From positions 1-56,692 of the IMG/VR virus record IMGVR_UViG_3300020595_000045: a stretch of 56,692 nucleotides of DNA; one strand, 5' to 3'. A model generated the notes under the pieces. That model did no database searches. It was not told the DNA's origin and saw nothing but the letters and a program-made list of their open reading frames with translations. Both the position numbers and the translations under genes were made by a program. Positions within the stretch are counted from its first letter, which is position 1. Every line of letters begins with the position of its first letter. Source of the DNA: a virus (lineage: Duplodnaviria > Caudoviricetes). Shown in pieces: positions 1-56,692 of the stretch.

Positions 1-180
1 CAGTAACCTAGCAACACAAATCTATAACCGACCCATCAATAAAAAAGACGACCCAACCGAACGATTCGTTGGTAAGACTGCTGTATTAGGGCTCGGCTAT
101 GGAATGGGCGCACCTAAGTTCCAAGCGACATTAGAAGCTGGTGCTATGGGCCCGCCTATGAAATTCACAACTGACGAAGC
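1..180 (+). repeat. Terminal direct repeat, left copy (assembly circularisation overlap)
   Basis: Matches 56513-56692 except at positions 103 (A vs G, synonymous Gly) and 179 (G vs A). Confidence 0.95.
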
Positions 181-679
181 GTACGGTGTTGTAAACACCT
201 ACCGCACGACATACTCAGGTGTACCGCTTCTATGGAAAAAATTAGAGCTTAAATTAGCTAATACAATTAACCCTAACTATGAAGAAGAATGGCATGGCCT
301 TGTCTTCAAAGACAAAAAGATACATCTGCCAAACGGCCTCGCTCTTCACTACAACAACTTACGCTATGAATTTGGTAAGTTAATATATGATGGAGCACGC
401 ACCATAGAGACAACATGGGGCGGCCGCATCGCAGAAAACGTAGTACAAGCGCTATCACGTCTCATTGTTACTGACGCAATGCTCCGTATCGACAGTGACA
501 AAGACCTAAACGCTAACGTCGTGCTTACTGTGCACGACGAAATCGTTTTGATTAGCCAAGCTAATAATCCGGATGCTACAATGGCGAAACTCATTTCACA
601 TATGTGTACCCCGCCAAGCTGGGCTCTAGATATTCCCTTAGACGCAGAAGGCGGTTACGACGTTAGTTATAGCAAGTGA
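1..679 (+). CDS. polA: DNA polymerase family A, C-terminal part (continues from 55383 across the junction)
   Basis: Motif B RFVGKTAVLGLGYG, ENVVQA and motif C TVHDEIV; in frame with the ORF starting at 55383. Confidence 0.93.
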   Translation, partial: SNLATQIYNRPINKKDDPTERFVGKTAVLGLGYGMGAPKFQATLEAGAMGPPMKFTTDEAYGVVNTYRTTYSGVPLLWKKLELKLANTINPNYEEEWHGLVFKDKKIHLPNGLALHYNNLRYEFGKLIYDGARTIETTWGGRIAENVVQALSRLIVTDAMLRIDSDKDLNANVVLTVHDEIVLISQANNPDATMAKLISHMCTPPSWALDIPLDAEGGYDVSYSK

Positions 680-682
680 CCT

Positions 683-874
683 ATGCCCAGATTAGTATTA
701 ACAAGAAAACTCAACGAACAAGTCATTGTCCATGATGACAAAGGCGTTATTGCGAGAGTAAAAGTCTCTAAAGTTGATAGGAATCAAGTCCGGTTAACAT
801 TTGAAGCCGGTAAAGAGATCAGGATTGATCGACAGGAAGTATTCGAAAAAAACGCCCTCCAACCGAAAGAATAA
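683..874 (+). CDS. csrA: CsrA/RsmA-family carbon storage regulator homologue
   Basis: 63 aa; LVLTRKLNEQVIV...VKV...NQVRL.FEA...I.I.R.E follows the CsrA pattern. Confidence 0.85.
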   Translation: MPRLVLTRKLNEQVIVHDDKGVIARVKVSKVDRNQVRLTFEAGKEIRIDRQEVFEKNALQPKE

Positions 875-903
875 TAGCTTAGGTATTAATACCTCTGCTA
901 TTA
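872..903. promoter_or_regulatory. Two overlapping variant 17-bp operators upstream of the primase
   Basis: TAATAG-cttag-GTATTA (872-888) and TAATAC-ctctg-CTATTA (887-903). Confidence 0.65.
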
Positions 904-926
904 TTGTTCGCTCTGTAGGAGGAGCC

Positions 927-3425
927 ATGCAACTTACTTTTTTAGAAGCCGCCAATGGACAGCGGTTAAGCAAGCGACACTGTCCCAAAAATGGGTTTAC
1001 ACCTTACCCACACGTAAAGAACGTTACATCACACCAACACACACTACCTTTAGATAGCACTGGATTGTCTATGTTAGAACGCCTCATCCTCGATGAAGGC
1101 GGCAAAGGACATTGCTTACTAAAAGGTCCCTTAAAGCGAACCTTGAACAACGAATCACGAGCCGGCAAGACGGATCGCATAGCGTATTCCAATCTTCTTG
1201 TCCTCGATATCGATGGCATTACACTGCCTGGCCATACAAACCCGAAGCAATTTGATAGCAAAACTGTCAGTAGACTAGCTAAAGAAGTCATGCGAGAAAT
1301 GCCAGCAGAAGTACAAGACTGCAGTTTCATAGCGCAAGCTTCTGCCAGCCTCGGGCTCAAAGGTGACAAGGTATCACTTCACATATTTATCTTACTTAAG
1401 CACGCAATGCCTGCTAAAGCAGTCAAGCTGTGGCTTCAAGCAACTAATTTTGAATCTAAGCTATTCTCTTCCCAACTAGAACTTAGTTCTAATGGACACT
1501 CACTTAAGTATCCTTTAGATACAAGTGTTGCTGACAATTCAAAACTAATCTTCATCGCTCCTCCTACGTTTGATGATGGGACCCACGACCCTTTCAGTTC
1601 CCCTGCTGATCGGGTCGTGCGTGTTTCCGGTATATCAGACACGCTGGACCTCGCTAAAATGATGAATAACATCAGCCCCGAGGTAGTCCATCAGAAGAGC
1701 AATGAATTCAAAAACAAACTACGTGTAGCTCGAGGCTTCAACGCTAAGAAAGAACGTTTAACCATTGCAACGGTCGACAACAAATCAGAAGAAATTTTGA
1801 CTAACCCAGACCGCATGTCTATACACATTACAGACGACACCAACCCTCCGTACATACGATGCAACGTTAACGGCGGTGACAGCAATGCTTACTACTTCAA
1901 ACTTGAAGACCCGACCTACATGTATAACTTCAAAGGCGAACCGATCTGGTCGATTGAAGCAGCTGACCCCGACTTCTACAAATCTTTGTTTGATGTATAT
2001 CAAGAAGAAATGGAGAAAGAAGGACGAGCAAACTTCCCCGTCGCAATGCGTGACTTCTACACAGACACGTATTACAACGGCCTCTTTGACCCAAACCTTA
2101 ACCAGTTCACTGAAGAGTTCCCACTGATGCCGTGCTCATCAGCTAGCATCGAAGGGTTCATGCGATCACACGGTCGCAGCAAACCTGACTATGTGCCAGA
2201 TGCAAGAGTCGTATTCGACCCGGCATCAAACAACGACGCAGTAAACCTAGCGAACGTGCCTTATCACATCAACATGTTCCGTAGGACGGAGTACATGCTG
2301 TCAAACCGTGAACACGAACCGCTAAGCATGGGTGACGCAGCAAAGATCGCAGACTCTTGTCCTCTGATCTATAAGCTGATGACGCACATACTTGGTGGAC
2401 AATCGCTCGAGGTTGAACACTTCACTAACTGGTTAGCATATATCTTCCAGACAAAACGCAAAGCAATGACCGCTTGGGTACTGCAAGGTGTGCCTGGTAC
2501 TGGTAAAGGTATCTTCTATACCAAAGTACTCAGACCACTATTCGGCACAGAACACGTACCAATGCGCGCACTGCAGAACATCGAAGAACAGTTCAACTTA
2601 TACATGAGGCAAGCACTCTTCCTGGTAGTCGATGAGTTTCACATGGCATCAGCTAACTCAGGCACCATGAAGATTGCCGACAAACTTAAGAACGCTATTA
2701 CAGAAAACACGATGACTATCCGTGCAATGCGTTCTAATCAAGTAGAGATGCCTAACTACACAAACTTTATCTTCCTCACCAACCGTATGGATGCCGTAAA
2801 AATCGAGGAGGGGGACAGGCGATACAATATCGCTCCGAGACAAGAGCAAAAGCTTGAGCATGTGTACCCAGAAGTTATCGATGGTATTGATGACATCAGC
2901 ACAGAGCTACACAAATTCGCTGCATTACTTCGTAACTACAAAGTAAACAAACAGCTAGTGCGTACGCCTATTGCTAACAATGCAAAAGCACAAATGGCCC
3001 AAGTAACCATGTCAGTTATGGAAGAGTTCTTCGCTGCAGTACGCCATGGCAACCTGTCGTTCTTCATGGACATCTTAGACATCAGCTTGACCAACGTAAT
3101 GCAAGGGCAAGAGATCACTACCGCACAACGCTTTGTTAAACAGTGGGTAGCAGAATCGCAATGGCCCCATTCAGTTATACCTATGGAACATCTCCGTGTT
3201 GTGTATGGCGTACTAACTGACGATCGTTTATCGCAACGCGACTTCCAAAAGAAAGCAGCTCGATGTGGTGTTAGTAAAGAACGTAAACGCATGCATCAAG
3301 CACCGCGCAGTGCAAACGCATTAAATGGTGTAGTCGTCTCGTGGAAACTCGAAAGTAAACTATTTGACGAAGTTACTGATAAATACTTCGATGACAAGGA
3401 CCGTAAGCTGCTTGCAGCTGGGTAG
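927..3425 (+). CDS. Primase-helicase (AEP-like N-terminus, SF3/D5-like P-loop helicase C-terminus)
   Basis: Start reassigned to ATG 927 after the AGGAGG RBS; LVLDIDG and SLHIF primase-like motifs; Walker A GVPGTGKG, Walker B VVDE, FLTN, DRRY. Confidence 0.85.
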   Translation: MQLTFLEAANGQRLSKRHCPKNGFTPYPHVKNVTSHQHTLPLDSTGLSMLERLILDEGGKGHCLLKGPLKRTLNNESRAGKTDRIAYSNLLVLDIDGITLPGHTNPKQFDSKTVSRLAKEVMREMPAEVQDCSFIAQASASLGLKGDKVSLHIFILLKHAMPAKAVKLWLQATNFESKLFSSQLELSSNGHSLKYPLDTSVADNSKLIFIAPPTFDDGTHDPFSSPADRVVRVSGISDTLDLAKMMNNISPEVVHQKSNEFKNKLRVARGFNAKKERLTIATVDNKSEEILTNPDRMSIHITDDTNPPYIRCNVNGGDSNAYYFKLEDPTYMYNFKGEPIWSIEAADPDFYKSLFDVYQEEMEKEGRANFPVAMRDFYTDTYYNGLFDPNLNQFTEEFPLMPCSSASIEGFMRSHGRSKPDYVPDARVVFDPASNNDAVNLANVPYHINMFRRTEYMLSNREHEPLSMGDAAKIADSCPLIYKLMTHILGGQSLEVEHFTNWLAYIFQTKRKAMTAWVLQGVPGTGKGIFYTKVLRPLFGTEHVPMRALQNIEEQFNLYMRQALFLVVDEFHMASANSGTMKIADKLKNAITENTMTIRAMRSNQVEMPNYTNFIFLTNRMDAVKIEEGDRRYNIAPRQEQKLEHVYPEVIDGIDDISTELHKFAALLRNYKVNKQLVRTPIANNAKAQMAQVTMSVMEEFFAAVRHGNLSFFMDILDISLTNVMQGQEITTAQRFVKQWVAESQWPHSVIPMEHLRVVYGVLTDDRLSQRDFQKKAARCGVSKERKRMHQAPRSANALNGVVVSWKLESKLFDEVTDKYFDDKDRKLLAAG

Positions 3426-3428
3426 AAA

Positions 3429-3445
3429 TATTAGTTATACTAATA
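3429..3445. promoter_or_regulatory. 17-bp palindromic operator overlapping a sigma70-like promoter
   Basis: TATTAG-ttata-CTAATA; overlaps TTGCAG-N18-TATACT. Confidence 0.75.
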
Positions 3446-3477
3446 GTTCTATTTAATTATATATCTTAGGATTTAGG

Positions 3478-4227
3478 ATGATTAAGTTAACTCAGGATAC
3501 GAGACCAGACGACATTGTCGACTTTGAAAAACCAACAAAGCTCGGCGATGTACGCGCTTGGAGCTACTCAGCTCTCAAAGTATTCGAAGAATGCCCATAC
3601 CGCACCTATATAAGCCGAGTCAAAGGAGTCAAAGAACCCAGCGGCCCGGCTGCAGATCGAGGTACGCAGATCCACCAATACGCTGAAGACTACGTCGATG
3701 GCACTATGGGTGAAATGCACGACTCCCTTCACAAGTTCAAAGACGAGTTCGAAGAACTTCGCCAACTTTACGCTGAAGCAAAAGTTGAGAACGAGGGTGA
3801 ATGGGGCTTCGACCTTGACTGGGCAACAGTCGGCTGGATGCAAAAAGAAACATGGGCTCGCATCAAACTTGACGCACTGGTCCAAGAAGACGACACGTCA
3901 GCACGAGTTATTGATTACAAAACTGGCAAAAAGTGGGGCAACGAAATCTCCCACGGGCAACAAGGTTTGCTCTATGCCATCGGTACCTTCTTCAGATACC
4001 CGCACTTGCAGTTCGTACAAGTAGAGTTCTGGTATCTCGATAAAGGTGAAACTACTAAAAAAACATACACGCGAGAACAAGCAATGGTGTTCGCACCTGG
4101 CTTTCATCGACGTGCAGTCAAGATGACTACAGAAGCAGAATTTGCTCCAACACCTAGTAAAGACAGCTGCAGATGGTGTCCCCATAAGAAGGGCGACGAA
4201 CCTGAATGCACCTGGGGTGTGAGCTAA
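3478..4227 (+). CDS. PD-(D/E)XK RecB/Cas4-like exonuclease
   Basis: WSYS..F.ECPY, RGT.IH, D...IDYKTGK, C-terminal CRWC...C. Confidence 0.85.
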   Translation: MIKLTQDTRPDDIVDFEKPTKLGDVRAWSYSALKVFEECPYRTYISRVKGVKEPSGPAADRGTQIHQYAEDYVDGTMGEMHDSLHKFKDEFEELRQLYAEAKVENEGEWGFDLDWATVGWMQKETWARIKLDALVQEDDTSARVIDYKTGKKWGNEISHGQQGLLYAIGTFFRYPHLQFVQVEFWYLDKGETTKKTYTREQAMVFAPGFHRRAVKMTTEAEFAPTPSKDSCRWCPHKKGDEPECTWGVS

Positions 4228-4259
4228 CCCTCTTACAACGTTACGCCGTCGTAAGCCTC

Positions 4260-4297
4260 AACCCCTACTTGTGTCCCCTCATGAGTAGGGGTTTTTT
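4260..4297 (+). terminator. Intrinsic terminator
   Basis: AACCCCTACT...AGTAGGGGTT stem followed by a T-run. Confidence 0.8.
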
Positions 4298-4349
4298 ATT
4301 CCCGATCGGAATCTAACTGATCCCCATGAACCATGAAGAGAGAATCCCA

Positions 4350-4514
4350 ATGAAAAAGCTACTAACCATTATGGGCTACGGATTGTGTGTAGCCCTTCTA
4401 CTAAACCTCTTCGCAAACATGATAGCAATCAGCTTGTACACCTTCGCGCTAGTCGCTGTTGTGTGCTGCGTTGGATATTTCCATTTAAGGACAAAGCATG
4501 ATCCAAGTGATTGA
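4350..4514 (+). CDS. Small membrane protein (2 hydrophobic segments)
   Basis: MKKLLTIMGYGLCVALLL...; start could be 4326. Confidence 0.6.
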   Translation: MKKLLTIMGYGLCVALLLNLFANMIAISLYTFALVAVVCCVGYFHLRTKHDPSD

Positions 4515-4605
4515 AATCGTTTTTTTCATCATAACTTTTATAGGACTTTTCTATGATTACCGCAGGTCTGCTTTCAGCAGCAGGACTACTGTTCCTGATA
4601 TTTAA
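4498..4605 (+). CDS. Possible 35-aa single-TM microprotein
   Basis: AAGGA RBS; MIQVIEIVFFIITFIGLFY...; below the ORF-track cutoff; overlaps its neighbours. Confidence 0.4.
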   Translation: MIQVIEIVFFIITFIGLFYDYRRSAFSSRTTVPDI

Positions 4606-4855
4606 GTTCGGTGTACGCCGAGCCCTTAGTTTCGATATACCAATCGATATAGCGGTGACTGGCCTCCTTATGTTCCTGTTCGCAGGAACATTCGGGGGCA
4701 TGATGGCTGCTATGGTCGGTGGCCTCACCGTGTCAATCGTACTTTTCGTCATGAAAAAAACCATGACCCGCGAGGAACTTACGTGGGTTAAAACCAAAAA
4801 ATTTCCCTATCGCTCTTTGCGATGGATGGAGGTAGACCCAGATGAGCTTTTTTGA
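4553..4855 (+). CDS. Membrane protein (about 3 TM)
   Basis: Hydrophobic 100-aa ORF with TAGGA RBS. Confidence 0.7.
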   Translation: MITAGLLSAAGLLFLIFKFGVRRALSFDIPIDIAVTGLLMFLFAGTFGGMMAAMVGGLTVSIVLFVMKKTMTREELTWVKTKKFPYRSLRWMEVDPDELF

Positions 4856-4988
4856 ATTCTTTTCCTCAACAACCGTATTACTAGGCGTTGCGTGGTGTGG
4901 CTATGCAGTTCTCAAACACGTCATGCACGAACAAAAAATGTGGGAACTACGCAAACGTAAAAAAGGAAACAGCAATGAACGAGATTAA
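4842..4988 (+). CDS. 48-aa single-TM microprotein
   Basis: GGAGG RBS; MSFFEFFSSTTVLLGVAWCGYAVLK...RKRKK. Confidence 0.55.
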   Translation: MSFFEFFSSTTVLLGVAWCGYAVLKHVMHEQKMWELRKRKKGNSNERD

Positions 4989-5154
4989 CCAGGCACATAC
5001 CCCAAAAACATTCGGCTCAAAAATCAGATTCAAAATCGAATTCATGATGACGATGCTAGCTTCTGGTCGCCAAGTTGAAGCGACCACAGCAATAAATCAA
5101 GCGATCGAATTGTGTGATGAAGCACACGAAGCGGAGCTAAGAAATGACGATTAA
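4975..5154 (+). CDS. Hypothetical protein
   Basis: AAGGA RBS before MNEINQAH; C-terminal part of ORF 4888..5154. Confidence 0.6.
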   Translation: MNEINQAHTPKTFGSKIRFKIEFMMTMLASGRQVEATTAINQAIELCDEAHEAELRNDD

Positions 5155-5198
5155 CTACAAAGAACTGTTATGCGGACACCTGAAGGAGATGTACGACA

Positions 5199-5510
5199 AT
5201 GCAAATGGTCTACAAACGAAACGGATCTCTAGTCGAATACAAGCTCGTAACCGATCCAACCGAAGCAACAGTCTGGACCACGCACCGTTTGAAGAAGTCA
5301 GAAATCAAGATCATGACCAAAACAGACCGGACAACAGCAGCCCAGTATAGAGAGGAAATTCTACGTGACATCCTTAGCCGAGAACCTAATCCCAGTAAAA
5401 AATCTACGTCCACCACACACGAGATATCGGAAAGGCGTAAAACCCCCAAGCCTAAACATGCTAAAGCGGGGAAAACAAAACAAAAAACTAGGCGACAAAG
5501 TAAGCGTTAA
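5199..5510 (+). CDS. Hypothetical protein with basic tail
   Basis: AAGGAG upstream; overlaps the downstream gene by about 146 nt. Confidence 0.5.
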   Translation: MQMVYKRNGSLVEYKLVTDPTEATVWTTHRLKKSEIKIMTKTDRTTAAQYREEILRDILSREPNPSKKSTSTTHEISERRKTPKPKHAKAGKTKQKTRRQSKR

Positions 5511-6063
5511 GATGTGGAAAGGTATGACCATGTACTCTTTGACCCTTGAAGAGCGTGCTACATGCCCATCTGACTGCGAACAATGGGACAACTGTTACGG
5601 TGACAATATGCCATTTGCGCACCGCTTTGACCACACTGACCCTACTTTCGAGTCGTCACTTAAAGAACAACTGTCGTCTTTAAACGACAAACACCCTGAA
5701 GGTTTTGTTGTGCGATTACATGTGCTCGGAGACTTCTACAGCGGCCTATACATAGTGAACTGGCAAATGTTCCTACACCAATTTGAAAACCTACATGTGT
5801 TCGGTTACACCCACCATTCATACACCTCACAGTTAGGTTCTATGATTGGCAACATCAATCGTATCTACCCAGAACGATTCCGTGTCCGTTTTTCAGACGA
5901 CCATGACACCCCCTTTAATGCATCAGTCATTGACGGGGGAGACGCGTCAACCTGGAACGGCGCAGGCGTCATATGTCCCGAGCAAAACAAAGTCACAGAT
6001 AGCTGCGCAACCTGCGGATACTGCTGGTCTAGTGAGCAACCCGTGGTTTTTCTTGAGCATTAA
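5365..6063 (+). CDS. Gp88-like Cys-rich (radical-SAM-like Fe-S) phage protein
   Basis: TCPSDC.....CY, VRLHVLGDF, CPEQ...SCATCGYCW motifs. Confidence 0.65.
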   Translation: MTSLAENLIPVKNLRPPHTRYRKGVKPPSLNMLKRGKQNKKLGDKVSVKMWKGMTMYSLTLEERATCPSDCEQWDNCYGDNMPFAHRFDHTDPTFESSLKEQLSSLNDKHPEGFVVRLHVLGDFYSGLYIVNWQMFLHQFENLHVFGYTHHSYTSQLGSMIGNINRIYPERFRVRFSDDHDTPFNASVIDGGDASTWNGAGVICPEQNKVTDSCATCGYCWSSEQPVVFLEH

Positions 6064-6080
6064 TATTAGCTGGACTAATA
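6064..6080. promoter_or_regulatory. 17-bp palindromic operator
   Basis: TATTAG-ctgga-CTAATA immediately before ATG 6082. Confidence 0.75.
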
Positions 6081-6081
6081 A

Positions 6082-6264
6082 ATGAAATTAACAAAAAGTG
6101 AAAAGCTTCAACTTACTACTAAACCTCAAAAGTTTAGAACTGCTGGAGCATACAGCCACCCCGGCGATGTAAAGAACAAAAGCTACTGCAAATGTCCGCC
6201 AGACAAGCGCGTAAACGATTGGCCAGAAAAATGCGGACGTTGTAGTAGGCGTATCCGTATTTAA
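6082..6264 (+). CDS. Small basic Cys-containing (Zn-ribbon-like) protein
   Basis: CxC...CxxC in 60 aa; flanked by operators. Confidence 0.55.
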   Translation: MKLTKSEKLQLTTKPQKFRTAGAYSHPGDVKNKSYCKCPPDKRVNDWPEKCGRCSRRIRI

Positions 6265-6270
6265 ACTATA

Positions 6271-6287
6271 TATTAGTTGTGCTAATA
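6271..6287. promoter_or_regulatory. 17-bp palindromic operator overlapping an extended -10-like element
   Basis: TATTAG-ttgtg-CTAATA; TGcTAATAT. Confidence 0.75.
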
Positions 6288-6304
6288 TACTAAACCATCA
6301 ACGA

Positions 6305-7651
6305 GTGATGACTATGAAACCTTTCGAGCACCAGAAAGTCACGACTGACTTTATCAAGAAAACCCCTCGCTGCCTCATTACGTCCGATCCTGGTACAGGC
6401 AAAACACGGTCTGTCCTAGATGCAATCGCGGGCCGCGGAACACGAACCTTGGTTCTCGCACCGTTGTCCATCCTCGAAGCTTCATGGGGCGACGACATTC
6501 AGAAGTTCCAGCCCGACATGACGTACGCAATTGCGTACAGTAAAAATCGTGAGAAAGCGTTTACTGAATCTAATGCCGACGTTGTAATCACTAACCACGA
6601 TGCTGTGAAGTGGATTGCCAAGAACTACCACGTACTATGCGGCTTCGACACACTAGTCATTGATGAGTTTACAGCATTTAAAAACCCTAGCAGCCAACGT
6701 AGTAAAGCATGCCGCAAAATTGCAGAAGCATTTACTAATCGTATCGCAATGTCCGGCACACCAAACAGCAACGGTATCTGCGATGTATGGCACCCCGCTT
6801 TAATCGTCGACGACGGAGAACGACTAGGCCACCGGTTCTATTCTTTTCGCGCATCAGTTTGCACGCCCCGTTTCAATGGCTTTGCAAATGAGTGGATTCA
6901 AAAAGACAACGCTGAAGAAACCGTCGCAGCAGCGCTTAGTGACATTAATATTAGGTACGAATTAACCGAATGTATCGACATGCCTCCGCAAAGTGTACGC
7001 ACCATGTACATAACGTTACCTCCACAAATTATGAAACAGTACAAACAACTGAGCGAAGACTCTGTGCTGTATACCGGCAAAGCTACAATCAATGCAGTAC
7101 ATGCTGGCGCTAAAGTCAAAAAACTATTACAGCTATGTACTGGTGCTATATATGACGAGCACGGCGAAACGCAACGCTTCCACACTGAGCGCTACGACCT
7201 AGTCATGCAACTTGTATCTCAGCGCGCACAGTCACTCGTAGCTTTCAACTGGAAGCACGAACAAAAATACATGACCGAAGTAGCAGACAAGCTAGGTATA
7301 AAACACGCGACTATTGACGGTTCTGTTGCTCCACACAAACGCAAAGAAATCGTTGACCGTCTGCAAGCAGGCCAGCTTCAAGTAGTGTTCTGCCACCCTC
7401 AATCAGCAGGTCACGGCCTTACGATGACCAAAGCTAAAACTGTTATATGGGCATCGCCTACATACAACGCTGAGCACTATCAACAGTTCAACCGTCGCAT
7501 ATACCGCGCTGGGCAAAAAGACAAAACAGAAGTCATCCAGATCGCAGCAAACGATACCTGGGAACCTGATGTCTACGCCAAGTTAGAAGGGAAAGTAGAG
7601 CGGATGGACGAGCTACTCGGAATACTAAACAAACTAAAGCAAGCAGCCTAA
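6305..7651 (+). CDS. SNF2-like SF2 DNA helicase
   Basis: PGTGKT, IDE, MSGTP, GHGLT, Q..RIYRAGQ motifs. Confidence 0.9.
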   Translation: MMTMKPFEHQKVTTDFIKKTPRCLITSDPGTGKTRSVLDAIAGRGTRTLVLAPLSILEASWGDDIQKFQPDMTYAIAYSKNREKAFTESNADVVITNHDAVKWIAKNYHVLCGFDTLVIDEFTAFKNPSSQRSKACRKIAEAFTNRIAMSGTPNSNGICDVWHPALIVDDGERLGHRFYSFRASVCTPRFNGFANEWIQKDNAEETVAAALSDINIRYELTECIDMPPQSVRTMYITLPPQIMKQYKQLSEDSVLYTGKATINAVHAGAKVKKLLQLCTGAIYDEHGETQRFHTERYDLVMQLVSQRAQSLVAFNWKHEQKYMTEVADKLGIKHATIDGSVAPHKRKEIVDRLQAGQLQVVFCHPQSAGHGLTMTKAKTVIWASPTYNAEHYQQFNRRIYRAGQKDKTEVIQIAANDTWEPDVYAKLEGKVERMDELLGILNKLKQAA

Positions 7652-7675
7652 ATCACCCCCAAAGAGAAAAAACTA

Positions 7676-8041
7676 ATGAATATTAATGAACTAATCGAAT
7701 CAAGAGCTGAGGTCAAAGACGCTATTGAAGGTCTCAACCGCGAGCTTAAAGAGTTAAATAAGTCCAAAGATGAATTGGACTATGCGCTCTTAACGCAATT
7801 GGACGAGCAGGGTTTGTCACGTACCGCTAATGACAAAGCCAGTGTATCCATTAACGAAGCCGTAGTGCCGGATGTCCAAGATTGGGACGCGCTGTATGCG
7901 CACATCGTGGAAACCCAGGACTTTGCGCTTCTTCAACGACGGGTATCGTCGACTGCATACAAAGAACTTCTAAAGCTTGGCGAAGAAGTTCCAGGTGTAC
8001 AGACCCGTGAAATTCGACGCATTAACTTTCGATCCCTTTAA
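7676..8041 (+). CDS. Conserved coiled-coil phage protein (replication module)
   Basis: N-terminal heptad helix; DWDALY...LLQRRVS...VPGV. Confidence 0.7.
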   Translation: MNINELIESRAEVKDAIEGLNRELKELNKSKDELDYALLTQLDEQGLSRTANDKASVSINEAVVPDVQDWDALYAHIVETQDFALLQRRVSSTAYKELLKLGEEVPGVQTREIRRINFRSL

Positions 8042-8067
8042 ACATGAATCATGAAGAGTAAAAAACT

Positions 8068-8763
8068 ATGAGTAAATCAGCAGTAGCAGTAGCAGCACCA
8101 TCAAACTTAGTAGCATCAACTGATGCATTACCAGCGCACCTAAAAGCCGTTGAAGGTACTGGCCGTGGTAATGAAAACGTTGGTCAGAACGTGCAGATCC
8201 CACGCATCAAACTTCTCCAGAAGATGTCTAATGAAGTGGACAAGCACCACGCATCGTATGTAGAAGGTTGTGAGCCAGGCCATCTAGTTAACACGCTTAC
8301 CAATGAGAACTACGGTAACGACCTGTACGTCCTGTCATTGCACTTCAAGACAGAGTTCGTTGTTTGGCGTCATCTCGATGCAGGCGGCGGTTACGGCGGC
8401 GCATTCGCATCTATCGCAGATGCAGAAGCCTATGTTAACCAACAAGACAAGCCTGCTGAGTACGACATCAACGAAACTCACGCACACGTTATCCTCGTTA
8501 AGAACCCTGAGACGGGCGAGCTCGAGCGTACTCCAGCTATTATGGACTTCGCATCAAGCAAGCTACGTGTTTCCAAAGCTTGGAACTCGCAGATTGCTAT
8601 GAAAGGCGGCGATCGTTTCGCAGCCCTTTGGAAAGTCTCAGGCGTTCCAACCGAAAACAAGATGGGCAAGGCATTCATGAATTGCGAAGTCTCGTTCGTT
8701 GGTTGGGCGCAAGAAGAAGACTACAAGACCGCAGAAGGTCTGTACGAACAGTACTCAAAGTAG
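8068..8763 (+). CDS. Putative ssDNA-binding/annealing protein
   Basis: IPRIKLLQKMS motif and position in the replication module; function inferred. Confidence 0.5.
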   Translation: MSKSAVAVAAPSNLVASTDALPAHLKAVEGTGRGNENVGQNVQIPRIKLLQKMSNEVDKHHASYVEGCEPGHLVNTLTNENYGNDLYVLSLHFKTEFVVWRHLDAGGGYGGAFASIADAEAYVNQQDKPAEYDINETHAHVILVKNPETGELERTPAIMDFASSKLRVSKAWNSQIAMKGGDRFAALWKVSGVPTENKMGKAFMNCEVSFVGWAQEEDYKTAEGLYEQYSK

Positions 8764-8773
8764 CAGTGTAGGT

Positions 8774-8803
8774 TGGGGGCCCTAGCGGCCCCCATTTTAT
8801 TTT
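8774..8803 (+). terminator. Intrinsic terminator
   Basis: TGGGGGCC-ctagc-GGCCCCCA followed by TTTTATTTT. Confidence 0.8.
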
Positions 8804-9236
8804 GAACGAACACAGCTTCGTAAGGTCTATACATCGGTACCTATCACCTGACGTGTTTTCATGGAAAATCCATGACACTTTTACAGGAGGTGTACCGGAT
8901 GCTATGTATTGCGGACCGGCAGGGCTGCTGTTTGTCGAGTATAAATACGTTAAGTCGTTACCTAAACGCGACGACACACTAATACGCCACTCGCTATCTG
9001 AGTTACAAATACAGTGGCTAGAAAGAGTCAATGGCCCAGCCACTGCAGCACTTGTTGTAGGGGTGGAGGATACCGCTGTTATAATACCGCGTGACTTTTC
9101 TACTAATATTAGTAAACTGAAATATATAGAACAAAGTATATCGCGAAAGGATGTCGCGGAATGGATCTATCAAACAACTCACTCAGGAAGAGCACATGAA
9201 AAAACCCCTCCCACAAGCCGTAAAAAATCTACGTAA
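8802..9236 (+). CDS. VRR-NUC/Holliday-junction-resolvase-like nuclease
   Basis: GGVPD...FVEYK...LSELQIQW; TTG start. Confidence 0.75.
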   Translation: MNEHSFVRSIHRYLSPDVFSWKIHDTFTGGVPDAMYCGPAGLLFVEYKYVKSLPKRDDTLIRHSLSELQIQWLERVNGPATAALVVGVEDTAVIIPRDFSTNISKLKYIEQSISRKDVAEWIYQTTHSGRAHEKTPPTSRKKST

Positions 9237-9777
9237 AATATGGGATGTAAAAAAAGTAGAAATGCAATTCACCCAAGTACAAGCTGCCCATAAGCTTGGC
9301 TGGTCACAAGGTGCTATCTCGCACTACCTAAACAACATAACAGAACTTGGCCCAGCAGCGGTCATTAAGTTTGCAAATTTCCTCGAGGTTGACCCGCTCG
9401 ACATTGACCCTGGTGTAACAGAGTTCTTACCCCACGTTCGCACACGTACCGTAGTATTTGACGCAGATAATATGTCGGACAAAGTTAACCTCAAACTCTA
9501 CGACACAAACCCTGCAAGCGCGTTTTGGGTAAAGACTAAAGCAAGCACGTTCACATACTTAAACGCACAAAACCAAACCCCAAAAAATCCTGTTTGGCTT
9601 ACGAAAGTGTGCCCAGTCAAAGACTTCCCAAGTGCAAAAGCCTACCTTGTACAACTAAAAGGTAGCAAGGCGGCTAAAGCCTATCTAGCAGCTGATTTAC
9701 CACCAGCTAATAAACTAGCTAGAAAGTATGCAATCTTAGAAACAGAAATAAGCGACAGTGTCTTTACCCAATCTTAA
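9196..9777 (+). CDS. cI: Lambda CI-like repressor (XRE HTH with degenerate S24-like C-terminal domain)
   Basis: KKPL...L.KIW..KK.E...TQ..AA.KLG.SQ..IS resembles the lambda CI N-domain; SAFW matches CI SAFWLEV; start at ATG 9196 after AGGA. Confidence 0.8.
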   Translation: MKKPLPQAVKNLRKIWDVKKVEMQFTQVQAAHKLGWSQGAISHYLNNITELGPAAVIKFANFLEVDPLDIDPGVTEFLPHVRTRTVVFDADNMSDKVNLKLYDTNPASAFWVKTKASTFTYLNAQNQTPKNPVWLTKVCPVKDFPSAKAYLVQLKGSKAAKAYLAADLPPANKLARKYAILETEISDSVFTQS

Positions 9778-9785
9778 TAATTAAG

Positions 9786-9801
9786 TATTAGCAAACTAAT
9801 A
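9786..9801. promoter_or_regulatory. Operator variant (4-bp spacer) upstream of xis
   Basis: TATTAG-caaa-CTAATA, followed by a TATTAG half-site at 9809. Confidence 0.6.
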
Positions 9802-9863
9802 TTTAATGTATTAGTATGGTTACATGACAACGTTGTCAGATACACGGAAGGATAGCCATACAT

Positions 9864-10082
9864 ATGGACTTAGGGACTACATTAGAAGAAAAATACGGGC
9901 CTTTTATGGACATAGATGAGCTATGTTTATTATTAAAAATTAAACGCCAATCAATGTACCAGCAGATTTACCACGGCCGACTCACCATACCCCACGCTAA
10001 GCTAGGTAAAAAATACCTATTCCCCACTCAAGAAGTAGCTAACTACTTTACATCCCAGCTAAATCTCCCGGGCGCAGGTTAA
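9864..10082 (+). CDS. xis: Excisionase / HTH_17-like recombination directionality factor
   Basis: MDIDELC.LLKI.RQSMY......IPH.KLGKKYLF; adjacent to the integrase. Confidence 0.75.
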   Translation: MDLGTTLEEKYGPFMDIDELCLLLKIKRQSMYQQIYHGRLTIPHAKLGKKYLFPTQEVANYFTSQLNLPGAG

Positions 10083-11046
10083 CGTACCTAGAAAGCTGAT
10101 CAAGGGTGCGGTGACCTGACACTACGCGCACCTGTTCTACCCTCATACCCTTTTCAAACAGCCGACTTATCGCTTCGTGCCGCAAATCATGGAAGCGTAA
10201 GTCGACAATCCCCAACTTCTTAGTCATCTTGGCAAACTTGTCAGAAATGCTCGCTGCACGCTTTACAGGGATAAGGTTTGGCCCTTGCCCAAACACATTC
10301 TGTGCACGTAGAAGCGCCTCTCTCACGCCCCCTAAAAGCGGTATTTGCTGCGCTGATTGGCCACCCTGGGCGTCCTTATCTTTACGCATTAATCGGATAA
10401 CGCCTTTACTTTCATTGATATCTGACCACTTCAGCGCGTGTATTTCACCCTGGCGCATGGCCGATTCGATTGCTACGTCTATTGCAGCAGTCATCCAATG
10501 TCCTGCTGCCTCATCCATCAACGCTTCATACTCTCCTGGTTCCAATCGACGGTCCCGCCGCTTACTCCCCATGATTAATTTCTTTTTCTTCAGCTCGTCG
10601 ATCGCCATATCTACAACAGGCTGCTCAGTTTTTATTCTGCTGTTCTCAACAGCCTGCTTTAGGTAATACATTTGTGTCTGCAGTGTGCTTGCACATATTG
10701 TCTCTAGCCGAAATGCGGCAAAGTTCAGACAGTCGTCGAACGTCATATCGTGTATCGATATACCATAAAAGTATTCTTTGATTTGGTTTAGCTGCCCGAG
10801 CTTAGGTCCAGCGACCTTTAGGCCAAACCTTTCGTAGGAGTAGACAAGGTCATCGACAATGTCCTCAATGAGCGAGGACCGCGAACCACGAGTATCGATC
10901 CACGAACCGTTGTCCATGCTCGACTCTATGCGCCGTGCCCAAGCGAGAGCTGCTGCTTTAGTTAAGAAAGATTTTGATTGGGGCGAGCGCCCCTTGATGC
11001 GTACCTGTGCCTGGTATTTCTTGCCCCGTTTCCGTACGGTTGCCAT
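10048..11046 (-). CDS. int: Tyrosine recombinase (phage integrase)
   Basis: MR.GE, HDLRH, SGH and catalytic Y (SRYV); N-terminal arm-binding MATVRKRGKKYQAQVR. Confidence 0.95.
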   Translation of the reverse strand: MATVRKRGKKYQAQVRIKGRSPQSKSFLTKAAALAWARRIESSMDNGSWIDTRGSRSSLIEDIVDDLVYSYERFGLKVAGPKLGQLNQIKEYFYGISIHDMTFDDCLNFAAFRLETICASTLQTQMYYLKQAVENSRIKTEQPVVDMAIDELKKKKLIMGSKRRDRRLEPGEYEALMDEAAGHWMTAAIDVAIESAMRQGEIHALKWSDINESKGVIRLMRKDKDAQGGQSAQQIPLLGGVREALLRAQNVFGQGPNLIPVKRAASISDKFAKMTKKLGIVDLRFHDLRHEAISRLFEKGMRVEQVRVVSGHRTLDQLSRYVNLRPGDLAGM

Positions 11047-11047
11047 A

Positions 11048-11283
11048 GTGTGACCCTGATGTGACTGAGGGTCTAATTCTATAACTTTTCCTATCTAAAT
11101 CATACACTTACATGTGTGGCGGAGAGGGAGGGATTCTGTCCTTCGAATACCTTATTTTACTTCTATTTCAATAGCTTACGAGTTATTTATGTAATTCTAA
11201 GCTTCAACTTCAGAATTACATAACTTATTGTTTTATATGTTTAAATTACTTTAGCTTACTTTGTGTTGTGACACTGTCACAGT
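11048..11283. other. attP region with arm-type and IHF-like sites
   Basis: TGTGAC repeats at about 11049-11066 and 11267-11281; IHF-like AATCATACACTTA, TTTCAATAGCTTA and (minus) AAACAATAAGTTA; AT-rich. Confidence 0.65.
11117..11136 (-). other. attP core = 3' end of a tRNA-Ser
   Basis: Minus strand GAATCCCTCCCTCTCCGCCA: T-arm, acceptor strand, G discriminator and CCA typical of bacterial tRNA-Ser. Confidence 0.85.
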
Positions 11284-11362
11284 GGTTACGGCGACCTACT
11301 TTAAGGTCATCAAACGCGATCGCAGACAGGCCGATCAGGGACAAAATTATTACGTAAATCAT
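11246..11362 (-). CDS. 38-aa hydrophobic peptide (moron-like)
   Basis: GAGG RBS, TATAAT at 11388-11393 (minus); MIYVIILSLIGLSAIAFDDL... Confidence 0.5.
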   Translation of the reverse strand: MIYVIILSLIGLSAIAFDDLKVGRRNHCDSVTTQSKLK

Positions 11363-11461
11363 TGGGAGCCTCTTTAAATGAGGCGCCATTATAAGGTCTA
11401 TCAGATATGATCGATAATGATGAAATAACATCCCCGGTATATCATTTCTGATATAGCCTCA

Positions 11462-11794
11462 TCACTCTTTAGGGATAGCGTCTTTTATAGTTTTGACGTG
11501 GTTATAAAAAGCGCCTGACTGATCCAGCGTCCCCGCTTCTATATCGTGCCAGAGCATATCGAGTTGCTCGCCAATACGCCCATAGCAATGTGACCGAGTT
11601 TCCATGTAAGGAGGAGAGTACTCAGCGCCAAGCGTCTGAACTACTGCGCCTTCATTTTCGTCCCAAGCATTGTTGACTACCTGTCTATATTTTTTACCTG
11701 CTGCAGGTACAAAACGTACCCAGGTTTCGTCAGGTCGCTCTTCTTGAGGGCCCTTTAAAATTGTGTTGCTATCAAAATCATATTTTATATACAT
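11462..11794 (-). CDS. Tail-fibre-associated / chaperone-like protein
   Basis: Y...R...Y..IGEQLDMLWHDI...IK..IPK motif; follows the fibre gene. Confidence 0.65.
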   Translation of the reverse strand: MYIKYDFDSNTILKGPQEERPDETWVRFVPAAGKKYRQVVNNAWDENEGAVVQTLGAEYSPPYMETRSHCYGRIGEQLDMLWHDIEAGTLDQSGAFYNHVKTIKDAIPKE

Positions 11795-11795
11795 A

Positions 11796-14700
11796 CTATC
11801 TTAGACTCATCAAAACGCCGTTAAATTCATAGACCGAATCATTACCGCTGGCATTCGGACCACCAGCGCTATTTAATGCCCTAATTGCGTGCGGGACATT
11901 TTCGCCTGCTGGTGCATAGCGCGATATTTCAATTCTTACTTCAATAGAAGAAGTAGTGGCATTTCCGAACCCGCCTTGTAGTGAAAACATATGGGCGTGG
12001 TAGTCGTGACCTGGGCGGAAGAACGCCTTCTGAACTTCGTAGAATTGAGCCTGCGCAGAAGACTTAAGAGTCGTACCAACAGATAGCCAGTTGGTCTGGA
12101 ATGGCGAGCCGTTGTAATTAGAGAGAGGGTTGATACTGATTAAAGTGTTAGTACCCTCCATTTGAGCATTCCAGACGTAACCTACAATGCTATTACCATC
12201 TTTTATAACAGCCCCCGTATTTCCGGTACTTGATGGCACAAAGTTACGAACATCGCCTGCGACCAGAAAACGCGCGCTATACCCCGCCCTTGGAGCTGGC
12301 TGTCGATATTCCAACACTGAACCAATAGGCTGATTTGAAAAAGGGGTGTTGTTCTTCATAAACATTTGCAGTTTATAACTATCATCTACTTCAAAATTAC
12401 CCCACCCAGATGACATAACATAAGGCACACGAGGAGTCTCGCTTGCAGGTATTGTCCCTTCCCAAAGAGTGGTTGTAGGCTGGGTCGAGGTCCACGTCTC
12501 GATAGGCACGGTGTCTGCTATTGAAAAGGGGATAATCCGGTTTATGTCACCCGTAATTCGAGTCGCGAAAAGATTGTCAGCCTCAACATTAGTAAAATCT
12601 AACCTGCCACCAGTAATAAGGTCAGCATCAAGCGCATTAATCTTAAGTGTAGGGACCCCGTTAACGTTCACGGATGTCATTGTTGCGTTATCGATTACTA
12701 ACTTCGAAGCATCAATCGTATTTGCACTGATGCGATCAGCAACGTCAATAGTACCCGAAGTAATTTTATCAGCATTAATCTCGCCGATTTGGGCTGATGT
12801 AATAGAAGCGTTTTTAATAAACGCTGCGTCCATGTAAACGCCCGCAGGTATGCTCACACCGTCAATAGTTTCGGCGCGGGTCTGGATTACGAACGGGCGC
12901 ACAGCTGAGCCCGCATCAGGGTTTACTACAGCAAACCTGTCTGCGGAGACTGTAAACTCACTAATATTGGGGAGTAATTCTTCAACTTGTACAAAGTCTA
13001 TTTTTTTCACGTCACCGTCGTTAGCATAATACCCCTGCTTAAGGGTTAGATAGCAGTCGCCGGTATAGTCGGGTGTAAAATTATATTTGTAAGTTAATAT
13101 AGAGTTATTATTTCCGAGGGTCTGGGAAAAAATATGCTGAGTATCACCAGTAATAGTGCTGGAGTGATTACCATTTTTTCCTAACCTAAAATACAAGCCA
13201 CTAGTGCCAGTGCTCCCACCCCTAGTTCCCACCCTTGCTCTGTAAGTCTTATTAGCGCTAACAGGAAACTTAAAAGCTACTCGCACTTCGCCTTCAACGT
13301 CACTTGTTTTTAAGATGTTCAGGCTACCAGAACCAAAAGTCACCTCTCCTGTACCACCAGAAACAACTACTGAGTGATACGGCTGGGTGGACCCCTGAAA
13401 CTTATAATTAGTTATTAACTTAGGGCCAAATGCCTCAGCTGTACTATTAGACAGCCCATACCCAGCAACGTAACCATTGTTATCAATCTTTACAGAATAC
13501 TGAGATTCTAAATCGCCAGTGGCGGTCGCTTGAGCTGTAAATTTTTCCTCCATTGAAACGCCGCCAACATCGTCTATGCGAAGCTCAACAGATGACGTCC
13601 TATCCACAAGCCCCGTGCCGTCAGCGTTTACTGTAGTCTCTAGCGTATCAAAAGCCCCAGCAAAACTTAAAGTCTCTAACGCCCATTGAGGGTTAGTGCC
13701 GGTCAGATTATTCTCTGGTTTGCGGTTAAGGGTTGGTCGCAACGCTATGAAGATTTGTCTAGGCCCCGCGGGCGCATTGTTGGTTGCAGGCGCCTGCCGA
13801 ACAACTTTGTCTCCAACAACGTAATTGGTAGTGGCGTCCCATTCAGACAGCCCAGTCATATCGTCAAAAATAGCTGCATACTGCGCATCAGCAGACACGG
13901 TTGTTGCATAAGTATCTGCAGCAGTGGCTTCTGAAGTTTGAATTAAACCCGCAGCCACGCCGGTATTTTCTTTACCGGCTACTAAGGACGTTAGACTAGA
14001 AGCAGACGCTGTGTTGGCAGTAACCTCTGTCGTGAGTGCTGAAAGCGCTAAGGCGCTAGCTATAGTATCAAGCGCCCAACGCGGGTTCTCACCGCTCAAG
14101 TTATCCGCTGGGATTCTGTTACTGTTGCTTCGTTTTGCAACATACAAATTACTAACGCCATTAGCGTCAGTGTAAATAACCCGATCATCTTTGACGTAAT
14201 TCGTGGAATTATTCCAGTCGGTCGCACCCGCCATATTATTAAATAAGTTGCTTCGGACAAGATCTACGGAGCTAGTCGAGGCATACTGCCCGTCTGCTTC
14301 GGCGGCGGTAAGTAACGAATCTTTCACCCACTTATTTGCATTGGAGCCAGGTTCATGACCAAGAGTTCCGCTAATAGCTTTCCAAATTTTGTTGTCGTGC
14401 TTGACCTTTGCACCTACGGCGTACGTTGTCGAGATATCCCAAGCACTTAAATTAATTAAGTCATTAAAAATTGATGATGTTAATGAGCTTACCGAAGTAG
14501 CAAGCGCGTAGGTTTGACTAGCCGTAAGCTCTGTCGCCTCGATGGCGTTAGTAATAGCATTAGTTACACCATTAGTATCGGTATAGCCTGCCAAAAGGGT
14601 AGTTACGGCAGTAGTTTTAGCATAATTGTTATTTACGTCTGTTTTGAGCTCACTAAGACCTTTAGCAGAAGCAGCGCTGTCAACTTCCCAGCGTGGGTTA

Positions 14701-16718
14701 GTTCCACCCAGTTCTGTATTAAGTACCCAGAGGTCCGGGCGCTTGTTCGCGGATTGTACTAGGCAAACATAAATTTTACGTTCGTAAAAAACTCGATTAC
14801 CCGTCAGATAAGTAGTTTGAGCGTCCCAAGCCAGCACACCAGCTACATCTTCAAACAAAGCCGCCTCAACCAAACTAAATTCGCTTGCTGAAGCTGCATT
14901 GTTGTCAGTATAAGATTGTGCGTTCGTCAAAGCAGTCGCCGCAGCTCCAGATGTTTCCTTACCTTCCAACTGCTGAGTTACAAGGGCAGCGCTCGCGAGT
15001 GAGTCTTCGTTCCAGTAAGCAGGAACTGTTGGTTGTTGCGGATCGGTGCTATCAGAACCCGCAACAGCAATGTAAATTTTCTTTTCTGCGCCAGTACCAA
15101 AAACAACCCTGTCACCCTCTGCGTATGTAGTCGCTGCATCATACACAGACAGCCCTGCGAGATTACTGAAAGTCGCGCTCTCTAGGTTAGTAAGTGCCGT
15201 CGATAATGCGTACCTTGCGTTACTGTCAACAGTTGTAGTGTAGCTGGTAAGTAAGCCGGCAGCAGTCCCGTCCGCTTCTTTTGCACCCAAAAGCGTGGTT
15301 AAGTCAGAGGTGGTAGTGTAGTTAGATAGTGAAGTGGTCAACGCAGATACTGCTGACGATTGGGCTAAAGTGTCTAACTCCCAGTAACTAGCGTTAGGGG
15401 GCGCCTCATCAGTTGAAGCCGCTGTTGCACGGTATAGTTTTTTACCTTGAACAACTCTATCACCCTCTGCGTATGTAGTTGTTGCAAGCCAATCTGCAAC
15501 GCCAGTTATGTCGTTAAAAATAGCAGTTTCTAAATCTGTTATCGATGCAGTTGTAGCATAGTTAGGCAGAACGTTAGTTGTTAGTGACTGTACAGCTGCT
15601 GCAGCAACGCCAGTGTCTTCTTTACCCGTTTGCAGCGCCTTGATTGCTACAGCGGACGCGGAAGTACTGGTGGAATCGATAAAGTTAAGTTGAGTTATTG
15701 CAGAGGAATTCCCCGAAACAACGGACGCCAGACTTGTGTAATCACCAAGAAGCGTCCAATCGCTATTGGTACTTGCTACTGGATCACCGCCGAAAGTAGG
15801 TTCCGAGTCACTGTTAGCGCTAGCAGCTTGGTAGAGTTTTTCACTGAGGCGAACCTGATCGCCAACAGCATATGAAGTAGAGCTGTCCCACTCTGGTACG
15901 CCGGCGATATCATTTATCTGACTTTGTAAATTAGCTGCCGAAGAGTTAATAGCTAATACTCTTGCGTCAGCTTCAGCGGATATCGCGGTGCCCCTTGCGT
16001 CAGCTTCATTGGATAACGCAGTAGCTCGCGCAGTAGCTTCAGCTGCAACTTGAGCTGCTACTGAACCCGAAACAGTTATATCCCCAGAGATTTTACTTAT
16101 CTCTGTTTGCAAAGAAGTAGTGAGCTGACTCGATCCTACCGCTTCAGCTAGTACACCTAGAAGGAAATCTACGTCAACAGCTGTTTCGCCTAACGTCCCG
16201 CTACCTGAATTATATGGCCCAGGGACACTGCTAGTAGAAACAAACCTTATCCAATAGTAAAAACTTGCGCCAGAACCTACGGCGTCAATGTATGCCCGCC
16301 CACTGCTCACGCCAATTAAATTAGCGGTAGCAAGATTATCTGTAGTTGAACGATAAATTTCAGTAAACGCATGGCCCGTATAAATCGGGAAGGTCCAAAA
16401 TAGATTAATTTGGTTATATGCGCCAGCAGCTGCAAAGCCTGACGGGGCTGGTGGGAGAGCGCTGTTAAAAACTGTGTCTGGCGCAATACCAATATTACCG
16501 TTGTTAATATTATTGGGGTCAAAAGGGGCGGCTTTAAGATCTACTGCAAGGCCTGATTCTACTAACTCTCTAAGAGTAATAGCCCTATCTCTTGGGTCAC
16601 CTCTACGGCCGAGCCGTATCTCAACAGCCTCGGATAGCGCAGTAAGAAAAGTACGGAGCTCGGGAGACGAATCACTAGGAGGCTTAGGAAAACCTGGTAG
16701 CTTTGTAGGTTTGGTCAT
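11796..16718 (-). CDS. Large tail fibre / host-specificity protein with 7 CBM5/12-like repeats
   Basis: FN3-like YYWIRFV; seven W....Y..GD.V....Y.A repeats; tip-protein-like YSVKID.NGYVAGYGL...F.VSADRFAV and GVYMDAAFIKNASIT. Confidence 0.85.
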   Translation of the reverse strand: MTKPTKLPGFPKPPSDSSPELRTFLTALSEAVEIRLGRRGDPRDRAITLRELVESGLAVDLKAAPFDPNNINNGNIGIAPDTVFNSALPPAPSGFAAAGAYNQINLFWTFPIYTGHAFTEIYRSTTDNLATANLIGVSSGRAYIDAVGSGASFYYWIRFVSTSSVPGPYNSGSGTLGETAVDVDFLLGVLAEAVGSSQLTTSLQTEISKISGDITVSGSVAAQVAAEATARATALSNEADARGTAISAEADARVLAINSSAANLQSQINDIAGVPEWDSSTSYAVGDQVRLSEKLYQAASANSDSEPTFGGDPVASTNSDWTLLGDYTSLASVVSGNSSAITQLNFIDSTSTSASAVAIKALQTGKEDTGVAAAAVQSLTTNVLPNYATTASITDLETAIFNDITGVADWLATTTYAEGDRVVQGKKLYRATAASTDEAPPNASYWELDTLAQSSAVSALTTSLSNYTTTSDLTTLLGAKEADGTAAGLLTSYTTTVDSNARYALSTALTNLESATFSNLAGLSVYDAATTYAEGDRVVFGTGAEKKIYIAVAGSDSTDPQQPTVPAYWNEDSLASAALVTQQLEGKETSGAAATALTNAQSYTDNNAASASEFSLVEAALFEDVAGVLAWDAQTTYLTGNRVFYERKIYVCLVQSANKRPDLWVLNTELGGTNPRWEVDSAASAKGLSELKTDVNNNYAKTTAVTTLLAGYTDTNGVTNAITNAIEATELTASQTYALATSVSSLTSSIFNDLINLSAWDISTTYAVGAKVKHDNKIWKAISGTLGHEPGSNANKWVKDSLLTAAEADGQYASTSSVDLVRSNLFNNMAGATDWNNSTNYVKDDRVIYTDANGVSNLYVAKRSNSNRIPADNLSGENPRWALDTIASALALSALTTEVTANTASASSLTSLVAGKENTGVAAGLIQTSEATAADTYATTVSADAQYAAIFDDMTGLSEWDATTNYVVGDKVVRQAPATNNAPAGPRQIFIALRPTLNRKPENNLTGTNPQWALETLSFAGAFDTLETTVNADGTGLVDRTSSVELRIDDVGGVSMEEKFTAQATATGDLESQYSVKIDNNGYVAGYGLSNSTAEAFGPKLITNYKFQGSTQPYHSVVVSGGTGEVTFGSGSLNILKTSDVEGEVRVAFKFPVSANKTYRARVGTRGGSTGTSGLYFRLGKNGNHSSTITGDTQHIFSQTLGNNNSILTYKYNFTPDYTGDCYLTLKQGYYANDGDVKKIDFVQVEELLPNISEFTVSADRFAVVNPDAGSAVRPFVIQTRAETIDGVSIPAGVYMDAAFIKNASITSAQIGEINADKITSGTIDVADRISANTIDASKLVIDNATMTSVNVNGVPTLKINALDADLITGGRLDFTNVEADNLFATRITGDINRIIPFSIADTVPIETWTSTQPTTTLWEGTIPASETPRVPYVMSSGWGNFEVDDSYKLQMFMKNNTPFSNQPIGSVLEYRQPAPRAGYSARFLVAGDVRNFVPSSTGNTGAVIKDGNSIVGYVWNAQMEGTNTLISINPLSNYNGSPFQTNWLSVGTTLKSSAQAQFYEVQKAFFRPGHDYHAHMFSLQGGFGNATTSSIEVRIEISRYAPAGENVPHAIRALNSAGGPNASGNDSVYEFNGVLMSLR

Positions 16719-18436
16719 GTTTGTCTAATCTCATCCATACTTTGCGCTAAGCAAAATTCAACTACTTCTGTACCTTCGACTTGTACTTCCCACTCGCTGC
16801 CAATAGCTGCAGGTAGACGCGCGATAGGCTCACGCAATGTAGCGTTAGGAATGCCACTAGGAACAGTTGTAACCTGAGTGAAGGTAGACGGTGTGCCGCC
16901 AGAAGAAATACCTGAAAGACTGTAGTGGGCTATAAGTACGCCATCTGCCCAAACTTTTACCACGACTGGATAGTTAATACCTTTCAGGCCGATCCACGAC
17001 ATAGATGTGGGGGCGGGAGTTACAAACTTCTTACTTTTAAATTTAGCTTGATAGGGGGAGAAGCCGCCTCTATATTTCCTAATTTGGCTACCTACTAAAT
17101 AATAAAGATTACCATCTGATGGGTCTTCATAGCCGCACTTAACTGCGCCAACAGTAATAGTGCTCAAAGCTCTGCCGCTGCTAGCGTTCGGGTCGTACAC
17201 CCACCCGCCGCTGCTGGAGAAAGCTACGTATGTGCCTTTGTACTTAAAGGCTTTCAAAGTCGTTGGGTCAAAATTATTGGTCCATTGGTCTTTACTAATT
17301 AAACCTTTAGTGACCACGGACCCCGTAGCGCTTTGCACGGCACATAAACCATCTGGCGACGCGTACAAAACATAGTCCCCCATGTCTACAACGGAGTGTT
17401 CGTTAATACAGGCTTGCGATAAATCTACACGGATCGAGGTCATGGAGCTTGGGTCGGTGCCCGTAATAAAAAACGGCTGCCCGTTAGTCAAAGCAACAAC
17501 GCCGTTGCCCGTAGAAGCTATAGCAACAATGTCATCTTGGAGAGTAATTCGATATTGGACGGGCCAGGCATGGGGCAAGAAAGGTTCGCTCAGACAGAAT
17601 CGTTTACCAGTAAAGCCCGCCATAACGCCTTGCGCCAAAGGTATCAAACCTTGCAGCTGTCCATCAGGGTACAAAGTAACGTCGTCGTCAGGTGGGCCAA
17701 CCCACGTCCCGCTCGGAAGTACTTCACCCAAGTTAGCAGCGTCCCTAGTGTCCGTATATGATTGTTGAGCGATTGGAACCTCACCTACAAACTGAAACTG
17801 CGTATTAACGCTACCAGTATTAGAACGGTAAATACGTTTTAAAGAGCCTAAGCCGAGGTTATGGCCGGAATTAAAAACAGAGGCGCTAATGGACACAGTC
17901 GCCGTCTGACCATTACGCATTTCCACAATGGTGGAAGGGTCGCTGGGAGGGCCTTCGCGGCCGTCCGCTGTAACAAGCGTAAAGACATAACTTACATCGT
18001 GCACAGTCAAACTATCGTCGACATCGCCGGTGATAGTAGCGGTAGGGGCATTAGCTGGCGCGGGAACTCCTAGGCGGTAATTTGAGCTGGGGTAGCCGGG
18101 AGTGTTAGCGATCGCTACTGTATTCAGTGTAATTCGCGGGTATGTATTACCTGAATAATACAAACGATTCAAGGTGTCGCCGGGTATTGGGCCGCGGGCT
18201 ACTTTGACACCAGATTGACTCCAAGAAAACCAGTAAGTAGTGCCATTGTTTACATAGGGATAAATCGAATTATTAGTAGAATACGTTAAATTGTGCGCAG
18301 AACTGTAATACCGAAGGGCAACAATATTCCCGTTTTCTAAGTCCGCATTTTCGCAAAGCTGCCCATAATTATCGGGCAGCTGTCTCGGCGTAATTCCTGG
18401 CATGATGCCAGCAAACAAAGTCTGTTTAAAATACAT
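16715..18436 (-). CDS. Tail nozzle / head-stabilisation protein
   Basis: F.G.MP...P.QLP N-terminus; FCLSEPFLPHAWP; podovirus tail position. Confidence 0.7.
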   Translation of the reverse strand: MYFKQTLFAGIMPGITPRQLPDNYGQLCENADLENGNIVALRYYSSAHNLTYSTNNSIYPYVNNGTTYWFSWSQSGVKVARGPIPGDTLNRLYYSGNTYPRITLNTVAIANTPGYPSSNYRLGVPAPANAPTATITGDVDDSLTVHDVSYVFTLVTADGREGPPSDPSTIVEMRNGQTATVSISASVFNSGHNLGLGSLKRIYRSNTGSVNTQFQFVGEVPIAQQSYTDTRDAANLGEVLPSGTWVGPPDDDVTLYPDGQLQGLIPLAQGVMAGFTGKRFCLSEPFLPHAWPVQYRITLQDDIVAIASTGNGVVALTNGQPFFITGTDPSSMTSIRVDLSQACINEHSVVDMGDYVLYASPDGLCAVQSATGSVVTKGLISKDQWTNNFDPTTLKAFKYKGTYVAFSSSGGWVYDPNASSGRALSTITVGAVKCGYEDPSDGNLYYLVGSQIRKYRGGFSPYQAKFKSKKFVTPAPTSMSWIGLKGINYPVVVKVWADGVLIAHYSLSGISSGGTPSTFTQVTTVPSGIPNATLREPIARLPAAIGSEWEVQVEGTEVVEFCLAQSMDEIRQT

Positions 18437-18454
18437 GCGACTATCCTGTAGCGA

Positions 18455-18886
18455 TTATTCGGATTCAGTGCCAAAGCTAACTATTTCTTCAGGTGCGTTA
18501 TCGACAACAAGTTGAGCACTCGCGCGCTCTTCTTCGTCTTGGACAACTAGCGGATTGGGGATCGTATTTGTACTAGTAATAACATCGTCTCCGTTAGCTT
18601 CGTGAGTAGTAACTTCAATTGTAGCTTCGAGATCTTCGTCTACAGATTGTGCTAATCGCGCCAAAGCTTTTTTATAGAGGTGGAGGTCCCAGTTAAACGC
18701 GTTAGTAATTCTATTAGTGTCAGTGTCTGACTCTACGCTTTCCATATAGGCGTTAAACTCACCATCCGCTTTTCTAAAGCTGCGCTCACGTTTCCATTGC
18801 GGCCAATCACGGTCGATGTAAGTTTGAGTTCGGCGGCTAAGCTGATCAGTAGTAAGGAACTCTTGCCCTTTAGAAACAAAAATCAT
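18455..18886 (-). CDS. Tail-associated hypothetical protein
   Basis: 143 aa, translationally coupled within the tail operon. Confidence 0.65.
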   Translation of the reverse strand: MIFVSKGQEFLTTDQLSRRTQTYIDRDWPQWKRERSFRKADGEFNAYMESVESDTDTNRITNAFNWDLHLYKKALARLAQSVDEDLEATIEVTTHEANGDDVITSTNTIPNPLVVQDEEERASAQLVVDNAPEEIVSFGTESE

Positions 18887-19971
18887 TATTTTTTTACTCC
18901 AGTAATAACTATTTCAGTAGTTGGTGAAGGTGGTACAGCTACATCTATTGTTGGTACGCCATCTTCTAAGCCTAAGACGTAATCCTCTCCGGCCCCTTCT
19001 TTTTGGAGCAACCCGTCTAGGAAAACTTTTTTAGGTTCCGCGCCGCGCGGCAAACTGAAAATATCAGGCTGACCTTCGACTGCATACAAATTATCAAGTC
19101 TTACCCAAACGTCATCCCCGCCCGCTAAAAAAGTAGCGCTAGTTTCGGAGCCCGCAACAAACGTAAAACTAAATGTCCCTTTTGGGACAGGTACCGTTGA
19201 GTAATAGTGGCCGCCCGTTGTAGCGTTAGAATTGTTAGTCTTAAATATAAGTTGAATCTGACCTCGAGAAGCGATTACATCGCCAGCGACAGTATAGGTT
19301 TTCCCCTCTTCAAACACGTTGGCTTGGCTTAGAAGTCCAGTATTAGTCCCAGAGTCGCCAATCCACGCCCTTCTTTCGTTATTCTCAAATTGTGAATAGT
19401 CGCCGCTAACCGTCCATTGCCCAGAACCATTGTTATCATTGAAACTGCCGTCTCTCAGCAAATTTTTCTTAACTTCGACCATAGATATATTATCTATTAT
19501 GGCCTCTTGGTCGTTTGAATAAGTCCGAAATGTTATGTGCGAAATATTGGAACGCGCCATAAAATATAGAACTTCGTCGGTGTTGTCCGGGGTTTGCCCG
19601 TAGCGTTTTTCATCGACGTCATTAGACCCTGCTGTGCTTCCTACGCGTAGACGTGCGCCAGAAGCCGAAGCCCCTCCAGCGCTAACCAAAGTAAATCGAA
19701 TACGGTAATGGGCCCCTATCACAGTAGGAACTTCTACCCTAAGCTGCCCATCTGTAACGCCTATAGCTTTGATTTTAATTCCACCTGTGGCGGGTAATTC
19801 AAAATGCGCGGCGGAAGTGTTCAGCGTCCAACCGCTGTACCCTTCAGAAAAATCACCGTTACTTATTAACGAATTACGGACAATTCGAAACTTATTAGGT
19901 GCAGAAGGCGCTTTTAGTTCCACTAGCTCCTCACGGAGAACCCGCGAATTATTTTGAATTCTAACTGTCAT
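18886..19971 (-). CDS. Virion protein with two carbohydrate-binding-like domains (paralogue B)
   Basis: MTVRI...LREEL; two LI.NG.F....GW ... IDN.S modules. Confidence 0.7.
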   Translation of the reverse strand: MTVRIQNNSRVLREELVELKAPSAPNKFRIVRNSLISNGDFSEGYSGWTLNTSAAHFELPATGGIKIKAIGVTDGQLRVEVPTVIGAHYRIRFTLVSAGGASASGARLRVGSTAGSNDVDEKRYGQTPDNTDEVLYFMARSNISHITFRTYSNDQEAIIDNISMVEVKKNLLRDGSFNDNNGSGQWTVSGDYSQFENNERRAWIGDSGTNTGLLSQANVFEEGKTYTVAGDVIASRGQIQLIFKTNNSNATTGGHYYSTVPVPKGTFSFTFVAGSETSATFLAGGDDVWVRLDNLYAVEGQPDIFSLPRGAEPKKVFLDGLLQKEGAGEDYVLGLEDGVPTIDVAVPPSPTTEIVITGVKK

Positions 19972-21080
19972 TACTTTTGCACCCCAACAACAGTAACCGA
20001 AGCATCACCCGCAAGGTCTATCGTAGGGACAAGGCTGACTGAAGTGCCTCTGTTATATTGAACATAATCACGGGCAAGGCCTTCTTCTTGGTAAACTCCG
20101 TTAACGTATACTTCGTCAACGTAGAAGTCACCTGGGAGTTCATAACTAGTTGAACTAGGGCCGCGAGTAAGTAGCACATCTCCTACAAGTGACGTACCGT
20201 TTAGATTATTAAAGTTGCGGAAAAATATATGTGTCGTTGTTGATAGAGCAACAAACGTGGCTGTATGCACACCTGGCTGGCGGGTAACCCCCTGGCCGTG
20301 AATATTTGAGGACAGATAACCTGAACCTACCCCATAGTTCGTAGCACCATCAGCCACTCTGAATCGGAATGTGTATGTTTCACCAATAACAGTCGGCACT
20401 TCAACTCTGGCCCTGCCCTCATTAGCACTTGTAGCGCCTGACGTTAAAGCTAGTGATCGACCATTAGGGTTTGTGTAATCAAGGTGGCTGACACTGCCGC
20501 CTGTTTCAGACTCGTCAATCCAGCCCTCTATCCCAGAATTAAAGTTCCCGTTATCTATAAGGTTAGCGCCCATACGCACTACCGAGACATCGTCTACAAG
20601 AACATAGTCTGTAGTACTGTTAGTCTGCATATATATACGCAGCCTTGAAGAACTGTGGGTCGCTGTAAAAAACAGGTCGTACTCGGCCTCTGCTGTGGCT
20701 GCCTGTACAGGCTGTTCGGCTATCAATAGCTGGGGGGCGGACGTATCTTCTTCGACCCGCACCGTGGTTAGTGCGGAGGCCGTGTTGGTGGTGTCTATTT
20801 TTAAGCGCACTCTATAAGCCTGCCCGATGACAGTGGCTATCGTGTAGAGACCCGACGCCCAACCGGTCGCGTTTTTTGCTAGCTTAAGTTTCCCGTTATC
20901 AACAGAGACGTCTAAGTTTGATGAAAGTGGAGACCAACCTGCAGTGGACTGAGTACTAAAACTACCATTAGCTACAATGTTGTCAAAGTGGAGCGTGCGG
21001 CCTTGAGGTTCAACTTTTGCCCTAGCTGAAGCTAATTCTTCACGCAAGCTAATAGCTGGCTTTTCAATTCTAACAGTCAT
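19971..21080 (-). CDS. Virion protein with two carbohydrate-binding-like domains (paralogue A)
   Basis: MTVRIEKPAISLREEL; two NG.F...GW ... DDVSV modules. Confidence 0.7.
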   Translation of the reverse strand: MTVRIEKPAISLREELASARAKVEPQGRTLHFDNIVANGSFSTQSTAGWSPLSSNLDVSVDNGKLKLAKNATGWASGLYTIATVIGQAYRVRLKIDTTNTASALTTVRVEEDTSAPQLLIAEQPVQAATAEAEYDLFFTATHSSSRLRIYMQTNSTTDYVLVDDVSVVRMGANLIDNGNFNSGIEGWIDESETGGSVSHLDYTNPNGRSLALTSGATSANEGRARVEVPTVIGETYTFRFRVADGATNYGVGSGYLSSNIHGQGVTRQPGVHTATFVALSTTTHIFFRNFNNLNGTSLVGDVLLTRGPSSTSYELPGDFYVDEVYVNGVYQEEGLARDYVQYNRGTSVSLVPTIDLAGDASVTVVGVQK

Positions 21081-21083
21081 ACT

Positions 21084-23522
21084 TTACTCCTCCACCACTA
21101 GTCCGTTTACTGCGCTAATCCCAACGGTAATCCCGTTTGTAGTTTGGTCTACTCGCTGTAAACCAGAAAAAACTGAGCGACCTTTGGTCTGTTCCGACGC
21201 TCCGTTAGTGCCAGCGTGGACTAAATTGGTATCAGCGTCATGAGTAACTGCTAGTACGTTATTTACAGTCCCGGCTAGCACGCATTTCGCACCTACACCA
21301 AACAGCTTGGATTCGTCGCGGTACATTTTTTCTATCTGAGCTGCTGTAGGTGCCTGCGTTGAAAATCTGACTAATGCCAGGCGCCCGTTGTTAAGACCGT
21401 TTGAGCCAGATACCGAGATACCCAGTCGCATTAATGCGCCTGGTGCAGTTAAGTCGTGTCTACCTGTTGCTTGGGCTTCAGGCTTTCCATCAATCCATAT
21501 TTGGATCAAGCCGTCAGTCCGCGTTACGCCGACTAAATGGTAATTGCCGTCGTTTACAGTTTTTGTAGTTTGGAAAGTGATACCAAGATTAGCCTGCACC
21601 TGACCAGTACTCAGTAGTCTCAAATAGTGGTTAGTCTGATCTGCTGAAGACGCAGTATCCCTTCGGTGATATATGTAGTCAGTAGCTGCCGCTGTTGTTC
21701 TAACCCAGGCCATGGCGGCCCAGTCACCAGTGCCTACATCCATGTCCGAGTTATAAGCTTGCTCCACAACGTTGTTAGATGTGAAGTCTGTCAAATATGA
21801 CAGATCATTCGTAGCTGAAACTTTCGCCCTGTCGATTTCACCAATAACATGGAACGGTTTTTGGTGCTTTGACCGATCGCTGAGAGCTGAAGTAACAGAC
21901 ACGTCGTCGACAGTGATAGACGTAACATTGGCGTCTTCTGCCCCAAAAGTGATGTACTGCGAAGTAGCAGATGCCACAAACTCAAAGATGTGTGTGCCAG
22001 CGCTAAGGCTAGTTTTACTCAGAGAAGCCGAGGCCCCAGAAGAAGCCCCGATACGTACCACGGCGTTTTCGCTACCAGACAGCTTGAAGCTAATCGCGTA
22101 GGCCTGCCCTGTAACGGTAGTTATTTGTTGATTTACTGCCGTGTGATGAATGCCCCCACCATTCTGCGTTGCTACTAGAGCACCGCCAGAGTGGGTGATA
22201 GTAAAGCCAGTTTGCGCGGTCCAACCAGTTACGTTTGATGTAAAGTCACCATTAGTAATTAGCTGCCCACCGACAATATTATCGGGGCTGGTATGCATGC
22301 CTACGGCCGCGACCGTACTATCTAACAACCACCCTGTGTTGTAATTAGTAGAAATTTCGGCGAGCATACCGCTCTTATAGTCGGAGGGATCTTGAGCAAC
22401 CAGTCTTAGCCCGTTACCACACCCTATAACCAAATCGTGGCCTGACATGGGCGCAAGTTTATTTCTACCCGCGGTTACCGTTGTCACGAAGTTACCTATT
22501 GAATATTGATACTTTCTCCAATTAATTAGAGTCTGATCGCTAGTTGGTATATCACCAACCGCTACTCGACCGCCGTTCGCGCATGCGAGTTTAGAGTCAC
22601 TATAAAAACAAACGTTATCGACATCAGTGCCTGGGTTAGTAATATCAACAACAGTCCTATCATCCTTGATAACACTCACACCACCATTAGTAGCAACCGC
22701 TATGGTTGGCACAGGTAGTCCAGTGTCAGCGTCTATAGGTGCGTTAGGGAGGACGGTCATGGCTACGTCGTTGACCATAGAATTAACAATTGTTATGTCT
22801 GATATGCCAGCCACGTTGTTATAGTATCCGTAATCAGAACTATCATTACGTTTGTCTATGCCTCCCTGTTTATAGAAACCCCCGTAAGCGGTACTAGCAG
22901 TAATCCATCTTGCTGTATCTTTTATAAAACTTATGTAACTCAAATCTCCATTAGTCTGAAGCCCAAGGTACATTTCTCCGTTTATAATAGCGACCGAACT
23001 TATAGCTGGTGTTCTTAACATGTTGTTACCAGCGGCTTGAAAAATCATCCACATTGGCATGGTAGGGTCATCACCATCGTAGATCGTAAGCTGGGCACTC
23101 TCAGCAACAATCACAGCAACCGCAGGGAACTTCTTAGTTGCTCCACGAGTGCTAGTGTTTAACGCTTCGTTGTACCAGCTAGTGCCTTGTGTGCGATGTC
23201 TCCATGCACCACCGTCAGAGTCTTTGCTAGTGTCGTAGACAAATACGTCTACGGCAGTGTCTGACTTAGACTCAGCTATAGCCGTAAGGTCTTGGTAAGC
23301 TACTGCTGAGTTTGCGCTCGCCTGTGCAGTTTCAGCTGCGGTCTTAGCAGCTAGCGCGGCATCCTTGTAACTCTCGGCGGTAGTAGCGTAGCCGTCAGCT
23401 AGCGTTTTTTGTGTAGTAGCATCTGTCACTTTTGCATCTAGTGTGCTTTTAGCGACATTAACCGCTGCTGTTAAGCTATTAACGCTTGTTGTTAGCGTCG
23501 AGACTTCTGATTCGATAGTCAT
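21084..23522 (-). CDS. Tail fibre/spike protein with CBM-like and LamG/ConA-like domains
   Basis: N-terminal coiled coil; ITNGDF..GW module; AWVRT...DGNYHLVGVTR...IWIDG LamG pattern. Confidence 0.75.
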   Translation of the reverse strand: MTIESEVSTLTTSVNSLTAAVNVAKSTLDAKVTDATTQKTLADGYATTAESYKDAALAAKTAAETAQASANSAVAYQDLTAIAESKSDTAVDVFVYDTSKDSDGGAWRHRTQGTSWYNEALNTSTRGATKKFPAVAVIVAESAQLTIYDGDDPTMPMWMIFQAAGNNMLRTPAISSVAIINGEMYLGLQTNGDLSYISFIKDTARWITASTAYGGFYKQGGIDKRNDSSDYGYYNNVAGISDITIVNSMVNDVAMTVLPNAPIDADTGLPVPTIAVATNGGVSVIKDDRTVVDITNPGTDVDNVCFYSDSKLACANGGRVAVGDIPTSDQTLINWRKYQYSIGNFVTTVTAGRNKLAPMSGHDLVIGCGNGLRLVAQDPSDYKSGMLAEISTNYNTGWLLDSTVAAVGMHTSPDNIVGGQLITNGDFTSNVTGWTAQTGFTITHSGGALVATQNGGGIHHTAVNQQITTVTGQAYAISFKLSGSENAVVRIGASSGASASLSKTSLSAGTHIFEFVASATSQYITFGAEDANVTSITVDDVSVTSALSDRSKHQKPFHVIGEIDRAKVSATNDLSYLTDFTSNNVVEQAYNSDMDVGTGDWAAMAWVRTTAAATDYIYHRRDTASSADQTNHYLRLLSTGQVQANLGITFQTTKTVNDGNYHLVGVTRTDGLIQIWIDGKPEAQATGRHDLTAPGALMRLGISVSGSNGLNNGRLALVRFSTQAPTAAQIEKMYRDESKLFGVGAKCVLAGTVNNVLAVTHDADTNLVHAGTNGASEQTKGRSVFSGLQRVDQTTNGITVGISAVNGLVVEE

Positions 23523-23535
23523 GATCTATTCCCAA

Positions 23536-23850
23536 TTACGCAAACGCGTTCTGTGTGATGTATCTGGTGTTGGTGTCTGTCACAGTAGAAGCCATCTGAA
23601 GCAATGACGTTTGTACGATCGTCTTGTAATCTTCCAAGGCATTAGTCTTCTGCGTGAGGGCCGACTCGACACTAGCTACATATGCAGTCATAGTTTGTGG
23701 AGTTGATCCAAAAGTAAAAGACGTAACTGTAAGCGCAGCAGCTGTGTCACCAGACTGCAGCTTGTCGGTATTCAGGTTGGTAAAATTCGCATCGACCTCA
23801 TTACTAGTGAGACCCGAACCTTTTCCTGATCTAGTAGTAATCGTGCTCAT
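23536..23850 (-). CDS. Short tail-fibre-like structural protein
   Basis: TITTRSGKGSGLT..EVDANFTNLN.DK anchor-like motif. Confidence 0.65.
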   Translation of the reverse strand: MSTITTRSGKGSGLTSNEVDANFTNLNTDKLQSGDTAAALTVTSFTFGSTPQTMTAYVASVESALTQKTNALEDYKTIVQTSLLQMASTVTDTNTRYITQNAFA

Positions 23851-23851
23851 A

Positions 23852-24310
23852 TTAGCCAGCCAGTAAGTTTAAGGACCAAGTGATGGTCATTGCGTCGGCA
23901 GCCTGCTTATTTACAGGTGGAAAAACAGTGCGACATAACATAGCGCCTCCAGTAGAAGCGGAAAAAACACCAGCCTCAGTAATAGCACCAGTACCGTCAC
24001 CTGCTTCGAAAGACGCGGTATAGGTAATAGTCGAACCTGATACAGTCGTGCTGTCTAAGGCTTCCCTATTTCCTAACGTCGTAAACAAGTTAGTTTGATT
24101 GCTTGCCGCGGCAGTTGACCCAGAACCGACGGCCATGTGTGTCATAACCTGAGCGGTAGCGTCTTTCATTCTTGAGACAACGAAATCGAGTCCGCCGTCT
24201 ACTACTAAGTTTTTCAATTTGCGCGTGTCCTTAACGAAGCCGTCTTCGCCGTATAGCGAGATGGTTAAGTCACCACGAATTTTTAAATCTTCTTTAATCA
24301 TGTTAGTCAC
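23852..24310 (-). CDS. Tail/baseplate-associated structural protein
   Basis: NLVV..G...MAVGSG.TAA...L...ITEAG.F...ML.R.VF. Confidence 0.65.
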   Translation of the reverse strand: MTNMIKEDLKIRGDLTISLYGEDGFVKDTRKLKNLVVDGGLDFVVSRMKDATAQVMTHMAVGSGSTAAASNQTNLFTTLGNREALDSTTVSGSTITYTASFEAGDGTGAITEAGVFSASTGGAMLCRTVFPPVNKQAADAMTITWSLNLLAG

Positions 24311-24312
24311 CG

Positions 24313-24810
24313 TTAAAACGTGTTTATGAATCCGACGTAATCGTCTAAAAAATAATCTAGGTTGCAGTAATCTTGGCCTTTCAAAACTCCGCTCTCAGTA
24401 AAAGCGCCGAAGTCTTCAGCAATAGGGCGAGCTAATATGAACTCAGCGCTATCTACAAAAATACCCGAATCGCTCGGGTTCTTACCAAATGTAAGGTAAT
24501 CAATAGCGTCTGATAGGCTCGCGCTATCAGATCTATTCGGGTTGATAAACAATGAGGCTTCATCGTATAAAGCCATCGCGTCTGTTTTGCTTGTAGCAAA
24601 ATCAAACTGCGAGCTTTCAGTTATAGCAAGTAAGTCAACTAAACCTTTACTAACAGTGACAGCCTGCGAGTCAGCAAACTGCATTGTGTCGTCGCGGAAA
24701 TACTGGTTTATCGGATCTGCATTAAGAGTAAGTCCGTCTATCTCAATGACGCGATACTCAACATCAGTGAGCTCAGGGTTGGCGTAATTAACAACAGCTT
24801 TTAATGCCAT
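24313..24810 (-). CDS. Acidic virion structural protein
   Basis: Repetitive acidic D-x-x-x-x-x-D pattern; tail operon. Confidence 0.55.
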   Translation of the reverse strand: MALKAVVNYANPELTDVEYRVIEIDGLTLNADPINQYFRDDTMQFADSQAVTVSKGLVDLLAITESSQFDFATSKTDAMALYDEASLFINPNRSDSASLSDAIDYLTFGKNPSDSGIFVDSAEFILARPIAEDFGAFTESGVLKGQDYCNLDYFLDDYVGFINTF

Positions 24811-25202
24811 TAGTCAAAATCGCCTCTTACCTTGAACTTCAGAAAATCGTAAACGGTTTGTATGCCGCCGCCTGGGAAAGTAATCTCTATTTCCCCCTCA
24901 AACGTGCCGGCTGTATCTAGTGTGCCGACAGGGAAATCAGTAGCCACAAGGCCAGCCGCCGCGTTTGTAATTGTGCATAGGAGAGTGGCCTTAATTTCTG
25001 TGCTACCAATAGCTCGTATGCGAAGACGGACAGTAGCAGAGGTGAGGTCTATAGGTGCCCAGGTCTCGCTATTATTTTCATCGAGCGTCGCCCCAGCCGC
25101 CGCAGCATTGCTGTCTCTCAAGCTAAACGCTAGTTCAGGCAAGGTGTCATCCTTCACTAGTTTTATCGTTTGTGCGTAGCCCATTTTTAAACCTCTATTC
25201 AA
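24810..25202 (-). CDS. BppU/DUF2479-like baseplate-upper-type protein
   Basis: DTLP.L...PIDLT.ATVRL...AGTFEGEIEITF..G.IQT; true start may be 25184. Confidence 0.6.
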   Translation of the reverse strand: MNRGLKMGYAQTIKLVKDDTLPELAFSLRDSNAAAAGATLDENNSETWAPIDLTSATVRLRIRAIGSTEIKATLLCTITNAAAGLVATDFPVGTLDTAGTFEGEIEITFPGGGIQTVYDFLKFKVRGDFD

Positions 25203-25209
25203 TGCATTA

Positions 25210-25226
25210 TATTAGCAGCACTAATA
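25210..25226. promoter_or_regulatory. 17-bp operator upstream of the tail-fibre operon
   Basis: TATTAG-cagca-CTAATA adjoining a minus-strand TATAAT. Confidence 0.75.
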
Positions 25227-25231
25227 AAATA

Positions 25232-25585
25232 CTAGTATTTATATTTCCACATCACGGGTGTAGTGTCTCGATCATCGACGTGGACAAAGCCCTGCGCCAC
25301 GCCCACCCCCTTAAAATCCAACTGCAATGCTTTCTCTACTAGAATCCGTCGTTGTACACCGCCTGACACGGCCAGATCCGCAGCAATTCCGCGACTATGG
25401 GTGCCCGGCGTCGCCTTGGTTTTCTCAATTGAATGACCCTCTGGGCATCTGAAACCTGACGTTACATACAGGGGGAATCCAACGGCCTCTCTGAGCAGGT
25501 CTAGGCGCTTCAAAAACTCCATGTCCATCTCGTTGCGCCCGGTTTCTTGGCAGTCAAAATCACTAACTTCAAAATATTTAAGCAT
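25232..25585 (-). CDS. Endolysin, peptidase M15 family
   Basis: F.C, SGFRC, H..G.AAD, FVHVD.R zinc-peptidase motifs. Confidence 0.85.
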   Translation of the reverse strand: MLKYFEVSDFDCQETGRNEMDMEFLKRLDLLREAVGFPLYVTSGFRCPEGHSIEKTKATPGTHSRGIAADLAVSGGVQRRILVEKALQLDFKGVGVAQGFVHVDDRDTTPVMWKYKY

Positions 25586-25588
25586 TAT

Positions 25589-25870
25589 TTAACCTCTCAT
25601 TAGATACGCTATAAAGCCCACTAAACCTGCCCAAGCTGTAGCGACCATAGCTGTTCCTGTCCTAGCGACCAAAGTGTTACTGGCGGTAGAGACCTCTATC
25701 TCTTCAATTTTCTTTTCGTTTTCATCAAGGCGCAGTTCGTGCCGTTTAAGGCGAGCATCCGTTCCAACAAGCTTTTCTTCTACTCGAGCAACATTCGTTA
25801 GCACTTCGGTCAACTTGTCGATCTTTACTTCTAGCCGATCAAAGCGCCTGTTTGTTTCGGGGTCGGTCAT
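25589..25870 (-). CDS. Coiled-coil protein with C-terminal TM (holin/antiholin-like lysis accessory)
   Basis: Start reassigned to MTDPET (ATGA overlap with the holin stop). Confidence 0.6.
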   Translation of the reverse strand: MTDPETNRRFDRLEVKIDKLTEVLTNVARVEEKLVGTDARLKRHELRLDENEKKIEEIEVSTASNTLVARTGTAMVATAWAGLVGFIAYLMRG

Positions 25871-26244
25871 TTGCGCATTCCCATAAGTTTTGACGCGCCT
25901 TTGATTCCGAAGGAACTTGAGATCGCGATAAATAATAAATATTGATACCACTCAGGTAAGTCATTCAAAGTGGCGAACGCTAGTTGCACGCGCTCAACAA
26001 CGGACATATCGTTTGCAATAATTGCGTAACCCACCATGAATATTGGTATAGCTAATATTATAGTCCAAAACTCGTCTTTCCACGAGGAAGCAGACGCATC
26101 GACCATTTTTGATTCCCAGTCTGCGTCGTTCTGAATGACGTTCATTTTTGCTTCGTGCTTAGCCTGTTTTTCTTCGGCTCTGTTAGCCAGGAAAGTTTTG
26201 CCAATATCTGCCACAGGCCCAAGCAATGCTGTAAATATACTCAT
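25867..26244 (-). CDS. Holin (3-TM, GTA-holin-like)
   Basis: SSWKDEF followed by a TM, LPEWYQY.L...SFG; upstream of the endolysin. Confidence 0.7.
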   Translation of the reverse strand: MSIFTALLGPVADIGKTFLANRAEEKQAKHEAKMNVIQNDADWESKMVDASASSWKDEFWTIILAIPIFMVGYAIIANDMSVVERVQLAFATLNDLPEWYQYLLFIAISSSFGIKGASKLMGMRK

Positions 26245-29200
26245 AAAAGTGTCCTTGCAATAGCGCCGGCCGCGAGGATGACTCCCGCCTGGTCTTGTGG
26301 TGAATCCATACGTTTTCCAAGAGCGTCAATAGGTCCGATCCCCAGTGCCTTATCAGCTAACTCAGCTGTAGGACCAAGCAATGTAGCGATACCTGATCCA
26401 CCCCAGCGCTCCGATCTTTGTGCCATAGTGAGTAAGCCTAGTGGCCCATCGAGCCCTGATCGGCCAAACAGCTCCTGGAAATAAGTGCCATAGTCCATGT
26501 GGTCTGATCTTAGATACTTCAAGCTGCCGTCTATCCCAGGGAGTGCGTAGGACAGTCCGACCTTTGCATACTCACGAAGCTCCAAGCCCAATGCGGCGAG
26601 TGGCATAAATGCAGCCATTGTAATTATCAGCAATGGTGCCATAGCAGGCATAATCCCCTCACCGTTAAGGATGCGTTGCCCTACTTCTCGACCAATACCT
26701 TGAAGAATCACTTTGTTGAATGCATAGATAAATGATTTTAGCTGCCATATCAAAGCGAAGCGGGGGTCTGATGCCCAAACAGGGCGCTCAGCAGCATTTG
26801 GTCTAAGAACCGAGCTCTCAACAAAACGCGCTAAAGCACCTTTGACAGCTTCCCCGTCAGCCCCCTCAAAAGAGAACCCGCTCTCTTGCCAGCGGCGTAC
26901 CTGATCGTAAGTTACGCCAAGTTGTTCTAAGTACCGGTCTGACCTTTTGCTAGGGTTGTTAGCGTGTTCGATTAAGAAACGCTTCGCCATCCCTGAAGAA
27001 AACTCTCTGGATAATGTGGTGAGATAGCTCAGCCCGGTATACTGGAAAAATTTGTCTGTGACTTGTCTTGCCGTAGGGTCAAGCATGTCACTATCAGCTT
27101 GTGACATCCACGCGTTTGCCGCAGCCTCTGGCATAACGACGCCAATGTCGTTAGCTAAACGTTTTGCAGCTTCTCTATCTTGAATCTGACTGATCATCTC
27201 CTTAATAGCCATGCCAAAACCGTTGAACTCTTTTGTCTGCACAATCGAACCAGCAAAATCCGGTATAGAGGCAAAAACAGCAAAAGGTAGAAGCGTTACT
27301 AAGTTCAGGGTTCCAAGGTAACTGTTAGCTTTCCGGAACGCAGGTGACAAGTGAGTAACGTTACCAAGGTACGCGTTGATAGTAGCTTCAGCTGTGGCTC
27401 GGTTGTTCTTTGTTAAATCATCAAGCAATGGGCCAAGAAGGTCTTTGCCGGATGCGTCTCTGGTCACTCGATTCCACTCAACGCGCTTTGTAATATTATC
27501 GATGTAGCTCATCAAAGCGATCTCAGGCTGTTGCACAAAGCCGAGCTCAAGCAGGACGTCTGGCGGGATATTCTTAGTAAGTTCTATCTTCGCTTCTACA
27601 GCCGCCGCGGGATCAAATGCATCGCGGTCACTTGGCACATCTTGATCTGAGTCAATAACTTGCTGGTACTTGACCAGACGTTGCACAGTCTTTAGGACGT
27701 CTGCTCGCTTAGCATCTGGCTCGTATTGCATAATCAAGTCGACGAAAGCATCGGGGTCATTCGCTATCTCAGGTAAACTCAAAAGGGTTGGGAAGTAATT
27801 CTCGCGAAAACCGATATTAGTATTCGAGGGCGTTACATACTCTTTGTGCATTTTTTCAAGATATTCACGGATCGCTTTCGCCTTCGGAGATTCTAGCTCC
27901 GCAGTTGGAGTTCTACCCTGTGCTTCTTTAAAAGCGGCTTGTACCTCGTCAGTAGTCCAATCTGTGCCAAGCACCTTATATAAACCTGCTCGCCACTCAT
28001 CTCGGGCGAGTTGACGAGCTTGTACGAAGCCCATGCCAGACTTACTGTTTGAGCGGATATAGAAAAGATCGGCCAACTCGTTGCCTGCAACTTGGCGGAG
28101 TAACCCGTCAGCAGTGCGTAGGATGCCTAGTATCTTCATAGCGCTAGGATTGTTCTCACTAAACTGTTTTTTCCACTGCTCTAGCTTTTTACGCCATGCT
28201 GCTGCACGCGCTTCAGCTCCAGACTGTCTTTCAATCTGCTTTCGAATTGCCTCAACGATCGCCTTCTGTTCCCAAGATGGTTCGTTAGGTATTGGCCGAC
28301 TGTTGTCGTTATTACCATTACCGCCATCGTCAGGTGTGTCAGGTGTATCAGGTGTATCAGGTGTGCTATCTGTTTCACCAAGAGCGCCCATCGCCGAAGT
28401 AGAGCCGACTACATTACCGTCAGCATCCTTAAGGTCCACGGTGATTGTTTCGCGGTTAGACCTGCGCGCTTTAGATACATCGTCCATGTACTTCTTAAAT
28501 TCTGGGGCTAACTTATCCGTTCGGCGGAATATCTGATGGGACGAAACTTCTTTCCAAAGGTTTTTAAATCTTTGCACAACCCGTTTGAAGTGGCTATCAA
28601 GGGCGTTCCCTGCACCTTTCTTATCAGAAAGGGCGTCTTTTTTGACCCATGCTGCGACCTGGTCTGCGTACCACTCTTCGAATCCAACTTGTTCCCACTG
28701 TTGGACCGGCGAGCCTTCGTCGCGAGCCTTCTGTCGATCACGAGTAAATGCGTCGAGCATTCTCTGGTACAGAGCTGGGTTTGCTCTGATCCCGTCGATC
28801 TCTTCTCGGAATAGGGAGTGGCCCATCTCATGCGCGACTACCATCGCCAACGCTGCTTCGTTGGTATTGTGTAGGTCATTAACCATCAACACCGTCGCCT
28901 GGCCAATCTTAACGCTGAAACCTTTCCGACTTTGTCCTTTATTAAGGGAGTCTTGGAATATAAAAACAAGTTTTTTGGTGGCGCTGACACTGTTCGTCAT
29001 TGGGAGAAAAGCTTCGTATAAAGCCCTGCGCACAATAGAGTCGCCAATTATTGTAGCGTTACCTACTCTGGCGACGTGACCACCAATTGTTTCATTCAAC
29101 AGGCCGTCTTTCTGAAGCTGTATCAGGAACTCGCCGACAGCACGCGGGTCGCCAAGATTTATCCCTCGCGAGTCCTTAGTGCCCATCAGCTTGCGCATAG

Positions 29201-32200
29201 CAATCTTACCGAGCGCAGATGATTTGTTAGTGATGTAACTGGCAAGTACTTCCCGCGCCTTGGCATCAGCACCTTTTAAACCTAATACGGCGATTGGGTC
29301 CTTAAGCTTTAGCCGCCGCGCCGCACGTCGAACAAATGACGCGACTAGGGCGTTGACTTCGCCGAAGGGGAAAGTGACAGATGAAGTCGTTTCTATTTTT
29401 GATTTAGGCTTTCGTGCTGGCCCGGTCGTAGGCGCACTACCTTTAGGGCGATTCTGAGTAGAGTCGACATTTCGCAGGTCTTGGATGTTTATATCCGTTA
29501 ATGGAATACCGTCTGCGGTACGAGCGCTGTTCGTTGGTATATCGCCGGGCTCTGATGGGTCGCTGTCCTGCCTAGCTTCGCGCGCATCTTCTTCTGGCAC
29601 TAGCCGCGTATTACCGTCCTGATCAACAATCTCATCAAGTAAAGAGACCTTCGGGGCGCCAGGGACATAAGGCTTCAACAAAAAGCCCAGCTTTATAGGC
29701 TTGCCGCCAGAATCAAACGCAACGGTCAGGTTCGCAATGCTAGGGGGCAGATCAATCTTAGGGTTAGAAAGATTAGCTAAAATTTCGCTAATCGGTACGC
29801 CTTGTATATCTACTTCGTAGCCCCTCATTTGGAGCTCAGCCAGCATAGCGATCAACCCATCGCGCGCTGATTGTGTTTGGCCAGCACCAGAGAAAGAGCC
29901 AGTATCTGCCTCTACGAGTCTGCGGCCAGCATTCATAAGGTCGATGGGGTTTACTGCTGTGGCTTTTTCATCCCCCGGCCCTTTGATATTAATTGTACGG
30001 AAACGCTGTACGGCTTTTTTTGCCTTCGCTATCGAGCGCCTAATAAACTCACTGCGAGCAACAGATTCTTCGTTACCTTTACCATCACGCATTCTGATTT
30101 TCTGCGTATCAGGCGTAGACTCGATGTCGATCCTATAGGAACCGTCGGCATTAACAGCGACAGTGACTACTTCGTCGTTATTAACTTTTTGTAGGTTAAC
30201 AGCTGTTTCGAGCATGCTCTTAGACATACGAGCATAGAAGGGGGTGCTCCAGTCGATATCTTCCCCGACCATCTCAACATAAGCATCACGAGCTTCCTGT
30301 ACGCCGTCGAAATCATTCTCACCTTCAATTGCTGCATAGGATGATTTTGTTTCGCCACGGCTATTGAATTCATGAGTGCGGACTTCCGGCTCGAATTCTT
30401 GGTCGCCTGTTTGCTCGTTTGTGTTCTGATCCTGTTCAATTGGTGTGCCGTCGTCGTCTTCCATGAATTTCACATCAGGCTCAGCTCGGCGAGCTCGATC
30501 AGCAAGAGCTTCCTCAACATTCATGAACTCGACGCGGCCGCCGTCTGGCTTAGCCGCCTCAGCTGCTTTCATCGCAGGGATCAGTTCAGCGGGTGAGAAG
30601 GTCTGTTCTGAAACAATCCCACCGTCTTTGTCATAGACGCGGACAACTGCGTCGTCGGTCTCTGTCTTGACAGAGCTATATCCAAGGGCTGTCGCGAGTA
30701 CCGCGTCAGACGCTTGATCTTTTATAACGTTAGCTACTACATCGCTGCTTGTAGATATAATCGTCCCGCGGCCAGGTACAAAAGACATAAATGCCGTTTG
30801 GCCGTTGATCGTTACTTTTTTAATTTTGTTTGGGTTAGCTGTGTATGTCGCGTCAGGCTCTGTACCTGAAATCCAAACTGCTTCTTTAGAGCTGCTAGGA
30901 TCGGTCATAGCATTCAGCTGTGCGTTTATATCGCGCTCTGATTCTCTTGTAGTTTGGTTAGGGGCAGCGTCCGCAACATCTGCGCTGGCCTGATTACGCG
31001 CCATAAACTCTTTAATAGTGTCAGACATCTCAGACGCGCGTTCAACAACGCTAGCTGCTCCGCCTATAAGATTGACGCCGCCAAGTTCTTGCAGGCCTTG
31101 GTTAAGCCCTCGACCAGCACCACCGACAGACCCGCCACCGAAGAAGCCGACGAACCCCGCGTTGAGCCTGCGTAAGTTGGCTTCCGCGTCAGTAAATGTG
31201 TCATCCATATCCATGCGGTTACGGATAGCTATTTCTTCTTGGACTAGCTCAGTGCCGCCTTCAATAGCACCACCTTTTACAAAACCAGAGCCCACCGCGG
31301 TTGCAAGCCTACCCATCACTGAGCTAGGCCCAGCAGACTTCTTGCTCGCAGCACTTCCTATTAATTTTAGTAGTCCAACCTCGCCATACAAACCAATTGC
31401 TGCTTGAGGAGCCGCGACCGTCATTGCGCGCAACGCTTGGCCCCGGTCTAGCTCACGGCCTGACTCGAGTGCCTCACTGACGTTGCCGCCTGCGAGTGGT
31501 GCAAACTCCGATACGCCTGCGCCTATTAACCCGCCTTTTTTCATTGTCTCGCGGCGGAGGTATCTGTTGCGTGATACAACGTGCGCTTCTCTAGTAGCTT
31601 CATAAGCAGCTTGAGCAATATCTCTCTGCTCTTTGGAGGCTTTCTTTCTTGTTACTGCGAGCACTGAGTCTTTAATGATATTTTTAGCTGCGGCTCTGCT
31701 ACCGGCTGTGAGGGCTTGTTTACCAAGGACCATGGCAACAGAACCGACGCCCGCTCCTGCTACGGTCGAGACGAGGCTAGGTGCAATCTGGCCAGTGCCA
31801 GATGCGACTTGCTCTAGGAAGTCATAGAAGGAAGATTCTTTCTCTAAGAACTCGCCGAACGTATCCATGCCGGCCATGGGAATGCCAGCGAATTCGTCAC
31901 GGATACGCGCGTTCTCGATTGAATCAGCGAGCTCAACGTCGTCACCCTGAATAGCGTCAACCGCTGCACCAAAGTATTCGAGGTCCGCGCCTAGCGATTC
32001 GGCGCCACTTCTAACGCCCTTTACAAAAGCGTCAGTAAGGTTCTTGGGTGCGAGCGGACCGACTTCAGAGAGTTCGGTTTGCGTATTTATCGCCGATGTT
32101 GCACCTGACAGCTCGGCTTTAACCAAGGCTTGTATTGGGTCACGAGCTGGACCGCCTTGGGTCAAGTTAGCAATCGGGTCACTGCCTAAAATATTAGCCA

Positions 32201-32201
32201 C
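26241..32201 (-). CDS. Giant internal virion / ejection protein (polyvalent-protein-like, HExxH zincin motif)
   Basis: 1986 aa; Gly/Ala-rich N-terminus; AHEMGH...FEEWYAD; RFALIWQLKSF C-terminal region. Confidence 0.75.
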   Translation of the reverse strand: MANILGSDPIANLTQGGPARDPIQALVKAELSGATSAINTQTELSEVGPLAPKNLTDAFVKGVRSGAESLGADLEYFGAAVDAIQGDDVELADSIENARIRDEFAGIPMAGMDTFGEFLEKESSFYDFLEQVASGTGQIAPSLVSTVAGAGVGSVAMVLGKQALTAGSRAAAKNIIKDSVLAVTRKKASKEQRDIAQAAYEATREAHVVSRNRYLRRETMKKGGLIGAGVSEFAPLAGGNVSEALESGRELDRGQALRAMTVAAPQAAIGLYGEVGLLKLIGSAASKKSAGPSSVMGRLATAVGSGFVKGGAIEGGTELVQEEIAIRNRMDMDDTFTDAEANLRRLNAGFVGFFGGGSVGGAGRGLNQGLQELGGVNLIGGAASVVERASEMSDTIKEFMARNQASADVADAAPNQTTRESERDINAQLNAMTDPSSSKEAVWISGTEPDATYTANPNKIKKVTINGQTAFMSFVPGRGTIISTSSDVVANVIKDQASDAVLATALGYSSVKTETDDAVVRVYDKDGGIVSEQTFSPAELIPAMKAAEAAKPDGGRVEFMNVEEALADRARRAEPDVKFMEDDDGTPIEQDQNTNEQTGDQEFEPEVRTHEFNSRGETKSSYAAIEGENDFDGVQEARDAYVEMVGEDIDWSTPFYARMSKSMLETAVNLQKVNNDEVVTVAVNADGSYRIDIESTPDTQKIRMRDGKGNEESVARSEFIRRSIAKAKKAVQRFRTINIKGPGDEKATAVNPIDLMNAGRRLVEADTGSFSGAGQTQSARDGLIAMLAELQMRGYEVDIQGVPISEILANLSNPKIDLPPSIANLTVAFDSGGKPIKLGFLLKPYVPGAPKVSLLDEIVDQDGNTRLVPEEDAREARQDSDPSEPGDIPTNSARTADGIPLTDINIQDLRNVDSTQNRPKGSAPTTGPARKPKSKIETTSSVTFPFGEVNALVASFVRRAARRLKLKDPIAVLGLKGADAKAREVLASYITNKSSALGKIAMRKLMGTKDSRGINLGDPRAVGEFLIQLQKDGLLNETIGGHVARVGNATIIGDSIVRRALYEAFLPMTNSVSATKKLVFIFQDSLNKGQSRKGFSVKIGQATVLMVNDLHNTNEAALAMVVAHEMGHSLFREEIDGIRANPALYQRMLDAFTRDRQKARDEGSPVQQWEQVGFEEWYADQVAAWVKKDALSDKKGAGNALDSHFKRVVQRFKNLWKEVSSHQIFRRTDKLAPEFKKYMDDVSKARRSNRETITVDLKDADGNVVGSTSAMGALGETDSTPDTPDTPDTPDDGGNGNNDNSRPIPNEPSWEQKAIVEAIRKQIERQSGAEARAAAWRKKLEQWKKQFSENNPSAMKILGILRTADGLLRQVAGNELADLFYIRSNSKSGMGFVQARQLARDEWRAGLYKVLGTDWTTDEVQAAFKEAQGRTPTAELESPKAKAIREYLEKMHKEYVTPSNTNIGFRENYFPTLLSLPEIANDPDAFVDLIMQYEPDAKRADVLKTVQRLVKYQQVIDSDQDVPSDRDAFDPAAAVEAKIELTKNIPPDVLLELGFVQQPEIALMSYIDNITKRVEWNRVTRDASGKDLLGPLLDDLTKNNRATAEATINAYLGNVTHLSPAFRKANSYLGTLNLVTLLPFAVFASIPDFAGSIVQTKEFNGFGMAIKEMISQIQDREAAKRLANDIGVVMPEAAANAWMSQADSDMLDPTARQVTDKFFQYTGLSYLTTLSREFSSGMAKRFLIEHANNPSKRSDRYLEQLGVTYDQVRRWQESGFSFEGADGEAVKGALARFVESSVLRPNAAERPVWASDPRFALIWQLKSFIYAFNKVILQGIGREVGQRILNGEGIMPAMAPLLIITMAAFMPLAALGLELREYAKVGLSYALPGIDGSLKYLRSDHMDYGTYFQELFGRSGLDGPLGLLTMAQRSERWGGSGIATLLGPTAELADKALGIGPIDALGKRMDSPQDQAGVILAAGAIARTLL
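28330..28365. repeat. 4 x 9-bp tandem repeat TCAGGTGTR (encodes TPD repeats)
   Basis: tcaggtgtg tcaggtgta tcaggtgta tcaggtgtg. Confidence 0.9.
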
Positions 32202-32215
32202 TATGTCGCCCTTTA

Positions 32216-34336
32216 TTATTTGCTAGCTTTTGAGTTTGCTTCCGCGGCTGTCTTAATAATTCTGGCCAACAGGGGTGCATTTCTTTGGATGTCAGCCAAG
32301 CTCACGCTTTGACTAACGACGCCATCAGGCCCCACATAGTTGATCGTCTGAGTTCGGCCATTCCTAACACTGCCCACTCGTAGTTCTCGCAGATCAAAAG
32401 AAGTGGTGCCTGTAGCATCCGGCCGGAAGAAATCCATGAAGTTTTCTGTACTAAAGAAATCGTTGCCATCATCGTTAGCGAGCGCTTGTACATATAAACC
32501 GACGGAGGGTTTCATACCCGCCAGGTAGGCATTTAAAGACTTCGGGCCTAAATTATTCAAGGCCGCGATGCCCATAAACTTAGAAATCTCGCGTCCCATC
32601 GCCTTAGCGTCGTCGCCATCAGCATCGAACTCACCGTCTGGAGTAAACTCACCGTCTTCCATCAGGCCTGACATAGTCGCTATTTTGTCAAACAACTCTG
32701 TGGACGCTGTGACAGCTGCCGGGGTAGCCCCGTCGTCGTATTTCTCCATGTCAAAAACGAGTTGCTGACGCTCAGTTTCGGCTGAGTATTGCGCCGTACG
32801 TGCTGCGCTAGCATTGTAGTCCAGCGTCGCTTGGTCTGTTTTACTCACGTCGGTTTCGCCGCGCGCGATCAAATTCATAAGGCCTTGAGCAACAGCATCT
32901 TTCTCCTTGTCACTCCCGTCGTGTGACATAGCTGCTACGAAAGCTATCATCTTTGCGTCGCTATCTTTGATCTTGTCGTCCAAAATAGCTTTCTCGAGAT
33001 CCGCCATCGTAGTGACACCTTTTTCCTTAAGAAAGCTGACCATTTCGGTCTTTTGTTCGTCAGTCGGCTTCTGCGTGCCATCAATAATCGCGGCGCGCAA
33101 CGTCTCTGCACTAACTTCGAACGGGGGTCTGCTAGAGAAGGAGCTGTCAATGTCTTCTGCAGTCCTCGGTGTCCCTTGCTCTCTGATCGCTCGGAACTTG
33201 TCGCCTACATTGTTAGTTACCTGATCAGGTGCTGGTTTGTCAGTAACCTCTGACAAGCCTAAGAATCTACCTGCGCGACTCTCAGCGAAATCGTTACCAA
33301 GGTTAACAACTGAATCCCAAGGTTGTAGGACCATGTCTTTAGTTTGGGCCCAAGGCAGGGAAAGAACATCCATAACCTTTTCAGAGCCTTGAGCTTGGTT
33401 TAGGCGCTCAACAATGAGCTTTTTTTGGTCGTCATCAGACGAGTCCCAAATTTTTCTGGTCACGCCGTTTTCGTAAAGTAGTGCCTCTAAGCTGCCTTCA
33501 GGCGCAGTTGCCGCGAGTTCTTCATCGGAGCGCTGCTCTGCAGCTTGCGACAAGGAGGTAATATCGATGCCCTGTTTTTCGGCGATTTTCATTAGTTCTT
33601 GAGGGTCGTTAATGCTATTGATTAACCCTGCAAACTCAGTCTTAGCTTCGGGAGTGATAGTTCCGTCTTGCCCGACAGTAGCTAAAATAGCTTCGCGCGA
33701 CATTACAGTAAGGTCGTTGTTACGAAGGATTTCCTCTTTTTCCGCATTTAGGGCTGCTTGGCGGCCCCTGATACTACTGAGTTCGTTCTTCTTGCCGCCG
33801 TCGATAATAGCCTGCTGCCATCGACTCTCGATCTGCTGCTTAAAGTCGTCTTCTGATAAACGGACGATTGGGTCTTCAGCTCTTGCACTGCGCCCCTCAG
33901 TCATCGGTACGATTTCTTCGTTGTCGTTACGCTTAACCATTGGCACATAGTAAGTTTCGCCGGTTGCTGGGTCCGTTTCTTTCTCGAAACTAACAACCTC
34001 AGCTGTTACGTTCTGGCCATTTTCATCAGTAAAATCCCTAAAGCCTGGAACGTTATTCGCCAGCTTCGCTACTAACTCGGGGCGTTCTGCATTGATTCTC
34101 TCCCAAGGCTTATTAGTAGCAGACTCCATCCCCTCATTACCTAGAAGCTCGTCAATTGCGCCTACGACGTTTTTTGCTTCATCTTGTATTTGGGTCTTTT
34201 GAAACGCGTAATTATTAATATCTTGCTGCTCGCGGGCTATCTTTAGGCTGGCGTCATGTCGCTCATTAGCTCGGCGGTTCGCGCTGAACTTCTGGTACAT
34301 GTCTAGGCCTTGTAAAACACCTTCTCCAAAACTCAT
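32216..34336 (-). CDS. Internal virion / ejection protein
   Basis: MSFGEGVLQG N-terminus; helical; lies between the small and giant internal proteins. Confidence 0.65.
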   Translation of the reverse strand: MSFGEGVLQGLDMYQKFSANRRANERHDASLKIAREQQDINNYAFQKTQIQDEAKNVVGAIDELLGNEGMESATNKPWERINAERPELVAKLANNVPGFRDFTDENGQNVTAEVVSFEKETDPATGETYYVPMVKRNDNEEIVPMTEGRSARAEDPIVRLSEDDFKQQIESRWQQAIIDGGKKNELSSIRGRQAALNAEKEEILRNNDLTVMSREAILATVGQDGTITPEAKTEFAGLINSINDPQELMKIAEKQGIDITSLSQAAEQRSDEELAATAPEGSLEALLYENGVTRKIWDSSDDDQKKLIVERLNQAQGSEKVMDVLSLPWAQTKDMVLQPWDSVVNLGNDFAESRAGRFLGLSEVTDKPAPDQVTNNVGDKFRAIREQGTPRTAEDIDSSFSSRPPFEVSAETLRAAIIDGTQKPTDEQKTEMVSFLKEKGVTTMADLEKAILDDKIKDSDAKMIAFVAAMSHDGSDKEKDAVAQGLMNLIARGETDVSKTDQATLDYNASAARTAQYSAETERQQLVFDMEKYDDGATPAAVTASTELFDKIATMSGLMEDGEFTPDGEFDADGDDAKAMGREISKFMGIAALNNLGPKSLNAYLAGMKPSVGLYVQALANDDGNDFFSTENFMDFFRPDATGTTSFDLRELRVGSVRNGRTQTINYVGPDGVVSQSVSLADIQRNAPLLARIIKTAAEANSKASK

Positions 34337-34347
34337 ATCAAATTACC

Positions 34348-34977
34348 TTAGAATGCAAATGCGAAGATAGCCGCTGCGCCAAGGCTACCGATAGTGCTGT
34401 ATGTTTGTGCTTTTGATGCGGCCTTAGCCTGGGTGTAAGCATTCTTACGCTGCGTTGCGTTCGCTGCGGCAGAGCCCATCTGGTTAAGGGACGATCGGTT
34501 AACACCTTGGCCGATGTTGATCAGGTCACCAAGCGCCGCTTGGTTAGATTCTTTTTGGGCAATACGCGCATCGTTTACTGACTGCGCAGCTCCAAGAGTG
34601 TTCGCACGCTTTAGTCCACGGGCCTGCTCTTGCCGTTGCATGGGGGTCAGCGTCGCTCCGTAACGGTCTGCGTTACGGCTAGCGACTCCAGCCATCAAAC
34701 CCGATGCTTCGTCAGCGTTCGTTCTAGCGGAATCAATTAGCGAGGTGTCATTTTGAGCACGATCTAAAAGCTGTTCTTCGAATTCGCTAAAATTCCTCTT
34801 GTAGTCAAGATACTCATCTCGAGTAATTTGAGCGTACGCTTTGTCTGGGTCGCCTACATAAGGCAGCCCGCCGGTGGTAGAACTTTTAGTTGTGTAGTTT
34901 CCGTGCCTTCCTTCGTTATTGCGACCTTGCTCCAACATTTGGCGGCCCACAATGTTAAACATAGATAAATTTGACAT
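34348..34977 (-). CDS. Internal virion / DNA-pilot protein
   Basis: Ala/Gln-rich with a hydrophobic C-terminus (GSLGAAAIFAFAF). Confidence 0.6.
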   Translation of the reverse strand: MSNLSMFNIVGRQMLEQGRNNEGRHGNYTTKSSTTGGLPYVGDPDKAYAQITRDEYLDYKRNFSEFEEQLLDRAQNDTSLIDSARTNADEASGLMAGVASRNADRYGATLTPMQRQEQARGLKRANTLGAAQSVNDARIAQKESNQAALGDLINIGQGVNRSSLNQMGSAAANATQRKNAYTQAKAASKAQTYSTIGSLGAAAIFAFAF

Positions 34978-34995
34978 AATGTTCTCCCTTTATGT

Positions 34996-35649
34996 TCAAA
35001 ACATGGCGGCGAGATTCGCCATCATGCCTGGGTTGTTTGCGTTCTTGAAAAAAGAGCCTTGTGTCGTTGCCTGCGTCGCATTCGCGCCTGTCCCTTGCAT
35101 TATGGGCTTACCGTTTGAGTTCGTTGCCGGCGCTGATGACTTCATGTTTTCCCCACCCTGCATAACTACAGCAGTAGCCAGCTGTCCGAGGGCAGCGTTC
35201 CTTGCGGATTTAACATCCTGCTTAGCTTTTGCTTGGGTGAGTACTTTAGATGCGCCTAGGTTAGCTGCTTGAGCCATACCAGTCTGTGCATCAGCGGCCT
35301 GACCGCGCGCTGTACCCAACACGCCTAACTGCTTGTTGTTCTTAAGTTGAAGGCCTGCCTTATCTGCTTGGCCGAGCTGCGCTTGATACGCTTTTGCCAT
35401 ATCGCCACCAGCGTCACCGCTAGCGGCAGCTTGATAGTTAGCTTTACCAGCTAATGTCTGCATAGTGTCAGCGTTGGCGCGGCCACGCAGAACATCCGCT
35501 GAATCATCAGTTTTTGACGTGTCGCGCATCTTCTGGAGCAGAGGGTCGTACTTCTTTTTGAAGTACTTGTGCTCCGCCATTGCAACTGCTGCTGAGGCTT
35601 TCTCAGAATCAGAGGGCTTGTAGTCTTGCTGGTCTGGTTTGCTACCCAT
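34996..35649 (-). CDS. Internal virion / DNA-pilot protein
   Basis: MGSKP start, Ala/Gln-rich. Confidence 0.6.
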   Translation of the reverse strand: MGSKPDQQDYKPSDSEKASAAVAMAEHKYFKKKYDPLLQKMRDTSKTDDSADVLRGRANADTMQTLAGKANYQAAASGDAGGDMAKAYQAQLGQADKAGLQLKNNKQLGVLGTARGQAADAQTGMAQAANLGASKVLTQAKAKQDVKSARNAALGQLATAVVMQGGENMKSSAPATNSNGKPIMQGTGANATQATTQGSFFKNANNPGMMANLAAMF

Positions 35650-36100
35650 ATAACTCTCTCGTGTAAACTATTGTGTTTAATCGCCAACCTTCACTGGTTA
35701 GGTGAGGTTCGAGCCTTTTAATCGGGCTTCTCGTTTCTAAGCCCGCATAACCATTATCTCTAGCAACTTCAATAAAAAAATCTAGGTACTTAGATAGACT
35801 GTTATCACCGCGTTTCTTCGACCAAGCCAGCCAGATCAAAAAAATCCTCTTACCCGTGTAGGGGTCTGTCATCCCCATACTGACTACAAACCCTTCGGGG
35901 GCGACCCACAGATGTGCGGACCCTTCGGTGCACGCCTCATATACATGTTCTGCTGTGAAAGTTAATTCTGGTTGCTCTCCAAGAATTTCATCTACACCTT
36001 CTTTTACCCACTCCCACTCTTCGCGGATATCAGCGAAATAAGGCCTAACGGCCGTATCGTTTTCGTCTTGTTTTGTAGGCACCTGATCTGAGGCCACCAT
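35642..36100 (-). CDS. Putative GNAT-fold acetyltransferase-like protein
   Basis: LWV..GFVV...FLIWLAW...ARDNG...L...GW; position before the ejection genes. Confidence 0.45.
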   Translation of the reverse strand: MVASDQVPTKQDENDTAVRPYFADIREEWEWVKEGVDEILGEQPELTFTAEHVYEACTEGSAHLWVAPEGFVVSMGMTDPYTGKRIFLIWLAWSKKRGDNSLSKYLDFFIEVARDNGYAGLETRSPIKRLEPHLTSEGWRLNTIVYTRELYG

Positions 36101-36722
36101 ATTTCACACTCCTATGTACTGCAGTGTCTGCATTACGCGCTCGGCGCTCTGCTGCCATGACACCCTGATTAAATAAGTTACCGTATACTTGCGCGCCCGT
36201 AAGATCGGACCAGTCTTTATTTGGAATTCTCAAAAGTCTGAACAGCGCGCCGTTGACTATCGTGTCTCGATAGTCGTTCATAACGTCGTTGTCACATGCA
36301 ACACTAGTATGCGTTGGCTTCAGCGCAGCTCTGACGATCGTGCTGTTCCCGTCAAAAACGGTAGGGATAGGGGCGAGCAAGAATGTGCTGGGGCTCTGTT
36401 TAACGAAGTATTCAGGTACCCCGTTTTCCTTTCTCCAATTCGGCAGGCGCTGCTCTAGCAGAGTAGTCGTAATCGGTTCTAAATCTTTACCGTCATGTGT
36501 GACCCAAAGAACCTTATGAACAGTTGCCCCAGTAGGAGTATCCAAGTCATATTCGTAGACGTCAGAACTCGTAGAAATAGGGTCTAGTTCTAATTGGTAG
36601 ACTTCAGAATACTCACACAGCTCGATAACGGCTGACCGAATGCTATTGATAATTAGCGAGTCGGAGCAGCCGGATACCATAGGCAAGATCTGAGGCAAAA
36701 GCGTTTCATAAGGAATCGCCAT
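36045..36722 (-). CDS. Head-tail adaptor-like protein
   Basis: I...IR.A.IELCE; G.P.YF...LL.P.P; IVNGAL.RL. Confidence 0.6.
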   Translation of the reverse strand: MAIPYETLLPQILPMVSGCSDSLIINSIRSAVIELCEYSEVYQLELDPISTSSDVYEYDLDTPTGATVHKVLWVTHDGKDLEPITTTLLEQRLPNWRKENGVPEYFVKQSPSTFLLAPIPTVFDGNSTIVRAALKPTHTSVACDNDVMNDYRDTIVNGALFRLLRIPNKDWSDLTGAQVYGNLFNQGVMAAERRARNADTAVHRSVKYGGLRSGAYKTRRKRYGR

Positions 36723-36725
36723 AGG

Positions 36726-37418
36726 TTAAACCGCCGCGGGGGTTCTTCGTTCTACATTAGGGTTGGTTAGCGCATCTACTTGGCCTTTGCCAGTAACTGA
36801 CGCTGTGAACAGCTGATAGTGGTTTGCTGCACGTTGCGCATTACCTGCATACTCCGCATCCTTCATGTAAGCCATGTACAAAACATAGTTCATTACGGCG
36901 TTAGCAAAGATGTCGGGTACAGACAGGTTGTCTGATGCTGTGACAGTAGGCGGGTTAGCTGAATAAATCACCTCAAGATAAGCGTTACCAGTAACTCCAG
37001 GGTATACATAGAAGTTACGTGGGTTGGCCTCATCGTAGATGTAATGTTTCACGACAGCTGCGTGCGCGGCATCCCCAGCTGCAGCAGAGGGATCGTGCCA
37101 GTCAGGGGTCTGCGCATCGAGTACTTCCCGATCGACGAGCCTTACTGACCGTTTGCCTGTAGCATTCGAAGCAGCGCTAGACATGTTGCGTACTACTTTA
37201 AGCAAGCGGTTACCTGAAGTAGGTATCGATTGTTTTGTACCATCTACAAGTTGGATAGTGCTGTTTGTCGCACTTGCATCCGGCTTCAGAAGTGCAACTT
37301 CACGTTGTGCGTCATTCACCCACAACACGAGTTCAGTGTTCTGGGGCCAACGGACGCCTGTGGTGTCTTGAAGTACTGTTTGTACTCTACTAATTACACT
37401 AGCTACTGTGACTGACAT
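36726..37418 (-). CDS. Tail adaptor (DUF6682-like)
   Basis: V...LQD..GVRW...EL..WVNDAQRE; FYVYP; YVLY.AY.KDAE. Confidence 0.7.
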   Translation of the reverse strand: MSVTVASVISRVQTVLQDTTGVRWPQNTELVLWVNDAQREVALLKPDASATNSTIQLVDGTKQSIPTSGNRLLKVVRNMSSAASNATGKRSVRLVDREVLDAQTPDWHDPSAAAGDAAHAAVVKHYIYDEANPRNFYVYPGVTGNAYLEVIYSANPPTVTASDNLSVPDIFANAVMNYVLYMAYMKDAEYAGNAQRAANHYQLFTASVTGKGQVDALTNPNVERRTPAAV

Positions 37419-37430
37419 GGATATTACCTA

Positions 37431-37799
37431 CTAAGAGTTGAGTATTGATTCCCAAGCAGCTTCCCGTTCATCGGATGGGACTGTTCTACCCAGAGCCTTG
37501 TTAACTGCGGTAGCTTTGGGGAAACCATCTGCTTTGAAATTCTTGGGGTCGCCTTCATCCATCATTTTTTCAAGTGCTGTTACGAGTTCTGATGTGGCAG
37601 GCGTTTCTACTACTTCTTCAAAAACAGCGTCTATCGCTGCTTCTTCTTCAACAAATTTTTCATCGTACTTTTGCGCGCCCATCTGGATAGCGAGCAGTCC
37701 GATTTCTTCTGAAATTTCACGGGGTACGCCGGCATCAAATAGAACCGCGGTTCCTCCTAAAGTGGTCACTCGTAGTGACTCTCTACTAACAATCTTCAT
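37431..37799 (-). CDS. Hypothetical virion-module protein
   Basis: 122 aa; F.ADG.PK...V...LG...V...ER..AW. Confidence 0.6.
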   Translation of the reverse strand: MKIVSRESLRVTTLGGTAVLFDAGVPREISEEIGLLAIQMGAQKYDEKFVEEEAAIDAVFEEVVETPATSELVTALEKMMDEGDPKNFKADGFPKATAVNKALGRTVPSDEREAAWESILNS

Positions 37800-37801
37800 G
37801 A

Positions 37802-38134
37802 TTATTTCCTATATCGTTTTTTTATGTTTGCGCGCGCTGTGTTGTTTCTGCCAGACGGCGCCTGTTTCTTAACCGCAACTGGTTTTTTCTTAGGTGTCGC
37901 GATGGCGAAAGCTTTAGGTTTAGCTTTAGGTTTAGCTTTAGTTGCTACACGCTTTACAGGAGTACCTGTAATAACGGTTTTTTCTGTCTTTCTTGAGCCG
38001 GGCTTACCGACGATGCGTTGGCCTAAACGAGTTGACTTTTCAAAACGTACGCTGCCTTCAGCAACAGGTTTTTTTGCGGCGGCCCTTTTCTTAGCGTCGG
38101 CGCGAGCTTTCTTGATTCGTTTCATTGCAGGCAT
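37802..38134 (-). CDS. Lys/Ala/Arg-rich basic protein (histone-H1-tail-like)
   Basis: KAKPKAKPKA repeats; almost no acidic residues. Confidence 0.65.
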   Translation of the reverse strand: MPAMKRIKKARADAKKRAAAKKPVAEGSVRFEKSTRLGQRIVGKPGSRKTEKTVITGTPVKRVATKAKPKAKPKAFAIATPKKKPVAVKKQAPSGRNNTARANIKKRYRK

Positions 38135-38151
38135 AACAGACCCTTTAAAGT

Positions 38152-38175
38152 AAAAGCCCCCTCCTAAGAGGGGGC
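38152..38175 (-). terminator. Intrinsic terminator after the major capsid gene
   Basis: Minus strand GCCCCCTC-ttag-GAGGGGGC-TTTT. Confidence 0.8.
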
Positions 38176-38186
38176 GATTGTCTTAC

Positions 38187-39332
38187 TTACTGTGCGGTAT
38201 CTAGACAGATCACACCGAAGTCCTGTACGTTCCCAGTGATATCACTGTTGTACTTAGGCTTGCGGAGACCAAAGATCTTGCCAATAGAAATACCAGACTG
38301 GTTGCCATAGTCGAAAGTATCTTCGACCATTTCTGGCAGACCGATGTCAGCCATAGCCAGAGCCTGAGCACCACAGAACAGAGCACGTCCACCAACGACA
38401 TTGGCAGCAGCACCCCACTTGTAGCCAGCTGCGCCAGCGTTAGATGAAGAACCAGTAGTAGCGCCAGAAGTGTTAAACACATGACGGAACTCGTGGATCA
38501 TCACGCCATCAACCATCAGGCTAGAAGAACCGGCGAACAAGCTGTTAGAAGCGCCACGTACACCAGCGTTACGAACGTTAGCGATGAAGTCATCGTCGAG
38601 CTTGAGGTCAGCCATCTGTGAAGGAGTAACAAACATGTGGAAAGTTTCCTGGTTACCAGCACCACGAATACCACGGATATATTGATCCTTAGCATAGGCC
38701 TTCAGGTTAACAATGTGCTTGTACTTCAGCTTATCACCAGATGCCAGAGCAGTAGTGTCACCCGCAACAATGTCGTCGCCATCTACGCGGCGGTGACGTG
38801 CAGCAGTAGGAGCAGAAACATCTGAAGCGAACTCAAGGTCAACTAACTCATGGCCAGTAGTACTAGAAGTGGTACGCAGACCGCCGTTGTTTTTGTGAGT
38901 GTATGCAACACCAGACAATGACAAGAATGCCAACTGGTCGCAACGGTCAGCGATTGCGTAAGCAAGTGCGTCGCGTGATTGTTCACGGAAGTTAACAACA
39001 GTCTTCTGGTCGGTCATACGGCCAGCGATGCGGTTAGCGAAACGCAGCTGATCCAGCTCGATGCTGATGTCATACGCGCGGAGGGCTTCTTCGTTGCCTT
39101 CCAGAGTGTTGTCACCAGTGATACCGTCGCCAGTCATGTCAGCAAGCAAAGTGATGTTAGCTTTGGTGCCTTTAGCGTTTTTAGTAAGTTCAGTTACGCG
39201 CTGTACCATTGCGTTTGAACCAGAACCAGCGAACTGGTTGATGAAAGATTGGTTGCGCGCTACTTTCCAAAAGTCGCGGCTCCAAGCTTGGAGTTGGTCG
39301 CCTGATAGCGTACCGAAATTTGTTAAAGCCAT
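38187..39332 (-). CDS. Major capsid protein (DUF4043-like)
   Basis: G.GITGD.TLEGNEE.L...I..DQLR.A, RM..QKT...R; strong AGGAG RBS; followed by a terminator. Confidence 0.85.
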   Translation of the reverse strand: MALTNFGTLSGDQLQAWSRDFWKVARNQSFINQFAGSGSNAMVQRVTELTKNAKGTKANITLLADMTGDGITGDNTLEGNEEALRAYDISIELDQLRFANRIAGRMTDQKTVVNFREQSRDALAYAIADRCDQLAFLSLSGVAYTHKNNGGLRTTSSTTGHELVDLEFASDVSAPTAARHRRVDGDDIVAGDTTALASGDKLKYKHIVNLKAYAKDQYIRGIRGAGNQETFHMFVTPSQMADLKLDDDFIANVRNAGVRGASNSLFAGSSSLMVDGVMIHEFRHVFNTSGATTGSSSNAGAAGYKWGAAANVVGGRALFCGAQALAMADIGLPEMVEDTFDYGNQSGISIGKIFGLRKPKYNSDITGNVQDFGVICLDTAQ

Positions 39333-39556
39333 GATGGGCTCCTAATTAATTGGGTTAAATAATATTTGTGGCACACGCCACTTACTCAGCCGACTTTTTA
39401 GGAGCGGCTAATCCGTATTCCCGTATCGTGGGACAACGAACTAGCGCTTATTAACGAGGAGCGACCTCGACAGGTTTAACGCCTTGTGTAGGCGGAGGGG
39501 TACGTTTTTTACGGCTACGGGCCGACCAGTTATCGTACTGATAGACGTAACATTCA
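39333..39556 (-). ncRNA. Candidate structured 5' leader of the capsid mRNA
   Basis: About 7 short GC-rich hairpins in about 220 nt of non-coding DNA; two ACGATA loops. Confidence 0.5.
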
Positions 39557-39584
39557 TATTAGTACAGCTAATATAAAAGCGCAA
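39556..39584 (-). promoter_or_regulatory. Capsid promoter with overlapping 17-bp operator
   Basis: Minus strand TTGCGC-N17-TAATAT; operator TATTAG-tacag-CTAATA at 39557-39573. Confidence 0.7.
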
Positions 39585-39587
39585 TAA

Positions 39588-40064
39588 CTATTTTAGAGGG
39601 TTAGATAGATAGTCTAGGCCTTCCCAGAGATCGTCGATTTCCCTGGTCACAAGTTTGCTTTTCGCCTCAATATCTCTGATACCCTCAGCAAGTATTTTAG
39701 ACTCGGCAACAGTAGCTTTCATGGTCTCAATCGCCTTATCTAGCTCATTTACTTGGTTTTTAATTTCAAGTAAATCCTTCTGTTGTTCCATGATAGTCTT
39801 GAGGTTTACTCCTAACTCAGCAAGTTTACTTTTAAGTTGACTTACATCATTGTCGGTAAGCTGCTGTTGCATAAGCCCAATAGATTCTTCTAGCGGTTTA
39901 ATATCTGGTATTTCTACGGCCTCTACCGCCGTTAATCGACCGTATAGCGAACTAGCAGTCCAAACACCGCCCCCTAAAGTGGTCGCTAAACTCAATAAAA
40001 TCGCAATATATACCCCTTTAAATGACGTATTTCCGATCTTAAGTTCTGTATCTTCTAAACTCAT
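39588..40064 (-). CDS. Membrane-anchored coiled-coil protein
   Basis: TM GVYIAILLSLATTLGGGVW followed by a long heptad region; start reassigned to MSLEDT (TAATG coupling). Confidence 0.75.
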   Translation of the reverse strand: MSLEDTELKIGNTSFKGVYIAILLSLATTLGGGVWTASSLYGRLTAVEAVEIPDIKPLEESIGLMQQQLTDNDVSQLKSKLAELGVNLKTIMEQQKDLLEIKNQVNELDKAIETMKATVAESKILAEGIRDIEAKSKLVTREIDDLWEGLDYLSNPLK

Positions 40065-40897
40065 TAGCAGTTTTCCTCTGTCATAAAGCACCTGTAACTA
40101 TCAGAGGTAGGCCCGTTTAGGTAGTATTCAGATTGCGCCCCGATAGTCAAAATATCGGCCTCAGTCGCGTACAAGTTTATTCCGAACGCGTCTTGCCCGT
40201 TTAGGAATACAGCGGAGGCACTGTTAGTAGTGTCATACCCCATGTAGACCCATTGCTGAGCAGCATCGTATTGCAGGGAAGAGTTGTCCGCGGTGGTGTT
40301 CGCTGTTTCGAGACCAGTCTGTAAGAAATCAAGTGCGTCACTATTAGCGGCAACGGCTATGAAAGCTGATGCGGTATTAGCATGAGTCTCAATGTCATCA
40401 AGACTTTGGTTGTAGGTATCGACATCTTGCTGTGTGATTTGAAGAGCCTCGCTGTTTGTCACAACGTATTCCTGCAAGGCTTCTTGATCAGCTGGACTGG
40501 TCGCCGTGGAGGCCATCTCACTGACCTCAACTACGGTAACCATGTCAGCGACTACAGCAGTGAAAGTTTCAACAGCCTGGTCCATAAGGTCTAACTCATT
40601 AGTCGCAGCATCTTGGAGGCGCGTTTCAACTGAGCCGTATGGTTGGTAGCTACCTAGATTGGTTAAGGCTTGATTGTAAGCTTGTAACTGTAGGTCACTA
40701 ATGTGTGCTGTAGAGGAAAGACTGCCGTCACTAAGACCCGTGCCACTGTTAGCGAACCCAATAGCCGTCCCAGTAAATTTGACGCCTCGATCTATTTGGC
40801 CGACTAGGGCCGCGGATGTGTTTATAAGATCATCTAGCTGGTTCGCTTGAGCTGCGGAACTTATCACTAACAGAAATGTTATCAATTGTTTCTTCAT
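40064..40897 (-). CDS. Secreted acidic helical protein
   Basis: Signal peptide MKKQLITFLLVISSAAQA; C-terminal Cys pair. Confidence 0.75.
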   Translation of the reverse strand: MKKQLITFLLVISSAAQANQLDDLINTSAALVGQIDRGVKFTGTAIGFANSGTGLSDGSLSSTAHISDLQLQAYNQALTNLGSYQPYGSVETRLQDAATNELDLMDQAVETFTAVVADMVTVVEVSEMASTATSPADQEALQEYVVTNSEALQITQQDVDTYNQSLDDIETHANTASAFIAVAANSDALDFLQTGLETANTTADNSSLQYDAAQQWVYMGYDTTNSASAVFLNGQDAFGINLYATEADILTIGAQSEYYLNGPTSDSYRCFMTEENC

Positions 40898-41486
40898 CAG
40901 ATTCGACACCTATACCAAGTACTGAGTTGTACCAGAGCTGAGTGTCGGTAAGCTTCTTACCTATATCCCCATACTCTGGTATATATAAAGTTGGGTTGCT
41001 CTTCATAAGAAGAAACGCACGTTTCCCAACAACTAGCCTGCCTTGTTTCTGTATCGGGCAGGGCGTTCCTGATAAAAACATCGATTTCCATACGATCTCG
41101 TCCTCGCACATCCTGGCTATTGCTGCAACTTTCATACCCAAGTCACTAAGGGTTTTAGCATCCCGTCTTCGGTTACACTCTTCATCTAACTTATAGCCGC
41201 CTCTAGTCCATCCTAAGACGTTTGTCTGGATACTAGACCCATTGCCCTTGAGGCAATTCTCAAGGCCGTTAGACATGTACGACGGGGCTATAGCTGACGG
41301 TGGGGGCATCCCCTTAGAAGAGCCCGCTCCGTTGTACGTATTAGACACAGATCTATCTTCAGAGACGTTGTTACTACTAACGGTACTGTCGATGTTACTT
41401 GTGTTTAGGGAGCCTTCTTGCTCGTTATTATTGTCGTTAGCCAGACTAGACGATGCCAGTAAAAGCACGCAGAAATATCTATACAT
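40830..41486 (-). CDS. Secreted Cys-containing protein (PPPSAIAP motif)
   Basis: Signal peptide MYRYFCVLLLASSSLA; PPPSAIAP...C...DEEC.R...L..LGMKVAA..RMC...GTPCP. Confidence 0.75.
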   Translation of the reverse strand: MYRYFCVLLLASSSLANDNNNEQEGSLNTSNIDSTVSSNNVSEDRSVSNTYNGAGSSKGMPPPSAIAPSYMSNGLENCLKGNGSSIQTNVLGWTRGGYKLDEECNRRRDAKTLSDLGMKVAAIARMCEDEIVWKSMFLSGTPCPIQKQGRLVVGKRAFLLMKSNPTLYIPEYGDIGKKLTDTQLWYNSVLGIGVESDEETIDNISVSDKFRSSSEPAR

Positions 41487-41516
41487 ATCATCTGAACCTG
41501 CTTGTCTTTTTAGCCA

Positions 41517-41744
41517 TTACACGGTTACCTCAAGGTCAGTTTCGATCCAGACTTTGGCCCCACATGAGAGGGGCTTATCCGGACTGTAGACGACAGTAGC
41601 AACAACTTCTCCCTCTGCTGTGACAATCTCCGCCCTATTGACCTTGCGGTTAGCTTTGTAGTCTTTAACAGTGAGTACGGGCTCGTCTGCGCCTTTGTTG
41701 TTAGCACGTATGTTGTGTTGATTAACGTGGATACGGGTCTTCAT
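41517..41744 (-). CDS. Small conserved-type phage protein
   Basis: IHVNQH.IR.N...PV.TVK...VYSPDKPLSCGA.VWIET. Confidence 0.7.
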   Translation of the reverse strand: MKTRIHVNQHNIRANNKGADEPVLTVKDYKANRKVNRAEIVTAEGEVVATVVYSPDKPLSCGAKVWIETDLEVTV

Positions 41745-41747
41745 ACC

Positions 41748-42038
41748 TCACCACTTTTCACGATTTGCCCAATAGGCCGCGCTCATTTTGCCCTTTGCAA
41801 TGTTCTTAGCGTGTCGCGCCTTGAAGCTAGCGCGCTTCTTACGCATCTTGTCGCCTTCGCCGGCTTTCGGTTTGCCTGCGGTAGACGCACCTTGCTCACC
41901 AAATCGGATGGTTTTGATCTTGTCACCTTCTTTAGCCACAACAATGTGTGATTTCTTGGGGTGACTAGGGGTCCTTTTCGGCTTGTTAAAGCCCGAGACT
42001 CCAGCTCGGGCTAATCGTGGGTCTTTTTTAACTGGCAT
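41748..42038 (-). CDS. Small highly basic protein (DUF5754-like)
   Basis: IRFG.QG...R.SF.ARH...SAAYWA...W. Confidence 0.65.
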   Translation of the reverse strand: MPVKKDPRLARAGVSGFNKPKRTPSHPKKSHIVVAKEGDKIKTIRFGEQGASTAGKPKAGEGDKMRKKRASFKARHAKNIAKGKMSAAYWANREKW

Positions 42039-42049
42039 TTGTCACCTCT

Positions 42050-43060
42050 TTATAAAATATCACCCCGAAGACGTTTTAGCGTTGCTTCAGGTAGAGCATC
42101 GAACTCATCTTCAGTCATTGTGGACAGGTCGAAGGTCTTCTCACCATGCTGTGAGGAGCTTTCGCCTGGAAGTTCTGGGGGTTGAGCCTCTGCCGCCTTC
42201 AATTTCTTGCTAACTTGCGCGCGCTTTTTGGCCAGTTCGTCCGTTTTTTTGGCTTTTCCGGCCAAACTTGGCTCGTTATTGGCCGGATCGTCCAGACCTA
42301 GGTCCGAGACAACGTACTTAACGGCTTTTTGGAGCGCATCTACTGCTTCATAGCCTTTCATTATGAAAGCGTCGCGCAGTTCAACCACTTCGTTGGTGGC
42401 TTCTTCGCTGAACGATTCTGAATCACGGCTAAATACTGGATAAGCCTCTTCCATAGCGTTAGCAGCCTGCTGAAGTGCAGTCATTTGGCGATCTTGGTTC
42501 ACCGTTTGACTCATTTCCTGGCGCATTTCGAACTCTAGCTCGCTTCTTTCGGCTTTTCTGATCTCTCTTCGGAGAGCAACCGCTTTTTCCGTCTCACCAT
42601 CCAGCACCATGTTTTGGTACTCAACTTCTTTCGCATCGAAATCGTACGATTCGGGCGCTTCCTCTGCTTTTTGGTTGGTGGCATTGATCTCATCTAACTG
42701 TTTCTGCAAGGCTTTCTGTTTAGCAAGAACTTCGTCCAAACGTTTCTTAGGAACCATCGGGTTTTTTGCTGGCTTTTCTGCCACCTCTGGCTCTTCTTCT
42801 AGCTCGGCCTCTGGTTCTGTTTCTTCTTCTGTACTTTGTTCATCTTCAGAAACAATTTCCTCGGGTTCTTCGGCAGTTGGCTCCTCTTCGGTGTCCTCTG
42901 CCACAATTTCTTCTTCTTCAGCAACTTCTTCCGGCTCCTCTTCGGGGGTCTCGAAGCTCAAATCAAGCTGAGGCGCGTCATCGTCTTCGAACTTGTCAGC
43001 TCCTGGCATTACATCAAACTGCATAGTTGTGTCTTCGTTTGTCTCGTCTTGCTTACTCAT
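42050..43060 (-). CDS. Capsid scaffolding protein
   Basis: Glu-rich N-terminus, VP..RL.EV coiled coil, C-terminal MTEDEFDAL; directly after the portal. Confidence 0.8.
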   Translation of the reverse strand: MSKQDETNEDTTMQFDVMPGADKFEDDDAPQLDLSFETPEEEPEEVAEEEEIVAEDTEEEPTAEEPEEIVSEDEQSTEEETEPEAELEEEPEVAEKPAKNPMVPKKRLDEVLAKQKALQKQLDEINATNQKAEEAPESYDFDAKEVEYQNMVLDGETEKAVALRREIRKAERSELEFEMRQEMSQTVNQDRQMTALQQAANAMEEAYPVFSRDSESFSEEATNEVVELRDAFIMKGYEAVDALQKAVKYVVSDLGLDDPANNEPSLAGKAKKTDELAKKRAQVSKKLKAAEAQPPELPGESSSQHGEKTFDLSTMTEDEFDALPEATLKRLRGDIL

Positions 43061-45175
43061 CTAAGAACTCCTGTCGTTCCGTTTAGTATTTTGAAAGGCG
43101 GCCGTTGCTAGTTTGGTGGCCGCCGAGGTTTGAGATTGGTTTTCACGTTGTGAGTTATTTAGATCGGCGAGTTCACGGCGCAAATCTAACTGTTCTTGGT
43201 TAATCTGAATCTTGGCTTGTAGTTCGGCCATACGTATTTGTGGATCGACTTCAGTTGCATCCTGTGCCTTCGCGATGTTCAGGGCGGCTTCGGAGGAAGT
43301 CTTCTTAACGTCTGCTTCTAGTTTCGCCATCTCGAGCTGGATCTGCTGCATCTGGATCTGCTGCTGCTGCGCTAGAGCTTCTGCCTGCTCTGGTGTTGGC
43401 GGCTCTTGCCCTGTCATCTGGCGAATTCTCGTAGCCAGTTCACCCTTACGTGCCAAGTGGCTGTATTCGATAATCGCGTCATCAGGCACAACGACGCCGG
43501 CCTGTCGTAGGCTTAGCGCTTCTGCGAACTGAACTTCATCGAAGCTATCTCTCGCTGGAGCCGTGGATACAATGACATCGTACTCACCCAGGGTGAGATC
43601 GTTGATGATGGTGCCTTCGGGAGTTTCCTGGTTTATGACCATAGGCTCACGGGGCTTCATTGGGTCGTCTTCGTTAGTAACTTGGATAACACGCTCTTCG
43701 GTGTAGAACGTCTGGATCAGATTTAGTACGTGCTCGGCAAGGTATTGACGGGCTTTACGTAAGTTATCCAGTGGCACTTGGATCATAATCGCGCCGCGGT
43801 TCTGCTTCGCCTGAATTGCGATACCTGATACTTCTGCGCTGTCTGTACCTAACATGCTGTCGTTAACGCCTGAAATAGTCTTAATGTTCATGGCTGCTTT
43901 CTGAGCAATGCGGTCAAGGCCAGTAGGTATTTGATTAGCCTGTATTTTTGATGGGGGGTTAGTACCTCGAGCGTACTCAAGTACCAAGCCTGTCGCCGCG
44001 CCATGTTCTTCTAGGTCATCGGCTGTCATGCCAACTAATGAACCTGACTCGACCATCCAACCACTATTAGCTGTAGTATTAACGATGTGCAGCTCTTGGC
44101 TAGCGATTTTATTCAACTGCTCCTGCGGAGAGAGAAGGTTACGAATAGCGCCAAACGGGCGGCCGCGTCTGAAGTAGCAAAAGAAAGGTACGATGGTGAA
44201 CTGGTTGTATGGAGACCAGTCATCGTGGAGTACGACTTGGTCACAAGTAACGGTCCAGCGAATTTTGCGAATGACCTTACTAATCAGGTTCAGAGTGTAT
44301 TGCTTTGCAAACTTCTTGTTTTTACTTTCAGACCATGCGTCTGGTGCTTGGCGCTGATCGCCTGTGTTTGGGTCGACGAAGAAAAACGCACGGCTGAGCT
44401 TCTTGTGCTGGCGCTCGACGACGCGCAGTGCTTTCACATTACGGTATTCCTCGTCACCTGGTACGCCTGCACCGAAGTGATCGTCGTTATTTTCTGTATC
44501 GCCGAACCGAGTCTCCTGATACTCCACTGAGTCAGGGCCGAAACTCATGCCATTCTCTGCTACGAATAGTAAACGCTCGGCTTTCTTCTTACCGTAGACT
44601 TCCTCGATCTCGTCAAGGGTCATCCACTTCGTTTCGAACACCTCGTTCCACGTCTTTGGGTCGGAGTCCTTAGCGTCTGGATCGATAAGTATGTCTAGCG
44701 GGTCTTTGGCCGTAATTCGGATTTCGCCTTCGACGTGGTCTGAGAAGTCCATACGTACATCGAAGTATCCTCGGCCATCCATAATGAGGCCGTCAGAGAA
44801 TACCTGCTGCTCCACCCAATCCAACTTGTTGTTATCGGATATCTGCATGTACAGCTTGTTGAGTGTATGAGCCACTTCTTCATCGCCACCTCTTCGAGGT
44901 TTGAATTGGATATCTGCGCGGCGGGTGGATTGCTCACCTAGGATTGTATTAATAGTAGGAAGAATAGTATTAATAGTAAGAGCAGGGCGGCCTTCGTTTT
45001 CTAATGCAGACTCATCATCAGCGTCCCACTGCTCGCCTTGGTAATAGTCGTCGCACTTCTGAGCCATGTATACGTACTCGAGGTGCCCATTATCTCGTGC
45101 GCGCTCATATCGTGCCCACTGCGTGCGAGTGATCTCTTCTTCTTTAGCGGGATTTATCTTCGTTGCTTTAGCCAT
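43061..45175 (-). CDS. Portal protein (P22-like length)
   Basis: YY.GEQW...L...GRP.LTIN, G.IRNL.SPQ..LNK, SG.AIQ..Q, YDV.V, Gln-rich barrel. Confidence 0.9.
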   Translation of the reverse strand: MAKATKINPAKEEEITRTQWARYERARDNGHLEYVYMAQKCDDYYQGEQWDADDESALENEGRPALTINTILPTINTILGEQSTRRADIQFKPRRGGDEEVAHTLNKLYMQISDNNKLDWVEQQVFSDGLIMDGRGYFDVRMDFSDHVEGEIRITAKDPLDILIDPDAKDSDPKTWNEVFETKWMTLDEIEEVYGKKKAERLLFVAENGMSFGPDSVEYQETRFGDTENNDDHFGAGVPGDEEYRNVKALRVVERQHKKLSRAFFFVDPNTGDQRQAPDAWSESKNKKFAKQYTLNLISKVIRKIRWTVTCDQVVLHDDWSPYNQFTIVPFFCYFRRGRPFGAIRNLLSPQEQLNKIASQELHIVNTTANSGWMVESGSLVGMTADDLEEHGAATGLVLEYARGTNPPSKIQANQIPTGLDRIAQKAAMNIKTISGVNDSMLGTDSAEVSGIAIQAKQNRGAIMIQVPLDNLRKARQYLAEHVLNLIQTFYTEERVIQVTNEDDPMKPREPMVINQETPEGTIINDLTLGEYDVIVSTAPARDSFDEVQFAEALSLRQAGVVVPDDAIIEYSHLARKGELATRIRQMTGQEPPTPEQAEALAQQQQIQMQQIQLEMAKLEADVKKTSSEAALNIAKAQDATEVDPQIRMAELQAKIQINQEQLDLRRELADLNNSQRENQSQTSAATKLATAAFQNTKRNDRSS

Positions 45176-45177
45176 TG

Positions 45178-46821
45178 TTATGCGCTCATTGCCGATTTGT
45201 TGCGTTCGCCTTTAAGTAATCCAGGTAGCTTGTCTCGCCATGTAGGTACGTGTTCGACCCTGTCCACAAAAGTGCTGAACTCAGTCATCATCAAACCTAT
45301 CCAAGCGAGGGCATCAACCTGATCGTCGTGCGTGCCATTTGGAAAGCGCAGTAGCTCCGCTATCAAGGGGCCCGTAAATTGTTCGTCTTTAGGGAAAAAC
45401 ACCATCCCCTGTTGCATCCGACCTTGGATTGCTCTGGCTCGCGCCTCTTTATCTCTGCGGCCAGTCTTCAAGTCTTTAAAGTACGCTTCGTATAACCCAC
45501 GTTCGCGGACACGCTTCTCGAGGAACGGTCCGAGGGCCATCTCGATGTGCCCCTTCTCGATACCGATAATCGATGGCTTCCATAGCTCGTACATATCGAG
45601 TATCTGTTCAACTAGTTCAAAACCGTCGAACCTGCCTCGCACCATGTCCATAATAAATAACTGATCGTGCTCATCGACTCCCACAACAATACCTACCGTG
45701 TAGTCATTGCGGTCGTTCTTACCAATCGCCAAATCCCACGCGCAGTAGAACTTCATGCGGTCTTCGTCGATATCTTCGCGATCGTAATAAGCGATCATGT
45801 CTCGGGTGAAGTAGTCACCGTCATCAGCTACTGGATTCTGCTGATACAGGGCAGACCAGTCTCGTGGTCCGACTGCTTTCTCAATTCTTGCTAGAGCATT
45901 CTCGTCGTAGCGCTCTTTGTGTAGGGCTTCACCCTGACTACGGAACTCTTCGTCGACCTCAGCTCTTGCTGGGTAATTAACAACTTCCCACTGCTCACCG
46001 TTGTCTGCTGCGGCTTTAAGTAACCTGCCTGCAAGGTCATCATCGTGCCAGCGAGTAAGGATAACCAGCACGCCGCCGCCAGGTGCGAGACGGGTATACG
46101 CTGTCGAGGTGTACCAGTCCCAGGCGCTTTCTCTGGAGTTCGCGGATTCTGCGTCGTCCCTATTTTTGACGGGATCATCAATAACAAGGATATGAGCACC
46201 CTTACCAGTAATACCCCCACCAACACCGGCAGCGACATAGCCACCACCAGAAGTTGTAAGCCAAGCCTCAGCAGACTGAGACTGAGGATCAAGACGAGTT
46301 TTAAAAGCAGACTTAAACCCTTCCTCACGGAGGAGGCCACGAACCTTACGTGAGAACCCCATAGCGAGTGAACCAGAGTAAGAACAGCTGATGAACTCGT
46401 GTTCTGGGTTTCGCCCGAGGTGCCACGCCGGGAACGCCACCGATGCAAGTGTACTTTTACCGTGCCGCGGAGGCATGAATAGCATAAGTCTAGGAGACTT
46501 CTTTTCGCTGACATCTCTCGAAAAATCCTCTAACCGCTTACATATATCTTTATGTACCCAACCTGCCTGGTAGTCGGGATTAAACCGTTCAACGAACGGA
46601 AGCAACTTGCGTCTAGTCAGGAACCGTAGAGCGAGTTCCGCGCGCGCCTTATCCTCTACTGTTTCTTGGATCGGGGCTTCTGGATCGGGGGTCGCGGGCT
46701 GTGGTTCTTGTTCAGCGATGTCTGCTTTACAGTAGACGCAGAGACGGTCGTCCCCCGAGTACAATGTCTCGGGGTGCGAGTTCTTGCAGCGAATACACTC
46801 GATCTTTGCGACATCACTCAT
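45178..46821 (-). CDS. terL: Terminase large subunit with N-terminal CxxC..CxxC extension
   Basis: MPPRHGKS, ITGKGA...IDDPVK, TRWH.DDL, WDLA, HDDQVDA. Confidence 0.95.
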   Translation of the reverse strand: MSDVAKIECIRCKNSHPETLYSGDDRLCVYCKADIAEQEPQPATPDPEAPIQETVEDKARAELALRFLTRRKLLPFVERFNPDYQAGWVHKDICKRLEDFSRDVSEKKSPRLMLFMPPRHGKSTLASVAFPAWHLGRNPEHEFISCSYSGSLAMGFSRKVRGLLREEGFKSAFKTRLDPQSQSAEAWLTTSGGGYVAAGVGGGITGKGAHILVIDDPVKNRDDAESANSRESAWDWYTSTAYTRLAPGGGVLVILTRWHDDDLAGRLLKAAADNGEQWEVVNYPARAEVDEEFRSQGEALHKERYDENALARIEKAVGPRDWSALYQQNPVADDGDYFTRDMIAYYDREDIDEDRMKFYCAWDLAIGKNDRNDYTVGIVVGVDEHDQLFIMDMVRGRFDGFELVEQILDMYELWKPSIIGIEKGHIEMALGPFLEKRVRERGLYEAYFKDLKTGRRDKEARARAIQGRMQQGMVFFPKDEQFTGPLIAELLRFPNGTHDDQVDALAWIGLMMTEFSTFVDRVEHVPTWRDKLPGLLKGERNKSAMSA

Positions 46822-46824
46822 ATC

Positions 46825-47001
46825 TTAGTAAGGCTTGTATGCCTTAGCTTTAGGTTTAGCTTTAGGTTTAGCTTTAGCTTTAGCTTTAGCTTTAGGCTTG
46901 GCTTTCTTCTTAGCAGCTGCAGCTTTCAGTTTTTTTATATGCGCAGCAGACTGTTTCTCAGTCATCGGCATTTCGCTGTACGTTCTCTTAGTTCCTGGCA
47001 T
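46825..47001 (-). CDS. 58-aa Lys/Ala-rich histone-H1-tail-like peptide (absent from the ORF track)
   Basis: MPGTKRTYSEMPMTEKQSAAHIKKLKAAAAKKKAKPKAKAKAKAKPKAKPKAKAYKPY fills the terS-terL gap almost exactly. Confidence 0.75.
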   Translation of the reverse strand: MPGTKRTYSEMPMTEKQSAAHIKKLKAAAAKKKAKPKAKAKAKAKPKAKPKAKAYKPY

Positions 47002-47003
47002 GA

Positions 47004-47534
47004 TTAGTCGCTCTTAGGTTCGAGGTAGTCGAGGTCTTTACCCGCGATCTTCAACAAGTCTTCGTCGCTCATGCGTTCAAGCTGCTTAGTACCGTTGATG
47101 TTGATATTGATCTGAGGTTTATCTTCTTCTTTGGCCAAGCCGTGTAGCTTGACCAGGGAATCTGTGGTGTTCTTCATCTCAGTGGCGTTTGCCGAAGAGT
47201 TGTACGCTTCCATGTACATCATGTGCGCATGTTGATTGCTGAACTTCACCTCTTCGCGCATCTCCTGACGGAAATACTCTATTGCTTGCTGAACTTCGGG
47301 GACTTTTACTGCCTGGTAGGCAGACTGGGGGGACGAGTACCCCGCACCGCGGCCCGCGGCAGCTGTTGTCATGCCGGAACTAATGAGCGAGACCAGCTTT
47401 TCTTGCTGCATGGTTAGCGATCCGCGGCTTATGCCCATGTACGGCATATGCGATTGGAATTCGGTGTGCTCACTGACTAAGTCAGTGGACGATTGTTCCT
47501 GCTGGGGTGCTAGATCCATAGAACTCTTGGTCAT
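47004..47534 (-). CDS. terS: Terminase small subunit
   Basis: LT.QQEK.V.L..SG.T..AA...AGYS HTH; C-terminal LERMSDEDL; upstream of terL. Confidence 0.75.
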   Translation of the reverse strand: MTKSSMDLAPQQEQSSTDLVSEHTEFQSHMPYMGISRGSLTMQQEKLVSLISSGMTTAAAGRGAGYSSPQSAYQAVKVPEVQQAIEYFRQEMREEVKFSNQHAHMMYMEAYNSSANATEMKNTTDSLVKLHGLAKEEDKPQINININGTKQLERMSDEDLLKIAGKDLDYLEPKSD

Positions 47535-47748
47535 TATCTAGGTATATAAATACTGGTGAGCCTTCGAAAACAGTAGCCATCATTTTCGCTAAATATTTTT
47601 CAGCACTTTCTTCGGAGTAACCCTCCTGAACCACGAGCAAGAACGCCTTGTCATAGTCATAAGCTAGTACTTCGATGCCGTCACGTTCAGCCGTGCCGAT
47701 AATCGCAGCATCTAAACCTTGGATTGCTACTACCTCTATCTCTGACAT
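47482..47748 (-). CDS. Small conserved-type phage protein
   Basis: GLDAAIIG...AYDYDK...A..Y...G.PVF. Confidence 0.65.
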   Translation of the reverse strand: MSEIEVVAIQGLDAAIIGTAERDGIEVLAYDYDKAFLLVVQEGYSEESAEKYLAKMMATVFEGSPVFIYLDNDQEFYGSSTPAGTIVH

Positions 47749-47764
47749 ATTAGCTCCACTAATA
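47748..47764. promoter_or_regulatory. 17-bp operator overlapping the RBS/start at the head of the packaging operon
   Basis: TATTAG-ctcca-CTAATA. Confidence 0.75.
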
Positions 47765-47765
47765 C

Positions 47766-48230
47766 TTAATCACAAGAAAAATCGTGAATCGTCTTGATCC
47801 ACCAGTAAAACATGTCCTCAGGAAGGGTATGTTTCATTAAATTTATACGGTAACAGACTAACTGGGTGTTTAAGGGGGTATACCCTTTATCCGAGTTTAT
47901 ACGGTCTATGGAGGCATTATACTCTTTCGTCCCAGATCCGTCTTTATGATGCGTCAAGTATGTACCAGAAATTGCACATCGTCCGCCTTGCTCGCGCCAT
48001 AACGCGATCAGGTGCTCGGGGGTGATAGAGAACTCTAAGTCCTTCGATCTTTTACCGGCCTTGCACGTAGATTTTGCGCCGGAGTGTAGGTACCGCAGGT
48101 ACGCCTCGTAGGTGCTCGACATCGTTTTTTGCCGAGTCGTAGTTTTGCAGGAGGTGCAAATGTTGCGCTTTGGCTCGATATGAGTCTCGTCGCTTGTTTT
48201 TTTACACACTACGCACTGCCGAATTTCCAT
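47766..48230 (-). CDS. HNH-like endonuclease with Zn finger
   Basis: CxxC..CxxC; Q.GRCA.SG; SIDRI.S.KGY...N..LVC...N.MK; start reassigned to MEIRQC. Confidence 0.75.
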   Translation of the reverse strand: MEIRQCVVCKKTSDETHIEPKRNICTSCKTTTRQKTMSSTYEAYLRYLHSGAKSTCKAGKRSKDLEFSITPEHLIALWREQGGRCAISGTYLTHHKDGSGTKEYNASIDRINSDKGYTPLNTQLVCYRINLMKHTLPEDMFYWWIKTIHDFSCD

Positions 48231-48239
48231 GGGAAATAA

Positions 48240-48256
48240 TAATACCATTACTATTA
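48240..48256. promoter_or_regulatory. Variant 17-bp operator at the head of the late arm
   Basis: TAATAC-catta-CTATTA, same half-sites as 887-903. Confidence 0.6.
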
Positions 48257-48422
48257 ACCTATTGCTGGCTTTTTACCGTAGCGAAATTTTCAGAAAAAAA
48301 ATTTAAAAAATATTGTCTATATCACTCATCGACTATCTCCCCCCTAGCTAGTTCACCCACCCCCAACCCCGGATCGTAGACACGGAACCTTGTCCACGGT
48401 TCACGCTCAGGGACCCCTACGC

Positions 48423-48448
48423 AAAACGCTTACACGTTTTTCGGTCGG
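48423..48448 (+). promoter_or_regulatory. Hairpin-TCGGTCGG element, copy 1
   Basis: AAAACG-cttaca-CGTTTT; TACACG-N4-TCGGTCGG. Confidence 0.5.
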
Positions 48449-48491
48449 ATTCGTTTGTGTATTCAACAATCAAACGTTCGAGGAGAACAAA

Positions 48492-48707
48492 ATGAAGACA
48501 TTACTACCTACCAAGCAAGCCAAGAAATTCAGCAAGTTCCTGCCACATGTAAAGAAAGCCGCAGACTTCTGCAAAGAGAACTGGTCAGACATCGCTGTTG
48601 TTGCAGCAGTTGTACTGATCGCTGACGACGTCGACACAGCAGCCGAGATGGCTGAAGGATCGTTCTTCGTTGATGTATTAACAGCCCAATCTGAAGGAGT
48701 AATCTAA
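48492..48707 (+). CDS. Early hypothetical protein
   Basis: AGGAG RBS; start MKTLLPTK. Confidence 0.7.
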   Translation: MKTLLPTKQAKKFSKFLPHVKKAADFCKENWSDIAVVAAVVLIADDVDTAAEMAEGSFFVDVLTAQSEGVI

Positions 48708-48913
48708 TGAATGTATCTGATATGTTCGAACAACACTTCAACCCTGAGAAGTTCCAGGACAATCCACCACGAACCGCGACCTATGGTCGCGCTCCGCGCA
48801 CAACGAACGACGAAGCAGAGCTCAAGAAGATCGAGCAACAGTACCTACGCATGGGATTCGATGCTCGTGAAGCACGGTTCAAGGCTCGTCTCCATCACAC
48901 CATGAAGCTATAA
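48707..48913 (+). CDS. Early hypothetical protein
   Basis: AAGGAG RBS, TAATG coupling. Confidence 0.7.
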   Translation: MNVSDMFEQHFNPEKFQDNPPRTATYGRAPRTTNDEAELKKIEQQYLRMGFDAREARFKARLHHTMKL

Positions 48914-48925
48914 GGGAGAAAACCC

Positions 48926-49051
48926 ATGAAAAAGCTTAAACGTTCGAAGTTCACGGTCCACGAAGCGGACATCATCATCCTTGCAGCATGTTCCATGTTC
49001 GTGCTCATCATCCCCGTCACAGTGTTCGCGCTCTGGCTCGGCGCCCAATAA
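48926..49051 (+). CDS. 41-aa single-TM early protein (absent from the ORF track)
   Basis: GGGAG RBS; MKKLKRSKFTVHEADIIILAACSMFVLIIPVTVFALWLGAQ. Confidence 0.65.
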   Translation: MKKLKRSKFTVHEADIIILAACSMFVLIIPVTVFALWLGAQ

Positions 49052-49054
49052 AGT

Positions 49055-49357
49055 GTGTGTCAAGAACTCAAAATGTGTGTCAGGAACAAATCACGTTTTT
49101 GACACACACAATCTCCATATATATCAATGACTTACATCAATGTGTGTCAGGTGTGTCAGGTGTGTCAGCTTTTTTAAGTTGTATTTACAGTTTCTAAAAA
49201 ACACTGTTTTATTTTGTAAAAAGAACTTCAACTTGAAACTACCTGACACACTTGACACACATCTCTACAGCCCCCGCCATTCCTCACTTTCTTATCAAAA
49301 GTTCCTGACACACATGCTGACACACACCTGACACACAAGCCCCTGTTCCTGACACAC
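49055..49357. repeat. Iteron array, probable replication origin
   Basis: 12 copies of TGACACAC/GTGTGTCA converging on an AT-rich core (49168-49243); exact IHF consensus TATCAATGACTTA at 49122-49134. Confidence 0.75.
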
Positions 49358-49425
49358 ACCCACAAATCGTGAACAAATTAACCGCGAATCGTTGACCCAA
49401 ATGACAAACCACGGATCACGAGTAT

Positions 49426-49453
49426 CGATTCACGCTACGCGTTCATCGGTCGG
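49426..49453 (+). promoter_or_regulatory. Hairpin-TCGGTCGG element, copy 2
   Basis: CGATtcACGC-tac-GCGTtcATCG; TACGCG-N4-TCGGTCGG. Confidence 0.5.
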
Positions 49454-49529
49454 TTTTAACTATGAGTTCGACAATAAAGTCGGCTCATTATTATTAGTTG
49501 TAGTACTATTCCGTAGGAGGAATTGAACA

Positions 49530-49700
49530 ATGGATACATTAAACAAACCGCTAAACCTGAACAACGAGCACTGGGATTTATTCGCGACTAGTTTCGATGA
49601 ACATAATAGAGACTGGGAGAGCGATGAGTCGTTTTGTGCAGCAGACCTAGTCGACCCATCAACAATTAATGCCTTCGAGACACACATCTCAGCGAAGTAA
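49530..49700 (+). CDS. 56-aa acidic early protein (absent from the ORF track)
   Basis: AGGAGG RBS; MDTLNKPLNLNNEHWDLFATSFDEHNRDWESDESFC... Confidence 0.7.
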   Translation: MDTLNKPLNLNNEHWDLFATSFDEHNRDWESDESFCAADLVDPSTINAFETHISAK

Positions 49701-49714
49701 GGCAGTACACCCAA

Positions 49715-49756
49715 GCCGATTCGATATGCGTTACGCGCATATCGGTCGGTTTTTTT
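49715..49756 (+). terminator. Terminator-like hairpin containing TCGGTCGG element copy 3
   Basis: CGATATGCG-ttacg-CGCATATCG stem, then GTCGG and T7. Confidence 0.6.
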
Positions 49757-49803
49757 ATGACTTAGGCTATTAGGTCTAAGCACTTTTTGTCCCGGAGGAC
49801 GCT

Positions 49804-50484
49804 ATGAACAACTCAACATTTATCAACAACGTAGTAACAAACATGTCTAGCAACAAAAACCGTAACGGCGCTATCGCCAGTCTGGTTGACGCGGCAGACG
49901 CACCACTGGCCGCTAACCGTATTGCAATCGTCTGGGACCAGCTCGCCAAACAACGCAAGCAGGCCAAGATCGAGTCAGTACGCACCGGCGTACCAGCGCA
50001 GGAGATGACTGAAAAACCTGAGCACATGCTTTCATTCGTACAGAACGTGATGAACGCCTGTTGCTGGTCAGCTCGACGCGTAATCAACTCTGGCAAGCAG
50101 ACAGACATGGCAAACGGTCTCGACTTCTCGCAAGACGTAGCCGAGCAAGCAGGTAACATCGAGTCAGCACGCATCAAAGATGTAGAACTCACCTTGATGG
50201 ACGACTTCAGTATCCTCAACGAGCTACATACTTGGTTGTGCAGTGAGATGAATTACATGACGGACCTCGACCCACTGTTCCTGTTCGCAGAGAAAGAAGA
50301 AGTAGACGAGGGCATCTGGGAACTGAAGCACATGCTGATGGATCTCAACGACGTGCTCCCAGTACTCGACGAGAAAGTGCTCGAGATCACAGAAGAGTCC
50401 GAAGGCAAAGTCACACAATTTGCCGCCTCGCACGAATTCGGTGCCAAGCAGAAACCAAGAGCAGTGAAAAAGAAAGCTGCTTAA
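49804..50484 (+). CDS. Early hypothetical protein (acidic, basic C-terminal tail)
   Basis: GGAGG RBS; 226 aa; followed by a terminator. Confidence 0.8.
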   Translation: MNNSTFINNVVTNMSSNKNRNGAIASLVDAADAPLAANRIAIVWDQLAKQRKQAKIESVRTGVPAQEMTEKPEHMLSFVQNVMNACCWSARRVINSGKQTDMANGLDFSQDVAEQAGNIESARIKDVELTLMDDFSILNELHTWLCSEMNYMTDLDPLFLFAEKEEVDEGIWELKHMLMDLNDVLPVLDEKVLEITEESEGKVTQFAASHEFGAKQKPRAVKKKAA

Positions 50485-50503
50485 CACGTAGGATTTCCCC
50501 TAC

Positions 50504-50538
50504 ACCCATCCGATCCTTGTGGTCGGGTGGGTTTTTTT
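50504..50538 (+). terminator. Intrinsic terminator
   Basis: ACCCATCCGATC-cttgt-GGTCGGGTGGGT plus T-run. Confidence 0.8.
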
Positions 50539-50560
50539 ATATCCGCCATAGGAGCGAATC

Positions 50561-50719
50561 ATGAACCGCGAACAAATAACAACGAACATCAAACTTTATT
50601 CACTGCTCGGCATTGCCCAGGTATTTAACGGGCTAGACGTTACCTTCACCTGGTTATCTAGACGCTGCGCAGATGGATACATCTATATCTTCGCTTTGTC
50701 AGCCAAATACAGGAGATAA
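50561..50719 (+). CDS. 52-aa early protein (absent from the ORF track)
   Basis: AGGAG RBS; MNREQITTNIKLYSLLGIAQ... Confidence 0.6.
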   Translation: MNREQITTNIKLYSLLGIAQVFNGLDVTFTWLSRRCADGYIYIFALSAKYRR

Positions 50720-50721
50720 CC

Positions 50722-51033
50722 ATGAGCACTGTCCACGAAAAAGACTTCCCGTTCAACGAACTACGGATGCCGACTGGTGACTACTACGACAACCCCACGC
50801 AAATGATGCATGCGGGATTCGAGAAATCACAAATGTGGTCAGTAGTAACAGCCGACGCAGACGACGGTTCCGAATATCTCTGTTACGGACCGCGTCACCA
50901 TTACGTGAACCTGCTCGGTTACATAGCAACAGCAGAGCACCACGACGAAGATACATATTACAACGAATGTATCAAAACCGCCCAAGAAGCAGCTGAAGAA
51001 GCCGCTTATTACTGTAAAAAATGTGAGGACTAA
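50722..51033 (+). CDS. Acidic early hypothetical protein
   Basis: AGGAG RBS; WSVV..D......YGP.HHYVNLLGY. Confidence 0.75.
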   Translation: MSTVHEKDFPFNELRMPTGDYYDNPTQMMHAGFEKSQMWSVVTADADDGSEYLCYGPRHHYVNLLGYIATAEHHDEDTYYNECIKTAQEAAEEAAYYCKKCED

Positions 51034-51035
51034 CC

Positions 51036-51410
51036 ATGAAAACTGCAACTGCAAGCGGAACACGTTTCCGCGAAGGCCTAAAAAGAAGTGAATTCAATCA
51101 GACCCAATTAGCTGAAAAACTAAACATCCACTACACATCGATATACCAATGGACCAAGAAAGGCGTACCCCCACACCGTGTAGATGATATTGCAAAGCTT
51201 ATAGAAGTAGAGCCAAAAACAATCGTCCGTAAAAAATACTCGCGCAAACCATTTGTACTGCCGACAACTGCGACTGTTATTGAGCTTAAGCCCGAACCGC
51301 GACCCGTAAACGTCGAGCTACTAGCCGATGTAGTTAATCGGAACCTTTCGATCGAGCAGGAATGCGCACTGCAGTTCCTAATCAACAGCTTCAAAGAGGC
51401 CAACGCATGA
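51036..51410 (+). CDS. XRE/Cro-like HTH regulator
   Basis: NQTQLAEKLNIH.TSIYQW.K.GVP..R...IA.L. Confidence 0.8.
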   Translation: MKTATASGTRFREGLKRSEFNQTQLAEKLNIHYTSIYQWTKKGVPPHRVDDIAKLIEVEPKTIVRKKYSRKPFVLPTTATVIELKPEPRPVNVELLADVVNRNLSIEQECALQFLINSFKEANA

Positions 51411-51550
51411 ACTTAAAAGAATTTCTAAATTGGCTAGAAACCTGCCCAACCCACAAGTGGAATATAGTTGACCCAACCGACCAAAACAAAATACGAGTTA
51501 TGTTCCCAGTTGAAGAGGACGACCCGTATTACGACGGAGACCACGAATAA
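51407..51550 (+). CDS. 47-aa hypothetical protein
   Basis: GAGG RBS, ATGA coupling; MNLKEFLNWLETCPTHKW. Confidence 0.6.
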   Translation: MNLKEFLNWLETCPTHKWNIVDPTDQNKIRVMFPVEEDDPYYDGDHE

Positions 51551-51684
51551 TGAACCGTATGCCATGCAGCATTACCGACGACCCGTACAACGACTACTCA
51601 GATTACATCGAGCAAAAAGGTGTATACAAAACCCCTAACGAACAGGAGGAAGACCATGAGGACGATCAGACCGAGCGACCTTAG
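51550..51684 (+). CDS. 44-aa acidic peptide (absent from the ORF track)
   Basis: GGAG RBS, TAATG coupling; MNRMPCSITDDPYNDYSDY...EEDHEDD. Confidence 0.5.
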   Translation: MNRMPCSITDDPYNDYSDYIEQKGVYKTPNEQEEDHEDDQTERP

Positions 51685-52654
51685 TAGTGAAATCAAAGCC
51701 AACGCGCTAGCGCAAATACCAACAATGATCTGGGGAGCGCCAGGAGAAGGTAAATCAGAAATTGTTTACGGCGTTGCGCAGGAACTAAATGCAAAGTTAT
51801 TCGAAATACGTGCCAACCTATTCGACCCGGTCGACGTGCGCGGCGGACTTAAAGTTGTTGAACAAAAAGACGGCACATATCGTACCAAGTACGGCGTGCC
51901 TGAAGATTATCCAGACACCAACTACCAAGGTACTGTAATCATATTCATCGATGAGCTCAGTACCGCACCCAAAGCAACACAAAACTCGTTATTGCAGTTG
52001 CTTACTACGGGTCGAATCGGCACTTATCAGGTACCACCAAATACAATCTTCATAGCGGCAGGCAACCGGTCTCAAGATCGAGCGGCTGTGCACGAGATGC
52101 CAACACCTGTTAAGAACCGATTCTCACACTTTACATTACAAACAGATATTGACGACTGGGTAGCATGGGCCGTAAAAGCGAACATCGACCCAAGTATCGT
52201 GAGTTTTCTGCGTTACAGACCTGGCTTGCTAAGCGACGTCGATGCTACACAAAACGCTTTCCCAACGCCTCGCGCCTGGGATTACGTTAGCCGCAAGTTG
52301 CCATTCATGGCAGATCAGTTCTACGGCGTATCATCACTCGTAGGTGACGGAGCTGCAGGCGAATACCTTGCGTTCAAACAGATCTATCAAGATGTACCTG
52401 ACATCGACGATGTCATCGCAAAACCAACCACCACAAAAGTACCAACTGGCACATCAATACTCTACGCAATATGTGGCGCACTAACCGCCCGCGTTGATGC
52501 CAGCAACTTCGACTCGATCATGAAATACACCAAACGCATGCCACCTGAATACCAGGTAATCGTTGTACGCGACTCTTTGGCTAAAGATCGCAACTTTATG
52601 ACCACTGATACCTTTACTAAGTGGACCCAAGAAAACGCAGACGTACTTCTATAG
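51656..52654 (+). CDS. MoxR-family AAA+ ATPase
   Basis: IWGAPGEGKS, IIFIDEL, AAGNR, P..NRF.H, PTPRAW; AGGAGG RBS before MRTIRP. Confidence 0.88.
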   Translation: MRTIRPSDLSSEIKANALAQIPTMIWGAPGEGKSEIVYGVAQELNAKLFEIRANLFDPVDVRGGLKVVEQKDGTYRTKYGVPEDYPDTNYQGTVIIFIDELSTAPKATQNSLLQLLTTGRIGTYQVPPNTIFIAAGNRSQDRAAVHEMPTPVKNRFSHFTLQTDIDDWVAWAVKANIDPSIVSFLRYRPGLLSDVDATQNAFPTPRAWDYVSRKLPFMADQFYGVSSLVGDGAAGEYLAFKQIYQDVPDIDDVIAKPTTTKVPTGTSILYAICGALTARVDASNFDSIMKYTKRMPPEYQVIVVRDSLAKDRNFMTTDTFTKWTQENADVLL

Positions 52655-52663
52655 GAAACGACA

Positions 52664-52852
52664 ATGAAAAAATATCTACTAATTGCAACACTTCTCGCTG
52701 CAGCAGGCACCGCTTACGGCTCTTGCTGGTGGACAAAAATCTCCGAGCAAAAATACGCATCCGGCGACGTTGTCTGCCAATGGAAATGCGGATGGGGTAA
52801 CAACACTAAATATACAACCACTGCAGGAATGGGCTACTGCCCAAAACCTTAA
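52664..52852 (+). CDS. Small secreted Cys/Trp-rich peptide
   Basis: Signal peptide MKKYLLIATLLAAAGTAYG; mature part about 43 aa with 4 Cys. Confidence 0.7.
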   Translation: MKKYLLIATLLAAAGTAYGSCWWTKISEQKYASGDVVCQWKCGWGNNTKYTTTAGMGYCPKP

Positions 52853-52866
52853 TTAGGAGAACAATC

Positions 52867-53568
52867 ATGGCCTCAGTAAGAATGACCAATGAATTGCGTA
52901 ACGATATTCGCAAAGCCGCTGAAAGAGCTTACGAACTAGCTAACCCTGAACCAAAACCTAATAACGCTTACACAGCTGCTGTTAAACAAGCCGCCCTTAA
53001 TTCACCAGAACAGAAGTTTCTAAAGCGCATGTATACCGAAGGCCGCGCAGAGAATCTTCACCTTCGCAAAGGTAAAAATATATTACCTGAGAAAAACAAA
53101 GAAGATGTAACAGCTATCGATTTGCGCCTTAAAAATGGTCAAATAAACCATCGCGACTATAGCGAAACAACAGTGAAGTTCGACGTACCTTTATCTGAGT
53201 ACTGGGTAGCAGAACAAACATATAACCGCTGGGGTAACCCAAGCATGTATGTAAATGATCTTGCTACCGAAGATCAACACAACATCAGCGAAATGTTCCA
53301 AGCGTTCGAAATCACCAAAGACGAGTGGAAAACAGCGTCACGCAATTACAACTCGTCAATCAGAGAATTGCTTGAAAGCTGTACAACACTCAAACAACTT
53401 CTTGAAATCTGGCCTGCCGCAGAGTCCCTTGTACCAAACGACAGACTGCAAAAGATGCACACAAAAATCACCAGAGTAGAGCGCGCCAAACAAATCAAAG
53501 AAGAAGTCAACTTCGACCCAACTATCGCTAACCAAACAGTACTTACGGCTAAATTAATGGGGAACTAA
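52867..53568 (+). CDS. Nmad5-like protein (nucleotide-modification-associated domain 5)
   Basis: RMTNELR..I N-terminus and TTLKQLLE.WP.A..L.P C-terminal motif. Confidence 0.55.
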   Translation: MASVRMTNELRNDIRKAAERAYELANPEPKPNNAYTAAVKQAALNSPEQKFLKRMYTEGRAENLHLRKGKNILPEKNKEDVTAIDLRLKNGQINHRDYSETTVKFDVPLSEYWVAEQTYNRWGNPSMYVNDLATEDQHNISEMFQAFEITKDEWKTASRNYNSSIRELLESCTTLKQLLEIWPAAESLVPNDRLQKMHTKITRVERAKQIKEEVNFDPTIANQTVLTAKLMGN

Positions 53569-53569
53569 C

Positions 53570-53713
53570 ATGACTCGTGATGAACTGCTTATCCTCTACA
53601 GCTTAGCTTTAGCAACACGTCAAAACACAGACTTTGTGCAGACAGTAAATGCAGCAGAAAGTGCTGTCGATTATCTAATTAGTAAGTTAAAGGAGAAACC
53701 TGATGACTGCTGA
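53570..53713 (+). CDS. 47-aa hypothetical protein (absent from the ORF track)
   Basis: GGGGA RBS; MTRDELLILYSLALA...; fills the gap. Confidence 0.55.
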   Translation: MTRDELLILYSLALATRQNTDFVQTVNAAESAVDYLISKLKEKPDDC

Positions 53714-54803
53714 AAGTGACATGCTCAAAGCCCGTGCCCAACTATTAATGGAACAACCGTTCTTTGGTGCATTAGCACTCAAGCTCAAGCTAGTACAAGA
53801 CAACGACAACTGTGATACAGCCGCTACTGATGGTACGCGGCTTATCTACAACAGTGACTACATCTCTAAACTTACCTCAATGACTCGCAAAGGTCTCATT
53901 GCCCACGAAGTAATGCATTGTGTATGGAATCACATGACACGCCGTAACAATCGCGACCATAAAAAATGGAATATCGCGACAGACTACGCAATCAACCCAC
54001 ACTTAATTGACTGCGGTTTTGTATTGCCAGAAGGAGCTCTACTCAACAAAGACTATAACGACATGCACGCTGATGCTATCTACAACTTGCTCCCCGAAGG
54101 AGAAACTAAACCTTGCCCATGGGGCGAAGTTTTAGATGCAGGAGTCGGCCAAGTCCAGGCAGGCAGCAACGCTGCAATGGAATCTGATTGGCAGATTGCA
54201 GTTACGCAAGCCGCAGAAGTCGCAGCCAAAGCAGGTAAACTACCTGGAAGTATGATGAACTTTATCAAAGATATCATCGACCCAATTGTTGACTGGCGAT
54301 CAATACTATGGCCATTCTGCACAGCATTAGCCAACGACGACTACAGCTGGCGCAAACCGCACCGCGCATACATCAGCGAAGATGAATATTTACCATCAAT
54401 GCTTAGCGAAGCCGCAGGTCATATTGCAATCATTATCGACACATCAGGGTCCTGTTCAGATTACTGGCAACAGTTTTTGACTGAAATAAAAGCAATACAT
54501 GCAGAGTTACGCCCTACACAAATGACCATTCTCCATGTAGATACTAAAGTAGCTCACGTAGATGAAATAATGCCAGACGATGAGTTCCCAGATTCACCTA
54601 TAACAGGCGGCGGCGGTACAGCCTTCAGCCCCGCTTTTGATTACCTCAATGAACATCACCCCGACGTCGAAGCCGCAGTGTATCTTACAGACTTAGAAGC
54701 CCATGACTTCGGCGAGCAACCGGCTTACCCAGTACTATGGGTATCAACAACACGCCATGAAGCCCCCTGGGGAATGGTCGCCCGCATAACATTAGACAGT
54801 TAA
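53703..54803 (+). CDS. DUF2201-like metallopeptidase plus vWA-domain protein
   Basis: TAATDG...AHEVMH...WN.A.D.AIN; MIDAS DTSGS, GGGGT.F, YLTD. Confidence 0.85.
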   Translation: MTAESDMLKARAQLLMEQPFFGALALKLKLVQDNDNCDTAATDGTRLIYNSDYISKLTSMTRKGLIAHEVMHCVWNHMTRRNNRDHKKWNIATDYAINPHLIDCGFVLPEGALLNKDYNDMHADAIYNLLPEGETKPCPWGEVLDAGVGQVQAGSNAAMESDWQIAVTQAAEVAAKAGKLPGSMMNFIKDIIDPIVDWRSILWPFCTALANDDYSWRKPHRAYISEDEYLPSMLSEAAGHIAIIIDTSGSCSDYWQQFLTEIKAIHAELRPTQMTILHVDTKVAHVDEIMPDDEFPDSPITGGGGTAFSPAFDYLNEHHPDVEAAVYLTDLEAHDFGEQPAYPVLWVSTTRHEAPWGMVARITLDS

Positions 54804-54835
54804 ATACTTGAGCTAATATAATAGCCCTGATACTA
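54793..54835 (+). promoter_or_regulatory. sigma70-like promoter with variant operators
   Basis: TAGACA-N18-TATAAT; AAATAC-ttgag-CTAATA (54802-54818) and TAATAG-ccctg-ATACTA. Confidence 0.6.
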
Positions 54836-54856
54836 TTTCGCTCTTACTAGGAGAGT

Positions 54857-55171
54857 ATGATGAGTATAAACAACGCAACCCCAGCCGAATGGGATGCCGC
54901 AAGGCGCCCAACCACTACAAGCAACTATGTAGATCCCTACGATAAGCCTCCCGAAGATCCAGTTAACAGACCTTCTCATTACAATGAAGGCAGCATTGAG
55001 TGCATTGAATACCTAAAAGACAGTTTAGGCGATGGATTCAGCGGATACCTTGAAGGCTCAATCAAAAAATACCTTCACAGGTTCCGGTATAAGAAAAAAC
55101 CTGTAGAAGACCTCCGCAAAGCCAAGTGGTACCTCGAAAAATTAATTGAGGAGCGAGTCACTAATCCATAA
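54857..55171 (+). CDS. DUF3310-family protein (putative nucleotide kinase-like)
   Basis: DPVN.PSHY..G.IECI...KY..R...K...EDL.KA.WYL. Confidence 0.85.
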   Translation: MMSINNATPAEWDAARRPTTTSNYVDPYDKPPEDPVNRPSHYNEGSIECIEYLKDSLGDGFSGYLEGSIKKYLHRFRYKKKPVEDLRKAKWYLEKLIEERVTNP

Positions 55172-55191
55172 CAACCACCTAGGAGGGTGCC

Positions 55192-55383
55192 ATGGAAACT
55201 AAAGAGTATCTTGAAGAGCTTGATAAGCTCGACCACAACAGCGTACACCCTGAGTTCTATACTTACACAACAGTATGGATGAAATCTCGTATGCCCCAAG
55301 CATACAAAGAACTTAAAGCTTCTTTCGAAAACTACGAAGGCGAAATTTTCGATGCAATGCAACAAGACGAGGCTCCGTTCTAA
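55192..55383 (+). CDS. Hypothetical protein
   Basis: AGGAGG RBS; TAATG-coupled to polA. Confidence 0.7.
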   Translation: METKEYLEELDKLDHNSVHPEFYTYTTVWMKSRMPQAYKELKASFENYEGEIFDAMQQDEAPF

Positions 55384-56692
55384 TGCTTGTAACACTCGAC
55401 TTTGAAACATATTTCGATACTAAAGTGTCACTCACTAAGCTTACTACCATGGATTACGTCCGCCACGAGCTGTTCAAAGTGTGGGGCGTAGGCATAAAAA
55501 TCGACGACGGGCCTACTGAATGGTTCGGAGAAGATGACACCGAAGAAGCAATTAATGACATCGATTGGGACAACGCTACACTTGTCTGTCATAACACCCC
55601 ATTCGATGGTTACATTCTAACGCGTCACTTCGGAGTAATACCGGCGTACTACATAGATACTGCCGCTATGAACCGCGGCTTGTTCCCTGGACAATCAGCG
55701 CGTCTTAAAGATTGCGCTGTTCGTGCTTTCCCTGACGATGAGAACATGCGTAAAGGTGAAGAGCTCGCTGATGCCAAAGGTATCTACGACCTTGATCCCG
55801 AACTCGAAGAAGCTATAGCCGGCTACTGCATACAAGATGTCGATCTTACGTATGCAATCTACAAACAACTTGTAGACCGCATGCCACAATCTGAAATGGA
55901 TATCATCAACATCACCTGCAGAATGTTCTGTGAACCAAAGCTAATCGTGAACACCGAAGCGCTAATCTTGTTTCGTGATTTCCTTATAACAGCCAGCGAA
56001 CAAGCTATCAACGCATCAGGTGTTGACCGCAAGGTGCTAAGTTCTAACAAGCAGTTCTCAGATTACATCCAACAAGTGCTTGGCCTAATCACCCCTACGA
56101 AACCAAGTCCAACTACGGGTAAACACATACCTGCCCTAGGCAAGAATGACAAAGCATTCTCACAGCTACAAAAAATGTACCCCGAGCACCAACATATATG
56201 GGATGCGCGGATAGCTGTTAAGAGCCGCATTAATGAGACCAGAGCGCAACGGTTTATCGATGCTACTCATAATGACGGAACGATCTCAGTACCACTACGC
56301 TACTACGCAGCCCACACTGGCCGGTTCGGCGGCACTGAAAAGATCAACATGCAAAACATGCCCCGTAACTCAGAGCTCAGGAAAGCATTATGCGCACCTC
56401 CTGATCACCTGGTCTACGTTGCTGACTTATCAAATATCGAAGCACGTATGCTTGCATGGCTAGCAGACGAAGACGACTTGCTCGAACAGTTCCGCAACGG
56501 CGATGACATCTACAGTAACCTAGCAACACAAATCTATAACCGACCCATCAATAAAAAAGACGACCCAACCGAACGATTCGTTGGTAAGACTGCTGTATTA
56601 GGGCTCGGCTATGGGATGGGCGCACCTAAGTTCCAAGCGACATTAGAAGCTGGTGCTATGGGCCCGCCTATGAAATTCACAACTGACGAAAC
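55383..56692 (+). CDS. polA: DNA polymerase family A, N-terminal part (3'-5' exonuclease and start of polymerase domain); about 602 aa in full
   Basis: LDFETY (ExoI), HN..FD (ExoII), YC.QDV (ExoIII), HTGR, N.QN.P, motif A ADLSNIEAR; missed by the ORF track because no stop occurs before the window end. Confidence 0.95.
   Translation, partial: MLVTLDFETYFDTKVSLTKLTTMDYVRHELFKVWGVGIKIDDGPTEWFGEDDTEEAINDIDWDNATLVCHNTPFDGYILTRHFGVIPAYYIDTAAMNRGLFPGQSARLKDCAVRAFPDDENMRKGEELADAKGIYDLDPELEEAIAGYCIQDVDLTYAIYKQLVDRMPQSEMDIINITCRMFCEPKLIVNTEALILFRDFLITASEQAINASGVDRKVLSSNKQFSDYIQQVLGLITPTKPSPTTGKHIPALGKNDKAFSQLQKMYPEHQHIWDARIAVKSRINETRAQRFIDATHNDGTISVPLRYYAAHTGRFGGTEKINMQNMPRNSELRKALCAPPDHLVYVADLSNIEARMLAWLADEDDLLEQFRNGDDIYSNLATQIYNRPINKKDDPTERFVGKTAVLGLGYGMGAPKFQATLEAGAMGPPMKFTTDE
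56513..56692 (+). repeat. Terminal direct repeat, right copy
   Basis: Matches 1-180 with 2 mismatches. Confidence 0.95.

What the first reader, a model, noticed from the sequence alone, without database searches (positions are those of the whole stretch)
39588..41486. Three-gene secreted/membrane cassette inserted between scaffold and capsid genes
Seen: three overlapping or coupled ORFs: a signal-peptide Cys-containing protein (PPPSAIAP...GMKVAA..RMC), a signal-peptide acidic helical protein, and a TM-anchored coiled-coil protein. Exported proteins cannot be ordinary head components, yet they lie in the late head operon. I recall similar PPSAIAP proteins as hypotheticals in marine phages (unverified). 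Inference: a trans-envelope complex of unknown function, such as a non-canonical spanin substitute, receptor masking/superinfection exclusion, or lysis-timing control. A strong candidate for an undescribed protein system.
Basis: partly seen in the sequence, partly recalled or inferred. Interest (0 to 1): 0.75.

Follow-up and report, generated by a model that had tools for sequence, protein, structure and literature searches.

The report
Exported three-protein phage lysis-linked module
Three tightly coupled genes for two secreted proteins and one membrane-anchored protein form an undescribed module, widespread in marine phages and usually found beside their cell-bursting genes, that may break the outer membrane without the usual lipoprotein.

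Summary
On the minus strand lie P1 (40830-41486, signal peptide, four conserved Cys), P2 (40064-40897, signal peptide, pI 4.05, helical) and P3 (39588-40064, one TM segment plus a helical tail ending NPLK). P1/P2 overlap by 68 nt and P2/P3 share TAATG.

The trio is a fixed unit. In 80 related viral contigs, P2 follows P1 in 76 of 76 with room, and P3 follows in 71 of 71. In 55 of 80 it lies within 2 kb of holin-type, small-TM or endolysin genes (M15 peptidase or GH24 lysozyme). About 17-19 of 80 share the window's scaffold-to-capsid position.

The same architecture stands beside the endolysin or holin-like genes in SAR11 phages (pelagiphages) and roseophages. The window has its own holin/endolysin cluster (25232-26244) but no credible lipoprotein gene, so no canonical spanin.

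No Pfam, NCBIfam or function-annotated PHROG family matches, and no solved structure does.

Best reading (about 0.5): a lipid-anchor-free, three-part equivalent of spanins for the outer-membrane step of lysis. This rests on gene context; function, binding and P3 topology are unproven.

An earlier follow-up in this scan (e1-3258395) reached the same reading on other DNA.

The parts
40830..41486 (-). P1: secreted protein, 218 aa (phrog_20531, unknown function)
   Evidence: ORF. PHROG hit 2.4e-10. 1447 homologous clusters at E<=0.001 and 650 representatives. AF2 mean pLDDT 77.1.
41436..41486 (-). P1 predicted Sec signal peptide (aa 1-17, cleavage after SLA inferred by eye)
   Evidence: Sequence. 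A signal-like N-terminus is kept in 113 of 120 close homologues. No SignalP run.
40902..41309 (-). P1 conserved core (aa 60-195): PPPSAIAP motif, beta-hairpin and helices, four Cys
   Evidence: In 76 aligned sequences C104 is invariant, and A65, P68, C78, C127, C143 and P144 are kept in 90% or more. Blocks of aa 101-190 mostly have pLDDT >=90. No PDB match: best E 4.1.
40064..40897 (-). P2: secreted acidic helical protein, 277 aa from M5 (listed ORF runs to 40909)
   Evidence: C270 and C277 are kept in 90% or more of 30 aligned sequences. AF2 pLDDT 70.8, long helices.
40830..40897 (-). 68-nt out-of-frame overlap of P1's 3' end with P2's signal-peptide coding region
   Evidence: An overlap of 56-110 nt is seen in 57 of 57 relatives.
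39588..40064 (-). P3: single-pass membrane protein, 158 aa, with helical tail ending ...DDLWEGLDYLSNPLK
   Evidence: 1477 homologous clusters. W147, D151 and P156 are invariant, and F15-K16-G17 and W35...Y41 are invariant or nearly so, in 32 sequences.
39945..40016 (-). P3 transmembrane segment (about aa 17-40, VYIAILLSLATTLGGGVWTASSL)
   Evidence: KD19 maximum 1.59 at aa 17. Highly conserved.
40062..40066 (-). TAATG: P2 stop overlapping P3 start
   Evidence: The junction gap is -26 to +2 nt in 57 relatives.
25867..26244 (-). Holin-like membrane protein of the window's separate lysis cluster (phrog_2524)
   Evidence: PHROG 5.9e-34, annotated unknown function. Hydrophobic segments seen. Homologues lie directly after P3 in many relatives. 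Divergent counterparts in L017 and L058 hit PF11351 GTA_holin_3TM at 3e-16 and 4e-20. The window's own copy had no Pfam hit.
25589..25951 (-). Helical protein with C-terminal TM segment (phrog_689 'holin', weak); probable start at M28 (25870) is my inference
   Evidence: PHROG 5.9e-05. Sequence.
25232..25585 (-). Endolysin, peptidase M15
   Evidence: phrog_894 at 4.6e-25. PF08291 at 4.1e-08, above cutoff.
38187..39332 (-). Major capsid protein (downstream flank)
   Evidence: PF13252 at 9.3e-47 and phrog_334 at 4.1e-85. Terminator-like hairpin after it at 38156-38175.
42050..43060 (-). Putative scaffold (upstream flank; assigned by position and acidic composition only)
   Evidence: No Pfam or PHROG hit. 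Lies directly after the portal gene.

Best explanation
The three genes encode a late-expressed envelope module that belongs functionally to the phage's lysis system. Most likely it carries out the last step, disruption of the outer membrane, in place of spanins.

Proposed course:
- P1 and P2 are exported by Sec and lose their signal peptides. Their conserved Cys form disulfides in the periplasm.
- P3 sits in the inner membrane with its helical tail, ending in the invariant W..D....P(L) motif, probably in the periplasm.
- The three accumulate harmlessly while the murein is intact.
- The holin-type proteins (25589-26244) then trigger, and the M15 endolysin (25232-25585) destroys the murein.
- The module is freed to act on the outer membrane.

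Outer-membrane contact would come from the secreted proteins rather than from a lipid anchor. The candidates are P1's disulfide-bonded domain with its N/S/T-rich stalk, and the middle protein, whose family changes between phage groups.

Shown here: gene linkage, export-type signals at sequence level, absence of a lipoprotein gene, and residence in lysis cassettes in relatives. Inferred: export itself, topology, assembly, timing and any action on the outer membrane.
For: 1. Invariant unit. In 80 IMG/VR loci found through P1 (55-68% identity), P2 is adjacent in 76 of 76 with room and P3 in 71 of 71. Overlapping junctions are conserved.

2. Lysis neighbourhood. 30 of 80 loci have the trio within 1.6 kb of homologues of the window's own holin-like or endolysin genes. 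With more queries, 55 of 80 have a holin-type, small-TM or endolysin neighbour within 2 kb.
- L053: a 68-aa TM protein, P1, P2, P3, the holin-like gene and the M15 endolysin are packed head to tail.
- L043: the trio is followed by a GH24 lysozyme (PF00959, 2.3e-49).
- L017 and L058: the trio is followed by GTA_holin_3TM proteins.
Association with two unrelated endolysin types is what a lysis-cassette component would show.

3. Deep conservation of the architecture.
- Pelagibacter phage HTVC023P: gp45 (P1-like), gp46 (461 aa, signal peptide, acidic), gp48 (TM plus helix ending NPLAQ), then gp49 peptidase M15.
- Uncultured T7-like phage MedDCM-OCT-S28-C10: a small TM protein, a multi-TM protein, P1-like, a 461-aa secreted protein, and a 74-aa TM protein ending NPLR.
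- Roseophages CRP-207 and CRP-810 carry all three.
- In a second P1 subfamily, 36 of 56 loci with >=2.5 kb downstream have a TM...NPx-ending ORF 1.3-2.6 kb after P1.

4. A missing function. The window has holin-type genes and an endolysin. An all-frame lipobox scan gave only 4 hits there, none in a plausible gene position. The same scan finds Rz1 and Bor in lambda. It gives 5 hits on the trio strand against 18 on the opposite strand across the 80 loci (823 kb).

5. Periplasmic hallmarks. The Cys of P1 (4) and P2 (2) are conserved and P3 has none.

6. Literature. Kongari et al. 2018 (PMC6139136, section 15 read) report about 13% of phages of Gram-negative hosts without identifiable spanins. They state that proteins with other anchors could play spanin roles.
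Against: - All functional evidence is guilt by association. No experiment and no homology to any lysis protein supports it.
- In this window the trio is not beside the lysis genes. It lies 13 kb away in the head operon, as in about 17-19 of 80 relatives.
- No lipid anchor or other recognisable outer-membrane anchor is present.
- P3's topology is undecided. The charge-bias test gave 65 equal, 38 C-positive and 21 N-positive of 124, and the lambda Rz control was also uninformative.
- P3's N-terminus and TM segment are more conserved than its tail. That is unlike i-spanins as I recall them, and suggests an intramembrane partner such as a holin.
- Gene order (secreted, secreted, TM) is the reverse of the i-spanin then o-spanin rule (PMC12894885, passages).
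- P3's coiled coil is unconfirmed.
- P1 occurs without an obvious P3 in Ralstonia phage RSP15.
- Marine hosts may not need outer-membrane disruption at all, a possibility raised for cyanophages in PMC6139136.
Confidence: 0.5

Rival explanations
1. Lysis-timing control. P3 is a membrane regulator or an extra holin-class protein (one TM segment plus a large soluble domain, like T4 holin T, or a Mu gp25-type releasin). P1 and P2 are periplasmic modulators, comparable to the secreted T4 antiholin RI. Together they set when the holin fires or when the endolysin is released, and do not attack the outer membrane.
For: - The same lysis-cassette neighbourhood applies.
- P3's N-terminus and TM segment are its most conserved parts, which suggests a specific intramembrane partner.
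- Three pre-flagged P3 homologues reach PF10805/DUF2730, the Mu releasin family, at 23.4-25.8 bits against a cutoff of 24.9 (family described in PMC9239132, passages).
- T4 RI is a secreted periplasmic antiholin (PMC8385771, search listing and abstract only).
Against: - The DUF2730 match covers only profile positions 40-89 of 102, the helical part and not the TM segment. It is absent at E<=0.001 in 32 of 32 aligned P3 sequences, the window's included.
- The window and its relatives already carry one or two holin-type genes.
- This reading leaves the outer-membrane step unassigned.
- No Pfam hit to any holin or antiholin family.
Confidence: 0.2
2. Superinfection exclusion or receptor masking. 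The exported proteins modify or block envelope receptors, or the DNA-entry route. This would stop secondary infection, or stop progeny being lost on cell debris.
For: - Envelope location of all three products.
- The middle gene changes family between phage groups: 277-aa acidic helical here, and 461-aa proteins in HTVC023P and MedDCM-S28-C10, one annotated 'carbohydrate binding'. That pattern would fit host-specific surface recognition.
Against: - The trio lies in late head or lysis operons with no promoter-like site directly upstream. From my own knowledge, exclusion genes are usually early or lysogeny-expressed.
- Recurrent tight packing with holin and endolysin genes is not expected for exclusion genes.
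- No PADLOC family matches beyond weak helical-repeat hits (E 2e-4 to 8e-3).
Confidence: 0.12
3. An auxiliary envelope function unrelated to lysis, such as adhesion, aggregation or uptake, like the curli (T8SS) modules reported in HTVC023P-type pelagiphages.
For: - Pelagiphages do carry secreted auxiliary modules (PMC9599517, abstract and passages read).
- P1's mature N-terminus (QEGSLNT..STVSSNN..SNTYNGAG) loosely recalls Q/N/G/S-rich fibre repeats. This is my impression, not a test.
Against: - No Pfam hit to CsgG, CsgF or curlin repeats for any of the three proteins at E<=0.1.
- The described T8SS module has a different gene content: CsgF, CsgG, CsgA/B, HK, FecR and AC (PMC9599517).
- The trio is far more widespread, and is tied to lysis genes.
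Confidence: 0.06

Closest known systems
Two-component spanins (lambda Rz/Rz1 type)
   Same: - Late-expressed envelope proteins encoded with or near holin and endolysin.
- One component has an N-terminal TM segment and a helical soluble domain.
- Translationally coupled or overlapping genes.
- Cys-bearing, Pro-containing periplasmic partner.
- Present in genomes that otherwise lack an outer-membrane-disrupting function.
   Different: - No lipoprotein (no lipobox).
- Three genes rather than two.
- Order is secreted-secreted-TM rather than i-spanin then o-spanin.
- No sequence or profile similarity to any spanin PHROG or Pfam family.
- P3 has no Cys.
- P3's TM segment is strongly conserved.
Mu gp25 releasin (DUF2730, PF10805)
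   Same: - Small phage protein with an N-terminal TM segment and a helical tail, encoded near the endolysin.
- Borderline Pfam hits in a few P3 homologues.
   Different: - The match is limited to the helical part and is absent in 32 of 32 aligned P3 sequences.
[quoted passage not shown]
- Here the phage is not Mu-like, and P3 comes with two secreted partners.
T4 holin T / antiholin RI pair
   Same: A single-TM protein with a large soluble domain, plus secreted periplasmic protein(s), in a lysis context.
   Different: No detectable homology. Other holin-type genes are already present. Lysis inhibition is unknown in these phages.
Disruptin (phiKT gp28), the non-spanin outer-membrane disruptor
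   Same: It would fill the same gap in spanin-less phages.
   Different: As I recall it, and as cited in 10.1101/2024.01.23.576932, disruptin is one small cationic peptide. Here there are three larger acidic proteins with export signals.

Membership tests
Two-component spanin | o-spanin is an outer-membrane lipoprotein with a lipobox signal | tested here: not met
   P1 and P2 have SPase-I-type signals with no lipobox. 0 of 120 close P1 homologues pass the strict lipobox test. The all-frame scan of the window gave 4 implausible hits. The lambda control recovered Rz1 and Bor.
Two-component spanin | i-spanin is a type II (N-in/C-out) membrane protein with a periplasmic coiled-coil domain | tested here: inconclusive
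   A single N-terminal TM segment is present. The charge-bias topology test was uninformative, also for lambda Rz. The heptad test was not above shuffles.
Two-component spanin | o-spanin gene embedded in, overlapping or directly downstream of the i-spanin gene | tested here: not met
   The order is P1, P2, P3, with the TM protein last. No ORF of 40 aa or more on the same strand is embedded in P3.
Two-component spanin | Located in or near the lysis cassette | tested here: inconclusive
   Not met in the window (13 kb away). Met in 55 of 80 relatives within 2 kb.
Two-component spanin | Sequence or profile similarity to a known spanin family | tested here: not met
   Pfam, PHROGs and NCBIfam gave none.
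Two-component spanin | Required for outer-membrane disruption; complements Rz/Rz1 defects | not testable with these tools
   Needs a bench test.
DUF2730 / Mu gp25 releasin | Full-length profile match including the N-terminal TM segment | tested here: not met
   The window's P3 has no PF10805 hit at E<=0.1. 0 of 32 aligned sequences hit at E<=0.001. In 3 pre-flagged homologues the hit covers profile positions 40-89 of 102 at 23.4-25.8 bits.
DUF2730 / Mu gp25 releasin | N-out/C-in topology | tested here: inconclusive
DUF2730 / Mu gp25 releasin | [quoted passage not shown] | tested here: not met
   The window has a P22-type portal and a terminase, and no transposase was seen in the genes scanned. 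P3 is not downstream of the endolysin.
Curli / T8SS auxiliary module of pelagiphages | CsgG, CsgF and curlin-repeat proteins | tested here: not met
   No such Pfam hits for P1-P3.
phrog_20531 (P1 family, function unknown) | Profile match | tested here: met
   P1 at 2.4e-10. Distant members at 1e-12 to 8e-29.

The most novel reading that the evidence does not exclude
The trio is a third, lipid-anchor-free class of outer-membrane-disrupting lysis machinery. It would consist of an inner-membrane helical protein with a conserved C-terminal docking motif and two Sec-secreted partners, one with a new disulfide-bonded fold. It would be used by abundant marine phages (pelagiphages, roseophages and this group), and would explain how a large share of 'spanin-less' phages complete lysis.
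Probability: 0.4. Interest if true: 0.85.

Novelty: new variant of a known kind. Interest (0 to 1): 0.7.

Why it matters
How phages without spanins breach the outer membrane is an acknowledged open question. About 13% of the phages of Gram-negative hosts surveyed in PMC6139136 have no identifiable spanin.

This module offers a concrete and very widespread candidate:
- More than 1400 protein clusters each for P1 and P3.
- At least 598 viral-contig stretches for one further P1 subfamily.
- Carriers include phages of SAR11 and Roseobacter.

It can be tested directly by complementation. P1 also appears to have a fold with no solved relative.

Practical consequence: public annotations of P3 homologues as 'lysozyme' (CRP-810 gp51, CRP-207 gp73) and of a P1 homologue as 'OmpA family' (CRP-810 gp53) have no domain support here. 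They should not be propagated.

Tried and rejected
- Family searches. Pfam, PHROGs, NCBIfam and PADLOC gave no characterised family. Only phrog_20531 (unknown function) matched P1, and there were sub-threshold helical-repeat hits for P3 and P2.
- Structure searches. The P1 model (pLDDT 77.1) had best PDB E 4.1. In BFVD it matched only uncharacterised phage proteins. The P2 model (pLDDT 70.8) had best PDB E 0.69. Alpha-pore-forming toxin components AhlB and SmhB appeared at E 4.3 and 5.3, which is not significant and is not used.
- PDB profile searches. Nothing for P1. P2's best hit was a chemoreceptor at E 0.18. P3 gave caveolae-associated protein at 0.0064 and syntaxin at about 0.08, which I read as generic helical similarity.
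- ESM Atlas. P1's neighbours are all 'hypothetical', viral clusters. P2 gave no usable hit.
- Complex prediction on P1 core, mature P2 and the P3 tail (partner P3): verdict 'no answer', score 0.00. No evidence either way.
- P3 topology by flanking charge was inconclusive. The heptad test for a coiled coil was not above shuffles.
- DUF2730/releasin lead: rejected as membership.
- Curli/T8SS lead: rejected (PMC9599517 passages).
- Lipobox forms of P1. Three of 150 representatives passed my strict lipobox rule. In relatives of one of them (P0466), 4 of 80 loci passed, but all four carry the family's usual SPase-I site a few residues later (...AYA|ADS...LA|ADS). I regard these as chance Cys in the signal peptide. 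A scan with P0461 found no relative.
- Complete-genome lipobox scan of five carrier phages. The short hits were not checked against annotation, except one in CRP-810 (see Noticed in passing). HTVC115P had none.
- Expression. Of four metatranscriptome-labelled runs laid (contigs only), one true RNA-seq run held an exact 154-nt piece inside P1 (41142-41295) and an exact piece inside the capsid gene. Two runs labelled RNA but probably DNA held exact pieces in P1 and P2. DNA carry-over cannot be excluded, so I do not claim transcription.
- Papers. Searches for DUF2730; spanin with pelagiphage; spanin with signal peptide or 'lacking a lipobox'; and HTVC023P, CRP-207 or CRP-810 found no description of this module. 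The CRP-810 paper's text has no occurrence of OmpA, lysozyme, spanin or holin.
Full report
**What is there**

The window looks like a complete tailed-phage contig from seawater. It has terminase genes (47004-47534, 45178-46821), a P22-type portal (43061-45175, PF16510 7.3e-123), an acidic putative scaffold (42050-43060), two small conserved genes (41748-42038 phrog_7595; 41517-41744 phrog_8676), and a major capsid protein (38187-39332, PF13252 9.3e-47). All are on the minus strand.

- P1 (40830-41486, 218 aa) starts MYRYFCVLLLASSSLA|ND. An N/S/T-rich stretch follows that AF2 leaves disordered. From about aa 60 comes PPPSAIAP and a domain with Cys 78, 104, 127 and 143.
- P2 most likely starts at M5 (40897), giving 277 aa like most homologues. 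It starts MKKQLITFLLVISSAAQA|NQ, has pI 4.05 and ends C270...C277.
- P3 most likely starts at the ATG at 40064, giving 158 aa like nearly all homologues. It has one hydrophobic segment at about aa 17-40 and a charged tail ending DDLWEGLDYLSNPLK.

P1 and P2 overlap by 68 nt in different frames. The P2 stop and P3 start share TAATG. A terminator-like hairpin follows only the capsid gene (38156-38175), and no promoter-like site lies directly upstream of the trio. On sequence grounds the trio is part of the late head transcript.

**Are the export signals real?**

I could not run SignalP. The N-termini of homologues vary freely in sequence, yet they keep the pattern of basic residue, uncharged hydrophobic run and small-x-small site. 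This holds in 113 of 120 close P1 homologues and 112 of 120 close P2 homologues.

The Cys are conserved. In 76 diverse P1 sequences C104 is invariant, and C78, C127 and C143 are kept in 90% or more. In 30 P2 sequences C270 and C277 are kept in 90% or more. P3 has none. This fits two periplasmic proteins and one membrane protein.

The coiled-coil label for P3 rests only on sub-threshold hits to generic coiled-coil families. My heptad test did not beat shuffles (184 of 500).

**The trio is one unit**

A P1-based scan of IMG/VR returned 159 confirmed stretches, of which the best 80 loci were kept (55-68% identity).
- P2 follows P1 in 76 of 76 loci with at least 400 nt of room.
- P3 follows P2 in 71 of 71 loci with at least 1300 nt of room.
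- Where all junctions could be called (57 loci), P1/P2 overlap by 56-110 nt in 57 of 57. The P2/P3 gap is -26 to +2 nt.

The families are large: 1447 clusters for P1, 1477 for P3 and 338 for P2 at E<=0.001 among the candidates scored. An exhaustive search found 650 P1 representatives at 50% clustering. Atlas neighbours of P1 are viral 'hypothetical protein' clusters.

**Where the unit lives in other genomes**

This is the key result.
- With only the window's own lysis proteins as probes, 30 of 80 loci have the trio within 1.6 kb of a homologue of the holin-like gene (25867-26244) or the M15 endolysin (25232-25585). 19 of 80 share the window's scaffold/capsid context, and 31 had neither.
- I inspected 7 of those 31. 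Four had other lysis-type genes next to the trio. L043 has a small helix-plus-TM protein, a 157-aa TM protein and a GH24 lysozyme (PF00959, 2.3e-49). L017 and L058 have PF11351 GTA_holin_3TM proteins (3e-16, 4.3e-20). L060 has a similar protein by eye. In the other three (L024, L032, L073) no convincing same-strand genes followed, and I did not pursue them.
- Adding these proteins as probes, 55 of 80 loci have a holin-type, small-TM or endolysin neighbour within 2 kb and 25 have none. Of those 25, 17 are head-context loci like the window.
- The 'holin-type' and 'small TM' labels rest on PF11351 for two probes, on PHROG names, or on architecture only.
- In L053 six genes are packed without gaps: a 68-aa helix-plus-TM protein, P1, P2, P3, the holin-like protein and the M15 endolysin.

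**Deep conservation**

- Pelagibacter phage HTVC023P has gp45 (P1-like, signal peptide), gp46 (461 aa, signal peptide, acidic middle), a tiny gp47, gp48 (TM with GGG, helical, ending NPLAQ) and then gp49 peptidase M15.
- The T7-like uncultured phage MedDCM-OCT-S28-C10 has a 53-aa helix-plus-TM protein, a multi-TM protein, a P1-like protein, a 461-aa secreted protein and a 74-aa TM protein ending NPLR, just before the terminase.
- HTVC115P has a P1-like protein and, five genes on, a P3-like protein.
- Roseophages CRP-207 and CRP-810 and a freshwater-spring phage carry all three.
- In a second P1 subfamily (at least 598 stretches in IMG/VR), 36 of 56 loci with enough downstream sequence have a TM...NPx-ending ORF 1.3-2.6 kb after P1.
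- P1 and P3 are therefore the conserved ends of the module. The middle secreted protein changes family between phage groups.
- In Ralstonia phage RSP15 a P1-like protein stands without an obvious P3.

**What the window lacks**

Its lysis cluster (25232-26244) has a phrog_2524 membrane protein, a helical protein with a C-terminal TM segment (phrog_689 'holin', 5.9e-05) and an M15 endolysin. The two genes after the endolysin have no hydrophobic segment by eye.

An all-frame scan for lipoprotein signals found four hits. One is in a different frame inside the capsid gene. Two are antisense to long ORFs, and one lies in a stretch whose long ORFs run on the other strand.
- Control: the same scan recovers Rz1 and Bor in lambda with one false hit.
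- Relatives: in the 80 loci (823 kb) it gives 5 hits on the trio strand against 18 on the opposite strand, so nothing above background.

No canonical o-spanin or u-spanin is therefore detectable.

**What the proteins look like**

- P1 folds confidently from about aa 70 to 195: a beta-hairpin, three helices and two short hairpins, with blocks at pLDDT 77-97. It has no PDB neighbour (best E 4.1). In BFVD it matches only uncharacterised phage proteins.
- P2 is a bundle of long helices with a small sheet (pLDDT 70.8) and has no significant PDB neighbour.
- Profile searches of PDB sequences found nothing meaningful.
- No NCBIfam or PADLOC family fits.

**How it most likely works**

By elimination and by neighbourhood, I favour a role in the last step of lysis (about 0.5). 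P3 would be anchored in the inner membrane. P1 and P2 would be in the periplasm. The assembly would be restrained by murein until the endolysin acts, and would then destabilise or fuse the outer membrane. That is a functional equivalent of spanins without a lipid anchor. Kongari et al. (PMC6139136, section 15 read) explicitly left room for spanin roles played by proteins with other anchors.

Several points weigh against this reading:
- Everything rests on context.
- The gene order is unlike spanins.
- P3's topology is unresolved.
- P3's most conserved parts are its N-terminus and TM segment, which points to a membrane partner such as a holin.
- In this window the trio is not next to the lysis genes.

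For these reasons a lysis-timing role (antiholin- or releasin-like) keeps about 0.2. The DUF2730 lead (Mu releasin, PMC9239132 passages) does not survive as membership. The hits are borderline, confined to the helical part, and absent in 32 of 32 aligned P3 sequences. Exclusion or receptor masking (about 0.12) fits the variable middle protein but not the late, lysis-linked position. A curli-like auxiliary role (about 0.06) is not supported by any domain hit (PMC9599517 passages).

**Novelty**

Four literature searches found no description of this module. Supplements were closed.

The scan itself met the module before on other DNA. First-reader notes e1-6267267, e1-6280238 and e1-6286227 describe it. 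A follow-up report, e1-3258395, reached the same reading. I tested its core claims independently here.

I rate it a new variant of a known kind: a lysis-cassette envelope component filling the spanin slot. If the outer-membrane function is proven it would be a new class.

Noticed in passing
L094:8390-8650 (-), i.e. Roseobacter phage CRP-810 record positions 46390-46650: An unannotated 86-aa ORF fills the gap just upstream of the P1 homologue gp53. It has a credible lipoprotein signal (MRFIPIVAVSTLLSAC|G) and a miniature P1 core: 16 of 31 identical to P1 aa 99-129, and a phrog_20531 hit at E 0.0069. It may be a lipid-anchored, o-spanin-sized paralogue of P1. This is a single case.
   Followed up: partly
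window 39333-39587: A 255-nt non-coding spacer separates the P3 stop from the capsid start. Head-context relatives have a spacer of similar length (for example L007, 264 nt). Two contigs of a relative, in one RNA-seq-labelled run, cover 39400-39569 at word depth about 20. It may be a capsid mRNA leader or a small RNA.
   Followed up: no
L002:7315-7737 (CRP-810 gp51), L001:3292-3873 (CRP-207 gp73), L002:5929-6684 (CRP-810 gp53): Public annotations 'lysozyme', 'putative lysozyme' and 'OmpA family protein' sit on P3 and P1 homologues. These have no lysozyme or OmpA Pfam domain at E<=0.05.
   Followed up: yes
window 41488-41517 (-): A 9-codon ORF (MAKKTSRFR) starts at a TAATG overlapping the stop of the upstream gene (41517-41744). 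It ends 1 nt before P1's ATG, so it could relay translational coupling. Its conservation was not checked.
   Followed up: no
window 41748-42038 (-): A very basic 96-aa protein (phrog_7595, 3.7e-42) is 63-95% identical across relatives. It travels near the trio in both head-type and lysis-type contexts. Another first-reader note (e1-6321313) covers it.
   Followed up: no
window 26241-32201 (-): A 1986-aa protein just upstream of the lysis cluster contains an HEMGH zinc-peptidase-like motif and many hydrophobic stretches near its C-terminus. It may be an internal virion or ejection protein (seen only).
   Followed up: no
window 38100-43100: Near-identical DNA occurs in marine or seawater metagenome runs of at least 7 coded studies. 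Eleven runs hold half or more of the sampled words, and the best holder may be the source sample.
   Followed up: partly
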